IMG/VR virus record: IMGVR_UViG_3300025154_001556
Origin: a virus
Taxonomy: Duplodnaviria; Caudoviricetes
Length of the DNA: 64,000 nucleotides
Reading direction: 5' to 3' (one strand)
In this document: positions 1-64,000 of the stretch, one piece after another
Layout: the number at the start of each line of letters is the position of its first letter
Position numbering within the stretch: the stretch's first letter is position 1
The notes under the pieces: model-generated
Database searches by the model: none
Told to the model about the DNA's origin: nothing
The model's input: the letters and a program-made list of their open reading frames with translations, nothing else
Program-made: the position numbers and the translations under genes

Positions 1-3000
1 CTGCTGTTTATAGACTTCTTTCATATCTTTTATGGCTTGTTCCACTTTTTTCTTTTCAGCATCAACATCCAATACTTTGGATTTTACTTCTGTTCCTTGA
101 AGTATTTTATCGGTTGTAGCATTTTTAATAGCCTGCTCATTAAGGGTATTAAATATTTTTTGTGCTGATGATGTGTTTTTCTGTATCAAATCCGCTATAA
201 GGGTGGACTCAGCGGCAGATTTTTTAGAAGCTGTTGCTATCTCAGTAAGTTTTTCATTACTTTCGGCTAGATAACCTGCCATAGTAGCCGCAGCTGCTGT
301 GGCTAGTACTTGTGCAGGTCTATTAATGTCTGGGTCTGTTATTGGGCCAGCAACAGCACCGCCTGTGGCGAAAGTTGGTAATTTGCCATATTCATTAATG
401 TAGTCTAGCTTACTTTGACCCAAATGTTTGGCAGAGTCGGCCTTGATTATATATTCACCGTTACTCACCCTAGCTAATATATCGTCTGATGTACCAGTAC
501 CTTCGCCCGCTATTGGACCGCCAGTAGCCATTTTAAAATTAACAGCATCTAATAATTTTTTTAAATCATCTGGTAAATTTAAAGTGGCCTCTTCACCCTT
601 GCCTACTTTAATTTTAGACAAAGTAGTTACAGCTTTATGTACCTCAGGATATTTTTCCTTTAATACATCCAAAGCCATTTCCTCGGACCCTTTAAGTACA
701 TCAGATAACTCAGGGTAATCTTTAAGTATATCATTAACTTTACGTAATAAATCGGCTTTGTTTTTAAGTTCGTCTTTGCTTTCTATCAAACTGTTTTTAA
801 CGGCACCACCAGTAGCAAAACCTGTTAAATCTTCTGGATTATGTGTTTTACTGAATTTATCCAATCTGGCATAACCAGCGCGTCTAGCAGTTGCAGCATC
901 TAGTACATACTCGTCTTTACTTAATTTTGCATTAATACTATCAGAAGTAGGAGTACCTTCACCAAACACTCTGCCGCCATCAGCGAAACCGTACTGTGTT
1001 TTATTTTTTTCATAGTCTTCATAAAAGTTTTTTTCAGCCCGTTTAAGTTTTATGGCCTGTGATAAAGAGGGTGCCTCACCAGTGTTTGCTACACCAGTGG
1101 CTACATCTTTTAACACTTTACCATAATTTTTAGTGGCCTCTGAAAGATCTGTTCCCAATAGTTTACTAAAAACTAATAAAGCAGCATAAGTGGCTACGGT
1201 ACCTGCACCTAGTTTCTTTATAGTGTCGTCCGCAAAGCCAAGACTTTTAGCAAATTCCATAATTGCTGTTTTTGACGCAGTCATAGTAGTAACAGCGCCA
1301 TATAAAGTAGCTTTTGCTGCGGTATCTTCTCTGGATGTAGTAAGTGTTTTTTCTTGTGTTTTTAGGTCTTCTATTAACCCTTTATTTTGATTAACAGCGG
1401 GCTTGGCTTCTTCTGCCGCGAGTTGTGCCCTTAATACTTGAAGCTGTTCATCTAATTTCTTAACTGTTGCGTTTTCGCCAGCTTTTTGAAAAGCGGAAGC
1501 AACACTGGCTGCGGCAGTGGCTTTCATTACAGTTTTATCATCAATAAACTGTGTTTGTTGATTTGCTGTTTGTAATTTATTTATGGCTTCCACATCTGCA
1601 GTGAACGTTGGTTTGTTTGGAACAGTTTTTAAACCAAACCACTTACTTTCTTCTGGTACGACATCCTTCATTTGTGTTACAAAATCACGGAAATCTAGAC
1701 CAGAAAACATTCGTTGAGAAGCTTCTGTTGCTGTGTAGTTTTTAGCACCAAAAACATTCTGGCTACCTATTTCTTTAAGTGTTCTATCTACCCCTAATTG
1801 AGATGTTAAATTTTTAGTCATAACATCTAGAACTTTATTGGCTTCTATCACCATATCGGAATTGCCGGTGGCTGACGCTCTATCGCGCATTTCAGCTACA
1901 CGCTCTAGTCCAGTTAGTAAATCTTGTGGTGAACTAGCAGACATATATTTTTCTAACTGTTTATCAAGTTCCCCTGGACTACCTAAAGCCATTAAAATGT
2001 CTTCAAGCTTAGTAACAGTATCCGCAGTATTAGTAGCTACCCTAGAGGTTTCTATTTTTAATTCAGCGTACCCTGTGTCACCTGTTCTAGCAACAGTTTC
2101 AGTAAAGTTTTGCATTTCGTCCTTAGTTAGCACAGAACCAAAGCCTTTTGATACAGCAGCTATGCTATCAAGTGCCACAAGAGCTTTATCGGAGGAGTAC
2201 ATGCCCTCTGACGCACCTTGTTTTTGTATATCTAATTCTTTTAGTTGAGCGGCTAAGTTTCTGTAATCCTCTGAGCCTATTAAAGTACGTTGTTGAACAG
2301 TCAGGTCTTTATACTTAGGCCCGCCCGTATCAAAAGTGTCTAATCCCTCAGATATACCTTTTAAATAACCTGTGGTGCCTTTAAATACTTCTTGACGGCT
2401 ACGTTCAACAGCTATGTTTTCTTCAATTGCTCTTTTGCCAGATTCAAATGTTTTAGTTAAATCGGCCAATACAGCTCTATATTGCATTACCACTTGATTA
2501 TTTTTTAATATAGTAGTTAGGTTTTCTAACTCTTTATATAAGTCATTAGCTATGGTAACACTGCCTTCATCCAAACCTTCTACTTTTAATTTATCTAAGT
2601 CCTCCATGTAACTTCTAAATTTAATCATAGGTTTAGCGTAATACTCTTCAAAATCTTTTTTCCATGATTTTTGGAATGGAGATTCACCAAAACCTTTGCC
2701 TGTAGAAGCGGTAGGAGTAAACCCTTTACCAGATTGTAGCAGAGTGGTTGTTGCTATGTCACTAAAAAAGCGCTCCCCTAAATCAAATTCCTTTTTGAAA
2801 TCTTTTGCAGATATGGCCCTAATACCCGCGCCGGCGCCGGCTACAAATTCATTAAGTATCTCTATTTTGTCTGTGATCTCATCTTGTATATGATTGGCAG
2901 GAAAGATGTTTTCAACTAATTGCTGCATGTCTTTATCAAAAGCACGCTCTTCCACTTTTAGTGTTTTTGTATTAAAGTATTGTGCAACCCACTCAAATAC

Positions 3001-6000
3001 ACCATCCGAGGTTTCTTTGAGTTTAACTATTGCTTGTTTGCCCGCCATATTATACTTTGCAGCCACGTCATCCATAAATAGTACTATATCGTTATTAAGC
3101 ACTTTACCTTGGCGTTCAAAAAGACCTGCGGACTCTAATTTACCCTTAGTTAATTCTTTTGTAAAATCTAATGATTTAGCAGAGGGCAGGGCACGCTGCA
3201 TAACAGTTTGCCCTAAAACATCCTGCCAATTAATTTTACCTTTAAGGCCGGCTATATTTAGTCTGGGTTCCATGTTAAGTATAACATCATACCCTTCTTT
3301 TAATCTGGGGTCAGCAAATATTTTAGCAATCTCATTTGGATCTAATCCCTTAGTATTAATGTTGCCTAATACATTACTAAATTCCTTATAAGTAGCCGCG
3401 TAATCATTTCTAAGCGCCTTTAATGTCTCTTGATATTTTTTAATATCTTTATCCACAGCAGAAGACATAGGCGATTTTGCTTTTATTGATAGCAAATTGT
3501 TTAACTGTGCGGTTACTTCAGCAATAGCTTTGGCGGGGGCCACTTTAATACCCTTAGCAAGCATTTCTCCTATAATAGGCACCTCACTCGCTATATCTTT
3601 AATCATTTTTTTAGTGTTTTCAGACCCACCTGTTTTGGTTAAATCCTCTATAAATTTGGAAGCCACGTCTACTTCCGATTCCGCCAGTTGTTTAGTTCTG
3701 GATTTATCCAGTACTTTAAAATACTCGTCAAAATTAGTGCTGGCTTTAAGCACCGCATTGCCTACTTTATCATAACCTAACACCAGGTTACTATTAGATT
3801 CTGCTAATTGATTTGCTAAACTTATTACATCTTCTTGTGCTCTACCTAATGTAATTATAGGAGCTTCATAAGTGTTTAAAGATTTTCTACGTTCTTTGGT
3901 GGCGGGATCATTTAATTTATTTAAATCCTCTATTTTGCTTTGTAAAACATCATAGGAAGCCGCCATATTTTTAATATTAGTAAGATTATCTTCTTGAATA
4001 CTACGCATACTATACATAGCATTTGCGTAATCTTGTGCAGATTGAGTCATCCTACCATATTGATCCCCTAGTACTTTTATTGCCGGTACTAATGCTGCTA
4101 TTGTGGTTAGTAATGGGGCAACCGCGGCTATAAAGGAAGTATCGTCCGTAGCTAAATTTTCAGTTAACTTTTTGCCTATATCACCGAGTGAATCACCAAA
4201 ACCTTTTACAGCCATACCTCCTAAATAGGAACCCATACCAGCTACTTCGGCGCCCATGGCCAAACCACCAGAAACTAATTTCTTTAGTGCTTGATGTATA
4301 CCCAGCTCTTTAACTGTTTTTTCTATGTCTTCTTTGGTCATACTATTACGTTTTCTAATAGTTTCAATAGTCTCCCCTATACCAGCGGTACTACTAAGTT
4401 TAGTCCCTACTGTTTTTCCGGCAGCCCCGAATGAGGCTATTCCTTTACCTGTGGTAGAAACACTATCAGCAACAAAACTATTAAATACTTTACCTACTTC
4501 TTGTAGTTTAAAGGACAACCTGCCAAAAGAGGAATGAAAATCTGATAATTTAGTCCCTCTGGTTACGTCAGTCTTTCCGCCACTAGCATCCGTAGTAGTA
4601 AATTTACCTAATGTTTTAAGACCGGCAGTGGCTAATTTACCGCCGCCTAAACCAAATAATTCATATTTAGTTTTAGCTAACTCTTTAGTAAATTGTTCTC
4701 CGGCCCCAGATATACCTAGAAAGTCCTTACCTCCAGCAAGCATGTCACCTAAGGATTCGGCTAGTTGCTGTCCCTTAGTCATATAGGTCAGTAAGGCCAC
4801 AAAAGCAGCGCCGGCCGCTTTGATAGGATCAGGTATAGCAGACAGTGTTTCTAAAAATGTTTTAACTCCACTTAAACCTATTTTAAATGCCGGCAAAGCT
4901 ACTTTACCGATAGACATCTGTAGTTCTACTAAAGCAACTTTGGTTTGTTCGAGCTGTTTTCTATAAGTACCCATTAATTCAGCATTACGTCTTTCTGCGG
5001 AGCCTTTGGAATTCATACTCTCTTTGGTGGCACGTAAAGCTTGATCCCAGTTATCCATTAAAGCTATGAGAGAGTTATATTGTCTGGTACCACCAAGTGC
5101 TTGGGAGGTAGCCAATTTTTGGGCGTTACTAAGGTCTTTCCATTTTTTGCTTAGATCATCTAAAACACTAAAACCAGATCTTAACTGTCCAGTAGATTCC
5201 ATGACAGGAATACCTAATTTACCCAGCTGCTCTGGCCCTTTTTCGGCAGAAAGTCTACGTAAAATAAATCTAAGAGAAGTACCTACTTCTTTACCTGATT
5301 GTCTTGTAGTTGAACCGATAGCGGCAACAATACCATTTAATTGATCAAAAGTAACACCAGCAATTTTGGCTGCCGAGGCGGACTTTTGAATAGCATTGGC
5401 TAAGTCACCAGCAGTAATAGCGCTCTTGGCTTCAACCTCACTCCAAGCATCTAAAAAGCGCATAGCACTATTACCTTCTTCTTGGTAAATTTTCATGGCT
5501 GATGTTAAAGCTTCAGTAGCTTCTGATGCTTTTAATGTAGTAACATTAGCAGCTAAGGTAGATACCTTAGTTCTATCTATTATTTCTGCTTGTGTTAAAC
5601 CTTGCTGTGCAAAAACATTCATAGATTGTAATACATCTGTTATACCAACACCATATTGTTTGGCGAAGGTAACCGCGGCCGCTGATAAACCATTTATATC
5701 AGAAGACAGAGGATTTAACATCATTTTAAGTGTGGCTAAACTATACTCTATTTCAGCTAAGGTACTAATAGCTTGTTTGAGTTGCGCAAAACCTCCGTAC
5801 ACTACGGTAGAAGCAGCACCCCATTTAACAGCACGCCCTATTGCACCTCTAAATCCGCTATTAGATCCTTGCATAGCGGAGGCTAAATCTCTTTCTTTTA
5901 TTGTTATGTCACTTAGTGATTTACCATACTTAGCAAAGTCCACCACAACATTACGAACAACCTGCCCAGTCTGATCCAGAACTTTGATAGGATAAGATCT

Positions 6001-9000
6001 AACCTCACCTACACGTGCACCACCAGATTCTTGAGGCTTCTCAAAATACTCTTTTACTTTTTCTACATTACTTGTGTGCATAGCCAGTTGCTCTTTCGGC
6101 GCTAACCATTTTGGAACTGGCACTGTGCCTGCCTCACCCCAGTCTTTATTGGCAGACTGGTTAATCATGGTGTATGAGTTCTCTACGGATTTTAAATACT
6201 TTATGACAGTCTCTAAATTCTTCTTTTGAGCTGCTCCAAAATCGTCCGTTAGATTATACTTCATGTAACGTTCAAGAGAAGCGCGGAGCCTACTTAATTT
6301 TTCAGCCAAAAGATCAAAATCCCAAGCATGCATAACATCAGAGCCCATCCTAGTTAGCATCTCGGCATTTTGCATCATGTCTATCATTTCTCTTTTAACA
6401 TTGGAACCAGTAATTGTAGATACAGCTGTACGTGCTTTTTCAACAGCAGGGGTCATCACACTGTCTTTTTGTAAATCACTTACTATATTTTCAAACATTG
6501 ATTGTAGTTGTTTATCATCACCTAATGGTGTTGTAGCCTTAGTAGCCAACTCACCTGGTGTTTGATAAACATTTAGTCTACGTGCCATTTCCGGCATTAC
6601 AAATTTTTTATCTTCTGTGTAAATGTCTGTTCTAGAACCAGCTACCCTACTAACAAACTTTCGCATTCTTGATATAGCGGATTGTGCCTTACCATAACTT
6701 GCGGTTTCCGCCTCAAAATCTTTTGAGGAGCTAGCCGCTTCGTAGGCCCTTTTTGCCTCCTTGGCTTGAGATAAGTAGTAATCTCCTTCCGCCATTCTAT
6801 ACAATTTCCAAGCTTTATTTAATTGCGCTCCTGCTCTACGTTCACCTTCAGGTCCACCTTGATCAGTGGCTAGCTGTTTAAATTTATCTGTTGCTTTTCT
6901 AAATCTATCCATATCTGGGCCAGTTTTACCTGTGCCTCTAATTATGTCGGATAAATCTTTACTTACTTTTTCGAGACTATTAAGCTCTTCTTCATAGTTG
7001 ATGTTACGAACTTGCCGTTGGAATTCTTTGGCGGCTGTATGGAATGTGGTGAAGTTCTCTAAATCGGCCCATACATCCTTACCAGCGGCTATTTTAGGGC
7101 TATATAATTTGTCTATATCACTAATTGAATCGGTTTCGTCAAGTTTAAAACCCTTAATTTTCTCTTCACTCTCTTTAGGTGTCATCGGTCTGTAAGAAGC
7201 AGCCCTTTGTCTACCGCCGCCAGCAGTTTTAACAGATTCAAAATGTTTTGAAGATTCATCTAACATTCTCTTTAAATCAGAAGCACTTATATTTAAAGGA
7301 CTAGCCTTCTTTGCGGCCTCCGTTTGTTCCTCTAAACTACCTGTGGTTCTAAATTTACCAGCAAACCTTCTAGCTTTAGCTACGGCATCCACATCTTTAG
7401 CTAATAAGGCTGGGTCTTGTTTAAATTTCACAACTTCAGGGGTATCTTCACCCTTACCCGTGCTACTATAATACTTAGCCTCGCCTTTAGTTGCACCAAT
7501 GGCTGTCATATAAACATTTAACTGTGATGCCACATCCAGTAATTTATATGCGGCCGCTAGACTGGGTTTGTCCCCTTTCTCAATGAGTTTGGCGTAAACT
7601 TCTGGGAAATCAGATGTACCGGAAGTTTGTATGGCTTCTCCAATAGCTTTTTTAACCCCCTCACCTACTGTCTTTATATCCATAGGATATTTTTCACCAG
7701 TAGTTTCATCTTTCATTACAACATCTATATGCCCGGTTATAGGGCCAGACTTTGTGGTTAAAGCCACAAATTGTTCTATGGCAGCTGTGGGGTCCATAGA
7801 TATTATATCTTTTTGTATTTTAGCATGTATGGCTTGACCAACAAGAGCAGAGGCTTCTAAGAAGTCATTAGGAATGTTGTCACTTTCTCCACGCATTGCT
7901 GACACTATGGCAGCTATCTGACGACTATTTAATTCTTTTTCAGAGAAGTCTTCTTTTTTAAACCCACTCTTATAGGAACCGCCGCCGGCTAAAGCACTGG
8001 CTCTATATATTGTTGCATATGTTGCACCGCTAAGCTCATTGTGGCCACCTGTTATTTGGGCAGACCATTTTTTAAGCTGTTCTACATCGATAGCAGGCTC
8101 AGTAGTTGTCTGAGTTTTAGCTTGTGGGGTGTCTCCTACAAATAAACCTATACCAGCAGCAATGCTTTGTAGATGAACATTTAAAGCACCGCCAGTAAAA
8201 GTAAATGGTCCCCCTGGAACACCAGCACCCGGTGTTGTTATACCAGGGGTAGCCGGGGGCGGGGGCCCTCCTGCAGACCCGTAAATACCGGCTTCCATTA
8301 TAGGAGAAGATACTTTAGCCGCCTCTATACCTGCGGTGGAACGATATGTTGTTCCCCTAACTTTACCTGAGGAGACAGGGGGTAACATAGTAGCCACATC
8401 CATACCAGAGGCACTAGAAGTTTTAAATACTTTTAAAGCTCTATCTAGTGAATATAAGGCCTTCATTTTTTCTGAAAATACGTCTACATATGCATCTACT
8501 TTGGTTTGTAGTTCTTCGGGAGTTAAGCCTTGATCTTTAAATTTAGTTTCAGCCATCTTACTAAGTTCGCTTTTACCTAGTAGCTCTATTTCTTGTAGCA
8601 CTGACGGCTCTACTACTGGCAGCCCCGCTAGTGTAGTATAATAGTCTACAACATCACGCATACGCATTAAATCTTTAGCTGAGGATCTATCTTTAAATAC
8701 TTGCGTATGTATTGGAGACATTGTGGCTAAGTCACCCGTGGTTAATTCAGTAAGCTTACCAATACTATCTTGTATTGATTTAATATCCAGAGGTTCGTAA
8801 TTAGCAATAGCTGCAGTTACAGCTTGCACGTCTTTCTGTGAATTTTTTAATCTATCGGCAGAAGTCTTTACCAATTCACCGTAAGCACCAGAACCAGATA
8901 CCTCATATAACTGATTAAGCTCATCTTCCAAATTAGATGCGGTAGCTACTGCCTTTGCCATACTAGACGAGTATCTAGCTTCTTCTTTTTTACCATAAGC

Positions 9001-12000
9001 ACCTGGCTGTAATTTAGATATACCCACATCTAAATCTAACGCGCCTTTACCATGCTTACTGATATAAGCACCCATTTGGCTTTCTGTACTAGCGCCGGCG
9101 GTTCTAAATTTATATAATGGTGCTTCTTTACTAGTTATTAGGCTTGAAGCTACCGCAGATGGACTTGATTCTTTTAATCTTCTGGCATATTCTTCTTTGG
9201 CTGCCGCTTTAAGGGTGTCAGGAGACATTCCTTGGCCCTTATTAGCGGCTATTTGTTTCTGTAATGTATCCAGAGCCGAATTTATAATAGACTGCTCTAA
9301 ACGCGTTAGAAAGCCTCTAAAACCCATCTTGTCTACCATCTCAGCAGTAAATTTATCTATATCAGATAAGTCAGCAGTTACACCATAAGCGGTTGCCATA
9401 CTTTTAACATCATCCGCCATCCCTTTGGACAACATGCTATGTATTCTATCTGTTATAGCTTGAGCATCTGCCTTAACAAAATCTTTAAGATCTTCGTAGT
9501 CTTTATTATTTAAAATGTTTTTATATACTTTTTCTCCGCCACCAGGTTCCATTATATCTCTGGTTATATCCGAGGACACAGAAGCGGCGCCGGCATGTTT
9601 AACGTCCATACCTTTCTGTAAGCTAAATCGGGTTAGCTCATTCATTCTAGCTTGTTCGTCCCTAGAGAATTTCTGATCGCCCTTAGCACCTATTAAGCTG
9701 GATTCCCCAGATACATCTTTATTGTAAGAAAGACTTAAGCGTGTAAAAGCCTCTGTTTCAGGGCCTGTATGAATTTTAAATAACTGCGCGGCCACAGCTG
9801 ACTTAGTTCTCTCATTTGCCAAAGAGGCACCTGTTTGAAATTTAAATGATTTTTTAAATTTATCATCTAAGGTCTCTATTACTGCCGCAACTTTATCTGC
9901 GTTATTTTTTAATTCGTCCGCATTACTAAGATCTTTTATGTTAGTCACAGCCGCTTCTAACTTGTCAGCATCTGTTTTATCGAGTAAGTTGCTTATTTGT
10001 TCAAGTACTTTATTTAAATCCTTGGAATCTCCGGCTAAAGCCTGCATCTGTTCGGATAAAGATAAGAAACCCATATCTTCCGTAGCAAAAGGTTTCTGCA
10101 TAAAACTGAAACCTTTTTCTGTTGGAAATTTTTTAGCAAAAGACTCTCCCATCTCTGCTAAGGTATATTCCGATGCTGGGGGCTGCACCGCGCCATAAGT
10201 AAACTGATCTCTAAATACTGATGCTGTATCAGATAAATCCTGAGTTAAGGTATCATAATGTTTTTTAATATCCCCTCTGGCTTTAACATTAATAGCAGAG
10301 TGAATTTCTATGGCGTCACCGTCAAAATCTAGTTTTTGTTGATGTGCTATATACTTAGGTAATAAATTGGATATAGCGGCATTAAGCTTATCAATTAAAT
10401 CTGTTAATTTTTCTAGCTTCTCTGGTGAGGCTGCGGCGCCTTTACTTAACTCACCGGCACGTTTGGTGGATAGATCTTCCCGCTGTTTAGTCATTCTTTG
10501 AATAACGCCAGATAAAGCATCCATCGGTAGATTGGGCATACCAGGAACAGCCAATACATTACTAGCCATACCTCCTTTACCTTCATCTAGTAGTCTAGCT
10601 TTATAGGGCTGTATTGAAGATGTACCTGTAAAAGGATAACGAAGGCTCTCTATATAAGGAGCTAGCTCTTCTTCTATGTATTTTTTTATAGTGGCTTTTT
10701 CTTCCGCTGTGCTCCCTTTACCCTGCAGATCTTGGGTGTAACGCAGCATGTCTAATAGAGTACCTTCTACCTTAGTAGCTGGAGCAGCCTCGCCTTCTTT
10801 TGTAAATTTCTTGGTGAAGGACACAGGTATCTTTCTGGCTATTTCCGCAGGGACACCGATCTCATGCTGACCCAATACTGGAAGACCTAACTCACTTGTA
10901 CGTTTTAGACGCTTGCTATGTTTTTCTTTTATAGATTGTGTTTGTTCCTGCAGTGATTTTAAAGATTTAATACTTTTTTCTGATATCCCCATCTCTTGTT
11001 GCATTTCTGGTGATAGGCCCTCTAGATCACCTATGATGGCGGACATCTGTGTATCAAATGTTTCTAGATCTTTTGTCTTATCAACAGTAGCAGAAACAGC
11101 CTTAGCCATGACAGCTGGTATTTTTCTAGTAAATAAAGTTTCTGCAACAGAACCACTTTTACCTAAGGTAGTTTCAGCCAAAGTCTCTAAATAATTTATT
11201 TTAGCTTTTTGGACAGCAGCAAGTTTATTATTCATCTCTTGTTCTAACATGCCCTTACCGCCAGAAAAATCTTTACTAATGGTATTTAGTTGCTCAAGTA
11301 AGTTACCTTTTGGATCTACTTTAAATGGTACTTTACCTTCGCTCAATTGTCCTGAAACTGTGGCGCCGGCATGTCTAAGAGCTTTAAGTATGGCGTTGTA
11401 TCTTTTTTCGGCATAGTTAGCTTGGGATTGAACAACACCTTCCATAGAACTAGCGTAGGACTTATCCATAGATGCGGACAAATCATCGTTTATATTCTTT
11501 TTAAATGTTATCCACATTTGTTCTAATTCTTTTACATATTTAGGATCATAGGTGGATAGCCTGCCCCCTTTCACTCTTATGTCACTAGTGGTGGACAACA
11601 CAGAAGATTTAAGCATTCCCGCAGCAGCTTCTTTCATAACTGCTTCCGCTGTTTTACGTGAATCTACATTTTTAGCCATATAGTACTGTTCAGTGTTGGT
11701 TACAAAATCTTGGTAGTCCTTAGCGGAGTTTATTAAGTTTTGTAATACACGTGTAGGCTCTTCGGGACCAAATTCCCCGGCTACTAAGGGCTCAGGATAA
11801 ACACCGCGGCCAGCAGGGGACGGGACATAGAAGTCCTCAAACGCTGTGGGCTTTTGACCAAGTTTGGCTTTAGAAGCATCAGATGATGGTAATTGTAGCA
11901 TAAAGGGCTTGTTGAATTTCTCAACATCCATAACAGTTCCCAACATACTACGCTTACCTTTATCCAGTGTTCCTGTAGAATAGTCAAAAGATTTTAATTC

Positions 12001-15000
12001 ATCTACCGATACTTTTTCTAACTTATTTCTTAAAGCTCCTAAAACCTCAGAGTCTTTATTAGTATTGGCTATTAGGGTCTTTATGTATTCCCAATGTTTT
12101 TTATCGGTATCACTTAGCTGTTCTACAAGTTCTGCTTGACTACCAGCACCCTGAATTGGTGTCTGGTTTATTTCCTTCATCAATTCCGAATCTTTACCAA
12201 AAACATTTAGATAGGCTGTATAAGCTGGGACATTAAGCTTTGCACCTTTTATACGTTTACGCACATCAGTGGTAGACCATGCCTCGGTAGCGGTAGGCTC
12301 CTCCACTACCTGTAAGAATTTTTGACCGACAAGACTCTTACGTTTTTCTCCAAACTCGTCTATAATTTCTGTATAAAAATTAGACATCTCCTCAAGAGCG
12401 GCGCCACGTTTTGCCATTACAGCTGCTTGATCAGACTTCTTACCACGTTGCATAAAGATTTTTGTTAAAGCTTCCTCTGCCTTTCCTGGGTCGGTACCCT
12501 TAAAACCCAAAGCGGAACTGTATGTAGATAAGGATTCTTTACCACTACCGAGTAATTTTTTATACATATCGGGGGCGAACTTATCCCGTAACGTTGTGTA
12601 GGCCTCATCTTTTTCTGATGCTTTTTGGACATTAGCAACGTTATTAAGTATGGTCTCTAATACCTCTGTCTGTAAACCACGTTTACCAGCACCTAAGGAA
12701 CTTATTCTAACATCAATTGGTTTTAGTTCATACAAACCACCTTCTTTAATCATACTACTATATGTTTGTTTCAGGTTATTTATACCATCAACACCATCGG
12801 TTATGGCTATACCAATTGAACTAAATAGCTCCTTGGCTTTATTATAGATATCTTGTTGGACAGAAGCCTCTTCTGGAATAGTTAAACCTGATGTAGCATC
12901 TTTAAAATACTCTATCATAAACTTATTACCAGAGTTTATGAGTTGTGATTTTAGCCCTTCTACTTCTGATTGAGAAGCACCTGCTGCTGTAAGCCCTTCT
13001 ATTTGACTATCTAACAATTCAGCTGCTAACTGCCCCATACTTTTAGGCATTTTGGCAGTACCTAAACCAGCGTTTACCTGCTCTTCACTAGTAAGTACTT
13101 TTATGTTTTTATCACCCCAAGTTTTAAGAATGTCTGACATTTTAGATGTGTCAGTAGAGGTCATAGACACACCCTTCGATCCAAAACGTGTGGTAAACTT
13201 TCTACCAAAGTGATTCATAAAAACTTCGGCAACTTTCGCTGCTTGCACTTCTACATTCTCAGAACGTACTGTTGCCATGGCTTTTTGTACTTCTGTAATA
13301 AAAGCTTTGTCTGCGCGTCCTTTATAGGTATTACTAACTCCTAACATATCCTGAAACTGGCTATATACTTTATTAATAGCCTCAGGAGAATCTACATCTT
13401 TTAACACCCCAGGCTTAACATCTGATACCGCCTCTGTGCCTTTACCCGAACTTAACTCTTTTCCCAGCATCCTACCGCCGGCTGCGGGTAAAACTAATGT
13501 TTTTGTTAAAGAGGTAACAGCATCAGCAAGTTTACCAGATACAAGTATTTGATCTTCAAACGTGCCGGCAGTGTGGCGTAATTCAGCAGTGACGTTAAAA
13601 CCATAACCTTTCTCACCGTAACGGCCACCTTCGATTAAAGATTTTTCACGCTCTGTTCTTAATGTTGGTGTTGTAGTACCAATCCCTTTTACACGGGCTA
13701 CATCAAATTTATCTGTAAGGCCGTTTATTTCATCAATAGAAGAGGACATAGCGTTAGTAACACCCGCTATATTACGTCCTAATTGTTGAAATTCACCAAA
13801 AGGGGCCATGCTTGTTAAGTCATCAACAAACATCTTTATATTAGTTCCACCAAGTGCTTTTAAGTAAGATAGCCCTTCTTCGTAATCTTTATTATCCTCG
13901 TCGGCTCCTCTTACTTTATTAGATTTAAGGTAAGCTATGGAACTAGCCTGAGACTCGGGTATACCTAAGGAGGATAGTTTTCTTCCTTGTGTAGGCAGTT
14001 CTTGTAACCGTTTAACAATAGGACCAGATTCCGGAGATTCTGCCGCCAATTTAGCGAGCATGTCCCTTTCAGCGTACATTTCCTTAAAACGTAGGTTTAA
14101 ATCTTTAATATAATTTTTATGTTCTTCAGGTTTTAATTCATAATCCCTTTCAGTAGGATATAAACCTGGTGTACCTCTGGAAAGAAGATTAACCACATTA
14201 GATTGCTGTAAACCACGACGTGGTTTACCGGGCTCTATTAGCGGCATCAGTTGTTCTACTTGTTTTGTAGCTGATTCAAAGCCCCTGGCACCACTCTGGT
14301 ATGCTGGTTTTTCTACCAACTTTTTTAGCGGGTCTGCTAAGACCTTACCATAGATATCATATATGTTTTTAAATTCTACTTTATCTAAGGCCTTTGCAAA
14401 ATCATATGCTGACACTTGTGCGGTGTTCATCATATTAACAAAAGACATGATCTGCGTTTTAAGATCTTTGTTGGGGTCAAGGGTAAACTGATCTATCTGA
14501 TTAGTAATGTTGGTTAATGCAGGTAATATGTCTAAATCAGGATCTATACGTTTTTTCTGCACCATTTTGGAAACAGTGGCTGCTTTGTACCCTTCTTTGA
14601 TGCCGGAGAATTCTTTAATAACACGTGCATATTCAGTTGATGCAGGTGCACCCTGTTTAAAAGTGCTTATATCAGCTAGCAATTTAGTTACTAAATCTGA
14701 TACAGCATTTTGTTCTAAGCGTGTTTGGGGATTAACACCAATAGTTTGTATTTTAGAAGCATAGTCTTCTTCGCGGCTTAATGTGCCGGCCTGTAGTGCC
14801 TTACTGTACAGCTTTTCCAGCCCTGTTTCAAACATTGCAAATTTAGATAAAGCACGTTCTGAGCCATGAGCGGTTTCCAAAATAGGGGTACCGGAAGGAG
14901 TCATCCTAGCCGCAGGTAGTGCCACATTACGGATATAAGGGGCTGGATGTTCTTTTCTTGTAGTGTCCACATCAGATAAACTTCTGTTGACCTCAGCTAC

Positions 15001-17766
15001 CGCGTATGTTTGTCTAGTAAGTTGTGTTAGTGGCCCTAATTGACTACCAACAGCTTTTTTTACACCTTCAACTAAATTAACAGTGCCTTTGGATGTTTCA
15101 TAAGCCGTTTTAAGATCAAGAAGTGCTTTTTTAATTTCAGGATCTGCCACGGTTGTCCAACCAGCTATATTTTCTTTCGACGCGGACTTCATCCACGTAG
15201 CTACTTTACTAGCCAGTAACTCCGCATTTTCATCAGCACTACCGCCATGAGTTACATTTGCCATTAACTTATCTAACTGCAGCTCTTTAAAGGCAGAAAC
15301 TATTTGATTTGGATCACCCGTAGCAGTTCTTTTGTTTTTTGTAAGTTCTCTTTGCATAGATTTTACATCCGCTATCTGCATGGTCCACATTTTAGCGTTT
15401 GTTTGATTTAAGCTATTACTTACATTTGTAAAATATTTGCTACTTTCAGGAGCTCCGGGCATTTCTAAAGGCTTCCAATCAGATTTACCTAATTGCTCAG
15501 TAACCGTGTTAGTAATATCTTTTAGTAATGCATTTAATGAGCTGGAAAGCTGTCTCTCCATAGCATGGACGTCGAGGGAAGCTCTGGAAGCGGAGATACC
15601 TTTAAGAATACCTTGCACAGAATCAGCCATCTGATCTTTTGCGGTAGCTACTTTATCGAACTCCTGTTTTATATTATCAGCACTATAACCACCTACTGCT
15701 GGTTTTATTACTTTAGATCCATAAACAGCTTTTTGTTCTGATGTACTACCGATCGCTTTAATTCTGCTAATATTTGCTGCCGGTGTGGTAGGAGCTTTGG
15801 CGCCGACATTAGTAGCAACTTTTGTAGTTGGTGCAGCCAACACAGTGTGTTTAGTACTATCAGCTAATTTAGTTAAAGACGCAGCTACTTCGGCTACATT
15901 ACGCTCTAAGGCTTCAAACTTGCTACTTAAATCTTCTGTTTTTATAGCCCTAACCTTAGTTACTAAATTATCAGCAATTTGAGATCCGGCCTTGGCTTGA
16001 CTTACCATTGAGGCCTCAGTTGTATTTTGTAGCTCATCAATCAAAGATCGCAGGGCGGCAATCTCACTGGATGCTTTTTTTACTTCTGGGCTATTAAAAG
16101 AACTCGTCCTTAAGGTCTTATTTATAGATTCAGTTTTAACACTTAAAGATTCTGTAAGAACCCCTTTTAATGATTCTAAATTCTTTTTTAAAGTAGATAT
16201 AGCTTGTTTATAATTATTAAAATAGCCACTTAAAGCTTTGGCAGCCTCGTCGGCGTTTAAATCAAGCAGCACGTCTAATTTAACGTTATCTGGAAATTTA
16301 GAAGTTATTAAACGTTCAATGTTTTCTAACTTAGGGGCTATTACTATCTCAGCAGCACCTGATGAAATTTCCTTAATTACAGAATTAAGTTCTTTTTTAA
16401 CATCCGCAGTGTCTATTGTAACATCTAGGGTGGCGGCTTTATCTATAATATCAAGTAGTGTAGTTATTTCCTTAAGTTTTTTATTAAGTGTTGTAGCTAC
16501 ACCTATCTTAATATCTCTATCTTTTACTAGAGTATCTATGTCTTTTTCAGCTAATTTAGTATCGGCAGAAACTTGGACAGTTACTTTACTGTTAGAAGCA
16601 TTTATTATAGAATCAATTGTTTTTCTAAATGCTTTATCATCAACATCTACTGATAGTACCAACTTTTCAGAAAGTTTATTGAGTCTAGTAATTATTTCTT
16701 TATCATTAAGGGCTACATCTATTTGTTGCTTAGACTTTTTAGTAGCTGTTTCTAGATATTTTATGTTGCTGGTAGATCCACCAGATTTTAAAAGTTTAGG
16801 TAAGTCTTCTAGTGCTTTACTTACAGCACGTAACTCAGAAAGTGTACTAACTAAAACTTTATCTGTTTGTTTAGAAGGCTCTTTACTAATTATACTTGTT
16901 TTCTTTGCAGCGGATAAAGTAACCAAACCTTTTTCTACTGATTTAGATATGGCTGAGGCCAACGCATACGTATCGATACCGCTAGCAGCAGAAGAGCGTT
17001 GTTTTGTAGTTTCTTCTTTTACGGCTTTTTTTATTTGATCTAGTTCTTTTATAATGTCAGAACTAGCAGCTGGTGAAGCCTCTACTGCTTTGGATAATTT
17101 TGTTAGTCCGGAAGTAAGTTGTTTAATCTCTGAATATAATTTTGATAGTCCAGCACTTACTTCTTTTACATTTGATGTATCTTTGGTTGTTGTAACAGTA
17201 GTTTTGTAGGAATTATCTACGCTCTTGGCTAACCCTTCTATGGCTGTTTGTAACTTAGTTAATTTACCAAAGTCAGTTGATGCAGGATCTTTTTTAATGG
17301 CAGTAAGGATAGAGGTATTGAGATCTTTTATACTTTTGTCTATGGCAGTTTTATCTGATTTACCTGATATGGCGCCTAATACTTTTGTTAGCGCACCTAA
17401 TTCTTTTGTTATAATTGATTCTAATGCCTTAGTATCTAATGTAGTTGTAGGTTTACCCGAAGACGTGGTTCCGCCTGCAGTGATACTTCGTTGAAATTCT
17501 TTGGCTATTGTTTTGGAAATATTATCTGCAAGGATCTTTGCTTGCTGGGCAGTATCTTTTGTAGCAGTGCTTGACTGAGCTTTACCATACGCATCATTTA
17601 GCCCATCCTTTATTGCTTTTTTAACAGAAGACGCTAATCTATCGGTTAACCCATTAAATGCTTTTGCTAATGTGCTATCTAAGGTAGAAGCTATATTGTC
17701 GGCCTTATTGCTTCCTGAACTTGATCCACTTATTATATGAGATACTGTGATGTCGTGCTTAGCCAA
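1..17766 (-). CDS. Giant tape measure protein fused to a two-barrel RNA polymerase and a PD-(D/E)XK nuclease (3'-partial, at least 5922 aa)
   Basis: AGGAGG RBS 7 nt upstream of TTG at 17766, in-frame TGA just upstream (17797-17799). Translated by hand from 17766 to about 4500 and sampled below that without an in-frame stop; the same frame is open at position 1 (..AEKKKVEQAIKDMKEVYKQQ). Absence from the ORF track fits an ORF with no stop inside the window. Lies downstream of tail tube and chaperone-like genes and contains a TP901-type TMP core. Confidence 0.95.
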   Translation of the reverse strand, partial: MAKHDITVSHIISGSSSGSNKADNIASTLDSTLAKAFNGLTDRLASSVKKAIKDGLNDAYGKAQSSTATKDTAQQAKILADNISKTIAKEFQRSITAGGTTSSGKPTTTLDTKALESIITKELGALTKVLGAISGKSDKTAIDKSIKDLNTSILTAIKKDPASTDFGKLTKLQTAIEGLAKSVDNSYKTTVTTTKDTSNVKEVSAGLSKLYSEIKQLTSGLTKLSKAVEASPAASSDIIKELDQIKKAVKEETTKQRSSAASGIDTYALASAISKSVEKGLVTLSAAKKTSIISKEPSKQTDKVLVSTLSELRAVSKALEDLPKLLKSGGSTSNIKYLETATKKSKQQIDVALNDKEIITRLNKLSEKLVLSVDVDDKAFRKTIDSIINASNSKVTVQVSADTKLAEKDIDTLVKDRDIKIGVATTLNKKLKEITTLLDIIDKAATLDVTIDTADVKKELNSVIKEISSGAAEIVIAPKLENIERLITSKFPDNVKLDVLLDLNADEAAKALSGYFNNYKQAISTLKKNLESLKGVLTESLSVKTESINKTLRTSSFNSPEVKKASSEIAALRSLIDELQNTTEASMVSQAKAGSQIADNLVTKVRAIKTEDLSSKFEALERNVAEVAASLTKLADSTKHTVLAAPTTKVATNVGAKAPTTPAANISRIKAIGSTSEQKAVYGSKVIKPAVGGYSADNIKQEFDKVATAKDQMADSVQGILKGISASRASLDVHAMERQLSSSLNALLKDITNTVTEQLGKSDWKPLEMPGAPESSKYFTNVSNSLNQTNAKMWTMQIADVKSMQRELTKNKRTATGDPNQIVSAFKELQLDKLMANVTHGGSADENAELLASKVATWMKSASKENIAGWTTVADPEIKKALLDLKTAYETSKGTVNLVEGVKKAVGSQLGPLTQLTRQTYAVAEVNRSLSDVDTTRKEHPAPYIRNVALPAARMTPSGTPILETAHGSERALSKFAMFETGLEKLYSKALQAGTLSREEDYASKIQTIGVNPQTRLEQNAVSDLVTKLLADISTFKQGAPASTEYARVIKEFSGIKEGYKAATVSKMVQKKRIDPDLDILPALTNITNQIDQFTLDPNKDLKTQIMSFVNMMNTAQVSAYDFAKALDKVEFKNIYDIYGKVLADPLKKLVEKPAYQSGARGFESATKQVEQLMPLIEPGKPRRGLQQSNVVNLLSRGTPGLYPTERDYELKPEEHKNYIKDLNLRFKEMYAERDMLAKLAAESPESGPIVKRLQELPTQGRKLSSLGIPESQASSIAYLKSNKVRGADEDNKDYEEGLSYLKALGGTNIKMFVDDLTSMAPFGEFQQLGRNIAGVTNAMSSSIDEINGLTDKFDVARVKGIGTTTPTLRTEREKSLIEGGRYGEKGYGFNVTAELRHTAGTFEDQILVSGKLADAVTSLTKTLVLPAAGGRMLGKELSSGKGTEAVSDVKPGVLKDVDSPEAINKVYSQFQDMLGVSNTYKGRADKAFITEVQKAMATVRSENVEVQAAKVAEVFMNHFGRKFTTRFGSKGVSMTSTDTSKMSDILKTWGDKNIKVLTSEEQVNAGLGTAKMPKSMGQLAAELLDSQIEGLTAAGASQSEVEGLKSQLINSGNKFMIEYFKDATSGLTIPEEASVQQDIYNKAKELFSSIGIAITDGVDGINNLKQTYSSMIKEGGLYELKPIDVRISSLGAGKRGLQTEVLETILNNVANVQKASEKDEAYTTLRDKFAPDMYKKLLGSGKESLSTYSSALGFKGTDPGKAEEALTKIFMQRGKKSDQAAVMAKRGAALEEMSNFYTEIIDEFGEKRKSLVGQKFLQVVEEPTATEAWSTTDVRKRIKGAKLNVPAYTAYLNVFGKDSELMKEINQTPIQGAGSQAELVEQLSDTDKKHWEYIKTLIANTNKDSEVLGALRNKLEKVSVDELKSFDYSTGTLDKGKRSMLGTVMDVEKFNKPFMLQLPSSDASKAKLGQKPTAFEDFYVPSPAGRGVYPEPLVAGEFGPEEPTRVLQNLINSAKDYQDFVTNTEQYYMAKNVDSRKTAEAVMKEAAAGMLKSSVLSTTSDIRVKGGRLSTYDPKYVKELEQMWITFKKNINDDLSASMDKSYASSMEGVVQSQANYAEKRYNAILKALRHAGATVSGQLSEGKVPFKVDPKGNLLEQLNTISKDFSGGKGMLEQEMNNKLAAVQKAKINYLETLAETTLGKSGSVAETLFTRKIPAVMAKAVSATVDKTKDLETFDTQMSAIIGDLEGLSPEMQQEMGISEKSIKSLKSLQEQTQSIKEKHSKRLKRTSELGLPVLGQHEIGVPAEIARKIPVSFTKKFTKEGEAAPATKVEGTLLDMLRYTQDLQGKGSTAEEKATIKKYIEEELAPYIESLRYPFTGTSSIQPYKARLLDEGKGGMASNVLAVPGMPNLPMDALSGVIQRMTKQREDLSTKRAGELSKGAAASPEKLEKLTDLIDKLNAAISNLLPKYIAHQQKLDFDGDAIEIHSAINVKARGDIKKHYDTLTQDLSDTASVFRDQFTYGAVQPPASEYTLAEMGESFAKKFPTEKGFSFMQKPFATEDMGFLSLSEQMQALAGDSKDLNKVLEQISNLLDKTDADKLEAAVTNIKDLSNADELKNNADKVAAVIETLDDKFKKSFKFQTGASLANERTKSAVAAQLFKIHTGPETEAFTRLSLSYNKDVSGESSLIGAKGDQKFSRDEQARMNELTRFSLQKGMDVKHAGAASVSSDITRDIMEPGGGEKVYKNILNNKDYEDLKDFVKADAQAITDRIHSMLSKGMADDVKSMATAYGVTADLSDIDKFTAEMVDKMGFRGFLTRLEQSIINSALDTLQKQIAANKGQGMSPDTLKAAAKEEYARRLKESSPSAVASSLITSKEAPLYKFRTAGASTESQMGAYISKHGKGALDLDVGISKLQPGAYGKKEEARYSSSMAKAVATASNLEDELNQLYEVSGSGAYGELVKTSADRLKNSQKDVQAVTAAIANYEPLDIKSIQDSIGKLTELTTGDLATMSPIHTQVFKDRSSAKDLMRMRDVVDYYTTLAGLPVVEPSVLQEIELLGKSELSKMAETKFKDQGLTPEELQTKVDAYVDVFSEKMKALYSLDRALKVFKTSSASGMDVATMLPPVSSGKVRGTTYRSTAGIEAAKVSSPIMEAGIYGSAGGPPPPATPGITTPGAGVPGGPFTFTGGALNVHLQSIAAGIGLFVGDTPQAKTQTTTEPAIDVEQLKKWSAQITGGHNELSGATYATIYRASALAGGGSYKSGFKKEDFSEKELNSRQIAAIVSAMRGESDNIPNDFLEASALVGQAIHAKIQKDIISMDPTAAIEQFVALTTKSGPITGHIDVVMKDETTGEKYPMDIKTVGEGVKKAIGEAIQTSGTSDFPEVYAKLIEKGDKPSLAAAYKLLDVASQLNVYMTAIGATKGEAKYYSSTGKGEDTPEVVKFKQDPALLAKDVDAVAKARRFAGKFRTTGSLEEQTEAAKKASPLNISASDLKRMLDESSKHFESVKTAGGGRQRAASYRPMTPKESEEKIKGFKLDETDSISDIDKLYSPKIAAGKDVWADLENFTTFHTAAKEFQRQVRNINYEEELNSLEKVSKDLSDIIRGTGKTGPDMDRFRKATDKFKQLATDQGGPEGERRAGAQLNKAWKLYRMAEGDYYLSQAKEAKRAYEAASSSKDFEAETASYGKAQSAISRMRKFVSRVAGSRTDIYTEDKKFVMPEMARRLNVYQTPGELATKATTPLGDDKQLQSMFENIVSDLQKDSVMTPAVEKARTAVSTITGSNVKREMIDMMQNAEMLTRMGSDVMHAWDFDLLAEKLSRLRASLERYMKYNLTDDFGAAQKKNLETVIKYLKSVENSYTMINQSANKDWGEAGTVPVPKWLAPKEQLAMHTSNVEKVKEYFEKPQESGGARVGEVRSYPIKVLDQTGQVVRNVVVDFAKYGKSLSDITIKERDLASAMQGSNSGFRGAIGRAVKWGAASTVVYGGFAQLKQAISTLAEIEYSLATLKMMLNPLSSDINGLSAAAVTFAKQYGVGITDVLQSMNVFAQQGLTQAEIIDRTKVSTLAANVTTLKASEATEALTSAMKIYQEEGNSAMRFLDAWSEVEAKSAITAGDLANAIQKSASAAKIAGVTFDQLNGIVAAIGSTTRQSGKEVGTSLRFILRRLSAEKGPEQLGKLGIPVMESTGQLRSGFSVLDDLSKKWKDLSNAQKLATSQALGGTRQYNSLIALMDNWDQALRATKESMNSKGSAERRNAELMGTYRKQLEQTKVALVELQMSIGKVALPAFKIGLSGVKTFLETLSAIPDPIKAAGAAFVALLTYMTKGQQLAESLGDMLAGGKDFLGISGAGEQFTKELAKTKYELFGLGGGKLATAGLKTLGKFTTTDASGGKTDVTRGTKLSDFHSSFGRLSFKLQEVGKVFNSFVADSVSTTGKGIASFGAAGKTVGTKLSSTAGIGETIETIRKRNSMTKEDIEKTVKELGIHQALKKLVSGGLAMGAEVAGMGSYLGGMAVKGFGDSLGDIGKKLTENLATDDTSFIAAVAPLLTTIAALVPAIKVLGDQYGRMTQSAQDYANAMYSMRSIQEDNLTNIKNMAASYDVLQSKIEDLNKLNDPATKERRKSLNTYEAPIITLGRAQEDVISLANQLAESNSNLVLGYDKVGNAVLKASTNFDEYFKVLDKSRTKQLAESEVDVASKFIEDLTKTGGSENTKKMIKDIASEVPIIGEMLAKGIKVAPAKAIAEVTAQLNNLLSIKAKSPMSSAVDKDIKKYQETLKALRNDYAATYKEFSNVLGNINTKGLDPNEIAKIFADPRLKEGYDVILNMEPRLNIAGLKGKINWQDVLGQTVMQRALPSAKSLDFTKELTKGKLESAGLFERQGKVLNNDIVLFMDDVAAKYNMAGKQAIVKLKETSDGVFEWVAQYFNTKTLKVEERAFDKDMQQLVENIFPANHIQDEITDKIEILNEFVAGAGAGIRAISAKDFKKEFDLGERFFSDIATTTLLQSGKGFTPTASTGKGFGESPFQKSWKKDFEEYYAKPMIKFRSYMEDLDKLKVEGLDEGSVTIANDLYKELENLTTILKNNQVVMQYRAVLADLTKTFESGKRAIEENIAVERSRQEVFKGTTGYLKGISEGLDTFDTGGPKYKDLTVQQRTLIGSEDYRNLAAQLKELDIQKQGASEGMYSSDKALVALDSIAAVSKGFGSVLTKDEMQNFTETVARTGDTGYAELKIETSRVATNTADTVTKLEDILMALGSPGELDKQLEKYMSASSPQDLLTGLERVAEMRDRASATGNSDMVIEANKVLDVMTKNLTSQLGVDRTLKEIGSQNVFGAKNYTATEASQRMFSGLDFRDFVTQMKDVVPEESKWFGLKTVPNKPTFTADVEAINKLQTANQQTQFIDDKTVMKATAAASVASAFQKAGENATVKKLDEQLQVLRAQLAAEEAKPAVNQNKGLIEDLKTQEKTLTTSREDTAAKATLYGAVTTMTASKTAIMEFAKSLGFADDTIKKLGAGTVATYAALLVFSKLLGTDLSEATKNYGKVLKDVATGVANTGEAPSLSQAIKLKRAEKNFYEDYEKNKTQYGFADGGRVFGEGTPTSDSINAKLSKDEYVLDAATARRAGYARLDKFSKTHNPEDLTGFATGGAVKNSLIESKDELKNKADLLRKVNDILKDYPELSDVLKGSEEMALDVLKEKYPEVHKAVTTLSKIKVGKGEEATLNLPDDLKKLLDAVNFKMATGGPIAGEGTGTSDDILARVSNGEYIIKADSAKHLGQSKLDYINEYGKLPTFATGGAVAGPITDPDINRPAQVLATAAAATMAGYLAESNEKLTEIATASKKSAAESTLIADLIQKNTSSAQKIFNTLNEQAIKNATTDKILQGTEVKSKVLDVDAEKKKVEQAIKDMKEVYKQQ
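358..987 (-). repeat. Four (F/M)A(D/T)GG motif repeats in the distal TMP, two in full GGxxxGxGTxTSDxIxAxxSxxEY form
   Basis: FADGG 973-987 (FADGGRVFGEGTPTSDSINAKLSKDEYVL), FATGG 805-819, MATGG 517-531 (MATGGPIAGEGTGTSDDILARVSNGEYII), FATGG 358-372. Confidence 0.75.
4750..5850 (-). other. TP901/PhageMin_Tail-type tape measure core domain
   Basis: AIGRAVKWGAASTVVYGGFAQLKQAISTLAEIEYSLATLK..FAKQYGVGITDVLQSMNVFAQQG..AITAGDLANAIQKSASAAKIAGVTFDQLNGIVAAIGSTTRQSGKEVGTSLRFILRRL..GIPVMESTGQLRSGFSVLDDLSKKWKDL..GGTRQYNSLIALMDNW, the typical TMP core pattern. Confidence 0.9.
7380..8020 (-). other. PD-(D/E)XK (RecB/lambda-exonuclease-like) nuclease domain inside the giant TMP
   Basis: Ordered motifs YRASAL, GQAIHAKIQ (7813-7839), ITGHIDVV..YPMDIKT (7669-7740), SQLNVYM (7507-7527), then GEAKYYS. 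No Cys cluster, so not Cas4-type. Confidence 0.8.
9500..11850 (-). other. RNAP beta-prime-like module (DPBB-A, catalytic DFDGD) inside the giant TMP
   Basis: Motifs colinear with RpoC: YVPSPAGRG..LQNLINS (11725-11829), LGKSGSVAETLFTRKIPAV (11110-11166, cf. KGKQGRFRQNLLGKRVD), HEIGVPAEIARKI (10828-10866, cf. Rpb1 DQVGVPKSIAKTL), RYPFTGTSSIQP (10606-10641, cf. RAPTLHRLGIQA), KLDFDGDAIEIH with DFDGD at 10315-10329 (cf. NADFDGDQMAVH). Possible trigger-loop-like QKGMDVKHAG at 9589-9618 (weak). Confidence 0.92.
12180..14900 (-). other. RNAP beta-like module (DPBB-B) inside the giant TMP
   Basis: Motifs colinear with RpoB: GTPILETAHGSERALSKF (14839-14892, cf. GTFIINGTERVIVSQL), PFGEFQQLGRN (13771-13803), FEDQILVS (13537-13560, cf. 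FEDSILVS), GRKFTTRFGSKGVS (13165-13206, cf. GDKMAGRHGNKGVIS, both catalytic lysines kept), PIDVRISSLGAGKRGLQTEVLET (12652-12720, cf. [23 protein letters not shown]). Confidence 0.9.
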
Positions 17767-17845
17767 AGCGGTGCCTCCTAGATGATGTTGCTTTAATCAA
17801 TTAAACATTCTTTTATTCTTAATAATAGAATGGTTACCTTATTAC

Positions 17846-18868
17846 TTAACTCCGGCGAGTGCGCTTTTTAATGTCCGTCCTATCTTTTATTTTTTGTGCT
17901 TCTTTGGGTTTATCATACTTTATATCTTGGTATAAATCATTAGATTGCGTTATTATGACCTCTTCTTTACTAAAAGCGGACATTTTGCCTTTATTAAACT
18001 TATTACTTTTTTTAGCCGCGTTTTCTTTGGTACGCTCATTATAGTAATCAGTCATGTAAGCATCTAGTGCATCATCGTCCTCTATTATACTATCTGGTGG
18101 TCTATCTTCAGGCATCATTTCGTATATGTTAGAATAATAACTTGACCAATATATTAAATTAAGCTGATCATTAGAGTACTCAACTGTCGGTATACCAAAT
18201 AAAGACTCAGTAACTTTTTGGCTATGTACATAACGTATACGCCATAAATTGTGTCTTGCAATAAATCTAATTGTCTTCATTGGGATGCCATGATAAAAAT
18301 GTAGAAAAGCATTCATAACTTTAATTTTAAAATTTATATTTTTTTCTAAAACTAAACTATCTACATTATCCCAATAATGCTTATCGCCTTGTTCTGTGTA
18401 TGCACAAGCCCAACATAAATAATGATGTCTTTCTTCATCTGCCTTTGTTTCGGCGGACATGATTAACCTAGAATTCTTTTTATACTCTATTTCATTTATC
18501 TGATCTTTAATTTTATTGATAAGCTTTTTAATTCTATCTGCATTAGCTTTTACTTTGGTAGTTTTAGACAGAAGCGCTTCTTGGGCCTCTAATTGTGATT
18601 TTAGTTTGGCAACTTTTGTTATATCTTCTTCTGTATATAAACCACGCTCGCTTAGTAATTTTTCTAATTCGGTTATAGAGTATAAGCCTTCATTGATTGC
18701 TTGCTTATAAGATCTCTCATAAACCAGTGTAGCTCTAAGACGTATTTCAGAAGTTGGTTGCTTAAATATTAAGTATACCTCTTCTGAACCTTTAGTAATG
18801 TTTACTATTTCCTTTCCTGTGAAAACCTTAAGTAGATAACTATCCACCTCTTCATAAGATAGTTCCAT
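17846..18868 (-). CDS. Probable tail assembly chaperone (pre-TMP protein)
   Basis: 340 aa ORF immediately upstream of the TMP; coiled-coil and acidic/basic C-terminus. Assignment is positional. Confidence 0.45.
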   Translation of the reverse strand: MELSYEEVDSYLLKVFTGKEIVNITKGSEEVYLIFKQPTSEIRLRATLVYERSYKQAINEGLYSITELEKLLSERGLYTEEDITKVAKLKSQLEAQEALLSKTTKVKANADRIKKLINKIKDQINEIEYKKNSRLIMSAETKADEERHHYLCWACAYTEQGDKHYWDNVDSLVLEKNINFKIKVMNAFLHFYHGIPMKTIRFIARHNLWRIRYVHSQKVTESLFGIPTVEYSNDQLNLIYWSSYYSNIYEMMPEDRPPDSIIEDDDALDAYMTDYYNERTKENAAKKSNKFNKGKMSAFSKEEVIITQSNDLYQDIKYDKPKEAQKIKDRTDIKKRTRRS

Positions 18869-18886
18869 GCGTGGCCTTTATATATA

Positions 18887-18920
18887 GTTATGGGGCTGCT
18901 TTTATACAGCCCCTTATAAC
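18887..18920. terminator. Intergenic hairpin GGGGCTG-N8-CAGCCCC
   Basis: Perfect 7-bp GC stem (18892-18898 / 18907-18913) with imperfect GTTAT/ATAAC extension between two CDSs; weak U-tract. Confidence 0.4.
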
Positions 18921-18930
18921 AAGCAATTCT

Positions 18931-19689
18931 TTATTTTGTTTTTTTACGATTTGTTTTTGGCTTTACAACTTCAGACTCAACAGAAGTATTGTGCTCTTCG
19001 GTAACCAGTTGTTCTTCTTTAAGTTCGTCAACAAGTTCTTCTTCTGCTGCTGCTTTAGCTGCCTCTAAGGCAGCCCTAGCTCTGGTCATGAGATCTTCTT
19101 CTACCTCTTTCATAGCCATAGCTTCCGGAGACTTTTCCATAAAGTTTGAATCAAGTCCTTGCAGGAACAACATTACTTCGAAACGTGCTCTCATTGCTAG
19201 ATCTTTATTCTTTGACTTTAAAAAAGCATCGTAGTTTTCCCACACCCTTTTACCATTAGCGTCTTTGGTAATACTTGAAGTTAGATGTTCCAGTCTGGAA
19301 TCATCAGCCATCTGTTCACAGGTATTTGATAACGGCCCGTTTAAACGTTGGTTCCATTGGAAGAGTTCTTCTCTGGCTATGGATACTTCTACCGCCAAGT
19401 TTCTTTTGTCTTCCATTGTTTCTGCTGAGTCAAGTTGGTCTATCTTGGAGCGTAGGTCTGCAATAAGCTCTTGGGCTCTTTGTTCGAACTCAGGACCAAT
19501 AATGCCTCTACGCATAAGAATGTCTTGCATTTCTGCAGCAGTTGTTATGCCCTCTACCAAACATTTAGTGTATGTTTTGCTGTATTGCCAGTCGGCGCCG
19601 CGGATGTCTTCTGCGGTGGGGGATGAGATAAAATATTCGGTGGTGCCATCAGCACCCTTGAAGTTACGATCTATGGTGTTATCGCTCAT
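18931..19689 (-). CDS. Probable tail assembly chaperone
   Basis: 252 aa helical ORF between tail tube and TMP; positional inference. Confidence 0.4.
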   Translation of the reverse strand: MSDNTIDRNFKGADGTTEYFISSPTAEDIRGADWQYSKTYTKCLVEGITTAAEMQDILMRRGIIGPEFEQRAQELIADLRSKIDQLDSAETMEDKRNLAVEVSIAREELFQWNQRLNGPLSNTCEQMADDSRLEHLTSSITKDANGKRVWENYDAFLKSKNKDLAMRARFEVMLFLQGLDSNFMEKSPEAMAMKEVEEDLMTRARAALEAAKAAAEEELVDELKEEQLVTEEHNTSVESEVVKPKTNRKKTK

Positions 19690-19730
19690 AATAAATACTC
19701 CTTTACCTTTAAATTAAAAACCTTAGCCTT

Positions 19731-19982
19731 TTACTTCCTATTATTTGAAACTTCTATAACATCCTCTGAATTGATTTTTAATACCATCTCGTATTGGTCT
19801 GATTTGTTTTTCAGATTCCTAATACAGTTATTACCAACTCTGAGGATTTTGGCTCTAAGTGCTTTGAACGTCCCTTGATGTTCACAAGCCACCTGAGCAA
19901 AGTCTAAAGCAGATTCAAATAGTCTTGTCACTTCTTTTTCTATTTCTCTTTTGAATCTATCCCTGCTCTTTAAATTATCCAT
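19731..19982 (-). CDS. Hypothetical protein (83 aa, MDNLKSRD..)
   Basis: ATG at 19982 with GGAGG/AAGGA upstream; the longer track start overlaps a terminator. Confidence 0.55.
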   Translation of the reverse strand: MDNLKSRDRFKREIEKEVTRLFESALDFAQVACEHQGTFKALRAKILRVGNNCIRNLKNKSDQYEMVLKINSEDVIEVSNNRK

Positions 19983-19996
19983 TCCTTTAATCCTCC

Positions 19997-20030
19997 AAAT
20001 ATATAAGGGGTGAGGTATTACCCCCACCCC
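19997..20030 (-). terminator. Rho-independent terminator after the tail tube gene
   Basis: GGGGTGGGG-GTAATA-CCTCACCCC followed by TTATATATTT on the minus strand. Confidence 0.65.
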
Positions 20031-20047
20031 TCCCAGTTAATTAAAAA

Positions 20048-21661
20048 TTAACCATTACGTCTTACTTTATAGTCGCCGGTAATATGTGTAATATCGATAT
20101 CACCTTTAACTACATAAAGGTCATTGGTTGATCTGAAACCAAAAGTCTGAGTCATATTAGCACCCATATCAAGTGTTGAGCCCTCATCAGTAATCTTAAG
20201 GTGTTCAACGATAATGGTTTTAAGTGCATACTCACGGTCGCCCGCAGCATATGTACCCATAACACCGTTATTCCAGTAATTCTGACCAATAAGATCGGAG
20301 CCGGCTCTAACAGTTCTAACATAACCTGTACCCTTAGCTTCCTCATCGGTTTGAGCATAAACTTTAACAACAAGTTTAAGATCTTCAGAGGCCATAAGGT
20401 CAGCTAAATTGATGTCTTCCAAAGAGTCCGCATCAAACTCCGCAAGACGGTTGGCTACTTTTGACCAGTTCTCCAAGTCACCGGCTGTAGAATCTACAGT
20501 TACAGTGATAGGAATAGGCAGCGTAAGGGGTCTATCATAAGGCCCTAAATGACCAAGCTCTGATAGAGGCTCACGTGTAAGGTCAGAAGAAATAGTACAA
20601 CCAGTCAAACGCCAAGCAATATCCCACTCAGCGGCATCATTGGCTACGATATAAACTGCAACCTGACCCTGACGAAGAGCGCCCAGAAAATCAGGCCTTG
20701 ATGTAGCGTCAAGTACTTGGAAATAAGTATTTTCGGTTGTATTGCCATAGCCATTGGCGGCGTACAACATTTCTAATCTGTCCCCAGCACCAAATGTAGT
20801 GCCTGTCGGAAAAGTAATTACATGTCCTGTACTGTTATATACAAACTTAGACGCTCTAGCAGCTGCTTCTTCAGCCGCAGCTAAGGCAGCTACCTGTGCT
20901 TCAGTCATAACAGCTACATTTACCATCTCGTTGGCGCTAGCATCGTACCAAGTTACCGCTGGAGAACCGTTATCATCTTTACGTAAGAACCCAGGGTTTG
21001 CCGATGAAAGCTCGGCTACTGCATAAGCTCCAGCAGATAAAGTTGTGGAGGTCTCTGAACCGGTTGTAAAAGTGAAAGTATCCATGTTTACAAAGCGACC
21101 GGCATTCAGAAGCCACATCTTGTTATCGGTTTCAGCGCCGTAGTTCTCAGTAGCGTTAGCACCGGTGGTGTAACTAAATTCGAGGCTATTAACATAAACT
21201 TCGTCCATAAACAGAGTCTGATCTATGTTATTAGCAAGTGTACCAATAGAGCACTCGTCCTGAACAGGAGCCCAAATTGTAACACCGGGTAAGTTACCAC
21301 ATACGATTGAAAAGTCAGCCAGAGAAACACCATGTAGATAGGTGCTTGTTTCTGCAAGCTGAGTACCACTTACAACAACTAAATTACCATTTGTACTTGT
21401 AGCAGTAGCAGACATTGCTGCTTTTGCAGGTGAAACCTGTGCTAGTGTAGCCAGTGTTTTGACATCACCGAAGTCATTTGTGTTCAAGGTCACTGCCACT
21501 GCTGGAACGTCATCGACAACGTCAATGATATCCAGATGACCGAGTTCAAAAATATCTTCACTGGTAAATGTCGTGGTGCTTCCTAAAGATTGTACACGGT
21601 AAAGAACCTCACCGTTACACCACACCGATTGGCTCGCATAAATTATTCTATTCCTTGCCAT
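20048..21661 (-). CDS. Major tail tube protein with internally duplicated tube domain
   Basis: 537 aa; strong AGGAGG RBS; two copies of a tube-like pattern (RVQSLG..ELGHL..P.V.VT and RLTGCT..ELGHL..PITVT; GANATENYG and GANMTQTFG); followed by a terminator. Confidence 0.7.
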   Translation of the reverse strand: MARNRIIYASQSVWCNGEVLYRVQSLGSTTTFTSEDIFELGHLDIIDVVDDVPAVAVTLNTNDFGDVKTLATLAQVSPAKAAMSATATSTNGNLVVVSGTQLAETSTYLHGVSLADFSIVCGNLPGVTIWAPVQDECSIGTLANNIDQTLFMDEVYVNSLEFSYTTGANATENYGAETDNKMWLLNAGRFVNMDTFTFTTGSETSTTLSAGAYAVAELSSANPGFLRKDDNGSPAVTWYDASANEMVNVAVMTEAQVAALAAAEEAAARASKFVYNSTGHVITFPTGTTFGAGDRLEMLYAANGYGNTTENTYFQVLDATSRPDFLGALRQGQVAVYIVANDAAEWDIAWRLTGCTISSDLTREPLSELGHLGPYDRPLTLPIPITVTVDSTAGDLENWSKVANRLAEFDADSLEDINLADLMASEDLKLVVKVYAQTDEEAKGTGYVRTVRAGSDLIGQNYWNNGVMGTYAAGDREYALKTIIVEHLKITDEGSTLDMGANMTQTFGFRSTNDLYVVKGDIDITHITGDYKVRRNG

Positions 21662-21840
21662 ATCGTTTTTTCCTCCTAGAAAATTAATTTTTTTGAAGAC
21701 TTACTTTTAAATAAAGTGTAATTCTATAAATTTTTGGTTGGTATGTTTACTACTTCCTTTGTGTTTAATAAGAGCTGAGGCGGCCCTATGTTAAACCAAA
21801 GCCGTGTCCTCCCACATCCTGTGGGAAATTTAAAACTTCT

Positions 21841-21865
21841 ACTATATCTTAATAGGTTAGTTAAT
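21841..21865 (-). promoter_or_regulatory. Candidate phage-specific late promoter motif ATTAACTAACCTATTAAGATATAG
   Basis: Near-identical copy ATTAAGTAACCTATCTATATATAG at about 36912-36936; both are intergenic and upstream of structural operons. Confidence 0.45.
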
Positions 21866-21888
21866 TAGTATGTATATATAATTATTTA

Positions 21889-22767
21889 CTAACTACCATC
21901 AAGGTAAGAATACATATCTAACGATATCTTACTCCGGTACGCATTTAAGTCACTCAACATTACTTGATCAACACCTCTTGACATTACTAATGGCAGATTA
22001 ACGTGTCTTGATGTTACGTTATCAAAATATAAATTACTTACTCCTAATACTACTGATCTATCAAATAAATTAGTATCTTTATTAAGGTTGTATTTCCTAT
22101 TATAGAATGTGCCATCGTAATCTAGTACAGACCCATCTGGAAAATCCATTAATGGTATACTTTTTAAATACAATGCGTTGTAAATAACTTCTACTATGTC
22201 ATTACGTTCAGATGTGGATGAAGCAAAAACATGTATATCCACTTTTCTAGCATCTTTATGACCGCCACCTAATTGATAGCCAGTTTTATCTGTACCATTA
22301 ATGTCAATGACAACTACTGGCGGATCTTCTGCTTGTATAGCTGCCCACTCATCAACTATACCGGCGTAGTGCCAATAGTAGTCTACAGAATGAGGGGTCA
22401 CGGTGCCTGACGTTACTATTCTACCATCAACATAGTCTACTATATAGCTGTTTTCATCTATTATATTACCATTAATGTCATACACCACAACCCGCTCTGA
22501 TTGTTCTCTAGTTGGGAGTCCTCTATAACAGTAAGGACTTGTACCGGATACAGTATCGAAATAAAGCCATCCTCGCCCGCGGGCGGTAGGTTTAGGTATC
22601 ATCTCAGTCAACGCTTCGTACACAAAACTGGTAGCTGAGGATATTTCTGGTATATATTCGAGAGGAATATTTTCTTCACGTTCAATAAAATCTACTAACA
22701 CTATTTCTTTAAGATAGTGATATAAACTTAGATCTTCTTTACGTAGCTTGGTCATTTCTGAACTCAT
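21889..22767 (-). CDS. Probable tail terminator / tail completion protein
   Basis: 292 aa directly upstream of the tail tube; PVVVIDING..RKVDIHVFASSTSERNDIVEVIY resembles tail-completion folds. Confidence 0.5.
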   Translation of the reverse strand: MSSEMTKLRKEDLSLYHYLKEIVLVDFIEREENIPLEYIPEISSATSFVYEALTEMIPKPTARGRGWLYFDTVSGTSPYCYRGLPTREQSERVVVYDINGNIIDENSYIVDYVDGRIVTSGTVTPHSVDYYWHYAGIVDEWAAIQAEDPPVVVIDINGTDKTGYQLGGGHKDARKVDIHVFASSTSERNDIVEVIYNALYLKSIPLMDFPDGSVLDYDGTFYNRKYNLNKDTNLFDRSVVLGVSNLYFDNVTSRHVNLPLVMSRGVDQVMLSDLNAYRSKISLDMYSYLDGS

Positions 22768-23406
22768 TTAATAAACCTCTCCTAGCTTTAATTGCGCATC
22801 TATTACTGCTTCTTTTATCCACAGAGGTAATTGTATAGCAACATAATCATTTACATCTTTAAATATATCCATAGGTCCAGCGTTAGAAAAAGGGTACATA
22901 ACAAAATTAGTTTTTAACTCTTTTTCTTTACTTCTAATAAAAGCATTATATTTTAATAAATATATCTTTTCCTTAGCGGACAAAGAACTATCGGCTACGT
23001 GCTCTGTTACACCACTTTTGCCGAATATTTTAGCATATTGATCACCATTAACTTCAACATATTGTCCTACTATACCTTCTAATATATTTTCTATAACCCT
23101 TAATTTACCACTAAAATCAAAGTTGGACATATCAGGAACAGTAAAAGATACCTGTCCATTGGTAACTGTTACGTATTCAAAGTTATCTAATCGGGCTATA
23201 AAATCTTCAATATAATCTTCAGGCCTAGTTTTACTACGCTTATCTGTAACCACATTAGTTAGCTGTTGAGAGTAAGAGTCCACAATAACATCTTTAACCT
23301 CATCTATCCTAGAAGTCAGTTTAAAGAACAGTTCTTTTTCTATAATATTCTCAAATTTATACGCTATTTCATGTGCGGATTTAATTACTTTTAATGGTGC
23401 TGCCAT
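22768..23406 (-). CDS. Hypothetical neck-region protein
   Basis: 212 aa, translationally coupled within the neck cluster. Confidence 0.4.
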   Translation of the reverse strand: MAAPLKVIKSAHEIAYKFENIIEKELFFKLTSRIDEVKDVIVDSYSQQLTNVVTDKRSKTRPEDYIEDFIARLDNFEYVTVTNGQVSFTVPDMSNFDFSGKLRVIENILEGIVGQYVEVNGDQYAKIFGKSGVTEHVADSSLSAKEKIYLLKYNAFIRSKEKELKTNFVMYPFSNAGPMDIFKDVNDYVAIQLPLWIKEAVIDAQLKLGEVY

Positions 23407-24005
23407 TATGTGTAGTCCTTAATTATCTCAGTAGTGTCTACTTTGGGCTTGTCAGTAGTAAAAGCAGTAATGATTAATAAAGATTGATTACCCAAGCCTC
23501 TTAATAACGGAGGTTTTGATAATTTACAGTCTACTCCATCTACTATAATTTTAACACAATTTTTAAATAAATCAAAGTATTTAGGATCTGTTTTTAGTTG
23601 TACTATCGTAGACCCTTCTGTGCCCGCTGGGGTGTATGTCATCGTATTACCAAAACCGCTAGCGGATGGGTCCCAAGTAATTAAGCAGTCTGCCCAAGCC
23701 CTACGTTGTGTTTCCAAAAATCCTTTACCAGTACAAACTGGACACCTACCACGTAAAAAGTATTTATAGTGTATGGTGACATTACCAGCAGCTTCCCACT
23801 CTGCTTGTTTAGCCAAAGCTTCTAAGGGTGTCCAAGAGCACTTGCCAGTACTTGAATCAGTCATTTTATCATAGTAGCAATTTGTACATTCTGATTTTAT
23901 TGGCTGTTTATACACCTGTACTTTACGTGATAAGCCTTTAATTACATTACGTATTGCTTTCTGGTACCTATCTTTTGTAAAGGATTTAATGCGGTTATCT
24001 TTCAT
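23406..24005 (-). CDS. Probable head-closure (stopper) protein with CxxC motifs
   Basis: 199 aa; CTNC and CPVC motifs; position between adaptor and tail completion genes. Confidence 0.45.
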   Translation of the reverse strand: MKDNRIKSFTKDRYQKAIRNVIKGLSRKVQVYKQPIKSECTNCYYDKMTDSSTGKCSWTPLEALAKQAEWEAAGNVTIHYKYFLRGRCPVCTGKGFLETQRRAWADCLITWDPSASGFGNTMTYTPAGTEGSTIVQLKTDPKYFDLFKNCVKIIVDGVDCKLSKPPLLRGLGNQSLLIITAFTTDKPKVDTTEIIKDYT

Positions 24006-24051
24006 TACTTAATTTCCCAAAAGTTTAAGTATGTAGTATTAATGTTTGTCA

Positions 24052-25014
24052 TTAATCGATCCTTACTCCACCAATACCTAACATTCTTACTGAATGTATG
24101 GCGTCATCTAAACGTTTTCTTATTGCATCCAATAATTCTTTTCTAGCCCGTATACCAGGTGATGGGTCATACTTAGAATTTTCATCAGTTATTATTGCAC
24201 CATCCTCACTTACGTAATCCCAGGTTTCTGACATTAGTAAATCATAAGCACAAGCCAGCATGTATATTTCCGCATTAGCGTTGGCTGCTGTTAACGGAGG
24301 AGGCGGGGGTGTGTTATCATAGGCTTCCATAATTTCTCTGTCTGACCATCTAAATGTGTAATACCAGATGTCTACCCCGCTTTGAATCATACGCCCACCT
24401 GATATAACAGTAACAGGAGTGTCAATATAACCATTAAATCTTAAATACCTATAACCATTTATGGAGGGATTGGCAGTTTCTGTATATTGCACCCCGTTCA
24501 TATTTACAAAAGCGGGCCAGCCTTTTTCATCCAGCACGTAAGTCCGGCCATCCGGCATTATAGAGGATTCTGCCTCATCACCATATTCCCTGTCTAAACC
24601 TATGGGGTCACCTATAAGTAAACGTATACGTTTTATTATTAACTGATCTGCTGTACCATATTCGATCTCAGGAGGATAGGCCGGGTCGTAGTATAAATCT
24701 TGTGCCTCTCCAAGTATAGGGTCTGTCCAACCACTTACTGACCCGGTAGATGAGCTATAGTATCTAGATGTATACCAATCCGCAGCTGCTCCACTTGGGT
24801 CCATAAAGTAGTATTGACTATATTGTGGTAGTAATATAATCTCATCTGTATCAGTAATATTACTTATCTGGTCTGTACCAGATACAGCAGTGTAGTATGT
24901 AACATCAACAGGCGTCTGTGGTATGCCTATACCAGAGTAACGCATTAGCTGTATTCTATCAAATACTGATAATATTGTGGCTATGGAATCTAGCGTAAAG
25001 GTGAGATTGATCAT
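24052..25014 (-). CDS. Probable head-tail adaptor protein
   Basis: 320 aa; IIKRIRLLIGD and IYMLACAYDLL segments typical of adaptor proteins; neck-cluster position. Confidence 0.5.
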   Translation of the reverse strand: MINLTFTLDSIATILSVFDRIQLMRYSGIGIPQTPVDVTYYTAVSGTDQISNITDTDEIILLPQYSQYYFMDPSGAAADWYTSRYYSSSTGSVSGWTDPILGEAQDLYYDPAYPPEIEYGTADQLIIKRIRLLIGDPIGLDREYGDEAESSIMPDGRTYVLDEKGWPAFVNMNGVQYTETANPSINGYRYLRFNGYIDTPVTVISGGRMIQSGVDIWYYTFRWSDREIMEAYDNTPPPPPLTAANANAEIYMLACAYDLLMSETWDYVSEDGAIITDENSKYDPSPGIRARKELLDAIRKRLDDAIHSVRMLGIGGVRID

Positions 25015-25758
25015 TTAATCCTCCAAATAACTACATTTATAATTCTTATGTTGGTTTCTGTTACCCTTGGCGCATGACACCATATGGGCCGGGTTAAGTT
25101 TATGCTCCCTACAAAAAGACGCTAAACAGTCTATAAGTATAATTTCGCCTGTAGGTGTCTCTATACTGTATTTCTTGGCATTTGGATTTAAAGCCCCAAT
25201 AAATCTACCTTTTAATGTAGTAGCTATTTTACTTTTAGTTTCATTATGTCTTGGTTTACCATAATTAGGGTTGTTAGCCCCAACATACATCCCAGAGTTC
25301 TTCCTTGTTTCTGACATCTTTCTTTTGGCGGACTCTGTATGTTTTCTGCCTTTTTTAGACGCACTAATCTTTTGTCTGGCTTCTTCTGATAGAATGTTAC
25401 CGTAAGCGGGATGATCGGAGCCTTTTAATCCGTACATTGCATTTAACTCGCCTACAGCCCCTATACTATTAGTTCCACCTTCAGTCATATTGTACCCTTT
25501 GTTAAAACTATTATACTCATTTATATAGTATATTTCCTTTTCATTCAGCGCTTCTTTATTATAAGCACTATCTAACTTAGACCAAATAAAATTGGCCGGG
25601 CCGTGTTTTAATAAAGCTTGATACAGTTTATACGATTTACGTTTCATGGCATTTAAATGTTGTGTTTTACGTCTTGCCAAAGTATGCGTAGTTTGACCTA
25701 TATATACTTTACCATTAATTACATTAGTTACTTTATATATTATACCGTAAATATTCAT
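25015..25758 (-). mobile_element. Free-standing GIY-YIG homing endonuclease with NUMOD3 repeats
   Basis: GIIYKVTNVINGKVYIGQT, ALNEKEIYYI, KGYNMTEGG; NUMOD3-like SEEARQKISASKKG, HTESAKRKMSE, HNETKSKIA. Confidence 0.9.
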
Positions 25759-25765
25759 AATATAC

Positions 25766-27985
25766 CTATAAATTTGTAGGCCATGGAAACACTACATTAG
25801 TTTTTTGTACACGCATACTAGGTTTAATTTCTATTGCTTGCGTTGACTTTTCACCAACCTCATGAGCATGTGTCTCAGGATCTTTTACGGCAACAACCCT
25901 GGTTATTACAGAACCTATACCCATTATCACGTCATCTAAATAGATACTTAAAGGCCTGGTGGCTTTAAATTCTATCTCATCTATATACACCTCGGTCATA
26001 TTAAAAGAATCAAACGGTATATAGATTCTTTGCCATTCTTCTATCAAACTACTGTTTAAATAATGCCTTAAACTTACGGCATTACCATTAATACTGCCTA
26101 CACTTTTTAAAGTAACTTCTATGTCCGCAGCTGCTGACCATTCTTGTAGGTTTAATTGCACCGCTATTAAGTCATACTCCTCAGTACTTATTGGGGGACC
26201 TATACGTATAAAACTAAATGAACTATTGGTTAACATACCAGAAGCGTCTAAACCATTTGTTCCTGATTTCATGGCATCCGGTGATTCTACACCAAAACCA
26301 CTATGCAACCAGTCGCCCCCTATATCTGCTACGCCAGTACCATTCCAAATATAGTAGTAGGCCTCTGTTGGACAAACAACATCAATTTCTTGTAATAAAC
26401 TGTCATTAGTTGTTGTGCCTGTACCATGTACATAGCCTATTATTCTATAAGAGCCTAATGAGGTAAAACATACCTTTTTTTCTTTTTGCTCTAAGCCTAC
26501 AGGGCTCTCCCATGTTAGTTCCCAAGAACCCTCATTATCTTTATACACTTCCCAATGATAGCCTGTCGTTGTTCCATCAGAAGAAGTACCAGTTATTTCT
26601 AATAAATAGTAGCATTCTACTGTGGTAATAGTAACATTTGTAGTAAATACCACATCATAACTTATAGTAGTGGTTTGGTTGTACCAACCATCATTCCAAT
26701 AGGCTGTTAATGTCACAATACCAGAATCTATCTGCGGGGTGTATTCAAAAACGTAGTCATGAGTGACATTGGTCGCTGTTGTTAAGTCCCCATCTTCATT
26801 ATATATCCAAGTATATCTATAACCATTTGGAGTATAAGTACCTACCCTATCGTAAGAAGTAGTTGTGTTAAGAAACTGCGCTTCTTCCGCAACTGTAACT
26901 TGGGCGGGAAACTGTGTAAAATCTACTAAGGGTCCGCCGAATAATCCTTGCTCTATTGGTATACTATAACTTATTACATGATCTTCAAAGTAGTCATTCC
27001 AATGTATATCTATACTTATTGTGTGTGTTCCTGGATTAGTAAAAGCACCTAATACGTTTGATTGTCCATACCAAGAAGTACCTAACCCCTCTGTATGGCT
27101 TATCACATCGTCTCTATTAGCAGAAACCAAAGTAGTTGTTGAACCAAAGGCCCCTGTGTCAATTATAGCCCAGTCTATACTAATTATTCTATTGTCTACA
27201 TCAGTACCTGTATATTCAAATGTTACTGGTGTATTTGGGTCCAATACAACACCTGATACTGCCTGATGACATGTTATAGCTGGAACAGGGGCATGATATA
27301 ATATCTGTATACTTTTGGTGTCACTTGTTACTGTGGCACATTCATCTTCTATATTTATATCTACATTATATATACCAGCAGTAGCCCATTGGTGTGTGGA
27401 GGATGCTACACCAGAAAGGTCTAATGTACTTGCTGTGTCGCCCCAAAAATAATCAGTATTTGTTATGGTATTTACTAATTGTATGTTTTCTCCATAACGG
27501 GTTCGCCAATGATTCATAGTGACGCCATTAAAATCCCAACTATGCACGTCATAAGAAGTGTTGGTAGTGGTATAATTAGTATTAACTAAACCCGTGGTTG
27601 GTAAACTCCATACAAGATTAGGTGCTATATTACTTTTTACTTGTATATCTAACGTATACACTGAACTACCATCTAAGGTAATTTCTGTTGCGCTCCATTG
27701 TTCTAGTAAAGAGCAGTCAGCATTTCTATCAGTAGTTGTGCCTTTCCAAAAAACTATTATTACTTTTGCATTATTTAGTGCCGCACCTTCTTGCCCTAAA
27801 AAAGCTTGATCTCCTAAATTAAAACTCCAATAAGAAGTAGATTCACAAATTCTAACATCATTCCACGTGGAAGCTGATGAAGCGGTACCATTGTTATAAA
27901 AGTATGCTTGGTATTTTATGGTAGCCCCTGATAAAGTAGCGTCCTCTAAGTAGGAAAAACCATTTATAGTAATGTTTAAAGCCAT
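25766..27985 (-). CDS. Large virion structural protein with PKD/Ig-like and carbohydrate-binding-like domains
   Basis: 739 aa, Thr/Trp-rich beta protein; PKD-like DYFWGD..HQWATAGIYNVDI; C-terminal WQRIYIPFDSF..IYLDDV resembles CBMs. Confidence 0.5.
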   Translation of the reverse strand: MALNITINGFSYLEDATLSGATIKYQAYFYNNGTASSASTWNDVRICESTSYWSFNLGDQAFLGQEGAALNNAKVIIVFWKGTTTDRNADCSLLEQWSATEITLDGSSVYTLDIQVKSNIAPNLVWSLPTTGLVNTNYTTTNTSYDVHSWDFNGVTMNHWRTRYGENIQLVNTITNTDYFWGDTASTLDLSGVASSTHQWATAGIYNVDINIEDECATVTSDTKSIQILYHAPVPAITCHQAVSGVVLDPNTPVTFEYTGTDVDNRIISIDWAIIDTGAFGSTTTLVSANRDDVISHTEGLGTSWYGQSNVLGAFTNPGTHTISIDIHWNDYFEDHVISYSIPIEQGLFGGPLVDFTQFPAQVTVAEEAQFLNTTTSYDRVGTYTPNGYRYTWIYNEDGDLTTATNVTHDYVFEYTPQIDSGIVTLTAYWNDGWYNQTTTISYDVVFTTNVTITTVECYYLLEITGTSSDGTTTGYHWEVYKDNEGSWELTWESPVGLEQKEKKVCFTSLGSYRIIGYVHGTGTTTNDSLLQEIDVVCPTEAYYYIWNGTGVADIGGDWLHSGFGVESPDAMKSGTNGLDASGMLTNSSFSFIRIGPPISTEEYDLIAVQLNLQEWSAAADIEVTLKSVGSINGNAVSLRHYLNSSLIEEWQRIYIPFDSFNMTEVYIDEIEFKATRPLSIYLDDVIMGIGSVITRVVAVKDPETHAHEVGEKSTQAIEIKPSMRVQKTNVVFPWPTNL

Positions 27986-28404
27986 TATTCACCCCAAACT
28001 ATTTCCATAGAAATAGTATTCAATGACTTTATCCAAAAACCAGAAATCTCCTCGTTATCTCCATCCACAGTTACTAATTGAAAATTATGCGGACTACTTT
28101 CTGGAGTAACGCCTACAATATATGAATAGAATGCCTGCACATCCCCTATATAAGTATTACATACTTCTACTTTATTAGCACCATAAAGATCAATAATCTG
28201 ATCTATTACATAATTTTTAATTTTGGCCGTAGTAATCCCATCATGAATGTGTTTATGCTCAGCAACCGACCAGTAACCTTGGCGAACAGGGATAGATATG
28301 AGTTGCCACCCTGGCTCTAGCTCAATCGTGCCGTGCCCTACACTTGATATACTTTCTGCCGGAGCTAGCTGGTAACCGGCCCAAGATTGGTACCGCATAT
28401 CCAT
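27985..28404 (-). CDS. Hypothetical virion protein
   Basis: 139 aa, coupled to neighbours. Confidence 0.45.
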   Translation of the reverse strand: MDMRYQSWAGYQLAPAESISSVGHGTIELEPGWQLISIPVRQGYWSVAEHKHIHDGITTAKIKNYVIDQIIDLYGANKVEVCNTYIGDVQAFYSYIVGVTPESSPHNFQLVTVDGDNEEISGFWIKSLNTISMEIVWGE

Positions 28405-28935
28405 TTAGAACGGCCCTCCCATAAGATAAGGCACTGTATCAGTAGATGTTCTGTAATGCGCATGTACTGTGCCGGAAGCCACTGGGCTGCTCCAATCTGA
28501 GGCGTCATCAGATTTAATTTTAGTTATTACATAGTCTGTTTTATTTAATGGGACATTGCGTGCTGTTTGTGATGCGGTAGGTGTAGCATTCAATCTTAGG
28601 ACATCTTCTACTGATATGTTGTAATGTCTTGTGTTATTTACAATATTATATATGTTTTGTTCGTTTACTAATATTTCTTCACTCGATGTTAGAAAACCAG
28701 AACACGTAGCATAGCATATAAATATGCCCGCCTCATCTATGGAAACGGCTGTTTTATATAAACCAGCTTCTACCGTAGATTCAATCAGTGTACCATTTAT
28801 AGGAGGTATTAAGGCACTATCATCAATGCGACGCACGTCATAGTACACAGTTTCGCCTGATGCCAAACTGCTGTCTTCCTCATTAAATAAAGATACTAAT
28901 ATAGGAAAGTTTTCGCCAACATTAGCCCTGATCAT
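28405..28935 (-). CDS. Hypothetical virion protein
   Basis: 176 aa, coupled to neighbours. Confidence 0.45.
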   Translation of the reverse strand: MIRANVGENFPILVSLFNEEDSSLASGETVYYDVRRIDDSALIPPINGTLIESTVEAGLYKTAVSIDEAGIFICYATCSGFLTSSEEILVNEQNIYNIVNNTRHYNISVEDVLRLNATPTASQTARNVPLNKTDYVITKIKSDDASDWSSPVASGTVHAHYRTSTDTVPYLMGGPF

Positions 28936-28944
28936 TTAAAGTCC

Positions 28945-29520
28945 TTAGTCCTTTTTCCAAACCACTTCAAATATAGATTCTAATAAGTCATCTGGTAATA
29001 TAAGTTTATCGATTGGTTTACTTGAGTATTTTGGATGCTCATAACATGTGTCAATAAATTCTGTGCATGACATCTCTTTTTCATCATTAAAATTAAATTC
29101 ATAATCATACCCTATATCTTTATATAGACAGTTAAATGCGTTTTTAATTGCGGTTACTGCTTTATTATTGTCAGGACAACGTAATATACATATGTCGTCA
29201 CAGCGTAAAAAAGTTAATATATCTTCCTTGTTTATGCCTTGCCCCAACATGTGGATAACATAGCCATCTCCAACATACAGGGCCGCGTGAGACCAGTATC
29301 CTGGAATTAAGATACTACCTAAGTAGTGATCATACCTTCTTAAAAGAACATCTCCTGGTTCAAGTACATTTAATACATAACGTGTATCTGGTCCTTTTAT
29401 ACTGTAAGAAGAATTACCAAAAAGTACAAACCCTCCTGCATATACACGTATATCAGAAAACCAAGCAATCAATGTGTTTTTAATTTTGTAAAAAATAGTT
29501 GAAAGTGTCATACTTATCAC
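28945..29520 (-). CDS. Permuted papain-like amidase (YaeF/YiiX, peptidase C92 family)
   Basis: LEPGDVLL, GYWSHAALYVG (His), GYDYEF, MSCTEF (Cys) in the permuted His-before-Cys order. Confidence 0.85.
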   Translation of the reverse strand: MISMTLSTIFYKIKNTLIAWFSDIRVYAGGFVLFGNSSYSIKGPDTRYVLNVLEPGDVLLRRYDHYLGSILIPGYWSHAALYVGDGYVIHMLGQGINKEDILTFLRCDDICILRCPDNNKAVTAIKNAFNCLYKDIGYDYEFNFNDEKEMSCTEFIDTCYEHPKYSSKPIDKLILPDDLLESIFEVVWKKD

Positions 29521-29526
29521 CTTTTA

Positions 29527-30513
29527 TTATATGGAGCGTGCTCTATGCATACATAATATACTTGCCATTGACCAGTTATGATCTCCTGATATAGCCATAT
29601 TAGTGTCGGCTGTTACTTTTAATCTCATACCACTACCTACTTGATCAGTATCTGAGGAATTTAAAGCTATAAAACCATTTGATAATAGTGGTACTTTATT
29701 TATAAATCTGGCTAAGGTTACTTCTACTGTAAACATATTGTACCTACCATTACCATAAGGGGCGGGGGTGATGTTTTCGTAACGTTTGGTTACAGTATTC
29801 CAAGTAGCATCCCAGAAAGCTACTGGGGCGTTGTGTTGGTCATCGTCTGGTACATAAACTAAACCACCTGTGTGTGTGGTTATATCTGATGTAATTGCTA
29901 CTGTACCATTACCGGCGGCGGGGACTATTAAATAACCACCATATAAATTATAGTTAGTATTTGTTCCAACAGTGGTTGTTGTAACTCTTGGTACCACTTC
30001 CAGTGTTATTGTATCTAATAAAGCATCTTTCCATGTAATATAACCTTCATGTAACCATGTTTCATTTTCTACAATATTGAAATCTACATAAATAGGATCA
30101 GGGTCTGGATCACCAACAATATGATTAACAACTATTGGTGTACCGCCACCAACAAGTCGTGGATTTGTTGTATCATCACCTTCCCCAGTCCAATAAATGG
30201 CTGTACCTAATTTTCTTGAAGTTTGATGCACCCTTAATTTACCGGATAGGTCTCTATACTCATCTACTATACTTACATTAGAAAATTCTCCTAAACAATA
30301 CTTTATACCTTCAGTAGTAGGGAAAGTAGTCACACCGTTACTTACAGCAATGTCACCAACAGCTACTTTGGCCACCAATACTTCTGATTGTGCTACCTCA
30401 CGATCTGTTAAATAATCTGTAATAGTGGTAGTACTAGATGCTGGTATATTAAATCCACGTACATCTAATTCTATATCTTCTGTTGTAGTATTAGTTAATA
30501 TTATAGTAGTCAT
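29527..30513 (-). CDS. Hypothetical virion protein
   Basis: 328 aa, Thr/Gly-rich beta protein in the structural cluster. Confidence 0.5.
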   Translation of the reverse strand: MTTIILTNTTTEDIELDVRGFNIPASSTTTITDYLTDREVAQSEVLVAKVAVGDIAVSNGVTTFPTTEGIKYCLGEFSNVSIVDEYRDLSGKLRVHQTSRKLGTAIYWTGEGDDTTNPRLVGGGTPIVVNHIVGDPDPDPIYVDFNIVENETWLHEGYITWKDALLDTITLEVVPRVTTTTVGTNTNYNLYGGYLIVPAAGNGTVAITSDITTHTGGLVYVPDDDQHNAPVAFWDATWNTVTKRYENITPAPYGNGRYNMFTVEVTLARFINKVPLLSNGFIALNSSDTDQVGSGMRLKVTADTNMAISGDHNWSMASILCMHRARSI

Positions 30514-31010
30514 ATATCATATCTCCAAGCAGTTTCTACACGACATACAGTGTTAATAATAGCTGATGAACTTTTAGAAACATACACTTGTATTTTGTCG
30601 GTCGGTTCTATATTTAAATTCAAATCATTAATTAAAAATGTCCTATCAGCATTACCGTTATAACTAAAAGTATATATAGTAGCAGTATTTTTCTTTAACG
30701 CAAATTCTGTATAAGCATCTCCGGACTTACTTCTACAAAATATACCAAGTACAGTTGATGGCCTATTTGGCATGTACACATCATCTGTGTCATCTAAATC
30801 ACCTAATAAAGGTAAGTAAACACCTTTTGCGGCGCCTTTTCTTGCGTACTCAAATACCGGCTTTTCAGCAGATAACCATTTAGTTCTAACCACATCATAA
30901 CAATAAGTTATATTTGTGATTGGATCAATCCATAACATATCTCCTATTAAAGGCTGCCCCCCATAGGCTACCAGGCCTTTTGTATGCCTTTGGAAAATAC
31001 CCTTAGCCAT
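30510..31010 (-). CDS. Hypothetical virion protein
   Basis: 166 aa, overlapping stop/start with neighbour. Confidence 0.45.
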   Translation of the reverse strand: MAKGIFQRHTKGLVAYGGQPLIGDMLWIDPITNITYCYDVVRTKWLSAEKPVFEYARKGAAKGVYLPLLGDLDDTDDVYMPNRPSTVLGIFCRSKSGDAYTEFALKKNTATIYTFSYNGNADRTFLINDLNLNIEPTDKIQVYVSKSSSAIINTVCRVETAWRYDI

Positions 31011-31011
31011 T

Positions 31012-32973
31012 CTATATTACCTCCGTCAATATATCGAATGTTAGTAACAGTAAAATAGCGTCATTAACCATAGTATCAGCAGCGTCTGTGCTATCCCTGT
31101 ATATTCTAAAACTAACTGCGGCGTCTCTACTCAAAGGGCTATTAGCATCATTATAAGGTATATAAGAGACACATTTTAAAAAAGTGTCGGCCGAAGCATT
31201 GTCAGGTAGAGGCTTGTTTAGTACAACTGTTGAAATGGGTTTATTTTCTACTACATCTAAATCATTAAATACTTGGTACTCTAATGCCCATCTACAAGAT
31301 GTTGCACCTGTCTGAGAGTAGTCATTAAAAAAGCTTATTTTCATTAATATATCGGTGTTCCTTTTCCAATTAGACGGTATTTCAAAAGAACCATACATAG
31401 ACTCTTCTACGGTATCATCATAAGCTAATCCTGTTATAGGACATCCAGAGGCAGTAGTCTTATGTGGGAAATTGGTTATCCCTTCTGTTAAACTTCCGGC
31501 TCTAAATATCAGACTATACATATTATCCGCCGTGGATTTGGATATGCAACATGTTTCCGCGCCGGAAGAAAAATCTAACACTAATTTACCAAAATCAAGG
31601 TATCTTAGGTACATATCATTATCAACATTGTTTAATTGTACTGAAGGTGAAGCACTCCACTCTCTACCTAAGCCTTCTGTTTTAGGTCTATTCCAGTAAG
31701 TTACAGCAGCAGAATTAGCACCATAGTAAACATCAGAAGTTCCGAAAGCATCAAGATTCCACATCATAGCAGAAACAAAGCCGAAATTAAACAATTCTTG
31801 CCCATTACTATTACTGTTATCTATAATACCTACGGCCGCCATATTGACCCCGTATTCATATCTTTTTATGTTGGCTTTTGAACCTCTTGCTGCCCAATCA
31901 GTTTTAGATTCATAACCAGCAGTAGAGGTATAAGAAGCGGTGTTTATAGGAAAGCTTTCTAGAAGACACCAATCACTGGATGTAAGATTAGAGGTACCAG
32001 AAGTAGTATTATAGATAGTATTAGGATAGTTTGGATCATTATCGATACCTAAAATATGATCTAAGTTCCAAGTATTTACAAAACATAATTTAGAGTAGGT
32101 TTTATTATGAACATAGTCTATTCTGGTGTTCAACGCATCTCTGGTTACACCGTAGTCATACCCGGCCTCATCTATGAATATACCATCAATATTTAATAAA
32201 TCCCAATTATCTGTTTTGGTTTGAAATACAGAAAGATCTTGGTTAGCCGTCACATAACCAAAAATTTGAATCCTTGGATTTAATGCTTTAACTCTTGGTA
32301 TTATTATTTGGGTATTTGAATAGTCACCATGGGTGGGGGTTTGTATTCCATCTCCTAAAACAATATAATTGTATTTAGCTATATCCTGGGCCACTTTTTC
32401 GTTTGTCCAAGAATTGGCGGCAGAGTTAAATGAACTTAACCACCCGTAGTATACAAGTAAATCCATAGGACTAGGATAAGTCCAGCTTTTTATGTATTCA
32501 GTATACCAACCATCTTCTGACAAGGCAGTATTAAGAGAGGATAGATTATCAGCGTGATCTTGTAATATACCATTAGGGCCTAAAATGGGTTGATGCTCTG
32601 CCACATATAAAGGACTGTCTGTATCATTGTATAAATCTCTTCTATTGATCAGTACTTGCATAGGAATAAAAGTACCAGATACACCAGTATAGGGATCTAC
32701 CACGATGGCGGTATCGGTTACAAAATATTCTAAGTCGCCTATAAATTCTACTATTGGTTGCCCCAGGTGGTTATCAACCACAGTGTCTAAAACAGTCTTA
32801 CTAGCAGTGGATAAAGCTTCTTGATAGCATATATGTAAATCAGTGGGTTCATTAAATGAAAGACAGTCTAATGTACCACTAATATTAGTAGCTTGAGATA
32901 ACTCGTAATGAAGAGCGCCTAAATCTACCGGTGATTTTGTATAAGAATACTCTTGCATTAACTTACTCTCCAA
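31012..32973 (-). CDS. Virion protein with TIM-barrel glycoside-hydrolase-like domain (GH114/GH135/TM1410-like)
   Basis: 653 aa; YIVLGDG, IFGYVT, IDGIFIDEAGYDYG, FVNTW, WCLLESF pattern of (beta/alpha)8 polysaccharide hydrolases. Confidence 0.55.
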   Translation of the reverse strand: MESKLMQEYSYTKSPVDLGALHYELSQATNISGTLDCLSFNEPTDLHICYQEALSTASKTVLDTVVDNHLGQPIVEFIGDLEYFVTDTAIVVDPYTGVSGTFIPMQVLINRRDLYNDTDSPLYVAEHQPILGPNGILQDHADNLSSLNTALSEDGWYTEYIKSWTYPSPMDLLVYYGWLSSFNSAANSWTNEKVAQDIAKYNYIVLGDGIQTPTHGDYSNTQIIIPRVKALNPRIQIFGYVTANQDLSVFQTKTDNWDLLNIDGIFIDEAGYDYGVTRDALNTRIDYVHNKTYSKLCFVNTWNLDHILGIDNDPNYPNTIYNTTSGTSNLTSSDWCLLESFPINTASYTSTAGYESKTDWAARGSKANIKRYEYGVNMAAVGIIDNSNSNGQELFNFGFVSAMMWNLDAFGTSDVYYGANSAAVTYWNRPKTEGLGREWSASPSVQLNNVDNDMYLRYLDFGKLVLDFSSGAETCCISKSTADNMYSLIFRAGSLTEGITNFPHKTTASGCPITGLAYDDTVEESMYGSFEIPSNWKRNTDILMKISFFNDYSQTGATSCRWALEYQVFNDLDVVENKPISTVVLNKPLPDNASADTFLKCVSYIPYNDANSPLSRDAAVSFRIYRDSTDAADTMVNDAILLLLTFDILTEVI

Positions 32974-33602
32974 ATGTCAATCATCGCGTTTTTTATATAA
33001 GCAACCGTAGATCCCACAGTACTTCTATAATTTATGGCTATTGTTAAAGCTTGTGTTGTGGGTAAATTACCATACATAAAACCAGAAACAAGTCCATAGT
33101 AATTTTGTTTTATCGGGGATTGGGCTTGATCAAATATTACCTGATTTATGCTTGTGCCTGTTACAGTTACTTGTGCATTGTATTCAGTGGAAGTTTTATT
33201 TTGAGCCCATTGATAACTAAAACCTACTCTATAATCACCTGCGGGCAAAGTTTCAGTGGTTAGAGTAAGTTTGTTTTGCCAAGCAGTGCTGGTAGTCGAA
33301 CTAACAGCGTCAGATATAGCATCGCTAAAATTTGAACCGAAATTTATGTTATTAATATCTGTATATTCTAAACCAGTTTCATCGGATTTTACTACAAGAT
33401 ATTTGCCTGCTTGATTTGTATAAGTTGCTGGAGTGTCTATAAGACTTATAAAAGACATGTTGTCAATTCTTTCAGTTAATTCTCCAGAAACTGTGGTTAT
33501 TTTATTATGTATTGTTCCTGATACTACATCATTAGCAAATTCTTGCTCAGATAAAAAGTCATAGTCATCTACTTGTTCTTCTCTTATCTTACTCCTGGCC
33601 AT
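32958..33602 (-). CDS. Hypothetical fibre-like virion protein
   Basis: 214 aa; FISLIDTPATYTNQAGKYLVVKSDETGLEY is a linker seen in phage fibre proteins. Confidence 0.45.
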   Translation of the reverse strand: MARSKIREEQVDDYDFLSEQEFANDVVSGTIHNKITTVSGELTERIDNMSFISLIDTPATYTNQAGKYLVVKSDETGLEYTDINNINFGSNFSDAISDAVSSTTSTAWQNKLTLTTETLPAGDYRVGFSYQWAQNKTSTEYNAQVTVTGTSINQVIFDQAQSPIKQNYYGLVSGFMYGNLPTTQALTIAINYRSTVGSTVAYIKNAMIDIWRVS

Positions 33603-33871
33603 TATTGATAAACCTCATAATGTGCTTTTAACACGTCAGTTACGTCAGGAACAATGACTGTGAAAGTTATTTGTGTGTCTGTATTTTCTACAAAATCGTC
33701 TGGGCTATACAATGATTGTCCATTGTAATCTATTATTATCTTACCAGCTTTAAAAGAGGAGGGTGTGCTAAAAGTTTTATTAATGCCGTTCTGAGCACCT
33801 ATAAGTAGTTCAGCAAGCTTAATATAAGAAGTCTTTTTTACTTTTCTAAGAACTATCATAGTAAACTCCAA
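33602..33871 (-). CDS. Hypothetical small virion protein
   Basis: About 89 aa; GINKTFSTP..YNGQ..DDFVENTDTQITF beta-domain pattern. Confidence 0.45.
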   Translation of the reverse strand: MEFTMIVLRKVKKTSYIKLAELLIGAQNGINKTFSTPSSFKAGKIIIDYNGQSLYSPDDFVENTDTQITFTVIVPDVTDVLKAHYEVYQ

Positions 33872-33873
33872 TT

Positions 33874-33907
33874 AATAGAAGGGGTTAAAATAGCACATTT
33901 TAACCCC
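33874..33907 (-). terminator. Rho-independent terminator
   Basis: GGGGTTAAAAT-GTGCT-ATTTTAACCCC followed by TTCTATT. Confidence 0.65.
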
Positions 33908-33933
33908 AACATAATAAGAACCATGGATAAGCA

Positions 33934-34320
33934 TTATTCGCCAGAATTATCTAATTCTTCTTCGTACATAATGTCATCAACATTTTTAGATATAGTAGAC
34001 TCTGGTACTGTATCAATATTGTCTTCTATAACTACTCCGCGCAATTTAAGCATAGTAGCTTGACGTGCTTTATCTCGTTCGGCGGCGCGTATAATACTAT
34101 CCACCAGGTCAACAATTATTTTTTCGTTAGCTCTTAGCTGTCCAAGCTCACCTTGTAGCAAACTGAGCTGTCTTTGTTTCTTTTCAATTTCTTGCCTAAA
34201 ACGTTCAATCAAAGTTACTACAAAACCAGCCTCAGATCGTGACATCAGTTTTTCTTCTTCTGCTTTCATCATAACTTTACGAAGTCTGTTTCTCTCATCT
34301 CTATCCTGTACACCTTCCAT
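33934..34320 (-). CDS. Hypothetical coiled-coil protein
   Basis: 128 aa; AAGGAG RBS. Confidence 0.55.
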   Translation of the reverse strand: MEGVQDRDERNRLRKVMMKAEEEKLMSRSEAGFVVTLIERFRQEIEKKQRQLSLLQGELGQLRANEKIIVDLVDSIIRAAERDKARQATMLKLRGVVIEDNIDTVPESTISKNVDDIMYEEELDNSGE

Positions 34321-34351
34321 AATAAATCTCCTTTATTCCGTTTGTATTAAT

Positions 34352-34378
34352 TATGAAAGAGGGGCTTACGCCCCTCCT
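34352..34378 (-). terminator. Rho-independent terminator
   Basis: GGAGGGGC-GTAA-GCCCCTCT followed by TTCAT after the 501 aa gene. Confidence 0.6.
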
Positions 34379-34390
34379 TATTTTACACTA

Positions 34391-35896
34391 TTACTGTTTA
34401 ACTACATAAGTAATATTTCTACCTGGTTGTATATTAAATCTGAAAGTTATACTTGTAGTAGAAGTCTCAGCATAGTCACGATCGGCATTAACACCAGCAG
34501 CGCCAGTGTCTGCGGCGAGCAACTGACCGTCAACATATACATCCATATTAGCACCTTCCTGGCCGGCAGTAGACACCGGTGTGTAGGTTATACTATAAGG
34601 CAGGGCGTGTGCTGTATTAGAATCAATTTGTGTACCAACAGATTCTACGTATTTAGCACCTGATGTAGCATCAAGAGACCCTTGGATAGTATTGATGGCG
34701 TCATCTAATGTGCTGATAGCATCCACCAGATTAGAACCATCTGCTACGTAATAATTGTTAGCGAAGTCAACTGTACCTGAAGAGGTAGCACCAACAGCAC
34801 CCTGTAGATCTGATATGTCACCATTAATAGTAGATATAGAGGTATTAATACCACCAATATCTGATACGATGCCTGAAATATCACCATCATTGGATATAAT
34901 AGCTTCACTCAAAGCGTCCAAAGAAACTGTAATATCCTCACCGTCAGTAAGGTAAGTAGCTGACGTATAAGTTGCATCACCGATACCTGTATTTAAAGCA
35001 TCAATAGCTGATTTTAAACTGGTGGGTGAGGCATTTAACAGATAGTTACCTGTAATGCTATCCCAAGGTGTAGCACTACCATCATTATCCGTGGCGCCGG
35101 TGAATGTCCAAATATTGTGAATGTCTTCAACCAGCTCAACATCGCCTTCCCAAGAGCTAACAAAGTCTGTACGCAGCCACTCATACTCCGACATTTCTGA
35201 CATTAGTTTACGGTAAGGATACACGAAAGCTACAGCTGCGGGAACAGCCCCTTCCAAAGTAGATAGGTCTGTAGCAACACCGTTAGCATAAAATTTGGCA
35301 TAAACATCAGTACCGGTACCTGTACCGCCGAAATCAGCACCATCATGGAACTTAGCATAAATAGTATTACCGCTAGCATCCTTCATTTCATTGCCGGTAT
35401 CCAGATTAATAACGTCAACTCTAACTACTCTGTCAAGACCACCCTCGTCAAAGTAACTACCAGTATTAGCTGTACTAGCAAAAATAGGTAGACCACGTCT
35501 GTCAGTAGGCGTAGCGTAGGCTGTAGTTGCGGAGATAAGTGCGCCGGCAGTAGTGCCTGATACGGTGTAACCAGCACCAGAATTGTCATCTGATACGGCT
35601 AAAATTACTGTCTTAGCATCTAGGGTGTTGTTTTTGATATTGGTAAGGTTAAGATCTTTATTGGCAGCGCTTCCAGCGTCGGTATTAGACGGGTCAAAGT
35701 AGTTGCCCAAATCACCAAACCAATCCGAAGTACCTTTTAGTTCTTTTACCAAGGTACGCATAACGTTTAAATCTTGTTCCAGTGAACCTGATACAGTGGG
35801 CTCGGCAACACCCGATGTATACACACTGGCTACAGCATCATCATAAGTCGCTGAACGTCGAATTTGTTCTAATTGTCTAAGTAAACTTCTAGCCAT
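34391..35896 (-). CDS. Virion structural protein (whisker/fibritin-like, coiled-coil plus beta domains)
   Basis: 501 aa, acidic and G/T/D-rich with heptad segments (ISGIVSDIGGINTSISTINGDISDL); GGAGG RBS. Confidence 0.5.
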   Translation of the reverse strand: MARSLLRQLEQIRRSATYDDAVASVYTSGVAEPTVSGSLEQDLNVMRTLVKELKGTSDWFGDLGNYFDPSNTDAGSAANKDLNLTNIKNNTLDAKTVILAVSDDNSGAGYTVSGTTAGALISATTAYATPTDRRGLPIFASTANTGSYFDEGGLDRVVRVDVINLDTGNEMKDASGNTIYAKFHDGADFGGTGTGTDVYAKFYANGVATDLSTLEGAVPAAVAFVYPYRKLMSEMSEYEWLRTDFVSSWEGDVELVEDIHNIWTFTGATDNDGSATPWDSITGNYLLNASPTSLKSAIDALNTGIGDATYTSATYLTDGEDITVSLDALSEAIISNDGDISGIVSDIGGINTSISTINGDISDLQGAVGATSSGTVDFANNYYVADGSNLVDAISTLDDAINTIQGSLDATSGAKYVESVGTQIDSNTAHALPYSITYTPVSTAGQEGANMDVYVDGQLLAADTGAAGVNADRDYAETSTTSITFRFNIQPGRNITYVVKQ

Positions 35897-35972
35897 AATA
35901 GGTTTCCTCCAAAATTGTGTAAATTGTTAGACGCCAGCGTAGATTAGTTCAAAAACCTAGTAGAATTTTATG

Positions 35973-36479
35973 CTACCTGGCTATTTTTAGTTCTGTAATG
36001 CGCTTTCTCAAAATACGACAAAGACTGTCTTTGTTTGATAAAGAAGAAGCTTGTTGAAGAGCATACTGTAAAAGTTTTACATCTGTTAGTTGTGGCATCA
36101 TATCTCTTGCCTTTCTAACTGGAAGTCCTACTAAGTCAGAGACCGATATCCCTTTGGGCACTATTGGAGTTACATGGTCTGTTTTTCTACTACTAACTTT
36201 ACTTTCTTCATTTTTTGCTGCACCTTCCACAGTATTGTTTACTTCAACCGCTACTTCTGGGGTGACTCTTGTTCCGTCATCATAAACTATTTTCCATCTG
36301 TTAGGATCACGTAATTTTATAGATTTAAGCCACTCTATAAAAGGCGCACCTTCCTCTATTGCATGCTTCTTGCCGTACTGTATGTACAGCTCGTCCAATT
36401 CAATCTTACCACCAGGCCTAATAGCACGCTTCATAGCGTGGGCCCACCCAGATGTAATGTTTTGTATATAACCAATCAT
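35973..36479 (-). CDS. Hypothetical protein
   Basis: 168 aa; AGGAG RBS. Confidence 0.55.
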   Translation of the reverse strand: MIGYIQNITSGWAHAMKRAIRPGGKIELDELYIQYGKKHAIEEGAPFIEWLKSIKLRDPNRWKIVYDDGTRVTPEVAVEVNNTVEGAAKNEESKVSSRKTDHVTPIVPKGISVSDLVGLPVRKARDMMPQLTDVKLLQYALQQASSLSNKDSLCRILRKRITELKIAR

Positions 36480-36545
36480 AATAATCTCCTTTTCTTTTTT
36501 AGTTTACCTTTTCCTGTAGTTTACCTTAATGCTAATTGTACTTAT

Positions 36546-36869
36546 TTACTTCACTCCCCACAGCCTATCTATACTAAAATGTATTATGTTTGATAGCCTA
36601 TGAAAAATTAAAATCGTTGGTAATATTAAAAGTATACTTGGTAAATACCCATATAAAACCAAATAAAAAAATAGTGTAGAAAACATACTTACCCAAACCG
36701 ACAAACAATAAGGGCAATCAAGGACAGAGTGTATAAAATTAAAAACTTTTTTACTTTTCTTATTAAAAACCCATTCTCTTACAGGAGAAAAAAATTCTGA
36801 TTTACTTACTAATTCAGTAGTTGCTTCTATCGATAATGGTATAAGTATAAAAAATAGTATATAATACAC
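36546..36869 (-). CDS. DUF1360-like membrane protein
   Basis: 107 aa hydrophobic protein with LDCPYCLSVWVS motif. Confidence 0.6.
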   Translation of the reverse strand: MYYILFFILIPLSIEATTELVSKSEFFSPVREWVFNKKSKKVFNFIHSVLDCPYCLSVWVSMFSTLFFYLVLYGYLPSILLILPTILIFHRLSNIIHFSIDRLWGVK

Positions 36870-36911
36870 AAGGCCACATATAAGTATAAGGTTAATTAAA
36901 GTTATTTATAT

Positions 36912-36936
36912 TCTATATATAGATAGGTTACTTAAT
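36912..36936 (-). promoter_or_regulatory. Second copy of candidate late promoter motif ATTAAGTAACCTATCTATATATAG
   Basis: About 19 of 24 positions identical to the copy at 21841-21865; a weaker copy TTAATTAACCTTATAC lies at about 36883-36898. Confidence 0.45.
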
Positions 36937-37058
36937 TGTACAGATATAAGATGTAAAACATTGTATTTTAACATATTACTAATTTTATAACCAACCACTT
37001 ACAATTATTACATGCTTTTTGTTTGGAACTTTTGAGATAAAATGTATGCTTATACATA

Positions 37059-37103
37059 AAATAAAAATACCCTACACAGCACTAGTTAATGGCTGTGTAG
37101 GGT
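37059..37103 (-). terminator. Rho-independent terminator after the major capsid gene
   Basis: Perfect 12-bp stem ACCCTACACAGC / GCTGTGTAGGGT (37069-37080 / 37092-37103) followed by ATTTTTATTTT on the minus strand. Confidence 0.8.
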
Positions 37104-37124
37104 GTGTAAAACAATTATAGCATA

Positions 37125-38195
37125 TTACAGGGAACGGTCAATTATACCCATGCCCAACATACGGCTATCGAGACACGCGAATCCAAGCTCTGCCCAACCA
37201 AAAAAGCCTTGTTTTTGCTGGCGAAGTAAAACAGGATCTTCAATTGCCTCAAACTCTTTTCTAACAGGCATTACAAGAGAATCATTTACAGACATATCAA
37301 AGCCATAAATCTGAGTCTCTCCAAGAGTAGCTATTGTACCATCAGCTGCGGTAATATTACCGTGCTCTAATGTGTAGGAATTGTACTGGTTGCTGCTATC
37401 AGCAGTAAACTTGCCGTAAGCAGACGTATTGTCGTTGATATTGTAAAGACCGGTAGCGCCAAGATGTTGAATTTCATGCATTACAACACCCCAAATCTGA
37501 CCCATACCAGCTACCTGGAAGATTTCTCTTCGGGTTATCGGATCAATATCGGTATCAGTCCATTCACGGATATCAGCTGCATCTTCTGGGCTGATATAAA
37601 GGTCTGTGAGTTTACGACCAGTACGTTTAAAACCAGTAATCATTTTATTGATAAGTTCTTTTGATAGATAACCAGCACCAGTTGACCCAGGGGATATCTC
37701 GTAAATAGGTGCCGGTCTAGAACCAAGCAGACCCTTACCTGAAAAAGAAGATGTTGCTGCAGGTACTATTACCCGCCAACCACTTTCTTCTTCATAGTTA
37801 GCTAAGTCTTTAGCTACACGTGCAGCAGCACGTTGCGGAATATCTATACGTGAGTCTCTGGCATAGGTGATTTTCCAATCAGCCGAAGAGGCGATAGTAA
37901 AAGTAGGTATGTTTACTTCTTCACCGATACCTTCGATGAAGTTTTGGGCAACATAACCAAGACCTGGGAGAACCCAAACAGGTATCTCAAAATCTTCAGC
38001 TACTGGGTATACAGCCTGTGCACCTGGCCCGAGGCGTTCAACAGTAAATAACTGTCGCATAACCGACTCCAACTCAATCTTTTGCAAAATAGGTACAGTC
38101 AAAGCGGCGGCGAATGCCCTATAAGCGGCCAAACCTTCTGGGGTCTGCACATTAGCTGTGGCCTTAAAAAGTTCTTGCATTTCATGTTTTTCCAT
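37125..38195 (-). CDS. Major capsid protein (HK97-like fold)
   Basis: 356 aa; AFAAALTVPILQKI, IPTFTIASS..YARDSRIDIPQRA..LANYEE, RQQKQGFFGWAELGF; follows scaffold and cement genes; strong terminator. Confidence 0.8.
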   Translation of the reverse strand: MEKHEMQELFKATANVQTPEGLAAYRAFAAALTVPILQKIELESVMRQLFTVERLGPGAQAVYPVAEDFEIPVWVLPGLGYVAQNFIEGIGEEVNIPTFTIASSADWKITYARDSRIDIPQRAAARVAKDLANYEEESGWRVIVPAATSSFSGKGLLGSRPAPIYEISPGSTGAGYLSKELINKMITGFKRTGRKLTDLYISPEDAADIREWTDTDIDPITRREIFQVAGMGQIWGVVMHEIQHLGATGLYNINDNTSAYGKFTADSSNQYNSYTLEHGNITAADGTIATLGETQIYGFDMSVNDSLVMPVRKEFEAIEDPVLLRQQKQGFFGWAELGFACLDSRMLGMGIIDRSL

Positions 38196-38261
38196 GATTT
38201 ATTTGCTCCTTTAAATATTTATTTTCGGAAGTATTAATTTACTTTAATCCGATTTAACTTA

Positions 38262-38897
38262 CTAAATTAACAGCTTTACTCTAATAGGGTATAAAACAGT
38301 ATTATCAATATTAGCTTGGCACTTAGCAACACTGGCGCCCTTAACTACACGGGCTACAACAGTAGTATTACCAGTACATCTAGCACCGGTAGCTGCATCA
38401 GTTGCACCATCTGAATTAGTAGTACTGTTTGTTAATTTTGCCTCATCGGCGGCGGCAAACAGAGCTAAACCAGGGGTCATAGCGGTCTGTACAACACTAG
38501 CTAACATGGTACATGTATAATGTACTGTATCCCAAATACCGAGATGGGCTACACCGACCGGCGCTTCTTTTGTACCAGTAATAACACCAGCAGAACTATA
38601 AGTAGGCTGCGCAATAACATCACTTGAACCCAGGTCACCAGGCATAACGTAACCAGCAGGATGAACCTGATGATAACCTGTTTTGACTTTTTGCATGATA
38701 AAACCAAAAGGTACTTCAGCAGCGGCGGCGTGTGACATCTTAATGACTTCTGCTTCCTGATTTACAGCAGCAGAGTTCAAATATACAATAGAACCTGCAT
38801 AAGCAACTACACCACCAACACCAGCGGAACCGGTTGCTGTTTGAGCTGCATATTTACAGAATTGATTTTCTACTACAGAGTGTCTTGGTATAAACAT
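38262..38897 (-). CDS. Probable capsid cement/decoration protein
   Basis: 211 aa Ala/Gly/Thr-rich protein between scaffold and capsid genes. Confidence 0.55.
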   Translation of the reverse strand: MFIPRHSVVENQFCKYAAQTATGSAGVGGVVAYAGSIVYLNSAAVNQEAEVIKMSHAAAAEVPFGFIMQKVKTGYHQVHPAGYVMPGDLGSSDVIAQPTYSSAGVITGTKEAPVGVAHLGIWDTVHYTCTMLASVVQTAMTPGLALFAAADEAKLTNSTTNSDGATDAATGARCTGNTTVVARVVKGASVAKCQANIDNTVLYPIRVKLLI

Positions 38898-38921
38898 ATC
38901 TGTTTTCCTCCTTACCTCTAA

Positions 38922-39644
38922 TTATTCAGATTTTTTAAACATATCTGCCATTGCCTGGCCTAGTTTACTGTATTTAGCCTTCACATCATCTGAAGGAACC
39001 CCCTCCAAGTTTAAAGCAGCTGATACAGCCTTATTAGGATCTATATTAGCAGGAGGTACAGCCCCAAGATTTTGATTTGTACTATTTGCAGCGGCGGCGG
39101 CTTTATTAGCTTCATCTTCTTTGATTTTTGCTTCAGCAGCGGCGGCTGCTTTTTCATCTGCTTCTTTTTTAGCTGCTTCCATTTCGGCCATCACAGCCTC
39201 TCTAATAGAGACTAGCTCGTCTTTATAAGCGGCAAATTCCTCATCAGACATTTCTCTAACTTTGGCAATCTGAGATTCTTTGTCCTTACGAAGGATGCCT
39301 GCCGTTTCTAATGCAAGCATTCTAACTTCAGCAGCTTTGTCTTTCCGCATCTTTTCTATTTCGGCCTCTACACCAGCTAATTTCTCAGCAACAGTTGATT
39401 TCTCAAGTTTAGCTGCCTCAAGCTCACTTTTGAGTTCTTCAACGGTTTTATTCAAAGTAGCTACAGTCTCTTCTTTTACAAGAATCTCGGCGCTTTTTTC
39501 TTCCAAAGCGGTAGCTAATTCGTCAATAGTGTTAGCAGAGGTTTGAAGAGCTTCTTCCGTTTTCTGCTTCATTGCGGCCTCTTCTTTTTCTGAAAAGATT
39601 GCCTTTATTAAAACTTCGACATCTTTTTTGAATTTATCTTCCAT
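38922..39644 (-). CDS. Probable scaffolding protein
   Basis: 240 aa Glu/Lys/Ala coiled-coil upstream of the capsid genes. Confidence 0.65.
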   Translation of the reverse strand: MEDKFKKDVEVLIKAIFSEKEEAAMKQKTEEALQTSANTIDELATALEEKSAEILVKEETVATLNKTVEELKSELEAAKLEKSTVAEKLAGVEAEIEKMRKDKAAEVRMLALETAGILRKDKESQIAKVREMSDEEFAAYKDELVSIREAVMAEMEAAKKEADEKAAAAAEAKIKEDEANKAAAAANSTNQNLGAVPPANIDPNKAVSAALNLEGVPSDDVKAKYSKLGQAMADMFKKSE

Positions 39645-39743
39645 TTATAAACCTCCTAATGTTCTTTAAATATATAAAGTTAAACTTATTTTTTTTAATA
39701 CCAACCTTTAATCCTTTTCCAAACCAACTAGTTTAAAATAAAA

Positions 39744-40166
39744 CTACGGCAACATCTGAGAAGCGCCGGTATTACCGCGACAACTCATATTTGTTAAGTC
39801 AGGATTTACACCTAACTGTGCATGTACAACCACAACTGTGTCACTGGCGGCAGCAGTAGAACATACCACAGTAACAACATTGTTTACTTTATCTTTTGAG
39901 ATGTAGCAGCTGCCTACATCACCTTCTGGAGTAGCTACAAATTTACCGTATGAAGCTAAGTCGTAACCATGGAATTTAATTCCACTAGCAACAACGGCTG
40001 TTGTTGCACCACTAATTACAGTGATTTCATCAGCCCATAAATAAGGGGCTGAATGGTTATTACCTAAATTACGATAAACCATAGTAGCTCTATCATCACC
40101 CATTATTTTACATACTTTAGGTGTGCTGGCTCTTTCGCCAGTCAACGGTTGTCCGATAGAACCCAT
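39744..40166 (-). CDS. Hypothetical head-module protein
   Basis: 140 aa; AGGAGG RBS. Confidence 0.5.
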   Translation of the reverse strand: MGSIGQPLTGERASTPKVCKIMGDDRATMVYRNLGNNHSAPYLWADEITVISGATTAVVASGIKFHGYDLASYGKFVATPEGDVGSCYISKDKVNNVVTVVCSTAAASDTVVVVHAQLGVNPDLTNMSCRGNTGASQMLP

Positions 40167-40192
40167 AATTTAATCCTCCTTAACTTATTTTA

Positions 40193-41332
40193 TTAATATA
40201 AACCTTGTTTAGCCTTGTTAACTTTCTTTAATAAGTCATCAATTAATTGGCTGCGTTTAGCTTCTGCTTCTTTCTTATTTAATAAATCATTTACACACGC
40301 GGTGGCAAGCGCGGGTATTTGATGTCTTAAACAATCTGGATCAGAAGTATCCCTAGAAAAAGAAGTACATTGCTGATCATAAGCTGTACACCAATTTTCT
40401 TTTAAAACATTACTATTTTGATCTTGTGTTATACTATCTATAAGTCTTTTTTTATAATTTACACATATACCTATTGTATCTGTGTAAACTAACTCTGATT
40501 TTTCTTTAACATCTTCTATTGTTTTTTCATCCTCTATATTAGAGGAGGTTACATTATTAGCTATTTCAGTTACTTTGTCATAGTCTAGTATTAGGGGCTC
40601 GTCTTGATTTGTAACAGCATTGTCTTTTTGTGTTGCAGTTTCTAATATTACAGAGGGAGGATTAGCTGGATTTTTAACAATACCCACACCAGAAAAGCAT
40701 ATCCCTCTTAATACCCTCGCAGCTTTACCACTGGCTATCTCAACACCCTTTTTTACTACTTTAACCATAGTACCAAAAGCAGTTGATTTTTCTGTGGGGA
40801 AGCCCAATAAATCTGCTTCTTTTTTATCTAAGATAAGATTACCTATTTTTACATCATAGCTTTGGTAATATGCTTCCATACTAACTTTCCATTGATTATC
40901 GGAAACTTCCTTAGCTATATTTGGAAATCTACTTTTATAGATAATGCCAGCTATTAATATGTGCATATCAGAGGTATCTAATGATGCTTTTTCCATACTG
41001 GCTAATTCTTGAACATCCAGTTTATTGCCGTCTGCATCTACAAAAGCGTAGTCATAAATATGACCGATGATATCTGCTTCTTCGTGTTCAACATCGACAG
41101 CTTTGCTGGTGATTGATCCAGAAGCCAAAACTAACTCTGATGGTAGAAAATGCGCTAAATTTAAATTAGTACCACTACTTACAAACAAAGCACTAAAATA
41201 TTGAAGATCTGGTTGTTTATTGCTTTTATCTGGAAGTTTAATTACAGAAGAGACTTCTTTTCTGAGAGCCTCTGTTTCTTCCACCAAATCTATTTTGGCT
41301 TCCATATAAAATTTATTATTAATTTCTTTCAC
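40193..41332 (-). CDS. Prohead (capsid maturation) protease
   Basis: 379 aa; VDVEH..IIGH, WKVSMEAY (Ser) and FSGVGIVKNPANPPSVI motifs; between portal and scaffold. Confidence 0.7.
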   Translation of the reverse strand: MKEINNKFYMEAKIDLVEETEALRKEVSSVIKLPDKSNKQPDLQYFSALFVSSGTNLNLAHFLPSELVLASGSITSKAVDVEHEEADIIGHIYDYAFVDADGNKLDVQELASMEKASLDTSDMHILIAGIIYKSRFPNIAKEVSDNQWKVSMEAYYQSYDVKIGNLILDKKEADLLGFPTEKSTAFGTMVKVVKKGVEIASGKAARVLRGICFSGVGIVKNPANPPSVILETATQKDNAVTNQDEPLILDYDKVTEIANNVTSSNIEDEKTIEDVKEKSELVYTDTIGICVNYKKRLIDSITQDQNSNVLKENWCTAYDQQCTSFSRDTSDPDCLRHQIPALATACVNDLLNKKEAEAKRSQLIDDLLKKVNKAKQGLY

Positions 41333-41406
41333 AATTAAACCTCCGGATAATTATGTAATGACTTCTTATTTAAATACTTAAACTTTATACTTACTTAGTA
41401 AGTTAG

Positions 41407-43209
41407 TTAATTACTGTTTCTAATAGAATCCAATTGCTGTAAAAAAGTACTATATTCTTCTTCTGATAAATCTTTTACTATGTATTCTATTGTATTTAAC
41501 GACGCTTCTGACTTAGGTGCCTTTGCAGGTTTTTTAGTTAGTTTCTGTGGATCTGTTTCTTTTTTATTAGTGGGTGATGTAACTTTACCTGAAGGTCTAC
41601 CATTAGAAGGTGTTCCAACAGGAGCCCCTTGAACGTCCTGTGTTTTAGCCTGCTGCCATGGACTACCAGCAATCCCAAATATACCATCCTGAACTAATTG
41701 AAATTCATTAGTCATATTATTAAGTTCATTAGGATAATCAAAACCTAATAATTCTAAGGCTGTTTGATAGCTAAGCATCCTTCTATCTACTAACTGTGAT
41801 ATAGTACTCATATATAGAATGATATCCTTTAATATACTATTATCCCATCTAACTTTCGGAAATCTTTCAAAACCCATAGCCTCAGCTATCTGCCTAAATT
41901 CTTTGTACAGCCACCTACTTACTTGGCGGCGGGCATATTCAATTTCTTCCAATACCCCCTTAATAACCATATTAACACTATCAGCACTGAAATTACCAAC
42001 ACCGTCTATAAGGGCCCTAGTCATACCTAAACCACCAGTAATGTCCTCATTCACTTGTTCATATTTAGTTTTGCCTAAAATAGATGAAATTTCAGGGCTA
42101 ACTATTTTTTCTACTTTTAATGTGTGGTTCCATACAACATCGAAGGATTTACTTGGGGTATTAAATAACGCGGCTACTGCTTCTAATTCTGCTTGTGACG
42201 TTACTGGATATTCGTCATTACCCACAGTGATTTTTAGTATATAGTTAGATATACCATCTAGTGTACTTAAATCAGCCTCACGTAATGCTTTTTTATAGTT
42301 TAAGGAATCGAACACCCTAGTAAGTTTAGGTCTTGCATAACGTTCATAAGGTTGTTTTCTATAAGTAATAGTGCTTACTAACCTAGAATCCAGTTGTAAC
42401 TCTTTACCACTTTCTGCGGCGGCCCTTAAATCACTGGGAAGGGATTTAATCAGTATTTTCTCTTCTTCGGTCAAAGTGCTGGAAGGCTTTTTAAGTAGAT
42501 CTTTTAATTCTGTGGGTGTTGTGAGTTTAACTGACACACTGTCGAAGAGTAAATTGCCGTCTATGGTTACCAATGCTGGATTTAATACTGTGTAGGCTAT
42601 GGGAAGATGCCCTTTTGACCATATTTTTTTAGCCGCGGCTGTTTCTAAATTAGCTGTCTTTTTTAATGATTTTCCTGGTGCAGGTGAAAGAGTAGATACT
42701 CTTGGTTCATATTTTGCTACTACTTTGTAAGTAGTTACCTGCCCTACTTTAAAAAAGTCTAAAAATATCCATTCTAAAACTTCATCCATAGCGATATCAA
42801 ATATCCAAGTGTCATAAAAATTCTTAATATTCTCATCATCTATATCTAATTCAAACCCCTTTACTGCTAAGGAAGCCATTAAGTTTGTTGTGGTACCTAC
42901 AATTGGATCTGTGTAGTAATACCTAATAGCCTTTTTATAAGCATCTTGCGGGGTCTCATCATAAGGATCTTTGGCCAAACCAATATCTAATAAAGATCTG
43001 CTTATAGCATCTCTTGTTATTGTGGAGGCTGTTGCCTGATGTATCCTAGGTGTTACAGCGTCACCTGGTTTTTCCAGAAAAGCCAAGGACTTTTTAGTTG
43101 GCTGTAAGTAGAACATAGATTTACCATTAGCTTCATCCAGCTCTATACTTCTTATACCCACATCAGGATATTTTTCTTGTAGTTCACTTGTTAGTTTATT
43201 TAAATCCAT
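41407..43209 (-). CDS. Portal protein
   Basis: 600 aa; YYYTDPIVGTTTNLMASLA, RKQPYERYARP and IYMSTISQLVDRRMLSYQTALELLGFD patterns; between terminase and protease. Confidence 0.8.
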   Translation of the reverse strand: MDLNKLTSELQEKYPDVGIRSIELDEANGKSMFYLQPTKKSLAFLEKPGDAVTPRIHQATASTITRDAISRSLLDIGLAKDPYDETPQDAYKKAIRYYYTDPIVGTTTNLMASLAVKGFELDIDDENIKNFYDTWIFDIAMDEVLEWIFLDFFKVGQVTTYKVVAKYEPRVSTLSPAPGKSLKKTANLETAAAKKIWSKGHLPIAYTVLNPALVTIDGNLLFDSVSVKLTTPTELKDLLKKPSSTLTEEEKILIKSLPSDLRAAAESGKELQLDSRLVSTITYRKQPYERYARPKLTRVFDSLNYKKALREADLSTLDGISNYILKITVGNDEYPVTSQAELEAVAALFNTPSKSFDVVWNHTLKVEKIVSPEISSILGKTKYEQVNEDITGGLGMTRALIDGVGNFSADSVNMVIKGVLEEIEYARRQVSRWLYKEFRQIAEAMGFERFPKVRWDNSILKDIILYMSTISQLVDRRMLSYQTALELLGFDYPNELNNMTNEFQLVQDGIFGIAGSPWQQAKTQDVQGAPVGTPSNGRPSGKVTSPTNKKETDPQKLTKKPAKAPKSEASLNTIEYIVKDLSEEEYSTFLQQLDSIRNSN

Positions 43210-43227
43210 TATTTAAGCCCCTTAGTA

Positions 43228-43593
43228 TTAAACTCTTGTGTATCTTTCATAAACCCTTACTTCGGAATCTAGTCCTGTACTTACTATATATAGTGGTGCA
43301 TTTGTTACATCTTCCCATTCACCCCCAGAACCGGCTACTAATATACCATCAGCAGCCGACACACCAGAGGCAGTTATAATAGACACATCAACAGTGCCTA
43401 TATTTATAACCTTTACATAATTTCTATTATGTAAAGGAGTTGCAGGTAGCAGTGTGGGTGTGCCACTAACAGTTATAGTAGAAGTAACTATTTTATCATA
43501 ATTATCTCTACGCCCTATAATGTCTTCTATTTCATATGGCGGCGGAACGCCAACTGCTCTTGATCTTGTGTAATCATCTGTCCATGAAGCCAT
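43228..43593 (-). CDS. Hypothetical protein
   Basis: 121 aa; GGAG RBS. Confidence 0.5.
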   Translation of the reverse strand: MASWTDDYTRSRAVGVPPPYEIEDIIGRRDNYDKIVTSTITVSGTPTLLPATPLHNRNYVKVINIGTVDVSIITASGVSAADGILVAGSGGEWEDVTNAPLYIVSTGLDSEVRVYERYTRV

Positions 43594-43606
43594 AAGCTGT
43601 CTCTCC

Positions 43607-44566
43607 TTAAAATAAAGTGCTTATAGATACACCAGCACTGTAATTGGAATCTTTGTCTAAATAAATTGTTGGTCCTATGAATAAGTTTTCCATCAAAGGA
43701 AGCGGTTTACCTACATTATATTTAACTGGGGTAAAATACATAATTTCGGTATCAGAAGCTTTGGCAGCACCAAAGGCTATGAACTGCCAGTCACTGTCAG
43801 CTTTTGTTTTACCATAACTAAATAAACCTAAATCTAAACCTACCGCAGTAGCTGTACCAAATATACCAGAAAAACCTATTCTTGGGCTGTACCAAAATTT
43901 CTTTTCTTTTTCTTCACGTTTTGCCCAATTGTCGATAGTAAGGGCTACTGGAAATTTTTTATATGTACCATCCTCATTTTTACCAAGTGACGACCAGTGA
44001 TTTTCTACCCATGCTTCGGCATACCTTTTAGGGTTACCGTCATCATCTGTTGTTTCCACTATATCGGTTTTTATTTCTAATTTATGTGGTTCGACCGACC
44101 AACGTTCTTCACCTTGTATATTTGGACTTAATCGTACTACGGCTACTGGATACGGCTTTCCGGTGGCATCATTTAAATTAACTGTAACCTCTTCTAAGTC
44201 TCTTTTAGGATTTTCTGGGTCTTTATAAACAGTTTCTTTTGCTAGCCAATCTACTTTTCCAGAAAGTGTGGCAGTAGTTCTACCTATTTCATCTACACGT
44301 TCTTTATTTTCTTTTATAGTTTTTAATAGCACACTATTTTGGGCAACAAGTTGCTCAGTTAACTTTTTAATATCCGCATTGTTTGCGGCTACGGTAGCCA
44401 CAGCAGCATTAACAGCAATATTCTCTATTGTGGTTACATCCACGGGATTTTTATCATTACCAGCGAAGCTACTTATTATTTTTGGTATCTCCATGAACAG
44501 AAACACTACAAAAGCTATTAAAGCTATTGATTTAGTTATATCAAATATATTTGAATCTATTTTCAT
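43607..44566 (-). CDS. Membrane-anchored protein with coiled coil (possible lysis accessory)
   Basis: 319 aa; N-terminal TM segment (SIALIAFVVFLFMEI), coiled coil, beta-rich C-terminus ending in Phe. Confidence 0.4.
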   Translation of the reverse strand: MKIDSNIFDITKSIALIAFVVFLFMEIPKIISSFAGNDKNPVDVTTIENIAVNAAVATVAANNADIKKLTEQLVAQNSVLLKTIKENKERVDEIGRTTATLSGKVDWLAKETVYKDPENPKRDLEEVTVNLNDATGKPYPVAVVRLSPNIQGEERWSVEPHKLEIKTDIVETTDDDGNPKRYAEAWVENHWSSLGKNEDGTYKKFPVALTIDNWAKREEKEKKFWYSPRIGFSGIFGTATAVGLDLGLFSYGKTKADSDWQFIAFGAAKASDTEIMYFTPVKYNVGKPLPLMENLFIGPTIYLDKDSNYSAGVSISTLF

Positions 44567-45369
44567 ACTTTGAAACCAATTAGTTTGTGTATGTCTTTAT
44601 GACAAGTTTTACATAAAGTTACCCCATTGTTTACATCGTATAGTATTGATGTTAAGTTGTTATCCATAATATAATTAAAAGGTATTATGTGGTGTGCTAC
44701 AAGCCTACCCCCTTTTTTATCACAATTCTGACAAGTATAATTATTATTTATAAAAACCTCTGAACGCCATTGTCTATATTCCATGCTTTTACGTACAGTT
44801 TCATTAATAGTAGATACACCCCCTTTCCAGCCAGGTGCATTTTCTCCTGAAAAATTAGGCCTCTTAACACCTTTTAATGGGTGTCCTGTATGGTTATACG
44901 GTAATCTATTAGCTTTAAGATAATTACGCAAACCCTCATTCATAGCACTTGTATCAATTTTTTTACCATAAGCTGGATGTGCGTTGCCAGTGCGTCCATA
45001 CATAGGGTTTTTACTACCAAGTTTAGATAATGAGTATCTTTTTAACATATGCGCAGATCTTACTTTACCAAGATTTCCTTTACGTGTTTTTTCAGTTGCC
45101 TCTTGTGATTTTTTTGTGCCTAATAATGGAGATGGCTTACCCGTCTGTTTAGCAGAGACACCACAAGACTTACTACAATACATATTTTTATTGTGTAACA
45201 ATCCTAAAAATGAGTCACCACACCAACAGCACTTATCTATAAATGTATACTTATGAACAATCTTTTGTAAAGATTTACGGCCTTTTCTGGCATAAAAAAT
45301 AGTGTTCAGCCATAATCCAGTGGTGATGTCATAGCTTAGTTTATTTATATTGTCCCAACATAATTTCAT
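44563..45369 (-). mobile_element. Free-standing HNH homing endonuclease with NUMOD-type repeats
   Basis: WRSEVF..YTCQNC..LVAHHII..NGVTLCKTCHKDIH; GSKNPMYG and GENAPGWKGG repeats. Confidence 0.85.
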
Positions 45370-45650
45370 TTATCGGTATTAAAGCCCCCTTCGTCTTTAT
45401 CAACAAGCTTTGTGTTTATTATGATTCTGCTAGTTGCTAAGGTTATAAAACCACCACCAAGAAAACTGAGCCCCAAGGCGGCGGATATCCAAGGTTCTTT
45501 TGTTCCTGGATTGATATGAAACATACCCCACACTATTGGAATATAAATAAATAACAACCACTGATATTTTACAGAAGCTATATTTCTAAAACATTTCATA
45601 AGAAACAAATCCCAGAAATCTTTTCTAAAAATAGATATATCCATAAACAT
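45366..45650 (-). CDS. Holin-like two-TM membrane protein
   Basis: 94 aa; two hydrophobic segments and a charged C-terminus. Confidence 0.4.
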   Translation of the reverse strand: MFMDISIFRKDFWDLFLMKCFRNIASVKYQWLLFIYIPIVWGMFHINPGTKEPWISAALGLSFLGGGFITLATSRIIINTKLVDKDEGGFNTDK

Positions 45651-45693
45651 TTATCTCCACAATTTATTAATAAAGTATTATCCATATAAGAGG

Positions 45694-47424
45694 TTACTTT
45701 ATTTTTTTCTTTAATATGGCCATAGACATATTAGTATTACTTGCCACATTAGTGATGGGCTTTGCTATTTCTCTAAAAGAAGAGTTGGGTGTCCTCTCTC
45801 TGATCATACCACCACTGCTATGTAGTACAGGATCTAAAACAGTATCCACAGGTTTACTAAGTTCTTTTGCGCCGAAGCCGGCCAGTATTAATGAGGAGTA
45901 TAGATCTTTGTTTTGCCCTTTTTTGGGTGTATCAAAGTGTAGCACACCGCTGCCTGTTTGTGTTAGTATGATACTTAGTAGTTGTTTTTTAAGTTCATAT
46001 ATGGCTGCGTATTGTTCATCTAATTGATCAGACCCGTCCGGCATGCGCTCTGGAAATAGTAAAAGTCTGTCTTCAAATAATGATAACGTTGAATAGTTAG
46101 CTTCTTGTATCCACTGTGGAGTAAAATTTATTAACTCTAATATATGTTTACCTTTCCAGTGAGAATGATCTGGATTAGTTCTATCTATAATCGGTGTTGC
46201 ACCATTATAACCTTCTTCTAACAAGTCACATATAGCTTTACCACCGCCGGCCTTATCCATATATATACGAATAACGTTATACGTTTTGCAAACACTCTGT
46301 AAAGTAGTTACCATACCTTGTGTCGTGCCATTCTTTACTTCTAACATATTTACTATTCTATTTGGTTGCCCTAATTTAACTATGGACACACCACAGCTTG
46401 CTGAGCCACCTTGATTAGGGTCTACCCCAATGACATATTCAGCCTTACTATCTCCACTTAGTTCTAAGTAGTGCCCACTGTTACTTGTACATGCTTCTAG
46501 CATAGAAGCTTTAAAAAAGCCTTCGGAATCAGACACCATTTCTGCTTCATATTCCATACGAAATTCATGGTCAGACATTACCCGGCGGGCCTCTTCAATG
46601 TTGTTCTCGTCCAAGAAACCTTTTGGTAAAAACCAGTGAGGTATCTGATGCACCATAACATTAGACTCTTCTTCACCTTCTTGTATGATTTTATCCCAAT
46701 AGGCACGCATACGCCTATACATATGGTTGAATTTATAGAAGCCGGAAGAGGTCATTACCATCTTATTAACTTGATCATCATCAAAATCGTCTTCTGTGGC
46801 TAACCCGGATTCGATCAACAGCCTCATCTGTTCAAGGCGTCTAACATTAGCCATAGGATCTTGTTTAGTGGCGCCCATAGGTCGAAGAACCATATCAAGT
46901 ATCTTATCTGGAACTTGTGCTAACTCATCAATACATATTAAATAAAAACGTGAACCACGAATTTTAGCACCGTCATTACCTAGTGGTATGGCTTCAATGA
47001 ATGAACCGTTACTAGAACCAACGGATTTAAATTTAAGATAGGCTGTATCAGAGCCTCTAATAGGTTTCTTTTCTGTGGCTTCTCTGAGAATGGCTGATTT
47101 TGTATAGTGTTTTTCTACTTCTGAAAAAATCATTTTTGATTGTCTAAAAGAGGGGCCTACTAAACCAACCCTGTACCCTGGATATAGCATAGCACGCAAT
47201 GCAGCAAGTGTTCCAAGTAAAAAGCTTTTTCCAAAACCACGGCCGGCGACAGTGATTGTGTAGTCCCTAAACCACATATCCTCGAATACTATACGTTGTA
47301 TAGGGGCTAAGTCTACACCTAATAAATCGTAGGCTGCTATACAGGGATTATTTCGATAGAACTCTATTAGCATAGGCCCTTGTCCCATTACAGCATCCAT
47401 CATTCTACCTTTCTTACGAGCCAT
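45694..47424 (-). CDS. terL: Terminase large subunit
   Basis: 576 aa; Walker A AGRGFGKS, GAKIRGSRF, Walker B ICIDE, FRMEYEAE, RNase H-like IGVDP and KDLYSSL. Confidence 0.92.
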   Translation of the reverse strand: MARKKGRMMDAVMGQGPMLIEFYRNNPCIAAYDLLGVDLAPIQRIVFEDMWFRDYTITVAGRGFGKSFLLGTLAALRAMLYPGYRVGLVGPSFRQSKMIFSEVEKHYTKSAILREATEKKPIRGSDTAYLKFKSVGSSNGSFIEAIPLGNDGAKIRGSRFYLICIDELAQVPDKILDMVLRPMGATKQDPMANVRRLEQMRLLIESGLATEDDFDDDQVNKMVMTSSGFYKFNHMYRRMRAYWDKIIQEGEEESNVMVHQIPHWFLPKGFLDENNIEEARRVMSDHEFRMEYEAEMVSDSEGFFKASMLEACTSNSGHYLELSGDSKAEYVIGVDPNQGGSASCGVSIVKLGQPNRIVNMLEVKNGTTQGMVTTLQSVCKTYNVIRIYMDKAGGGKAICDLLEEGYNGATPIIDRTNPDHSHWKGKHILELINFTPQWIQEANYSTLSLFEDRLLLFPERMPDGSDQLDEQYAAIYELKKQLLSIILTQTGSGVLHFDTPKKGQNKDLYSSLILAGFGAKELSKPVDTVLDPVLHSSGGMIRERTPNSSFREIAKPITNVASNTNMSMAILKKKIK

Positions 47425-47948
47425 TATTCGTCATTACCTTTTTTAATATGTCCATCTACATCATATTTATTACCTGGATGTTCTCTCACTAATTTTTTAG
47501 ATGCCTCATCCTCTTCTTTAAGCTGCCTAACTTTACTTTCCAGTGTACCACGCTTGGTCTGATCATAGGCAAAAGCTAAGTCCACAATAGAGAATCCTTT
47601 GTGCTCGTTAGGATTAATTCGATCCTTTCGTCTAGAAGATAAGCTTTCTTTAATCTTTTCTGTTTGTTTGCGTAATTTCTCTACACTGGCTGTTATGTCT
47701 AATTGACGATTAGCATCCCCTTTACTGGTGCGTAGTAGCCTGATTTCTAAAACCTTATTGGTGGCCAGGGTCATTACATCATCTAAATCGCTTGCGGATA
47801 ATTCATCATCATCAAAGTCTTTTATGTAGATGTCTACTAGGGATGTGTAGATATTAAGCTCGTCTTCGGCGAATAATTCGCCAATAGGCATAATTTCGGT
47901 TAGGAGTTGTCTAACACTTGGTGGGTTTTTTGGTCTTCCAGCTGCCAT
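47424..47948 (-). CDS. Candidate terminase small subunit
   Basis: 174 aa coupled to terL; N-terminal AAGRPK, central helices and coiled coil. Confidence 0.45.
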   Translation of the reverse strand: MAAGRPKNPPSVRQLLTEIMPIGELFAEDELNIYTSLVDIYIKDFDDDELSASDLDDVMTLATNKVLEIRLLRTSKGDANRQLDITASVEKLRKQTEKIKESLSSRRKDRINPNEHKGFSIVDLAFAYDQTKRGTLESKVRQLKEEDEASKKLVREHPGNKYDVDGHIKKGNDE

Positions 47949-47949
47949 A

Positions 47950-48363
47950 TTATAAATCCATATAATCGTTTATATCAATACCTAATTCCGCACAACGCTC
48001 TTTAAGTAATAATATGGTTTCTGGTGTTAAATCATGGCTGAAATAGTCTATATTGTCTCCATAAACTAATTCTGTTTTACGTGTATTACGCATAGATCTA
48101 TCAGTTAATATATCTTCAAATTCGTCTAGTTCTTCTCTAATATCAGTAATCCAAGAACATAAGCTGTCATCATCAGATCTACAATATCTGTTAATTAGCT
48201 CTGTTGACAGTGGATTAAGACGTCTAAAATAAATCATTAGCGTTCTTGATATTTTATTTTTAGTTTCTTGTGTGTGCAACTGCCCTTTTTTAGATTCGCT
48301 TATTGCCATTTTACTAGTGTCACTTAACCTATATCCAGTAGGACGACCTCTTTTTTTAGTCAT
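47950..48363 (-). CDS. NUMOD3-motif DNA-binding protein without nuclease domain
   Basis: GRPTGYRLSDTSKMAISESKKGQLHTQETKNKISRTL; no HNH or GIY-YIG motif seen. Confidence 0.55.
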   Translation of the reverse strand: MTKKRGRPTGYRLSDTSKMAISESKKGQLHTQETKNKISRTLMIYFRRLNPLSTELINRYCRSDDDSLCSWITDIREELDEFEDILTDRSMRNTRKTELVYGDNIDYFSHDLTPETILLLKERCAELGIDINDYMDL

Positions 48364-48685
48364 TATCTACCTCCTGAATAGCCGCGTATGTTTTACAATT
48401 TGAACATATAATGCCCACAGTGTTCTTGTTCACATACTTAGTTACCCCACAATTTGTACATTTAACTAGCTTGTGTCTACCATCTTTCTTGGGTTTGGAA
48501 AATGTAAAAGGTAATTTACCGTAAGTATCCATTAACTTACTTTCGTCATGTATGCGTTTGTTGTGACGCGTAATACCACCAACAGGCTCATAACGTCTAC
48601 CAGTGGACCCAGGAGATAATTCCTGTTTACCAACATTTGCGTTGGCTATTCCCTTAGATAAAGCTTTAATAAACTCACTATTCAT
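48356..48685 (-). CDS. Zinc-ribbon protein
   Basis: C-terminal CTNC..CSNC. Confidence 0.55.
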   Translation of the reverse strand: MNSEFIKALSKGIANANVGKQELSPGSTGRRYEPVGGITRHNKRIHDESKLMDTYGKLPFTFSKPKKDGRHKLVKCTNCGVTKYVNKNTVGIICSNCKTYAAIQEVDND

Positions 48686-48721
48686 TATATATCACCATAA
48701 GTTTTAATAAACGTCATATAG

Positions 48722-49285
48722 TTATCTTTTGTAATAAACTTCTATTGTTTTCTTAGACGCTATGTAGTCAGACATATACACACATAACTCCTCAGGGGTG
48801 TAGTCACTTAGAGGTTTTAACCATTCACCAGTAGACCAAGGACCATAATGGTATCCCACAGACTTTCTAATTATATTAAATGAATCTTCCTCTAATATCT
48901 GTGTGGCTTCTTGAACTTCTGCTGTTAAATCAGCACCAAGTTTAGGATGGGCCTTGGATGTATGTCCTGACTTTACCAATCCTTGCTTTCTTAAATCATG
49001 GATGATACATGCCGATAAGATCTCGTCCCTTCTATCTTCACAACCCAGACCACGACATAAGTCATATGCTACTGTAAATACTTTCTTTGTATGCAGTATA
49101 GTACCATCAGGCCCCAACTCAGAAATTGGATGAAATTTACCAGTACTAGAAGCTGGACAATCTAAAAAAACGTAGTCGGGTGCTGACATAATACATAAAC
49201 GTGTAAATTCTCTCACAGAAGGATCGAATATTAATGCTAGTTCTTGTTCAAATACTGCTGCTTTTTCCTCTGGTGTAATACTCAT
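48722..49285 (-). CDS. HD-domain phosphohydrolase
   Basis: PASSTGKFH, ILHT, CIIHDL, YHYGPW and MSDY motifs. Confidence 0.75.
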   Translation of the reverse strand: MSITPEEKAAVFEQELALIFDPSVREFTRLCIMSAPDYVFLDCPASSTGKFHPISELGPDGTILHTKKVFTVAYDLCRGLGCEDRRDEILSACIIHDLRKQGLVKSGHTSKAHPKLGADLTAEVQEATQILEEDSFNIIRKSVGYHYGPWSTGEWLKPLSDYTPEELCVYMSDYIASKKTIEVYYKR

Positions 49286-49293
49286 TTAAATCC

Positions 49294-49530
49294 TCACCTT
49301 GGTTTTAGAGTAAAATCATCACTCTCTAAATTAATTTTTTCTGGTTTTGTTGCTTGGTGGTGAGGGTTATAACCCGGTTGTGGAAAGCTACCACCTTCAC
49401 CCCTATAATTTCTTGGGTAAGCATCAAATTTAATAAATCTGTCTTTCTTATCAGTACTTAGTGGGTAACGCTCTTGAAATTTTGTAAATGTAGGTTCTCT
49501 AAATTCACTAATATCTATCGGCATGATCAA
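49294..49530 (-). CDS. Hypothetical protein
   Basis: 78 aa; GGAGG RBS. Confidence 0.45.
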   Translation of the reverse strand: MIMPIDISEFREPTFTKFQERYPLSTDKKDRFIKFDAYPRNYRGEGGSFPQPGYNPHHQATKPEKINLESDDFTLKPR

Positions 49531-49551
49531 TAACCCTCCAAACTAAATTTA

Positions 49552-49605
49552 TTAACAGCCACCCTTACCGCCCTTACCACCTTTCTTAGTATCTTTCTTA
49601 GCCAT
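49552..49605 (-). CDS. Small basic peptide MAKKDTKKGGKGGKGGC (not in ORF track)
   Basis: ATG at 49605 to TAA at 49552, filling most of the gap between two genes; KGG triplet repeats. Confidence 0.4.
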   Translation of the reverse strand: MAKKDTKKGGKGGKGGC

Positions 49606-49627
49606 GTTAGCACCCAACTATTGTATG

Positions 49628-49897
49628 TTATTTATTTTTAACAAACTCATCATATTCCTGCGTGTATGATGCAACAGCTTTATTAATAGACTCTTTATTG
49701 GATTGAATGAAGCCCATTAAGTCAAAAGCAAAATCAGGAATTACATTACCTTTCCATTCGTAGTTAATAGAGATATATTCCCCTTCACCTTTCTTAGCCA
49801 CTACTGAAGCATAGTTGTAACCTTCTTTGCTCTTTGAGATGCTTGTATGCATAACCTCATCAGGATTAATTGAAAGTGTCATTGTTTTGCTTGCCAT
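49628..49897 (-). CDS. Hypothetical protein
   Basis: 89 aa; AGGAG RBS. Confidence 0.5.
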   Translation of the reverse strand: MASKTMTLSINPDEVMHTSISKSKEGYNYASVVAKKGEGEYISINYEWKGNVIPDFAFDLMGFIQSNKESINKAVASYTQEYDEFVKNK

Positions 49898-50499
49898 GTT
49901 CGTGTCTCCTTTATGTTTAGTGTGTTTTCTAAAAAATAATCTAATTTTTTATACAAATCTTCTGTGGTTCCATCATTAGCAACTGTATAATGGATAGTTA
50001 GCTTGTTATCATCTAAGGCAGTCTCAGTCTCATGATCTTGTCCTTGAATCCTGGGCCTTTCTTTTCTTGTAATCCTTATATGATAACCACCTCTGTCTAA
50101 GATGGCCTTTACTTCATTGGGTTGTCTTACGTCTGTAATAATTGTGTTACTTTTACTAAAATCCTGTATATTACGAAACAAAGCTTTAACCCAATAGTCT
50201 TTATCAAAAGATCTCATAAACTGCCCATAAGATTGCATCATCTCTCTTGGAGTCCAAAAACCACCTTCTTGTTTGGGGTAACGCTCATCAGGTTGTTCTT
50301 TTAAATTACCATATAGTTGATTATGGCTTAAATCAAATTTCTCTAGCAACTCTTGCTTTAACATGTTGGCAAAAGCGGTTATAGATGTATTGTAATAAAC
50401 CGCGCCTATCTTGTTATATAAGTAAGTACCAGCTGTGTCTTTACCTGATCTAGCCTTTCCTGAAATACCTATTAAAATGTTTCCTTTAATACTTTCCAT
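49879..50499 (-). CDS. Deoxynucleoside monophosphate kinase
   Basis: IGISGKARSGKDT, FANMLK, TPREMMQSYG, IITDVRQPNE and HETE motifs; likely start ATG at 50499. Confidence 0.85.
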   Translation of the reverse strand: MESIKGNILIGISGKARSGKDTAGTYLYNKIGAVYYNTSITAFANMLKQELLEKFDLSHNQLYGNLKEQPDERYPKQEGGFWTPREMMQSYGQFMRSFDKDYWVKALFRNIQDFSKSNTIITDVRQPNEVKAILDRGGYHIRITRKERPRIQGQDHETETALDDNKLTIHYTVANDGTTEDLYKKLDYFLENTLNIKETRTWQAKQ

Positions 50500-50513
50500 T
50501 TGTGTAAATAACC

Positions 50514-50795
50514 TTACGTGAGTGTTAAGCAAAAAGAGTTACCTTGCCTTTTTATTCTGCCTGATGAGAAATTGTCTTGCCTAACCTGAGTATCGTAGTG
50601 ATATTCAGGTTTTATTACTTTGTTATTATAGCAGATACATTCTATATTGTCAAGTATATTTTTTTCAAGGGTTGTATTATCAACAACACAATTAACAATT
50701 ACCGGCATATCATGTATAAGCAATAAAATAACTTTATATCTGATATTTAAACAAATTTTATTTATCTTTTTAAAAAGTGTATTTACTAAGTTCAT
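50514..50795 (-). CDS. Hypothetical protein
   Basis: 93 aa ORF in the coupled gene run. Confidence 0.4.
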   Translation of the reverse strand: MNLVNTLFKKINKICLNIRYKVILLLIHDMPVIVNCVVDNTTLEKNILDNIECICYNNKVIKPEYHYDTQVRQDNFSSGRIKRQGNSFCLTLT

Positions 50796-51049
50796 AATTT
50801 AAATCCTTTTAACTTTTTAATGCTTTTGCTTAACTCGTCGGTTTCTTTTTTTATAGTAGTAAATAGTTTATTAATAGATTTGTCCCAATCATCCATTGAA
50901 TTATCTTGTCTATCTATTTCTAGCAATTTAACTAAGTACTCCTTGCACATAGTATTATCAATGCAATGTTTGTCTTTGCAAACGCATCTAATATCAAAAT
51001 CTTCTAATTTTACCCAATATCTATCAACCAACTTCGGTACTCCAATCAT
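50792..51049 (-). CDS. Hypothetical protein (Cys cluster plus coiled coil)
   Basis: 85 aa; CVC..C..C. Confidence 0.45.
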   Translation of the reverse strand: MIGVPKLVDRYWVKLEDFDIRCVCKDKHCIDNTMCKEYLVKLLEIDRQDNSMDDWDKSINKLFTTIKKETDELSKSIKKLKGFKL

Positions 51050-51449
51050 TAGCTTTTATGTAACGAATTAATTTTAAGTAGTCTTCTAATAAACTAGCCC
51101 TGTCTTTCATTATAGATAATATATCAATGTGCATAGTATCACTATTTATTAAAGTAGTGTATAAATTTAACCTACTTTCCAAAGTAGCTGCTATTTCTAA
51201 AGCATCAGTTATATTAATTTTATTACTGTCAACAATTATATGGTTATCAGTATTACATTTCTTTAATACAACTTTTTGGCTTTGTAATTGATCGTATAAA
51301 TTAAATAACTTTATAATACATTCTTTATACATCTTGGACAGACTGTCTCTGTCACCAGTAATATTTTGTAGCCTACTTATGTAGTTCTCTAACTCTTTAA
51401 TCTCATCTTGTGTTTGTAATTTACGTAAAACTAATTCAGCCACCAGCAT
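51024..51449 (-). CDS. Hypothetical helical protein
   Basis: 141 aa; GAGG RBS. Confidence 0.5.
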   Translation of the reverse strand: MLVAELVLRKLQTQDEIKELENYISRLQNITGDRDSLSKMYKECIIKLFNLYDQLQSQKVVLKKCNTDNHIIVDSNKINITDALEIAATLESRLNLYTTLINSDTMHIDILSIMKDRASLLEDYLKLIRYIKANDWSTEVG

Positions 51450-51461
51450 ATGTAAACCTCA

Positions 51462-52145
51462 TTATAGGAATGTACCACAACTACCACAGTATTTTATGTA
51501 AGACTTCCAACGTTTTCCACAGGAAGGACATTGTTTTTTGGTCTTAGTCATTATAGGTGTTTTTACTTCACGTTTAAACTCATCACATCCTTGTAATTTA
51601 AGTGTAATAACATATGACTGTGTCTCTAAAATACCCGTATGTGTTGTTATAAAATCTTGTTTTGTTGGGGTTCCTTTTACAGTTATACCAGATGAACTAT
51701 ATGTATTAGAAGCACCAGCTACACCTGCTCTATAACCTATCACGTCATAGCTTGATTTAAAGCCCGACAACTCTTTAATAAAATCTCTATAAGGTATCGA
51801 TGGTTTTTCAAAAGTATACTCTACCCTAACTATGCCATCATCTAGCCTGTCTCCTCTAAAATCTGATATAGCCTTAGTCTTCTGTATAAATCTAAATTTA
51901 TTATTTACACTTAAATTGTCTAAGGCACCTTGTAATTCTACTATATCATTAGCCGGAACAACTATCTGGTTACCATTTAGTACAGATAGGCCATCAATAT
52001 CCACAGATACCACCGCTCTACGTGAATCATAGTTTTTTAGTACAATGGTGTAGTCTGAACCAAAAGGAACAGTAACTACACCATCTATTTCTCTAAGTAC
52101 TTTACCATTGTGTTTTAATATAACTAAAAAATTGTTTTTATACAT
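51462..52145 (-). CDS. Hypothetical protein with C-terminal zinc ribbon
   Basis: 227 aa; beta-sandwich-like N-terminus, CPSC..CGSC; AAGGAG RBS. Confidence 0.6.
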   Translation of the reverse strand: MYKNNFLVILKHNGKVLREIDGVVTVPFGSDYTIVLKNYDSRRAVVSVDIDGLSVLNGNQIVVPANDIVELQGALDNLSVNNKFRFIQKTKAISDFRGDRLDDGIVRVEYTFEKPSIPYRDFIKELSGFKSSYDVIGYRAGVAGASNTYSSSGITVKGTPTKQDFITTHTGILETQSYVITLKLQGCDEFKREVKTPIMTKTKKQCPSCGKRWKSYIKYCGSCGTFL

Positions 52146-52206
52146 AATGTTCTCCTTTAAAGACCCCCAGCAACGGTCTTGGTTTATACTGGATGGATAA
52201 TTGTTA

Positions 52207-52688
52207 TTATAAAAGCTTTACTTCTGTTGCCTGAATACCCTTTTCTGTATTCTTTAAAATAAAACTTACTGGTTGGCCGGCTTTAAGTGTTTTATAGCCG
52301 TCCATATCAATACTTGTAAAGTGGATAAAATACTCTGCGTCTGGATTACCATCAATCAACACAAAGCCGTATCCGCGGTCATTACTAACATTTTTTTCGA
52401 GTTAGTTCGTTACACTAACCCCGCCTATGCAGGCTGCTTTATGTTTCCATAAAGAAAAGACTATATCAAAATCCTGTTAAGGATTCTCCCCATTTCGGAC
52501 CACTTGGTCCTACGAGCCTTCGCTCTAGTCGTTGAACCTTCCTCTTACGAGGCTTGGCTGCTGATTATCTTCGACATTATTCGCTAAGATTTTCCAGCAA
52601 TTAAAGGAGTTTCGATACATTGTTACCAATGTAAAGGGCTCTACATAATGAACCATTTAACTGTTCCGTTAATTCTTTCTTCACTCAT
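52207..52688 (-). CDS. csp: Cold-shock domain protein (72 aa), split by a group I intron: exon 1 52652-52688, exon 2 52207-52388
   Basis: Spliced product MSEERINGTVKWFSNDRGYGFVLIDGNPDAEYFIHFTSIDMDGYKTLKAGQPVSFILKNTEKGIQATEVKLL has RNP1 (RGYGFV) and RNP2 (YFIHFT); exons sum to 219 nt; AAGGAG RBS. Confidence 0.9.
52389..52651 (-). ncRNA. ORF-less group I self-splicing intron (263 nt, IA-type)
   Basis: Core elements AATTGCTGGAAA (P), AATCAGCAG (Q), TTCAACGACTA (R), GATATAGTCT (S); exon 1 ends in U with U-G in P1 (UAAAUGGU/GCCCUUUA); terminal G; P10-like UCAUUA/UAAUGA; P2 UACAUUG-GUAA-CAAUGUA; P7.1 and P7.2 hairpins; P8 AAUCCU/AGGAUU; P9 CUUUAUG-GAAA-CAUAAAG. Confidence 0.9.
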
Positions 52689-52745
52689 AATTCAAACTCC
52701 TTTGGTTTTTATTTGTATAAAGGTAATTTTAATTTACCCGGTAAA

Positions 52746-53189
52746 TTAACTTAAAAATACTTTTTTCTCTGCCTCTCTTCTATTTACCAAACCAGCAACT
52801 ACCTTACCGCCGGCTTTTCTCCACAACAAGAAACTACTTGCTGCCCCTTCATAATCACCTATATTTAGTTTCCTTAATACAGTTGATTTTGAAAAATTAC
52901 CTAAACCAATGTTATAAGCTAAACTAACCAAAGCATTAAATTGGTTTTGTGTTACTTTAATTTTTACAAACTCGTTAACACTTTCAGCAAAAGTCGCTAC
53001 TACATGATTTAGTATTTCAGTAGCACGTTCTTTAGTTATAGGGGCGTCTGTTAACTTAACTTTTGTACCATCCTCGTAGTAAGTATTACCATAACCTATG
53101 GTAGGAATACCTGCTGGACATAGATAAGGCTTTGAACTAAATCCTTCAAATTTTTTTATTAAATCTAAACCTACTGTATCTATTTTCAT
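52746..53189 (-). CDS. Endolysin, GH24 phage lysozyme
   Basis: LIKKFEGFSSKPYLCPAGIPTIGYG, QNQFNALVSLAYNIG, GLVNRREAE. Confidence 0.92.
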   Translation of the reverse strand: MKIDTVGLDLIKKFEGFSSKPYLCPAGIPTIGYGNTYYEDGTKVKLTDAPITKERATEILNHVVATFAESVNEFVKIKVTQNQFNALVSLAYNIGLGNFSKSTVLRKLNIGDYEGAASSFLLWRKAGGKVVAGLVNRREAEKKVFLS

Positions 53190-53235
53190 TAATGTAACCT
53201 CCCTATTACTGTTTATTACAGAGGGTAGTTAATTA

Positions 53236-54225
53236 TTATAGTTGAGATGCCATTAAACAACCGGCAGCTACACAAGTCATAGGTGAGGCAGCCCTTCTAA
53301 TTTCACTAATCTTCATAGGTAATGTAATACCTGATAACCGCTCCTCAAACATTCTGGTAAAACCCTCCGCCAACGTTAATCCACCTGAAACTATAATAGG
53401 CACAGGTTCTCTAAAAATGGGTAGCCTCTTTTCTTGCTTTTTAAGCTCAAAAGAAATATTTTGCAATACATAATTTATTACAGATGAGTAGTAAACTGCT
53501 ATAGCCTCTGCTATCTTATCCTTAGGATTATACAAATCAATTCCTGACTCTTTTTCTAACTGAATCAATGATGGGGACATATCTAAGGCGGTGCCTACGG
53601 AATGGTCAATAAAATCTCCTGATCTTGTAACAGAGAATTCAACCAACGGATCACCTTGATGAATTACAGATATGTTAGCCATACCTGCGCCGAGCGATAA
53701 AGCAATGCCAGTTAAACCATCATCTAGTAATTCTGATAGTCCAATGGCAAATGCCTCATTGATAGGTTGAGGGGAATATCCCTGATCCCTAAAAAACATA
53801 TTTAACATCTCTTGATGGTACACAATATCAAACACAGCATCTACTGGTTTAGCTGGAACAGAATAAACTAATGTGTCACTACCATTACCTCTACCCACTA
53901 AATTTGAAAGTAGTACCTTTAACATAGGTAAGCTGTTTTTATCCTTAGGTGATATAACACCATTTAACATTGGTCTGCTGGAACTACAATTACGTTCCAT
54001 TGCTATGTGAAGAGCGTCCTCACCAATAATTAAAAAGTCCGCGTCGTCCTCAATAAAATTAACACCCCTCTTACTTAGGGACGTTTTAATTGATTGTCTA
54101 TTAACCTCACTTTTTGGCACTAATCTGTAAAAAGCATCCCGCTCTAATTTGAATATCGGGTTTCCCTCATCATCAACTTTTGCCACACATAAAGAATTTG
54201 TACCAACATCCACACCTACACTCAT
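53236..54225 (-). CDS. Actin-fold ATPase (volactin-like / MreB-FtsA superfamily)
   Basis: Phosphate-1 VGVDVGT, connect-1 PINEAFAIG, phosphate-2 SLGAGMANI, RSGDFID and adenosine IIVSGG; likely start ATG at 54225 with GAGG RBS. Confidence 0.85.
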   Translation of the reverse strand: MSVGVDVGTNSLCVAKVDDEGNPIFKLERDAFYRLVPKSEVNRQSIKTSLSKRGVNFIEDDADFLIIGEDALHIAMERNCSSSRPMLNGVISPKDKNSLPMLKVLLSNLVGRGNGSDTLVYSVPAKPVDAVFDIVYHQEMLNMFFRDQGYSPQPINEAFAIGLSELLDDGLTGIALSLGAGMANISVIHQGDPLVEFSVTRSGDFIDHSVGTALDMSPSLIQLEKESGIDLYNPKDKIAEAIAVYYSSVINYVLQNISFELKKQEKRLPIFREPVPIIVSGGLTLAEGFTRMFEERLSGITLPMKISEIRRAASPMTCVAAGCLMASQL

Positions 54226-54271
54226 ATTAATCCCTCTCATATTTTAGTTCATTAAAGTTTATTATACAAAC

Positions 54272-55246
54272 TTATTCCGGTAGAGATCCCAATAGATCCT
54301 TAAGCTTGGCCACTTTACTAGACATTTTCTCTTGTTGAGCTATCTTAACATCTTTAAAATTTAAATGCGGTGCCATACTATTTTTAGTATCACTTGGATC
54401 TATAAAAACCTGTTCCATTTTAGGCCTACTGCTTTCCGATACAACACTTTTGGTGGTTTGTGAGTCAGTTATCTGTATATTAACCGGAGTGCTTTTTAAT
54501 GTGTTTATAGTATCATCTTTAATTTTAATGATTTCATCTTTGGATTCTAATTTAGAATTAGCAACGGCTAGATCAGTTTTTATTTGGGCCAACTCATTTT
54601 TTAAATCAGTTATAGTTGCATTTAATTTATCACTATCACCTGAGCTATTGTGTGGATTATTTTTTAAGGATGTTAATTGAGATTTAGTAATTTCAAGTGT
54701 ATGCCTAAGCTGCTCTACTTCTAGTATTTTAGGCTCGTATAAATTAATCTGTTTTTTAAGTTCAATTACTTTATCTTCCGCTAAACGTAGCTCTTTGTTT
54801 AACTTAGCTGCTGTCTCTTGTAGTAAAAATAGCTGTGCTTGGTATTCACTTTTGGTTTCTTCTACTGCTTTGTCAACTAGAACTTTAATTTCTTTATTGG
54901 AAACAGCGTCTGTTTTTCCTTCTTCTAGTTGTCTTCTTAATCTTAGAATTTCTTCTTGTTGCTCTTTTATACGAACACTATGTTTATTTTCCATCTCAGC
55001 AGAAACCTGTAATATAACCTTATTTAACTCAGTATCAAATTCTTCGGCCGTGTATATAGCGGCTGTATTACCAGTAGTAGAGGTAGTGGTTAATTGTCTA
55101 GTTAGTAACTCTATTTGGTCTTTAAGTTCTCGTACAACATAAGAATTTTGCTCTAATTTTTGTCTTTGCTGCAAATCACGTGGTCCAGAACCACTTTTCA
55201 GTGGCCTGGACTTATCACGTGTATCTCTTTCTTTATTGTATTCCAT
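54272..55246 (-). CDS. Long coiled-coil protein upstream of the actin-like gene
   Basis: 324 aa with continuous heptads; co-oriented and adjacent to the actin gene. Confidence 0.6.
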   Translation of the reverse strand: MEYNKERDTRDKSRPLKSGSGPRDLQQRQKLEQNSYVVRELKDQIELLTRQLTTTSTTGNTAAIYTAEEFDTELNKVILQVSAEMENKHSVRIKEQQEEILRLRRQLEEGKTDAVSNKEIKVLVDKAVEETKSEYQAQLFLLQETAAKLNKELRLAEDKVIELKKQINLYEPKILEVEQLRHTLEITKSQLTSLKNNPHNSSGDSDKLNATITDLKNELAQIKTDLAVANSKLESKDEIIKIKDDTINTLKSTPVNIQITDSQTTKSVVSESSRPKMEQVFIDPSDTKNSMAPHLNFKDVKIAQQEKMSSKVAKLKDLLGSLPE

Positions 55247-55251
55247 TATAC

Positions 55252-55839
55252 TTATTTTCTTTTATATTCTACTTGATCAATTAAACCATAAGATTTGGCT
55301 TCCTCTGAGGACATGAAGTAATCACGATGCATATCTAATTTAACTTTATCAATATTTTGACCAGTCATTTCAGAGTACTGGGCTGCCATCTTATCATACA
55401 TCCTCTTAGTGTGCTCCATGGTTTGGAAAATGTCTCCTGCCTTACCTTGTATACCTGTTGATAGCTCATGAATCATAATCTCACAATTAGGTAGAGCGTA
55501 GCGTTTACCCTTCGTGCCGGCTGCTAATATAAATGAACCAGCGCTTGCCACTTGACCATAACCAATGGTTACAATGTCAGGTTTGATATAGTTCATGGTA
55601 TCGTAGATGGCGTACATAGCTGTAATCTGGCCGCCTGGACTGTTGATATACATGTAAATGTCAGAATCAGATGAGTCTGTTTCTAAGAACAGAAGCTGTG
55701 CTACAACTAAATCTGCCATATCTTGATTAAATTCACCAGATATGAAAATGATTCTGTCTTTAAGCATTCTTGAAAAAGGGTCGTATGCTCTTTCAGATTC
55801 TTCTCTACTTGATTTTTCAAAAATATAGGGTGTTCTCAT
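55252..55839 (-). CDS. clpP: ATP-dependent Clp protease proteolytic subunit
   Basis: DPFSRMLKDRIIFI, YINSPGG, VASAGS (Ser), IMIHE (His), RDYFMS (Asp), YGLID. Confidence 0.95.
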   Translation of the reverse strand: MRTPYIFEKSSREESERAYDPFSRMLKDRIIFISGEFNQDMADLVVAQLLFLETDSSDSDIYMYINSPGGQITAMYAIYDTMNYIKPDIVTIGYGQVASAGSFILAAGTKGKRYALPNCEIMIHELSTGIQGKAGDIFQTMEHTKRMYDKMAAQYSEMTGQNIDKVKLDMHRDYFMSSEEAKSYGLIDQVEYKRK

Positions 55840-55896
55840 AATTCGGTAATTCTCCTTAGTTCTAGTTAAAATCTTAAATAACCTTGTGTTCTGTAT

Positions 55897-55925
55897 ACTT
55901 TAACAACAAAAAAAGTATTTGTCAA
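55897..55925 (-). promoter_or_regulatory. Sigma70-type promoter upstream of clpP
   Basis: TTGACA (55920-55925), 17-nt spacer, TAAAGT (55897-55902). Confidence 0.5.
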
Positions 55926-56229
55926 GTTTTTACTACATTATCAAATGATTTATTTGTGCCAGAAATTGGTTGTTGTTGGTAACGGTTAAAGCAGTATCTA
56001 CGTTGCCTCAGGAATGGGGTTTAAATGACCGCTACACGATTTTTATATAGACAACCTAACTACCGACACATTGTAATTAAAAACAGCTCTACGGGGCTTG
56101 TATTGATTTATAACATTTGCAAAAGTTTGTTTTTAAAAAGTAGTTTTCTGTTTATGGTTGGTTGGCTTTATATTTTTTGAAAAAAAAATTAAAAGCCTAT
56201 ATTTTTATTATTAAACTATATTTAAATAC

Positions 56230-56314
56230 TAGTATACCGTTATTCTAGTATACTTGTTATTCTGGGAGGACATTCATGCCCGGTACCCACAGGGCGTTCA
56301 TGCCCGGTGCCTAC
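56230..56314. repeat. Two pairs of tandem direct repeats (iteron-like) beside an AT-rich tract
   Basis: TAGTATACCGTTATTCT / TAGTATACTTGTTATTCT (56230-56263); CATTCATGCCCGGTACCCAC / CGTTCATGCCCGGTGCCTAC (56271-56290 and 56295-56314). Confidence 0.7.
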
Positions 56315-56770
56315 CTACTTAATCTGCTGTTTTTCCGCACGTTCAGCTAAAGCTAACTTCATAAAGTGTACTTCGGAAAACAAGTTTTCTTTTATCTTAC
56401 CCAGAGAGTCAAACTCCCAAGTGCCCAGGATATAAATATTGTATGTCTTGTCATAACGTACTACTTTTTCTACCTTTATAAATCCCTGTTCTTTTAGCTT
56501 TTTTATTTGTCTACGTATAGATGTGACATTACAACCAGCTATCTCGGCCAGCGCCTCCTGAGACCAACTGGTGGCTAGAACATTCTTTTTATAGTGTGTA
56601 TGATATAAATCAAACTTACCATTATGTTCACTAAATCCTCTAATGATATTGGCTTTAAGAAATCTAAGTAATGCACTTTCAGGTGTTATATTAAATCTGA
56701 AGAAGGCTGTACTTTTTTCTATTAATAAATGGGTAGTAACATGTAAATTGTATAAATGCTTTTGGTTCAT
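56315..56770 (-). CDS. Winged helix-turn-helix protein (replication-initiator-like N-terminal domain)
   Basis: WSQEALAEIAGCNVTSIRRQIKKLKEQGFIKVEK; likely start ATG at 56770 with AAGG RBS. Confidence 0.65.
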   Translation of the reverse strand: MNQKHLYNLHVTTHLLIEKSTAFFRFNITPESALLRFLKANIIRGFSEHNGKFDLYHTHYKKNVLATSWSQEALAEIAGCNVTSIRRQIKKLKEQGFIKVEKVVRYDKTYNIYILGTWEFDSLGKIKENLFSEVHFMKLALAERAEKQQIK

Positions 56771-56786
56771 AGTAATACCTTTTCTT

Positions 56787-57098
56787 TTAAACAAACCACG
56801 GGTTAGTGTCATCTAACACGTGCGCATAGTACTCAAACATACTCTCATCAGATACAAGGGCTATGGCACTGTTATATAGATCCATAGCCTCATCATGCTT
56901 TCCTTCATCAAATAGTGCAACTACAGCTTGAACTTCTTCAAACTTTTCATGTAGTAAAGCTACGCCAGACATACGTAGTCTATTACATTCAGAATTCTCC
57001 TGTTTACTGTAATTACATAAATCCCAGCCGTTCTGAGCAAGATAGTCTATCAACTTAGTTAAGTATACTTTTTTGTCTTTTAGTTTCATTTTGACCAT
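56787..57098 (-). CDS. Hypothetical protein
   Basis: 103 aa; GAGG RBS. Confidence 0.5.
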   Translation of the reverse strand: MVKMKLKDKKVYLTKLIDYLAQNGWDLCNYSKQENSECNRLRMSGVALLHEKFEEVQAVVALFDEGKHDEAMDLYNSAIALVSDESMFEYYAHVLDDTNPWFV

Positions 57099-57139
57099 TT
57101 ATATTTACCTCTTAAAATAAAATATTAGTAGTTAAAATC

Positions 57140-57168
57140 ATAATAACACTAATATAGTTATTTGTCAA
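57140..57168 (-). promoter_or_regulatory. Sigma70-type promoter
   Basis: TTGACA (57163-57168), 17-nt spacer, TATTAT (57140-57145). Confidence 0.6.
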
Positions 57169-57416
57169 TAAATAAACTGGCGAGGTATTAGTTCCGGTAA
57201 TTTTTTTGTAAATTTATTACATTCTAAAACATCATAAGCTAAGTCCATACCTAATATTAAACAGGTTAGTTGTGCTACAGGTTCACCACCATTAGCATCG
57301 AAGTCATCAGGATCTATCCCTAAAAGATCGGCTGATTCTGTTGAATTAGGCATCAGTACACGCTCCATATAATGGTAGCAATTAGGACATAGAAATGTAA
57401 GCTCTTCTGTTTCCAT
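57165..57416 (-). CDS. Hypothetical Cys-containing protein
   Basis: 83 aa; CPNC; AGGAG RBS. Confidence 0.5.
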   Translation of the reverse strand: METEELTFLCPNCYHYMERVLMPNSTESADLLGIDPDDFDANGGEPVAQLTCLILGMDLAYDVLECNKFTKKLPELIPRQFIY

Positions 57417-57437
57417 AGCACACTCCTTAATATTTAC

Positions 57438-57650
57438 TTATTCGTGGCGTTGTTTATAAGCCCTATCTATTACTTCATCTTTTTTACCCTCTAATATTTT
57501 ACCTAATTCTTTTAATCTCTTGATTTTACAATTTATACTATCGGCCTGTCTTCCAGGTAATAATTCTTCCAATTCTTTAATAGTCATATTGTTATAATTT
57601 GATATTAATAGCCTCTCTTCTGTGTATGACCATCCTCTTCTTCTTGCCAT
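57438..57650 (-). CDS. Myb/SANT-like helix-turn-helix protein
   Basis: RRGWSYTEERLLISNY..ELEELLPGRQADSINCKIKRL; ATG at 57650 right after the upstream TGA. Confidence 0.55.
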   Translation of the reverse strand: MARRRGWSYTEERLLISNYNNMTIKELEELLPGRQADSINCKIKRLKELGKILEGKKDEVIDRAYKQRHE

Positions 57651-57651
57651 A

Positions 57652-57828
57652 TCAATACCTCTTATCTTCAAAAAATTCTTCCATGGTATTAACAACTTTG
57701 GTATTGTTAATCAGCTCCACCATAATTTCTAATATTTCTTTATTCTTGCTTTTTTCTAATACAGTATCAATACTCTCTAATAGCTTTTGTTTCTTTTCCT
57801 CCCACAAATAGTCTGTTAAATTTTTCAT
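57652..57828 (-). CDS. Hypothetical 58 aa protein (not in ORF track)
   Basis: MKNLTDYLWEEKKQKLLESIDT..FFEDKRY; GGTGAGG RBS; fills the gap. Confidence 0.55.
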   Translation of the reverse strand: MKNLTDYLWEEKKQKLLESIDTVLEKSKNKEILEIMVELINNTKVVNTMEEFFEDKRY

Positions 57829-57841
57829 AGCCTCACCTTAT

Positions 57842-58282
57842 TTAAGTTTGTAGTTTTAAGACACCCTCTATTTCCTCATCTTCCCAGCCTATGTAAATTT
57901 CTTCTTGGATGTCAGTAAGAGCTAAAAAATATATATTATTGAGTACTGTTTGCACAACTTCGTACATCAATGTATTATCTGCCATTGAATATCTATGTAA
58001 AAATCCCTCGGGACTATTTAGAGACTCATCTATATTGGAGAACACATCTCCTGTTAGAAACTCGCCGTATTCTATGATAAAGGTTAGATAATTATCATGA
58101 TTAGGAGATGATACATATATTTGCATATCGTCTTCACTAACTAACCCTTCAACAACTAATAATCCCTCTGTTACAGGCATCCACAAACCATTACTGCGTA
58201 AGTAATTTATGGCAGAAGGACTTAAACCTTTAAATCTACTATCATTATCAAGTACATGTACTATATTTAGTATATCAAGCAT
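57842..58282 (-). CDS. Hypothetical protein
   Basis: 146 aa ORF. Confidence 0.5.
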   Translation of the reverse strand: MLDILNIVHVLDNDSRFKGLSPSAINYLRSNGLWMPVTEGLLVVEGLVSEDDMQIYVSSPNHDNYLTFIIEYGEFLTGDVFSNIDESLNSPEGFLHRYSMADNTLMYEVVQTVLNNIYFLALTDIQEEIYIGWEDEEIEGVLKLQT

Positions 58283-58294
58283 ATAAAGCCTTAA

Positions 58295-59575
58295 TTAACA
58301 TAATTTTTTATCTTGTAGTAAGTCAGCTAGTGCTATTAGACCACCTCTATGTGAGTTTGGTAGTTCAACATAAGCTAAACTTTTATGTGGTAGAATTCTT
58401 AATAATTTTAGTAAGCCTGATTCAGAAGGTCTTACAACATTGTATGTTTGTGCTAAATCACCTAATAGTATTAGTTTACTTCCTTTATTAGCCCTTGATA
58501 ATATCATACTCATAGTATCTATATCTATAAGTTGGCATTCATCACAAATCATTATGTCTGATTCTAATATACTCATACCTTGAATTACATTTATTGGCAC
58601 AGCTTCAAATTTATCTTGAAAGTATCTATCCTTAACTATATCATACTTTATACTATTTTGGTCTTTACTTGATCCTTGATTTCTGGTATTAGCATATAGA
58701 TAATATAATGCACTTAATATACCAGCAAACCACGCTTCCATTTTTGCTTGTTTATCACCGGGCAAGAACCCTATATCGTATTTATGGCTTATACCAATTG
58801 GAGGTCTGGTGATAAATATTTTATTGTCACTGTTGCAAGATAAGGCATAGGCTGTGCTTAGTAAAGTTTTCCCTGTTCCCCATTTACCAGTAATTAAAAC
58901 ACCGTCAGCTTCTGTCATAGCGTATATAGCACATATTTGGTATATATCCAGCGCTTTTAGTTTATTACCCTCCACAACAACTTCTCTATACTCAGGCATA
59001 TTATCTATACGTGACACTGTGCCTTTAATAGGGTTAGTAGCATATACGTAAGCATTATTTAATATAACAAACTTCCAGCATTCAGTGTCTATGTCTAATT
59101 GTAATTCTATATTAAAATCATATAAACTGTAATTTTGTAAGTAAGTAAAGTTCTCTGGTAGATCTTTGATATCTAAATGTATGTATGGTTTAAATATACC
59201 GTTTGGTATAATATCATATAATACAGTGTCCACACCCTTAGTTGCCGCTATAACTGACATAGACAAATCTTTTGTGGCTAAGTCGGCTTTATTTTTTATA
59301 GCCGCGTCAATTATTAAAGTATCGTTTGTTTTTAATTCCTCGTTGTCAACAGCCAACACTAATCTGTTTGGGTGTGCTTCTCTAAAAGCAACTATTTCAT
59401 AGATTGCTGTTCTAGCACTATAAGATAAATCAGGATTAAATTTATGTTTATCAAGTTCTTTCAATACTGTTAATGGAACTATTACTTTTTCATATTTATT
59501 TAGCGACTTAAATAATATTTTAGGGTCATCTAATAATATATTTGTATCAATTAAGATATTTTTATTTTTTAACAT
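58295..59575 (-). CDS. phoH: PIN-domain PhoH-family ATPase
   Basis: PIN ILIDTNILL..VPLTVLKELD..NDTLII; Walker A GKWGTGKT; IGFLPG, ICDECQ, LLGDLAQ. Confidence 0.88.
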   Translation of the reverse strand: MLKNKNILIDTNILLDDPKILFKSLNKYEKVIVPLTVLKELDKHKFNPDLSYSARTAIYEIVAFREAHPNRLVLAVDNEELKTNDTLIIDAAIKNKADLATKDLSMSVIAATKGVDTVLYDIIPNGIFKPYIHLDIKDLPENFTYLQNYSLYDFNIELQLDIDTECWKFVILNNAYVYATNPIKGTVSRIDNMPEYREVVVEGNKLKALDIYQICAIYAMTEADGVLITGKWGTGKTLLSTAYALSCNSDNKIFITRPPIGISHKYDIGFLPGDKQAKMEAWFAGILSALYYLYANTRNQGSSKDQNSIKYDIVKDRYFQDKFEAVPINVIQGMSILESDIMICDECQLIDIDTMSMILSRANKGSKLILLGDLAQTYNVVRPSESGLLKLLRILPHKSLAYVELPNSHRGGLIALADLLQDKKLC

Positions 59576-59592
59576 ATATTGAATATTTCTCC

Positions 59593-60156
59593 TTATACAT
59601 TTTTAGTTAATTCTACATAAAATACAGAAAAAGTAAGTAGTTCAATAACTTTAATATTTATATCATCAATCTCCCTATTTATATTATTAATAATATAAGA
59701 CGTATCTTTCAAATGTTGTTTTAAAAAACTATGTGGTATAATAGTATTTATTAAACCAAGAGTCTCGTTTAACCTATTTACCATTTTTATTGTAAAGGCT
59801 TCTTTACTCATGGTATTTAAACATTTAATTAAATTATCGAGTTTGTTTTCATCAGTATTATGTGTAATTGGTGTGTTTAATTCAAGTACAAGATTAGTTA
59901 TCTTACTGCCGAATAAATCATAAATATCTTGTACTTCAACACCATCATAGGTTAGTATGTTTTGTAGTATTGATGCTGCTATTACTTCCTCATCATCTAC
60001 AAATCTGGCTAATAAACAAGCCACATACTCTGGGTGTATTGACTTATAATCATGTGTAGTTTTTCTTTCTTTATTTACTTTTGAAAAAAGTAAATAGGCG
60101 TCTCTAATAGTAGAGGATACTTCTAATTCGTTTAGTTCATTCATAGTTATCACCAT
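59593..60156 (-). CDS. RelA/SpoT-type HD domain, catalytically degenerate
   Basis: IHPEYVA..VIAASILQNILTY..DLFGSKITNLV..IKMVNRLNE aligns to HP..VA..AALLHDVIED..FG..VA.LV..KLADRLHN, with HD replaced by QN and ED replaced by TY. Confidence 0.65.
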   Translation of the reverse strand: MVITMNELNELEVSSTIRDAYLLFSKVNKERKTTHDYKSIHPEYVACLLARFVDDEEVIAASILQNILTYDGVEVQDIYDLFGSKITNLVLELNTPITHNTDENKLDNLIKCLNTMSKEAFTIKMVNRLNETLGLINTIIPHSFLKQHLKDTSYIINNINREIDDINIKVIELLTFSVFYVELTKNV

Positions 60157-60218
60157 AAAATAATGAAGTTCTTTAATACCTTATCTACTTATATAATGGT
60201 TAGATTAATATAAACAAA

Positions 60219-60614
60219 CTATTCTGTAATGTAAATAAAATTTATTACTGGATATGGCAACGTCACACCTTTGTCGGCCGAATAAAATTCAGCACCAGAT
60301 TCAACGGCTGTAATAACAAAATAAGTGTTTGTTTTAAATTCAACATTAGGACAAGTAATTACAGTTGCATTACGGTCGTTAATACTACATGCCAATACTT
60401 TATTACTCATATCTTGGTAATAGGAGTAATACAATCTATATTCCATAGTATTTGTTGTAACATTGTTGTAAGACCAAGTAACAGTTACATTTTTTTTAAT
60501 AGCTACAACTGTACTAGGGTAGCACATAAGTAATACAAATAAAATGGCGGCTGTAAAAAGTTGTATGTGCCTAACAATCCACATATAACACCTTTTCATA
60601 ACCTTGCGTACCAA
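60219..60614 (-). CDS. Secreted/membrane protein with Fn3-like domain
   Basis: Hydrophobic leader; VTVTWSY, YRLYYS and YFVITAV strands. Confidence 0.5.
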   Translation of the reverse strand: MVRKVMKRCYMWIVRHIQLFTAAILFVLLMCYPSTVVAIKKNVTVTWSYNNVTTNTMEYRLYYSYYQDMSNKVLACSINDRNATVITCPNVEFKTNTYFVITAVESGAEFYSADKGVTLPYPVINFIYITE

Positions 60615-60888
60615 TATTATATAAAATAGCTGAGTCTATTGGTAATACCATACGTATATATTTTATCTGCTTATCTATACTTATTGTCCATTCCTTAGTC
60701 GTGGCTTTGATTATATTTATATTATTGTATGCTAATAAATCGCACAACATAGGGCCTGCTTCTTTTCTACATGAACAAGAATCAAACACTAAATAAAACA
60801 CACTACGCTTATCAAAGGCTATATCTACAATAATTGGGTATAAAGCTGATTGAGTCATTATTATTTCCTTATTACAAAACAACTTCAT
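60571..60888 (-). CDS. Hypothetical protein
   Basis: 105 aa track ORF; true start probably the internal MTQSAL. Confidence 0.4.
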   Translation of the reverse strand: MKLFCNKEIIMTQSALYPIIVDIAFDKRSVFYLVFDSCSCRKEAGPMLCDLLAYNNINIIKATTKEWTISIDKQIKYIRMVLPIDSAILYNIGTQGYEKVLYVDC

Positions 60889-61117
60889 TTGTAATTAATG
60901 ATTTTATATGAACTGGATTACTGTTTATATCAACTACTTTTCCAAAAGCCAAGCAGTCAGGATTGTAGCATGTAAATAAAACTACCATCTCATTTACGCC
61001 GCCGGCCCTAAAAAATTGACCTATCGGTTCTAAGTTACTTTCTCCACAACTCTCACAATAGTATTTACTATTATTACACATTCCTTTATTCATACAATTT
61101 TGACAATTTAAGTTCAT
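60872..61117 (-). CDS. Cys-rich zinc-finger-like protein
   Basis: CQNC..C..CESC..C..C; AGGAG RBS. Confidence 0.55.
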   Translation of the reverse strand: MNLNCQNCMNKGMCNNSKYYCESCGESNLEPIGQFFRAGGVNEMVVLFTCYNPDCLAFGKVVDINSNPVHIKSLITNEVVL

Positions 61118-61139
61118 TTGTTGTTCTCCTTTAAATCAA

Positions 61140-61991
61140 TTAAAGCATAATAAGTGATTTTAATATATCTAACAAAGTCATTTTCTCATTTAAACCAATA
61201 GTTTTTAGATAATTTTCTCCAACTATCCAACGTTCCTTTGAATAAAACCTATCTTTATATATTATTTTAACAAATACAATATTATCTGGGTATATCCTTA
61301 TTATGTACATATCACCATCATCTAGTATAGTACTTTCCCTAAATGTGGTTTTACTTACTGTATCCCCTTGTTTAAAACTTTTAAATTCTTTTTCACAATA
61401 AGCTACTTTTTCTTGTTCAAATTTTAGATGCTGCTTGTAACTAAAATATTTAGCTGTTGTATTTGTTGTTGTAGGTAATATAAGCATAAAACTTATTATA
61501 GCTATCCAACCTTTAAAAGAAAGGCCTAAAACCCATCGTTTAATCCTATATAAAATACGTTTATCGCTGAGTTTAGATACACTAGTAGTTGGTATAATAA
61601 TATTGTCAGGAGATGCTTCTCCTCTTAGATGTTTATTGGCTATAACTATAAATGCCCTAGCATCAGGAGGTTTTACCATAATCATTTCTCTTGGTACTTT
61701 ATGAAATTCAACCAATTCACTTACTGTATCTTCTGGCAAGCTTCTAGATAATATAAGGCATTTATCAGGATCTGCACCACCTCTGCCCACAAGCTCTAAA
61801 CCGCTTTCTTTATTTTCTAGTATTGTATCAATGATATATAAGTCGTAGTCGTACCTCATCATACGTTCTCTGGCTTCTTTTAAACTACTAACTGAATGTA
61901 CTACACAGTCGTATGGTGCCAGTAATCCTTTGTATAGTTGTATCATAGCTAAACTTTCTTCAGCTATCAGTACTGCCTTTTTATTGGCCAT
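61140..61991 (-). CDS. Response-regulator receiver domain fused to a TM helix and extracytoplasmic region
   Basis: VLIAEES, YDLYIID (phospho-Asp), GLELV, ILSR, MVKP; TM segment WIAIISFMLILP. Confidence 0.7.
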   Translation of the reverse strand: MANKKAVLIAEESLAMIQLYKGLLAPYDCVVHSVSSLKEARERMMRYDYDLYIIDTILENKESGLELVGRGGADPDKCLILSRSLPEDTVSELVEFHKVPREMIMVKPPDARAFIVIANKHLRGEASPDNIIIPTTSVSKLSDKRILYRIKRWVLGLSFKGWIAIISFMLILPTTTNTTAKYFSYKQHLKFEQEKVAYCEKEFKSFKQGDTVSKTTFRESTILDDGDMYIIRIYPDNIVFVKIIYKDRFYSKERWIVGENYLKTIGLNEKMTLLDILKSLIML

Positions 61992-62004
61992 AGTTATAAC
62001 CCCG

Positions 62005-63081
62005 TTATTTAAATATAATATCTAAATCATAATTACAGGCTTTTATAACCGCCAAACAAGCCTCTACGACTTTATCGTCGTATAGTTTACCAGAACCTTT
62101 TACTATTTCTTCAATGGCCACAGTAACACCCAAAGAGGCCCTATATGGTCTATGTGAAGCCATAGCCTCTACTACATCAGCTACACTGATTATTTTAGCT
62201 TCTATGGATATTTGGTCACCCCTTAAACCATTAGGATAACCAGAACCATCTAGCCTTTCGTGATGTTGTAATACCATACGGGCTATTGGTGCTTCAAAAG
62301 GAATATCACTAATTATATTGTATCCTTCTATGACATGTTTTTTTAATAATTTAAATTCTGTTTCACTTAATCTAGTTGGTTTAACTAATAACTCTTGCGG
62401 AACATAGAATTTACCTATATCATGGAGCATACCTGCCAGTTTTATATGTTCGATTTGGGATTCATCTAGGCCATAATACTCGGATATTTTTATTGCTAAC
62501 GCCGTTACGCGTTTTTGGTGCCCAGCTGTGTATGGGTCACGTATCTCCATAGTTTTTGATAAAGCTTCAACAGTTTTGTATAAAACACTACTTAAATCTT
62601 TGTTAGCTACTGCTAGTTTTTCATTTGTTGCTGCTAGATTATCTGTTCTTTCTTTAACCAATTTTTCTAGTTGTTGTTGATACATCTGGTTATCTCTTAC
62701 CAAGTCATGTTTTTCTAGGCATTGAGTTACAGAATGTTTTAAAATTTCTAGTGTTATTGGTTTGGTTATAAAATCACAAGCACCTTTTCTTAAAGCATCT
62801 ACCACAAACTCATTACAAGTGTTACCTGTTATTATAATAATTTGTGATGGTGGATATAGTGCTTTTATTTTATCCATTAAATCTAAACCCATAGCATCAG
62901 GAAGACTTATGTCTAATAATACTATTGGTGGTGAGTATTTTTTAAAGGCGGCTATACCTTCAACTCCCTTAGTAGCATTAATTATATTGTCGAACCCAAT
63001 TACAGATAACATTGTACTTATAACAGCCAATATAGATTGATCATCATCTATTACAAGTATAGGTTCTTTTATTCTAGTCAT
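62005..63081 (-). CDS. REC-HD-GYP cyclic dinucleotide phosphodiesterase (RpfG-like)
   Basis: REC: ILVIDDD, LLDISLPD, ITG, FITKP. HD-GYP: RDPYTAGHQKRV, LHDIGK, HHERLDGSGYP, ADVVEAMASHRPYR. Confidence 0.93.
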   Translation of the reverse strand: MTRIKEPILVIDDDQSILAVISTMLSVIGFDNIINATKGVEGIAAFKKYSPPIVLLDISLPDAMGLDLMDKIKALYPPSQIIIITGNTCNEFVVDALRKGACDFITKPITLEILKHSVTQCLEKHDLVRDNQMYQQQLEKLVKERTDNLAATNEKLAVANKDLSSVLYKTVEALSKTMEIRDPYTAGHQKRVTALAIKISEYYGLDESQIEHIKLAGMLHDIGKFYVPQELLVKPTRLSETEFKLLKKHVIEGYNIISDIPFEAPIARMVLQHHERLDGSGYPNGLRGDQISIEAKIISVADVVEAMASHRPYRASLGVTVAIEEIVKGSGKLYDDKVVEACLAVIKACNYDLDIIFK

Positions 63082-63188
63082 TTAAATTCTCCAAAAACAG
63101 TAAAATATTTATTTACAAAGTAGTTATTACAAATAATAACACATTTATTTTCTCCATATTTAAATTAAAGTTAATTCTTATATTTTAT

Positions 63189-64000
63189 TTATAGTAAAAT
63201 ATTAACTTTAATATTATTTGTACCTGTTGATAATTTAGTTACATTTGTTTGTGTGTCACTATAAGAAATCACTGAATATTCAGAAGGTGTTTTAACCACG
63301 TACGAACCAGTTTCTGTATAATTAATAGTTACTTGATCTATACTTGGTGTCACTAGACTATCAGCAGACGTTAAAAGAAAAGCAAAATCAACAGTTTCTT
63401 CATCTGTAATATTATAGTTAGTAAACCCTGTTTCTATATCAGAAACGGTGCTCCATCCAGTTTTAGTGTCTATACCAGAATGAGTTGTAAATGAACCACT
63501 TATACAAGTTTCCCAAGTTGTTCTACCGTCAAAAGAAACCAGTGCTCCAACATCTGTATTGGTCGGTTCAGTAGTAGTGATAGTCATTGAATTTATACTT
63601 GAAATATAAGCCAGACTAATGTTATTTTGATCAGATGTTGTGACATACCACGGTGAAGTAGTATGAATAGATACCTCATTAGCTACCTCAACTACTCCTG
63701 AAGGCGCGTACTGACAGGAAGAGTGTAAGTATCTAGATGTTAACGAATTACCCATCCAGTATAGTTCGTCAAAAATTCTCCATGTTTGCCCGGCAGTAGC
63801 CGTGTAATAAGGATTAGTAGGTGACGTGGCAGGTGACTTATCTCCTAACCACACTCCTTTTTTATGTGACCAAATGTAGCCTGTACTGGGCTGAAAAGCT
63901 ATTCCTATAACATCTCCTTGAACCTGCGGAGTAGATATACTCTCATATATATTAATACCGGCCACTTGAAAAGCATAGTAATAATAAAAAGCCCAACCAA
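63189..64000 (-). CDS. Hypothetical virion-like protein (5'-partial)
   Basis: The frame of the 258 aa track ORF stays open to the window edge; S/T-rich beta protein. Confidence 0.5.
   Translation of the reverse strand, partial: GWAFYYYYAFQVAGINIYESISTPQVQGDVIGIAFQPSTGYIWSHKKGVWLGDKSPATSPTNPYYTATAGQTWRIFDELYWMGNSLTSRYLHSSCQYAPSGVVEVANEVSIHTTSPWYVTTSDQNNISLAYISSINSMTITTTEPTNTDVGALVSFDGRTTWETCISGSFTTHSGIDTKTGWSTVSDIETGFTNYNITDEETVDFAFLLTSADSLVTPSIDQVTINYTETGSYVVKTPSEYSVISYSDTQTNVTKLSTGTNNIKVNILL

What the first reader, a model, noticed from the sequence alone, without database searches (positions are those of the whole stretch)
9500..14900. A two-barrel RNA polymerase is embedded in a tape measure protein of at least 5,900 aa that the ORF track missed
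Seen: one frame from TTG 17766 to the window edge encodes RpoB-like motifs (FED at about aa 1403, GRKFTTRFGSKGVS at about aa 1521 with both catalytic lysines, PIDVRISSLGAGKRG), then RpoC-like motifs (RYP..SIQP, DFDGD at about aa 2480), then a TP901 TMP core at about aa 3980-4340. Known: virion-delivered two-barrel RNAPs occur in crAss-like phi14:2, and a tail-tape-fused virion RNAP was reported for Thermus phage P23-45 (Chaban et al. 2024, cited from memory). Inference: this phage ejects its own RNAP as part of the TMP to transcribe early genes, extending the architecture to a very different AT-rich large-phage lineage.
Basis: partly seen in the sequence, partly recalled or inferred. Interest (0 to 1): 0.95.

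Follow-up and report, generated by a model that had tools for sequence, protein, structure and literature searches.

The report
RNA polymerase built into giant tape-measure protein
A 7,618-residue tail tape measure protein of an uncultured giant phage carries a single-chain cell-type RNA polymerase and a nuclease ahead of its ruler part, so injecting a polymerase fused to the tail ruler, proven so far only in one Thermus phage group, looks widespread.

Summary
One frame runs open from TTG 17766, which has an AGGAGG ribosome site, to the window edge. That is 5,922 aa in the window and 7,618 aa in the full record. All the quoted motifs are present, and the Pfam tape-measure core lies at aa 4030-4226.

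The profile of aa 1080-2950 matches a free-standing ~1,100-aa fused beta/beta-prime polymerase family of related phages (hhalign 98.9%, E 3.7e-17). That family in turn hits bacterial RpoB structures (E 3e-5) and Pfam PF00623. A predicted model of aa ~1900-2530 aligns with the largest RNAP subunits of bacteria, archaea, eukaryotes and viruses (Z 10-12, about 270 residues).

E1404/D1405, K1523/R1527/K1531 and the three aspartates are invariant in the 34 aligned relatives. The beta-like barrel itself did not fold confidently. Activity and ejection are inferred by analogy with P23-45 gp96.

New points:
- The giants are almost cysteine-free (0 in 7,618 aa), against 16 Cys per 1,000 aa in the free paralogue.
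- A RecB-like nuclease module sits at aa ~3310-3420.
- About 100 clusters at 50% identity match at E ≤ 1e-30; 61 of the sequences fetched exceed 6,000 aa.

No paper in the held library describes this family. This scan already reported what is probably the same family on other DNA (e1-5327686, e1-5351394).

The parts
1..17766 (-). Window part (aa 1-5922) of the 7,618-aa tape measure protein gene. The gene runs off the window's left edge; the last ~1,696 aa lie outside.
   Evidence: Open frame. Full record P0002 is 7,618 aa with the same start.
17766..17778 (-). Shine-Dalgarno AGGAGG (17773-17778) and TTG start codon (17764-17766).
   Evidence: Sequence read directly.
14467..17766 (-). N-terminal region, aa 1-1100. 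It is rich in Ala, Lys, Ser and Thr and is poorly conserved (9-31% identity to relatives).
   Evidence: Conservation profile; composition.
12157..13833 (-). Beta (RpoB)-like half of the RNAP module, aa ~1312-1870. Compared with the free paralogue it has an insertion of about 140 aa between GSKGV and PIDV.
   Evidence: hhalign aligns aa 1312-2018 with P0037 residues 218-682, E 3.7e-17. The AF2 model of this part has low confidence.
13552..13560 (-). FED, aa 1403-1405. It aligns with E. coli beta 811-822 (NFEDS region). E1404 and D1405 are invariant.
13165..13206 (-). GRKFTTRFGSKGVS, aa 1521-1534. K1523, R1527 and K1531 align with E. coli beta K1065, R1069 and K1073.
   Evidence: hhalign top hit against RpoB; invariant in the family; translation.
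12676..12720 (-). PIDVRISSLGAGKRG, aa 1683-1697. It is the counterpart of the free paralogue's KIDVIVGLSAVKKRK and of beta's PVDIILN..RMN.
9067..12153 (-). Beta-prime (RpoC)-like half, aa ~1872-2900. It holds a clamp-core-like N-terminal part, a variable helical insertion at aa ~2018-2200, the catalytic barrel, and a conserved tail reaching ~2900.
   Evidence: VIA-align places model residues 503/540-1160 (aa ~1872/1909-2529) on E. coli beta-prime 25-504, A190 19-656 and Rpb1 12-531, with Z 10-12. Conservation profile.
10624..10644 (-). LRYPFTG, aa 2375-2381. R, P, T and G are invariant.
   Evidence: hhalign pairs it with the paralogue's VRYPYS (E 0.035).
10315..10329 (-). DFDGD, aa 2480-2484, the Mg-binding aspartate triad. 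The three Asp are kept in every relative examined (variants DYDGD, DHDGD, DLDGD).
7507..7839 (-). PD-(D/E)xK nuclease-like module of RecB/Cas4 type, aa ~3310-3420. E3331, D3348, D3363, K3365, Q3415 and Y3419 are invariant. It has no cysteines. It is present in 27 of 34 relatives.
   Evidence: phrog_1706 at E 1.8e-7. Profile hit to PDB 4ic1_A at E 3.6e-4, and PDDEXK_1 in 7 of 27 members. Presence and absence across relatives.
5089..5679 (-). Tape-measure core, Pfam PF10145 (PhageMin_Tail), aa 4030-4226. It is the most conserved block of the protein.
4066..4143 (-). Hydrophobic, probably membrane-inserting segment, aa 4542-4567.
   Evidence: Kyte-Doolittle scan.
388..978 (-). Two copies of a motif shared with other tape measure proteins, GG.(I/V).GEGT.TSD...EY, at aa 5597 and aa 5749.
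   Evidence: PHROG TMP families hit this region; regex scan.
17846..19689 (-). Two ORFs (340 aa and 252 aa) in the position of tail assembly chaperones. They match no family.
20048..21661 (-). Tail-tube-like protein, 537 aa.
   Evidence: The Atlas structure search matches Phage_tube_2, Phi812_tail_tube and Phage_tail_2 clusters at TM 0.74-0.86 normalised by the match.

Best explanation
The gene encodes a 7,618-aa tail tape measure protein that is also an enzyme carrier.

Layout of the protein:
- A poorly conserved N-terminal ~1,100 aa comes first.
- A single-chain two-barrel RNA polymerase follows: a beta-like half at aa ~1312-1870 and a beta-prime-like half at aa ~1872-2900.
- A RecB-type PD-(D/E)xK nuclease follows at aa ~3310-3420.
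- The tape-measure core, a hydrophobic segment and a long C-terminal ruler complete it.

Shown here: homology of the module to RNAPs; conservation of the catalytic residues (E1404/D1405, K1523/R1527/K1531, D2480/D2482/D2484); the TMP identity of the protein; and the existence of a paralogous free-standing fused RNAP in related genomes.

Inferred: the whole polypeptide is built into the tail as the ruler. On infection it leaves the tail ahead of the DNA, C-terminal channel-forming part first. The polymerase then refolds at or near the entry pore and transcribes the first genes of the entering genome. Those genes would include the one for the free-standing polymerase, which takes over. This is the scheme shown experimentally for Thermus phage P23-45 gp96 and gp64.

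The near-total absence of cysteine in the fused copy, against 16 Cys per 1,000 aa in the free paralogue, fits a protein that is stored extended, crosses the envelope and must refold.
For: ORF and TMP identity:
- The ORF and its start are real.
- PF10145 scores 97.6 bits and PHROG TMP families hit.
- A tail-tube-like gene lies two genes upstream, inside a TerL-portal-MCP-tail module on the same strand.

RNAP homology:
- hhalign of the family profile (aa 1080-2950) against the free RNAP family gives 98.9% probability and E 3.7e-17 over 431 columns. Collinear secondary hits fall at DFDGD (E 0.0017) and RYP.
- Controls give E 0.07-0.63.
- HMMER over 1.84 billion representatives also links the module directly to free proteins of ~1,000-1,160 aa (E 1e-12 to 5e-4).
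- The free family hits Pfam PF00623 (25.6 bits, cut-off 25.3) and weakly PF00562. It hits PDB RpoB chains at E 3e-5 and E. coli RpoB at 78%, E 1.7e-5.
- The top hhalign hits of the TMP module against E. coli RpoB and RpoC fall exactly on the catalytic motifs.

Structure:
- The AF2 model has mean pLDDT 71, and 76-90 in most of the beta-prime part.
- VIA-align scores include 6rrd_A Z 11.8 (262 aa), 7ob9_A 11.4 (281 aa), 9mu7_A 11.3, 2pmz_A 10.9, E. coli 4jk1_D 11.3, vaccinia 6rfl_A 10.2 and QDE-1 7y7p_A 10.0.
- 49 of the 50 best rows of the second look are largest RNAP subunits.

Selection:
- The catalytic residues are invariant in the 34 aligned relatives; the fetched sequences of 2,000 aa or more that reach the site all keep the DxDGD aspartates, and the Lys-Arg-Lys pattern is found by regex in most of them.
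- The module is among the best conserved parts of the protein.

Cysteine:
- There are 0 Cys in 7,618 aa, and 23 in 456,719 residues of 62 sequences of 6,000 aa or more (the window's own protein among them).
- The free paralogue has 16.2 per 1,000 aa and other window ORFs 6.9 per 1,000.

Second polymerase:
- It is present in G002 (268,764 bp, 100% complete by CheckV) and in G003.
- Matching contig lengths suggest it in three more genomes.

Precedent: PMC10770324.
Against: - There is no direct significant Pfam, PHROG or PDB sequence hit for the TMP module itself. PF00623 reaches only about 15 bits.
- The beta-like barrel region (FED and Lys motifs) has pLDDT < 50 in both models. Model 2 found no RNAP fold. 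The two-barrel active-site geometry is therefore not demonstrated.
- Foldseek on the whole model gave nothing significant. VIA Z values of 10-12 lie within the range helical noise can reach, although helical bundles cannot explain ~270-residue alignments to the same subunit across all domains of life.
- Nothing here shows that the protein is in virions, is ejected, is uncleaved or is active.
- How a module of about 1,600 aa fits in or behind a tail tube is unknown.
- The window's nearest relative contig (G001, 89% complete) carries no free-standing RNAP. For the window's own genome the second polymerase rests on an unchecked scan note plus a matching database protein.
Confidence: 0.65

Rival explanations
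1. The module is an active two-barrel enzyme that is delivered with the TMP, but its main job is not promoter-specific early transcription. It might pull the genome into the cell by transcription-like translocation. It might make primers. It might work with the adjacent nuclease on host or phage nucleic acid.
For: The same polypeptide carries a conserved RecB-like nuclease in 27 of 34 relatives. The fused copy has large lineage-specific insertions relative to the free paralogue. Related genomes already encode a free RNAP that could transcribe early genes if host RNAP made it first.
Against: In the one tested precedent the TMP-fused enzyme binds and transcribes pre-early promoters (PMC10770324). 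The residues conserved here are those of nucleotide addition. No specific feature of a primase or translocase was found.
Confidence: 0.15
2. The gene is a polyprotein. The polymerase, and the nuclease with it, is cut from the TMP precursor during tail assembly. It acts in the producing cell, or is packaged elsewhere such as in the head, and is not part of the tail ruler.
For: Many TMPs are proteolytically processed (established knowledge, for example lambda gpH). The conserved TMP core begins only at aa ~3700. A folded module of about 1,600 aa is hard to house in a tube lumen.
Against: The whole 7,618 aa, polymerase included, is cysteine-free while the free paralogue is cysteine-rich. That suggests one shared constraint along the chain. 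The gene sits in the late structural module, a poor place for an enzyme needed in the producing cell. In P23-45, a 5,002-aa TMP with an ~800-nm tail gives 1.6 Å per residue (my arithmetic from the published figures). That implies the whole chain counts as ruler.
Confidence: 0.1
3. The module is a catalytically dead relic of a polymerase, kept as a structural or spacer domain of the ruler.
For: The beta-like barrel did not fold confidently. There is no direct family hit.
Against: All metal-binding aspartates and the Lys-Arg-Lys and Glu-Asp residues are invariant in the 34 aligned relatives that are 33-66% identical over aa 1370-2569, and the aspartate triad is kept in every further fetched sequence that reaches the site. 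Spacer regions of the same protein drift to 5-15% identity.
Confidence: 0.05
4. The fusion is an artefact: an assembly chimera or a sequencing frameshift that joins an RNAP gene to a TMP gene.
For: None found.
Against: The same uninterrupted architecture occurs in 35 proteins of 6,555-7,998 aa from separate metagenome contigs. In the exhaustive search there are 61 sequences of 6,000 aa or more besides the window's own. It also occurs in five IMG/VR contigs read directly.
Confidence: 0.01

Closest known systems
Thermus phage P23-45 gp96 (Oshimavirus; also P74-26, G20c, TSP4): tape-measure-fused virion RNAP, PDB 8h2m/8h2n (Chaban et al. 2024, PMC10770324)
   Same: Both have a two-barrel RNAP with DFDGD in the same polypeptide as a giant TMP (5,002 aa against 7,618 aa). 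In both, related genomes also encode a second, free-standing, paralogous RNAP (gp64 against the ~1,100-aa fused enzyme). Both TMPs contain no cysteine.
   Different: - There is no detectable sequence similarity between the two fused modules (hhalign E 0.05-0.35) or between the TMP parts.
- Only the free paralogue family touches gp96, at residues 715-787 (E 2.8e-5).
- Here the module is internal (aa ~1312-2900) rather than N-terminal (327-1124) and is about twice as long.
- It keeps recognisable RpoB/RpoC motifs and an N-terminal part of about 270 residues that aligns with the largest subunit. gp96 is described as flat and clampless.
- A nuclease module is added.
- The hosts are mesophilic-type, AT-rich uncultured phages with contigs of ~230-310 kb.
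Free-standing fused beta/beta-prime RNAP of the same phage group (P0037 family, ~1,100-1,240 aa; unnamed 'hypothetical protein' in the sources)
   Same: It is the nearest relative of the embedded module (hhalign 98.9%, E 3.7e-17). It has the same motif order: WEDQI, GNKGV, IDV..KRKN, VRYP(F/Y)S, LDFDGD.
   Different: It is compact, with no large insertions. It is cysteine-rich (16 per 1,000 aa). It is encoded among helicase, RtcB, amidoligase and GATase genes rather than in the tail module. It is directly recognised by Pfam PF00623 and PF00562.
Cellular multisubunit RNAP catalytic core (bacterial beta and beta-prime; Rpb2/Rpb1; A135/A190)
   Same: It shares the catalytic motifs with the same spacing: Lys-x7-Lys, ED and DFDGD. 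The beta-then-beta-prime order is the same. The N-terminal ~500-650 residues of the largest subunit match structurally (Z 10-12).
   Different: The module is a single chain. No alpha, omega or sigma partners are evident. Sequence identity is 14-22% in the structural alignments. There are large helical insertions. Equivalents of the bridge helix and trigger loop were not identified.
crAss-like phi14:2 gp66 and N4 gp50 virion RNAPs
   Same: They share the concept of a polymerase carried in the virion inside a very large protein and injected to transcribe early genes (stated in PMC10770324).
   Different: Those are podovirus ejection proteins, not tape measures. N4 gp50 is a T7-like single-subunit enzyme, not a two-barrel one. 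The searches here returned neither as a meaningful match; only an N4 mini-vRNAP chain, 3c2p_A, appeared in the Foldseek list at E 0.22 and TM 0.06.

Membership tests
Two-barrel (double-psi beta-barrel) DNA-dependent RNA polymerases | A beta-prime-type barrel carrying the DxDxD metal-binding loop | tested here: met
   DFDGD at aa 2480-2484 has its three Asp kept in all relatives examined. Model residues 843-1139 superpose on the A190, Rpb1 and beta-prime active-site barrel (for example 5g5l_A: Z 11.7, rmsd 3.3 Å, 127 aa, 22% identity).
Two-barrel (double-psi beta-barrel) DNA-dependent RNA polymerases | A beta-type barrel with the two conserved lysines and the acidic ED pair | tested here: inconclusive
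   The sequence motifs are present and invariant (K1523, K1531, E1404, D1405). They align with E. coli beta K1065/K1073 and the 811-822 region. Both AF2 models have pLDDT < 50 there, and no barrel was recovered.
Two-barrel (double-psi beta-barrel) DNA-dependent RNA polymerases | Statistically significant homology to recognised RNAPs | tested here: met
   The link is transitive. The module matches the free family at E 3.7e-17. The free family matches PDB RpoB at E 3e-5 and Pfam PF00623 above its cut-off. The direct Pfam score of the module is about 15 bits, below the cut-off of 25.3.
Two-barrel (double-psi beta-barrel) DNA-dependent RNA polymerases | Template-dependent RNA synthesis | not testable with these tools
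   This needs biochemistry.
Phage tail tape measure proteins (TP901/PF10145 type) | The PF10145 core domain | tested here: met
   97.6 bits against a cut-off of 33.2, at aa 4030-4226. phrog_4211 hits at E 2.7e-67.
Phage tail tape measure proteins (TP901/PF10145 type) | Gene position downstream of the tail tube and chaperone genes in the structural module | tested here: met
   The order on one strand is TerL, portal, MCP, tube-like ORF, two unassigned ORFs, then the TMP.
P23-45 gp96-type TMP-fused virion RNAP | The RNAP and the TMP lie in one polypeptide | tested here: met
P23-45 gp96-type TMP-fused virion RNAP | Sequence homology to the gp96 polymerase or to the gp96 TMP part | tested here: not met
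   hhalign of the module profile against gp96 1-1300 gives E 0.048 at best, away from the motifs. BLASTP of the TMP parts gives nothing meaningful.
P23-45 gp96-type TMP-fused virion RNAP | A paralogous non-virion RNAP in the same genome | tested here: inconclusive
It is met in relatives G002 and G003. It is absent from the 89%-complete relative contig G001.
P23-45 gp96-type TMP-fused virion RNAP | Presence in virions and transcription of pre-early genes | not testable with these tools
   The phage is uncultured and no whole genome is held.
RecB/Cas4-type PD-(D/E)xK nucleases | The catalytic D...(D/E)xK motif plus the QxxxY motif | tested here: met
   D3348, D3363, K3365, Q3415, Y3419 and E3331 are invariant in 27 sequences. 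The profile hits PDB 4ic1_A at E 3.6e-4.
RecB/Cas4-type PD-(D/E)xK nucleases | Cas4's four-cysteine iron-sulfur cluster | tested here: not met
   The protein has no cysteine at all. It is therefore RecB-like and not a Cas4 proper. Pfam PDDEXK_1 scores only sub-threshold, in 7 of 27 members.

The most novel reading that the evidence does not exclude
The tape measure of this phage clade is an injected multi-enzyme device. A polymerase and a RecB-like nuclease would be threaded, unfolded and cysteine-free, through a tail of about a micrometre and would refold at the entry pore. Transcription by the pore-anchored polymerase would then help pull a genome of 230-310 kb into the cell. The fusion to the ruler would have arisen independently of the Thermus phages, from a duplicate of the phage's own fused beta/beta-prime polymerase. 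That would make ruler-borne polymerases a recurrent solution rather than a curiosity.
Probability: 0.3. Interest if true: 0.85.

Novelty: new variant of a known kind. Interest (0 to 1): 0.72.

Why it matters
The 2024 finding that a tail ruler can double as an injected RNA polymerase rested on one genus of Thermus phages.

This work points to a sequence-unrelated and much larger version:
- It occurs in about 100 clusters at 50% identity of uncultured large phages.
- More distant lineages of 4,000-5,500 aa share the same tape-measure core.

That turns a curiosity into a general infection strategy.

It also raises three testable questions:
- How is a polymerase of about 1,600 aa stored in or behind a tail tube and refolded? 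The cysteine purge is a first clue.
- Is genome entry coupled to transcription?
- What is the added nuclease for?

The fused and free paralogues also form a natural pair for studying how a cell-type polymerase core is remodelled for two jobs.

Tried and rejected
- Pfam and PHROG scans of the module found no RNAP family. PF00623 gave only about 15 bits in two relatives.
- phmmer and hmmsearch of the module against PDB sequences returned noise only.
- tblastn of aa 1200-2700 against 50,697 cultured phage records found no match.
- Foldseek of the 1,200-aa model against the PDB had no hit at E ≤ 0.001.
- A second AF2 model aimed at the beta-like half (aa 1080-2010) had pLDDT 64, with the motif region below 50. 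VIA-align found nothing above Z 6.5.
- hhalign against P23-45 gp96 and gp64 gave no support for membership of that family.
- The protein-atlas feature search of aa 1300-2900 gave only generic phage and TMP clusters at 0.83-0.89, so it was uninformative.
- A search for the free RNAP in the window and in the relative contig G001 found only the TMP module itself.
- The whole genome is not held, and the look-up of encoding contigs refuses proteins over 5,000 aa. The window's own second polymerase could therefore not be verified.
- A k-mer search for repeated promoter-like words in the window and in G001 gave nothing convincing.
- A sheath gene was looked for. The 739-aa ORF at 25766-27985 looks Ig/PKD-like and not like a sheath. 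The tail type stays undecided.

Full report
**Observation**

The minus strand from TTG 17766 to base 1 is one open frame of 5,922 codons that runs off the window. AGGAGG lies 7 nt upstream of the TTG. A database record of the same protein (P0002) has the same start and 7,618 residues.

Three of them were checked by translating the exact window coordinates. Pfam PF10145 (97.6 bits, cut-off 33.2) lies at aa 4030-4226, and PHROG tape-measure families cover aa ~3950-5890.

The gene closes a structural module on one strand. The order is:
- terminase large subunit, 45694-47424;
- portal, 41407-43209;
- major capsid protein, 37125-38195;
- a tail-tube-like ORF, 20048-21661;
- two unassigned ORFs in the chaperone position;
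- the TMP.

**Not an artefact, and under selection**

A word-indexed search found 35 proteins of 6,555-7,998 aa with the same layout, on contigs of up to 311 kb. An exhaustive HMMER search of 1.84 billion representatives found 137 proteins at E ≤ 0.001 and 100 at E ≤ 1e-30. Pooled with the first search, the fetched sequences of 6,000 aa or more number 62 including the window's own protein and a 96%-identical near-copy.

A full-length alignment shows three conserved blocks: aa ~1100-2000, aa ~2200-2900 and aa ~3700-5300. The N-terminal ~1,100 aa and the C-terminal third drift to 5-15% identity.

In the 34 aligned relatives (33-66% identical over aa 1370-2569) the following are invariant: E1404, D1405, K1523, R1527, K1531, D2480, D2482, D2484 and the RxPxTG of LRYPFTG. 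Two of the further fetched sequences have DHDGD or DLDGD, which still keeps the three aspartates.

**Is it an RNA polymerase?**

Direct searches fail. There is no Pfam or PHROG RNAP family, no PDB sequence hit and no hit in cultured phages.

The link comes through a second gene. In two related IMG/VR genomes a separate ORF of ~1,100-1,180 aa matches Pfam PF00623. One is G002 (268,764 bp, rated 100% complete). The other is G003. The G002 protein, P0037 (1,102 aa), has PF00562 (RpoB domain 6, weak) at residues 361-473 and then PF00623 (25.6 bits, cut-off 25.3) at residues 742-824. It is therefore a single-chain beta-then-beta-prime enzyme. Its family has more than 235 members. Its profile hits bacterial RpoB chains in the PDB at E 3e-5 and E. 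coli RpoB at 78% probability, E 1.7e-5.

Profile against profile, the TMP region aa 1080-2950 matches this family at 98.9% probability and E 3.7e-17 over 431 columns (aa 1312-2018 against P0037 218-682). Collinear extra hits fall at DFDGD (E 0.0017) and at RYP (E 0.035). The motifs pair as follows:

| TMP module | Free RNAP (P0037) |
|---|---|
| TFEDQILVSGKLA | TWEDQIMVDSSHA |
| GRKFTTRFGSKGV | GVKITNLSANKGV |
| PIDVRISSLGAGKRG | KIDVIVGLSAVKKRK |
| LRYPFT | VRYPYS |
| LDFDGD | LDFDGD |

Controls were clean. A reversed template gave E 0.63, and three other parts of the TMP gave E 0.07-0.32. HMMER alone also links the module to free proteins of ~1,000-1,160 aa. The top hhalign hits of the module against E. 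coli RpoB and RpoC fall exactly on beta 811-822, beta 1063-1075 and beta-prime 457-481. K1523, R1527 and K1531 correspond to beta K1065, R1069 and K1073.

**Structure**

An AlphaFold2 model of aa 1370-2569 was built on 34 sequences. Its mean pLDDT is 71 and its pTM 0.53. The beta-prime-like part scores 76-90, but the first ~200 residues, which hold FED and the lysine motif, score below 50. Foldseek on the whole model found nothing significant.

VIA-align against 48,161 representative chains placed largest RNAP subunits among the top rows, mixed with helical-bundle noise:

| Chain | Subunit | Z | Aligned residues |
|---|---|---|---|
| 7ob9_A | human Pol I A190 | 11.4 | 281 |
| 9mu7_A | Drosophila Rpb1 | 11.3 | 282 |
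| 2pmz_A | Sulfolobus A′ | 10.9 | 252 |
| 6rfl_A | vaccinia | 10.2 | 269 |
| 8q3b_A | ASFV | 10.0 | 274 |
| 7y7p_A | QDE-1 | 10.0 | 182 |
| 6edt_D | M. tuberculosis beta-prime | 9.7 | 260 |

In the second look, 49 of the 50 best rows are largest RNAP subunits (Z 10.3-11.8, 14-22% identity). Model residues ~503/540-1160 (aa ~1872/1909-2529) lie on E. coli beta-prime 25-504 or A190 19-656. The beta-prime-like half therefore has structural support.

A second model aimed at the beta-like half (aa 1080-2010) was poor in the motif region and gave no informative match.

**A correction**

hhalign pairs LRYPFTG with the free enzyme's VRYPYS/VRYPFS. An earlier scan note, not tested here, equates that with the beta-prime RVDYSGRSV strand. 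The spacing to DFDGD is 105 residues here. It is probably not the NRAPTLH..IQAF element.

**Relation to P23-45**

The precedent is real. gp96 (5,002 aa) carries an active RNAP at residues 327-1124. That enzyme transcribes pre-early genes, including the gene for a paralogous non-virion RNAP, gp64 (PMC10770324).

The module here shows no similarity to gp96 or gp64, and the TMP parts are unrelated. Only the free family touches gp96, at residues 715-787 (E 2.8e-5) and at 8h2n/8h2m (E 0.03-0.04). That is no closer than its link to cellular RpoB.

The differences are:
- the module is internal rather than N-terminal;
- it is about twice as long;
- it keeps an N-terminal part of about 270 residues that aligns with the N-terminal region of the largest subunit;
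- a nuclease follows it.

What the two systems share is the logic: a fused copy in the ruler plus a free paralogue. Both are found in G002 and G003.

For the window's own genome, the scan note e1-5363431 reports a 1,138-aa fused polymerase 151.5 kb upstream. P0148 sits in a neighbourhood syntenic with that of G002. The 89%-complete relative contig G001 ends before that position and has none.

**New features**

1. Cysteine. There are 0 Cys in 7,618 aa, and 23 in 456,719 residues of 62 sequences of 6,000 aa or more (0.05 per 1,000). The free paralogue has 16.2 per 1,000 and other window ORFs 6.9 per 1,000. gp96 also has none, though gp64 has none either. The purge covers the polymerase module. 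That argues it shares the fate of the rest of the chain: storage in an extended state, passage through the envelope, then refolding.
2. Nuclease. aa ~3310-3420 has invariant E, D, DxK and QxxxY residues. It hits phrog_1706, PDB 4ic1_A (E 3.6e-4) and, weakly, PDDEXK_1. It is present in 27 of 34 relatives. With no cysteines it cannot hold Cas4's iron-sulfur cluster, so it is RecB-like.
3. More distant lineages. Proteins of 4,000-5,500 aa (P0216, P0243, P0253, P0255, P0266, P0269) share the TMP core at E 1e-77 to 1e-91. They carry DxDGD nearer the N-terminus.

**Mechanism**

The homology, the conserved catalytic residues, the TMP identity and the paralogue are shown.

The rest is inferred, by analogy with P23-45 and with established TMP biology. 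The chain would be built into the tail. On infection it would exit with its C-terminal channel-forming part first, and the polymerase would arrive just ahead of the DNA. The polymerase would refold and transcribe the first-entering genes, and the free polymerase would then take over.

λ gpH gives about 1.5 Å per residue (cited from memory). P23-45 gives about 1.6 Å per residue, which is my arithmetic from 5,002 aa and ~800 nm. If that rule holds for the whole chain here, the tail would be about 1.1 µm. No sheath gene was recognised, so the tail type is open.

**Novelty**

No paper in the held library describes this family. The survey in the supplement of Chaban et al., searched only for the words tape, TMP, fused, jumbo and metagenom, gave no mention of another tape-measure fusion or of metagenomic sequences. 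This scan has already reported what is probably the same family on other DNA: e1-5327686 (7,646 aa, the length of P0026) and e1-5351394. It has also reported other TMP-RNAP lineages.

I rate it a new variant of a known kind, with interest 0.72.

Noticed in passing
window 1-17766 (whole TMP); family P0002-P0036 and P0157-P0247: The giant tape measure proteins are almost free of cysteine: 0 in 7,618 aa, and 23 in 456,719 residues of 62 sequences of 6,000 aa or more. Their free-standing RNAP paralogues have 16 Cys per 1,000 aa. P23-45 gp96 also has none.
   Followed up: partly
window 7507-7839 (-), aa ~3310-3420: A RecB/Cas4-like PD-(D/E)xK nuclease module lies between the polymerase and the TMP core. 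It has invariant E, D, DxK and QxxxY residues. It is present in 27 of 34 relatives and absent from P0004, P0005, P0012, P0017, P0027, P0028 and P0034.
   Followed up: partly
L016:8212-11520 (-) in G002; L033:10001-13417 (+): A free-standing fused beta/beta-prime RNAP of ~1,100 aa sits in a conserved neighbourhood. The neighbours are Peptidase_C26/GATase, phiEco32-like COOH-NH2 ligases and a ResIII/DEAD helicase, plus RtcB RNA ligase in G002. The family has more than 235 members, and wherever a source names them they are called 'hypothetical protein'.
   Followed up: partly
P0216, P0219, P0243, P0253, P0255, P0257, P0266, P0269: More distant giant proteins of 2,260-5,563 aa carry DxDGD nearer the N-terminus. 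All but P0257, a 2,260-aa sequence that is probably cut short, also have a homologous TMP core. They look like further lineages of tape-measure-fused polymerases. P0257's GGKMTTRAGGKG matches a motif quoted in scan note e1-3317024.
   Followed up: no
window 44563-45369 (-) and 45694-47424 (-): An HNH endonuclease gene lies immediately downstream of the terminase large subunit gene. This pairing is typical of HNH-assisted packaging.
   Followed up: no
window 25766-27985 (-): A 739-aa ORF within the structural module resembles Ig-like/PKD repeat proteins, though the atlas scores are weak. It may be a decoration or fibre protein. No sheath gene was recognised between the capsid gene and the tube gene.
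   Followed up: no
window 58295-59575 (-): A PhoH-like ATPase gene (phrog_2765, E 3e-59).
   Followed up: no
window 388-522 and 844-978 (-), aa 5597 and 5749: Two copies of the motif GG.(I/V).GEGT.TSD...EY occur in the C-terminal ruler. Several PHROG tape-measure families share it.
   Followed up: no
G001 (L020-L031): The word ACTACATTAATTTATC occurs four times in the 234-kb relative contig. It could be a regulatory or promoter-like element. The positions were not examined.
   Followed up: no

Follow-up and report, generated by a model that had tools for sequence, protein, structure and literature searches.

The cold-shock protein gene (csp) of a tailed phage is interrupted by a compact group I intron, which we consider very likely to be a selfish, mobile element of subgroup IA that is, judging from its intact anatomy, still competent to splice; among the explanations weighed below, this one accounts best for the data. 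The window, that is, the whole stretch of 64,000 nucleotides that was analysed, belongs to a divergent tailed phage; its genes form one array on the minus strand and include those for the terminase, the portal, the major head protein, PhoH, ClpP, an actin of the Volactin family and a GH24-type lysozyme. The window also encodes an ORF of more than 5,900 amino acids. No match to the window was found by megablast among the deposited phages, and the carrier is a large uncultured groundwater phage without a close deposited relative. The csp gene is flanked by the lysozyme gene on one side, with a gap of 57 nt, and by the gene of a 227-aa zinc-ribbon protein (p227) on the other. Scans of the 64-kb window with the Rfam model RF00028 and with a family HMM, which matched the csp intron at 52648-52389, revealed no second intron, so that the csp intron was the only one found.

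The gene is encoded on the minus strand and begins with an ATG at 52688, which is preceded at a distance of 8 nt by the Shine-Dalgarno-like sequence AAGGAG (52697..52702), a presumed ribosome-binding site. Exon 1 (52652..52688) has a length of 37 nt and comprises MSEERINGTVKW and the first base of a Phe codon, its 3' end reading ...AAATGGT, while exon 2 (52207..52388) completes this Phe codon with two bases and continues with 59 further codons and the TAA stop codon at 52209-52207. The insertion point is thus located within the Phe codon of the KWF motif (T|TT). Between the exons lies an intron of 263 nt with a G+C content of 41% (52389..52651), preceded by a U and closed by a terminal G (omega-G) at 52389. 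Its 3' end reads ...AAAAAAUG, with the sequence up to 52389 being ...AAAAAAATG, and the frame of exon 2 opens with TTAGTAATGACC... Joining the exons at DNA level gives AAATGGT|TTAGTAATGAC and a product of 72 aa, which is recognised by the Pfam CSD profile (PF00313) with 70.3 bits against a cut-off of 27 over about 65 of 66 profile positions and which contains both RNP1 (RGYGFV) and RNP2 (YFIHF). In the unspliced frame, exon 1 is followed by F-I-M and then by a TAG at intron nt 9-11 (52641..52643), where translation of the unspliced RNA halts. The longest stop-free stretch of the intron in any frame is 44 codons, which leaves no room for an endonuclease gene, and a check of the reading frames found no homing endonuclease encoded within the 263 nt. 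In the mechanical list of open reading frames, the split gene appears only as a truncated 51-aa ORF (52207-52362). An earlier note on this DNA, made from the sequence alone, had described an ORF-less 263-nt intron of IA type at T|TT of the KWF Phe codon, a stop three codons into the unspliced intron and the restoration of a 72-aa Csp with both RNP motifs by splicing; its coordinates (52207-52688) and the anatomy it described hold in all of these respects. The same DNA was recovered a second time in an independent contig from a metagenome (L133), and also from 18 runs on groundwater or soil, and it is therefore not an assembly artefact.

The covariance model that the earlier note had named as a check agrees with the group I assignment. 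RF00028 matches the minus strand from 52660 to 52437 over model positions 1-253 of 253 with 88.2 bits, the threshold being 50, and this score and its E-value of 3.5e-21 are far beyond chance. When the six distinct csp introns known from this study were scanned directly, all of them exceeded the threshold with 76-88 bits, the window intron being the highest, and with the Rfam default filters applied to longer DNA stretches, three of the six were missed. A consensus fold was calculated with RNAalifold without any prior structure from an alignment of five of the six distinct introns, and P1-P6, P7.1, P7.2, P8, P9, P9.1 and P9.2 were recovered. In 40 of the 66 predicted pairs the changes are compensatory, i.e., both sides have changed and pairing is kept in at least one sequence. 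Across 71 pairs, standard base pairs occupy 94.6% of the alignment cells, as opposed to 39-46% when the 3' partners are displaced by 1-3 columns.

The 3' strand of P1 is formed by the internal guide sequence GAGCCCUUU (52633..52641), whose partner consists of AAAUGGU of the exon and UC of the intron, with GGU|UC and GAGCC as the core pairing. The partner of the splice-site U (52652) is the G at intron nt 13 (52639), and all five aligned introns, among them a site-B intron (see below) with a different guide, have this U.G pair (columns 10/24). The in-frame TAG and the guide strand have one base in common, the first of the guide. P2 is a hairpin, UACAUUG-GUAA-CAAUGUA (52616..52633), in which five of seven pairs show double-sided changes with pairing kept in at least one sequence. 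P3 (52609-52604 / 52491-52486) encloses P4 (52599-52594 / 52564-52559), P5 (52589-52587 / 52570-52568) and P6 (52558-52549 / 52544-52536), and compensatory changes are found in all four, as well as in P9 (52454-52437), P9.1 (52434-52423) and P9.2 (52421-52399); the P8 hairpin (52470..52485) is likewise part of the consensus fold. P7, which in group I introns is the helix with the guanosine-binding site, was read as a pseudoknot helix from the five-intron alignment (GACUA 52530-52526 / UAGUC 52463-52459), and its pair at columns 190/264 is U-A in three introns and C-G in two. P10 was assessed by inspection of the sequence and is weak, with two pairs, one mismatch and three pairs. Two hairpins, P7.1 (52525-52514) and P7.2 (52510-52497), are situated between P7 and P3' and are kept in every related csp intron with differing sequences. 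Because of this position of P7.1 and P7.2, the csp intron is assigned by its predicted fold to subgroup IA, as the earlier note had it.

Within this subgroup, the intron appears to be IA2-like by its likeness to introns of Escherichia, Staphylococcus (Twort-like) and Bacillus (Herelleviridae) phages, which we take to be IA2. The nearest deposited introns by sequence are those of Herelleviridae, namely Bacillus phage vB_BceH_LBC2, Staphylococcus Silviavirus and the Twort-like phages. Tailed-phage IA introns, among which td, nrdB and nrdD of T4 are presumably IA2 as well, belong to the same Rfam family and share about 68-73% identity with the csp intron over a core of roughly 200 nt; they also resemble it in the P7.1/P7.2 core with P9 extensions, in the protein-coding host gene and in the stop codon just inside the intron. 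However, the host gene here is csp and not a gene of DNA metabolism, a terminase or a structural gene, the intron, at 263 nt, is very compact and lacks an ORF, and its carrier is uncultured.

The order of the genes for ClpP (followed by a coiled-coil protein and Volactin), lysozyme, Csp, p227 and dNMP kinase is conserved in a clade of IMG/VR contigs, and the csp genes of this clade are therefore positional orthologues. A scan of IMG/VR with a Csp profile yielded 283 relatives, of which the best 80 were judged for the presence of an intron. In 77 of these 80 the match is unbroken from residue 8 or earlier, so that the intron-less alleles which the earlier note had suggested looking for in related phages form the great majority of the loci judged, and the remaining three are split. 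Among the 80 INPHARED records in which a Csp relative was found, none appears to be split at any of the three sites occupied in the clade. Site A, the T|TT in the Phe codon of KWF, is occupied in the window (identical to L133, 263 nt), in L009 (330 nt), in L132, which is identical to L136 (259 nt), and in L134 (265 nt). Site B (CGT|GGA) is located 14 nt 3' of site A and carries an intron of 264 nt in L001 and L135, whereas site C (GGT|TAC), 17 nt 3' of site A, carries one of 254 nt in L201. All three sites thus fall within 17 nt of the stretch coding for RNP1, and they are occupied singly and in different phages, no csp allele carrying two introns. In seven of seven alleles a U precedes the intron and a G is its last base, and in six of the seven an intact Csp is restored by joining the exons. 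The exception is L134, where exon 1 has degenerated or lost the frame, and some copies of the intron may accordingly reside in decaying genes. An in-frame stop codon is found at intron nt 4-11 in all alleles but L134 (five of the six non-window alleles). The core motif of the intron occurs in more than 113 stretches in IMG/VR, and its pairing with csp is confined to these contigs. One further candidate, L131, was discarded as a chance match to the search pattern, its host gene not being csp. The conservation of csp DNA peaks at VKW (1.45 bits per base) and YGF (1.52 bits per base), and the three sites lie between these peaks. The assumption that they mark the single most conserved stretch of csp had to be rejected, since the top 21-nt window codes for MDGYK (nt 117-141), but the segment that contains them is conserved and functionally critical.

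Taken from the sequence and the fold, the window intron is very probably competent to splice. In the proposed course of the reaction, the guide GAGCCCUUU would form P1 by pairing with the 3' end of exon 1, the U.G pair being located at the splice site, whereupon an external guanosine bound in P7 would attack 3' of the splice-site U. The terminal G would then take the place of the external guanosine, and the exons would be joined as AAAUGGU-UUAGUAAUGAC, from which the 72-aa Csp would be translated. Ribosomes on the unspliced RNA would halt at the TAG, ahead of the ribozyme core, and early in-frame stops are a known trait of phage group I introns (PMC3984707). With a distance of only 37 nt between the start codon and the splice site, and with a TAG that reaches into P1, a ribosome terminating on the unspliced RNA would probably cover P1.

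The degenerate or out-of-frame exon 1 of L134 could raise the suspicion that in the window phage the ribozyme has lost its splicing activity and csp has become a pseudogene. We regard this as extremely improbable, since the core helices of the window intron are all intact and give the best score of the set (88.2 bits), and the start codon, the Shine-Dalgarno sequence, the U.G pair and the terminal G are intact as well. Furthermore, the codon differences between the window and L001 are 17 synonymous and 2 non-synonymous ones, distributed over both exons, and those between the window and L135 are 13 synonymous and 1 non-synonymous. This excess of synonymous differences indicates purifying selection on the spliced frame, which argues that the gene is used and therefore that it is spliced. 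None of the RNA runs searched contains the window phage. In four wastewater cDNA runs (80% likeness), the reads cover the conserved ribozyme core, which is shared by many unrelated introns, together with one short unspliced-like piece that extends over exon 1 and the spacer in front of it; none of the contigs bridges the intron, and these runs are uninformative on splicing.

The relationships among the introns were analysed with nhmmer and FastTree for 45 introns and 259 alignment columns, in a sample chosen by the pattern of the core motif. The site-C intron nests with the site-A introns of L132 and L134 (support 0.989), whereas the site-B intron clusters with introns of capsid-like and terminase genes (successive nodes 0.93, 0.90 and 0.99). 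An intron in a ribonucleotide reductase gene (L033) is as close to the window intron as the other site-A csp introns are, and the placement of the window intron itself has a support of 0.74, which is weak. It follows from these groupings that at least two lineages invaded csp from a common pool of phage introns. The simpler idea that the introns of sites A and B are one lineage that hopped by 14 nt was rejected, as the site-B intron is closer to those of the capsid-like and terminase genes. One lineage is found at two sites, A and C, both of which have the short P1 target GGU. Related introns at different sites are circumstantial evidence that has been cited for reverse splicing (PMC3984707), and the relation between sites A and C, with the same lineage and the same GGU, would be this kind of pattern. 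The step from A to C may accordingly represent reverse splicing, or else ectopic cleavage at the second GGU.

A recent transfer is suggested by the comparison of the window with L135 and L001. The identity between L135 and the window is 96.3% for the 3' end of the lysozyme gene and 97.1% for p227, as compared to 69.6% and 93.7% between L001 and the window in the same regions. The site-B intron of L135, however, is identical to that of L001 at 264 of 264 positions, against 68-94% identity between the flanks of L001 and L135. The contrast extends into the exons, as L135 sides with L001 at 13 of 14 informative sites within nt 19-72 of the CDS, around the insertion sites, while of the 135 informative positions in the flanks, 119 agree with the window (p = 5e-10 for the tract contrast by Fisher's test). 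Such a tract is the pattern that would be expected of an intron transfer with co-conversion of flanking exon sequence, and co-conversion of flanking markers has been described for the homing of phage group I introns (PMC3984707). The csp introns thus display a patchy presence, near-identical copies in diverged backgrounds and co-conversion of the flanks, which are traits of homing introns. In the scenario that we favour, related introns would have entered csp at three sites in the stretch coding for RNP1 and would have spread among related phages by recombination.

Since no endonuclease is encoded by the intron itself, its mobility would most likely depend on endonucleases acting in trans or on homologous recombination. 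Candidates for the former are the HNH genes found beside csp in relatives, while the latter would be plain recombination during co-infection. In L135, an ORF of 292 aa with an HNH domain is inserted between the lysozyme gene and csp, and in L134, an HNH fragment lies directly 5' of csp at the contig end, and another HNH gene follows three genes further downstream; one HNH protein of L134 measures 238 aa. At about ten distinct loci, mostly intron-less ones, the region of about 900 nt in front of csp contains a match to the HNH family, and the clearest of these matches end 110-370 nt before csp. The Pfam HNH scores of 18.6-21.2 bits are below the cut-offs, with HH...N...CxxC...H motifs visible in the sequences. 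No endonuclease gene adjoins csp in the window and no HNH gene does so in L001, and the HNH gene of L135 is absent from L001 despite the identical intron. Collaborative or trans homing, in which free-standing endonucleases are associated with ORF-less phage introns, has been described (PMC3984707, PMC2790892), and the placement of the HNH genes would fit a movement of the csp introns by this route. Conversely, the association between HNH genes and introns may be coincidental, as HNH genes also adjoin intron-less csp genes.

A further-reaching interpretation of the same genes would be that the free-standing HNH enzymes of the clade cut intron-less csp near RNP1, and that the intron destroys this site and thereby protects its carrier. 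We consider it unlikely, and we are similarly doubtful about its extension, according to which the intron is dragged into the cut genomes during co-infection, as in collaborative homing and possibly as a means of interference. The position of the HNH gene directly upstream of csp in L135 (site B), at the contig end of L134 (site A) and in many intron-less relatives would agree with such a role, as would the clustering of three sites within 17 nt and the conversion tract around the intron of L135. There are also precedents in collaborative homing (PMC3984707), in the trans homing by mobE (PMC2790892) and in an intron endonuclease that is reported to serve the competition between phages (PMC11620839). 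However, the introns of the window and of L001 have no adjacent HNH gene, the HNH gene of L135 is missing next to the identical intron of L001, and the HNH domain scores are sub-threshold. Moreover, the intron-less csp genes that do adjoin an HNH gene would need another source of resistance.

The earlier note had gone beyond the anatomy and suggested a positive feedback or a temperature- or GTP-sensing switch in which the protein helps to splice its own mRNA. In this reading, a Csp of the phage or of the host would modulate the folding of the intron in the csp mRNA, such that the output tracks the temperature, GTP or the Csp level. Its premise, namely that Csps are RNA chaperones, is found in the literature (PMC3017892). 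Csps melt RNA and nucleic acids, and other chaperones, StpA, S12 and IF1, help the T4 introns to splice (PMC3017892, PMC3984707), but the review on Csps reports no Csp-assisted group I splicing (PMC3017892). The repeated invasion of csp at three sites would be in line with such a switch, as would the location of the intron at 37 nt from the start codon with a stop codon that overlaps the guide base of P1, by which translation and the folding of P1 probably compete. The repeated invasion is explained equally well by the conserved target sequence, however, and the remaining observations speak against a switch. The large majority of related csp loci do without an intron (77 of the best 80), near-identical phages bear different introns at different sites, and the nearest relatives of the csp introns reside in ribonucleotide reductase, terminase and capsid-like genes, with nothing specific to csp visible in the sequence. 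Patchiness, the exchange of the intron in a near-twin and relatives in unrelated genes are together the signature of a selfish mobile element and not of a conserved regulatory device. We therefore regard the switch as very unlikely, and the same low probability is given to its elaborations, in which it would operate as a positive or a negative feedback, or the phages would have acquired an autoregulatory ribozyme gate repeatedly.

As a selfish mobile element, the csp intron can be compared with several known systems. The introns of cyanophage S-PM2 psbA with F-CphI and of T4 nrdB with mobE are ORF-less introns mobilised in trans by free-standing endonucleases (PMC3984707, PMC2790892, PMC6083498). 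They resemble the csp introns in that an ORF-less intron lies in a conserved coding stretch, with a co-conversion tract, a patchy distribution and, in the relatives of the window csp, a free-standing HNH gene beside the target gene. They differ from them in that the window csp has no adjoining endonuclease gene and that HNH genes are also found beside intron-less csp.

The orf142 gene of Staphylococcus phage Twort contains three group I introns and, like rDNA with introns at two sites, is an example of related introns at nearby positions in one gene; the rDNA case has been cited as circumstantial evidence for reverse splicing (PMC3984707). In contrast to orf142, the sites in csp are used one at a time and in different phages, and they are only 14-17 nt apart. 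In the Jug jumbo gut phages, about 18 small group I introns (~206 nt) per genome and many stand-alone HNH genes have been reported, with metatranscriptome reads backing the splicing of 37 of 76 predicted introns; as hosts, the main text of that 2026 study names terL, nrdD and DNA polymerase genes, but not csp (PMC12880540). Small ORF-less introns, stand-alone HNH endonucleases (here in the relatives) and the splitting of essential genes are common to both systems, whereas the 64-kb window contains a single intron. In the literature searched, no report of a group I intron hosted by csp was found, and csp is absent from the host genes listed there, in line with the earlier note, to which such a host was new; the text of the 2025 intron database paper (PMC11835236) gives no list of host genes.

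The intron itself is thus an ordinary one of the IA type; what is new is its host gene, and its alleles form an unusually informative set. With csp, the gene of a non-enzymatic RNA-binding protein is added to the short list of hosts of phage group I introns. A practical consequence concerns annotation, because the split csp is mis-annotated by gene callers, which give truncated ORFs with their start codon in the intron or exon 2. A feedback by the chaperone would, if true, be a new kind of ribozyme-based autoregulation, which the present results do not support. What the alleles do provide is a compact natural series for the movement of ORF-less introns, with three sites within 17 nt, at least two lineages, a conversion tract and adjacent HNH genes.

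The ClpP, 324-aa coiled-coil protein and Volactin-family actin genes lie consecutively on the minus strand of the window (53236-55839), upstream of the lysozyme gene and the cold-shock protein gene csp, with Pfam scores of 240 bits for ClpP and 209.7 bits for the Volactin-family actin. This order upstream of lysozyme-csp is kept in L001, a more distant relative with a site-B csp intron, and in several related contigs csp is flanked by Volactin and ClpP homologues. Also on the minus strand, positions 1-17766 form one uninterrupted reading frame that exceeds 5,900 codons and continues past the window end; it encodes a giant phage protein.

In L135, a near-twin of the window phage, the lysozyme gene and csp are separated by an inserted 292-aa ORF with an HNH motif at its C-terminus (L135:1281-2159, minus strand), whereas the same interval in the window contains only a 57-nt spacer, and the sequence of the spacer upstream of csp is replaced in L135 compared with the window. 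The L135 HNH protein also matches, in a tblastn search, a 268-aa ORF of the window (44563-45369, minus strand) between the terminase and portal regions with 38% identity over ~65 aa (44575-44769), and this ORF may encode a free-standing or packaging-associated HNH endonuclease. A further HNH C-terminal fragment is located at the contig end of L134, which carries a site-A csp intron, and stops just upstream of csp (L134:12643-12699, minus strand, and L134:12728-12808). In this allele, exon 1 and exon 2 are in different frames, the in-frame part being only ATGTGCCACTGGT, and the longer frame from an upstream ATG gives MSEKIKLLVYADTPSCATG; the gene may be rearranged or decaying, or may reflect an assembly error.

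In the window, the csp stop is followed, ahead of the Shine-Dalgarno sequence for the 227-aa zinc-ribbon protein, by a short stem-loop (AAGACC-8 nt-GGTCTT, followed by T; 52161-52180, minus strand), which L001 retains with sequence changes and which could act as a weak terminator or as a processing or stability hairpin.

A related group I intron is found in a non-csp host gene of the contig L131 (L131:2513-3272, plus strand), which the scan picked up solely through a chance GFGF match. Its 3' exon continues into an intein-looking (Hint-like) insertion.

Three introns, those of L009 (site A), L134 and L201 (site C), escaped Rfam searches run under default or multi-source filters but scored 76-82 bits once the search was confined to their regions of 360-410 nt. 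A whole-window scan that reports no intron therefore calls for caution. Mechanical ORF calling yields, in the window, a truncated 51-aa Csp that begins at an exon-2 GTG (52207-52362, minus strand) and, in L135, a chimeric Csp of 75 aa whose start lies within the intron (L135:776-1003, minus strand), and the database proteins of these genes are probably mis-annotated.
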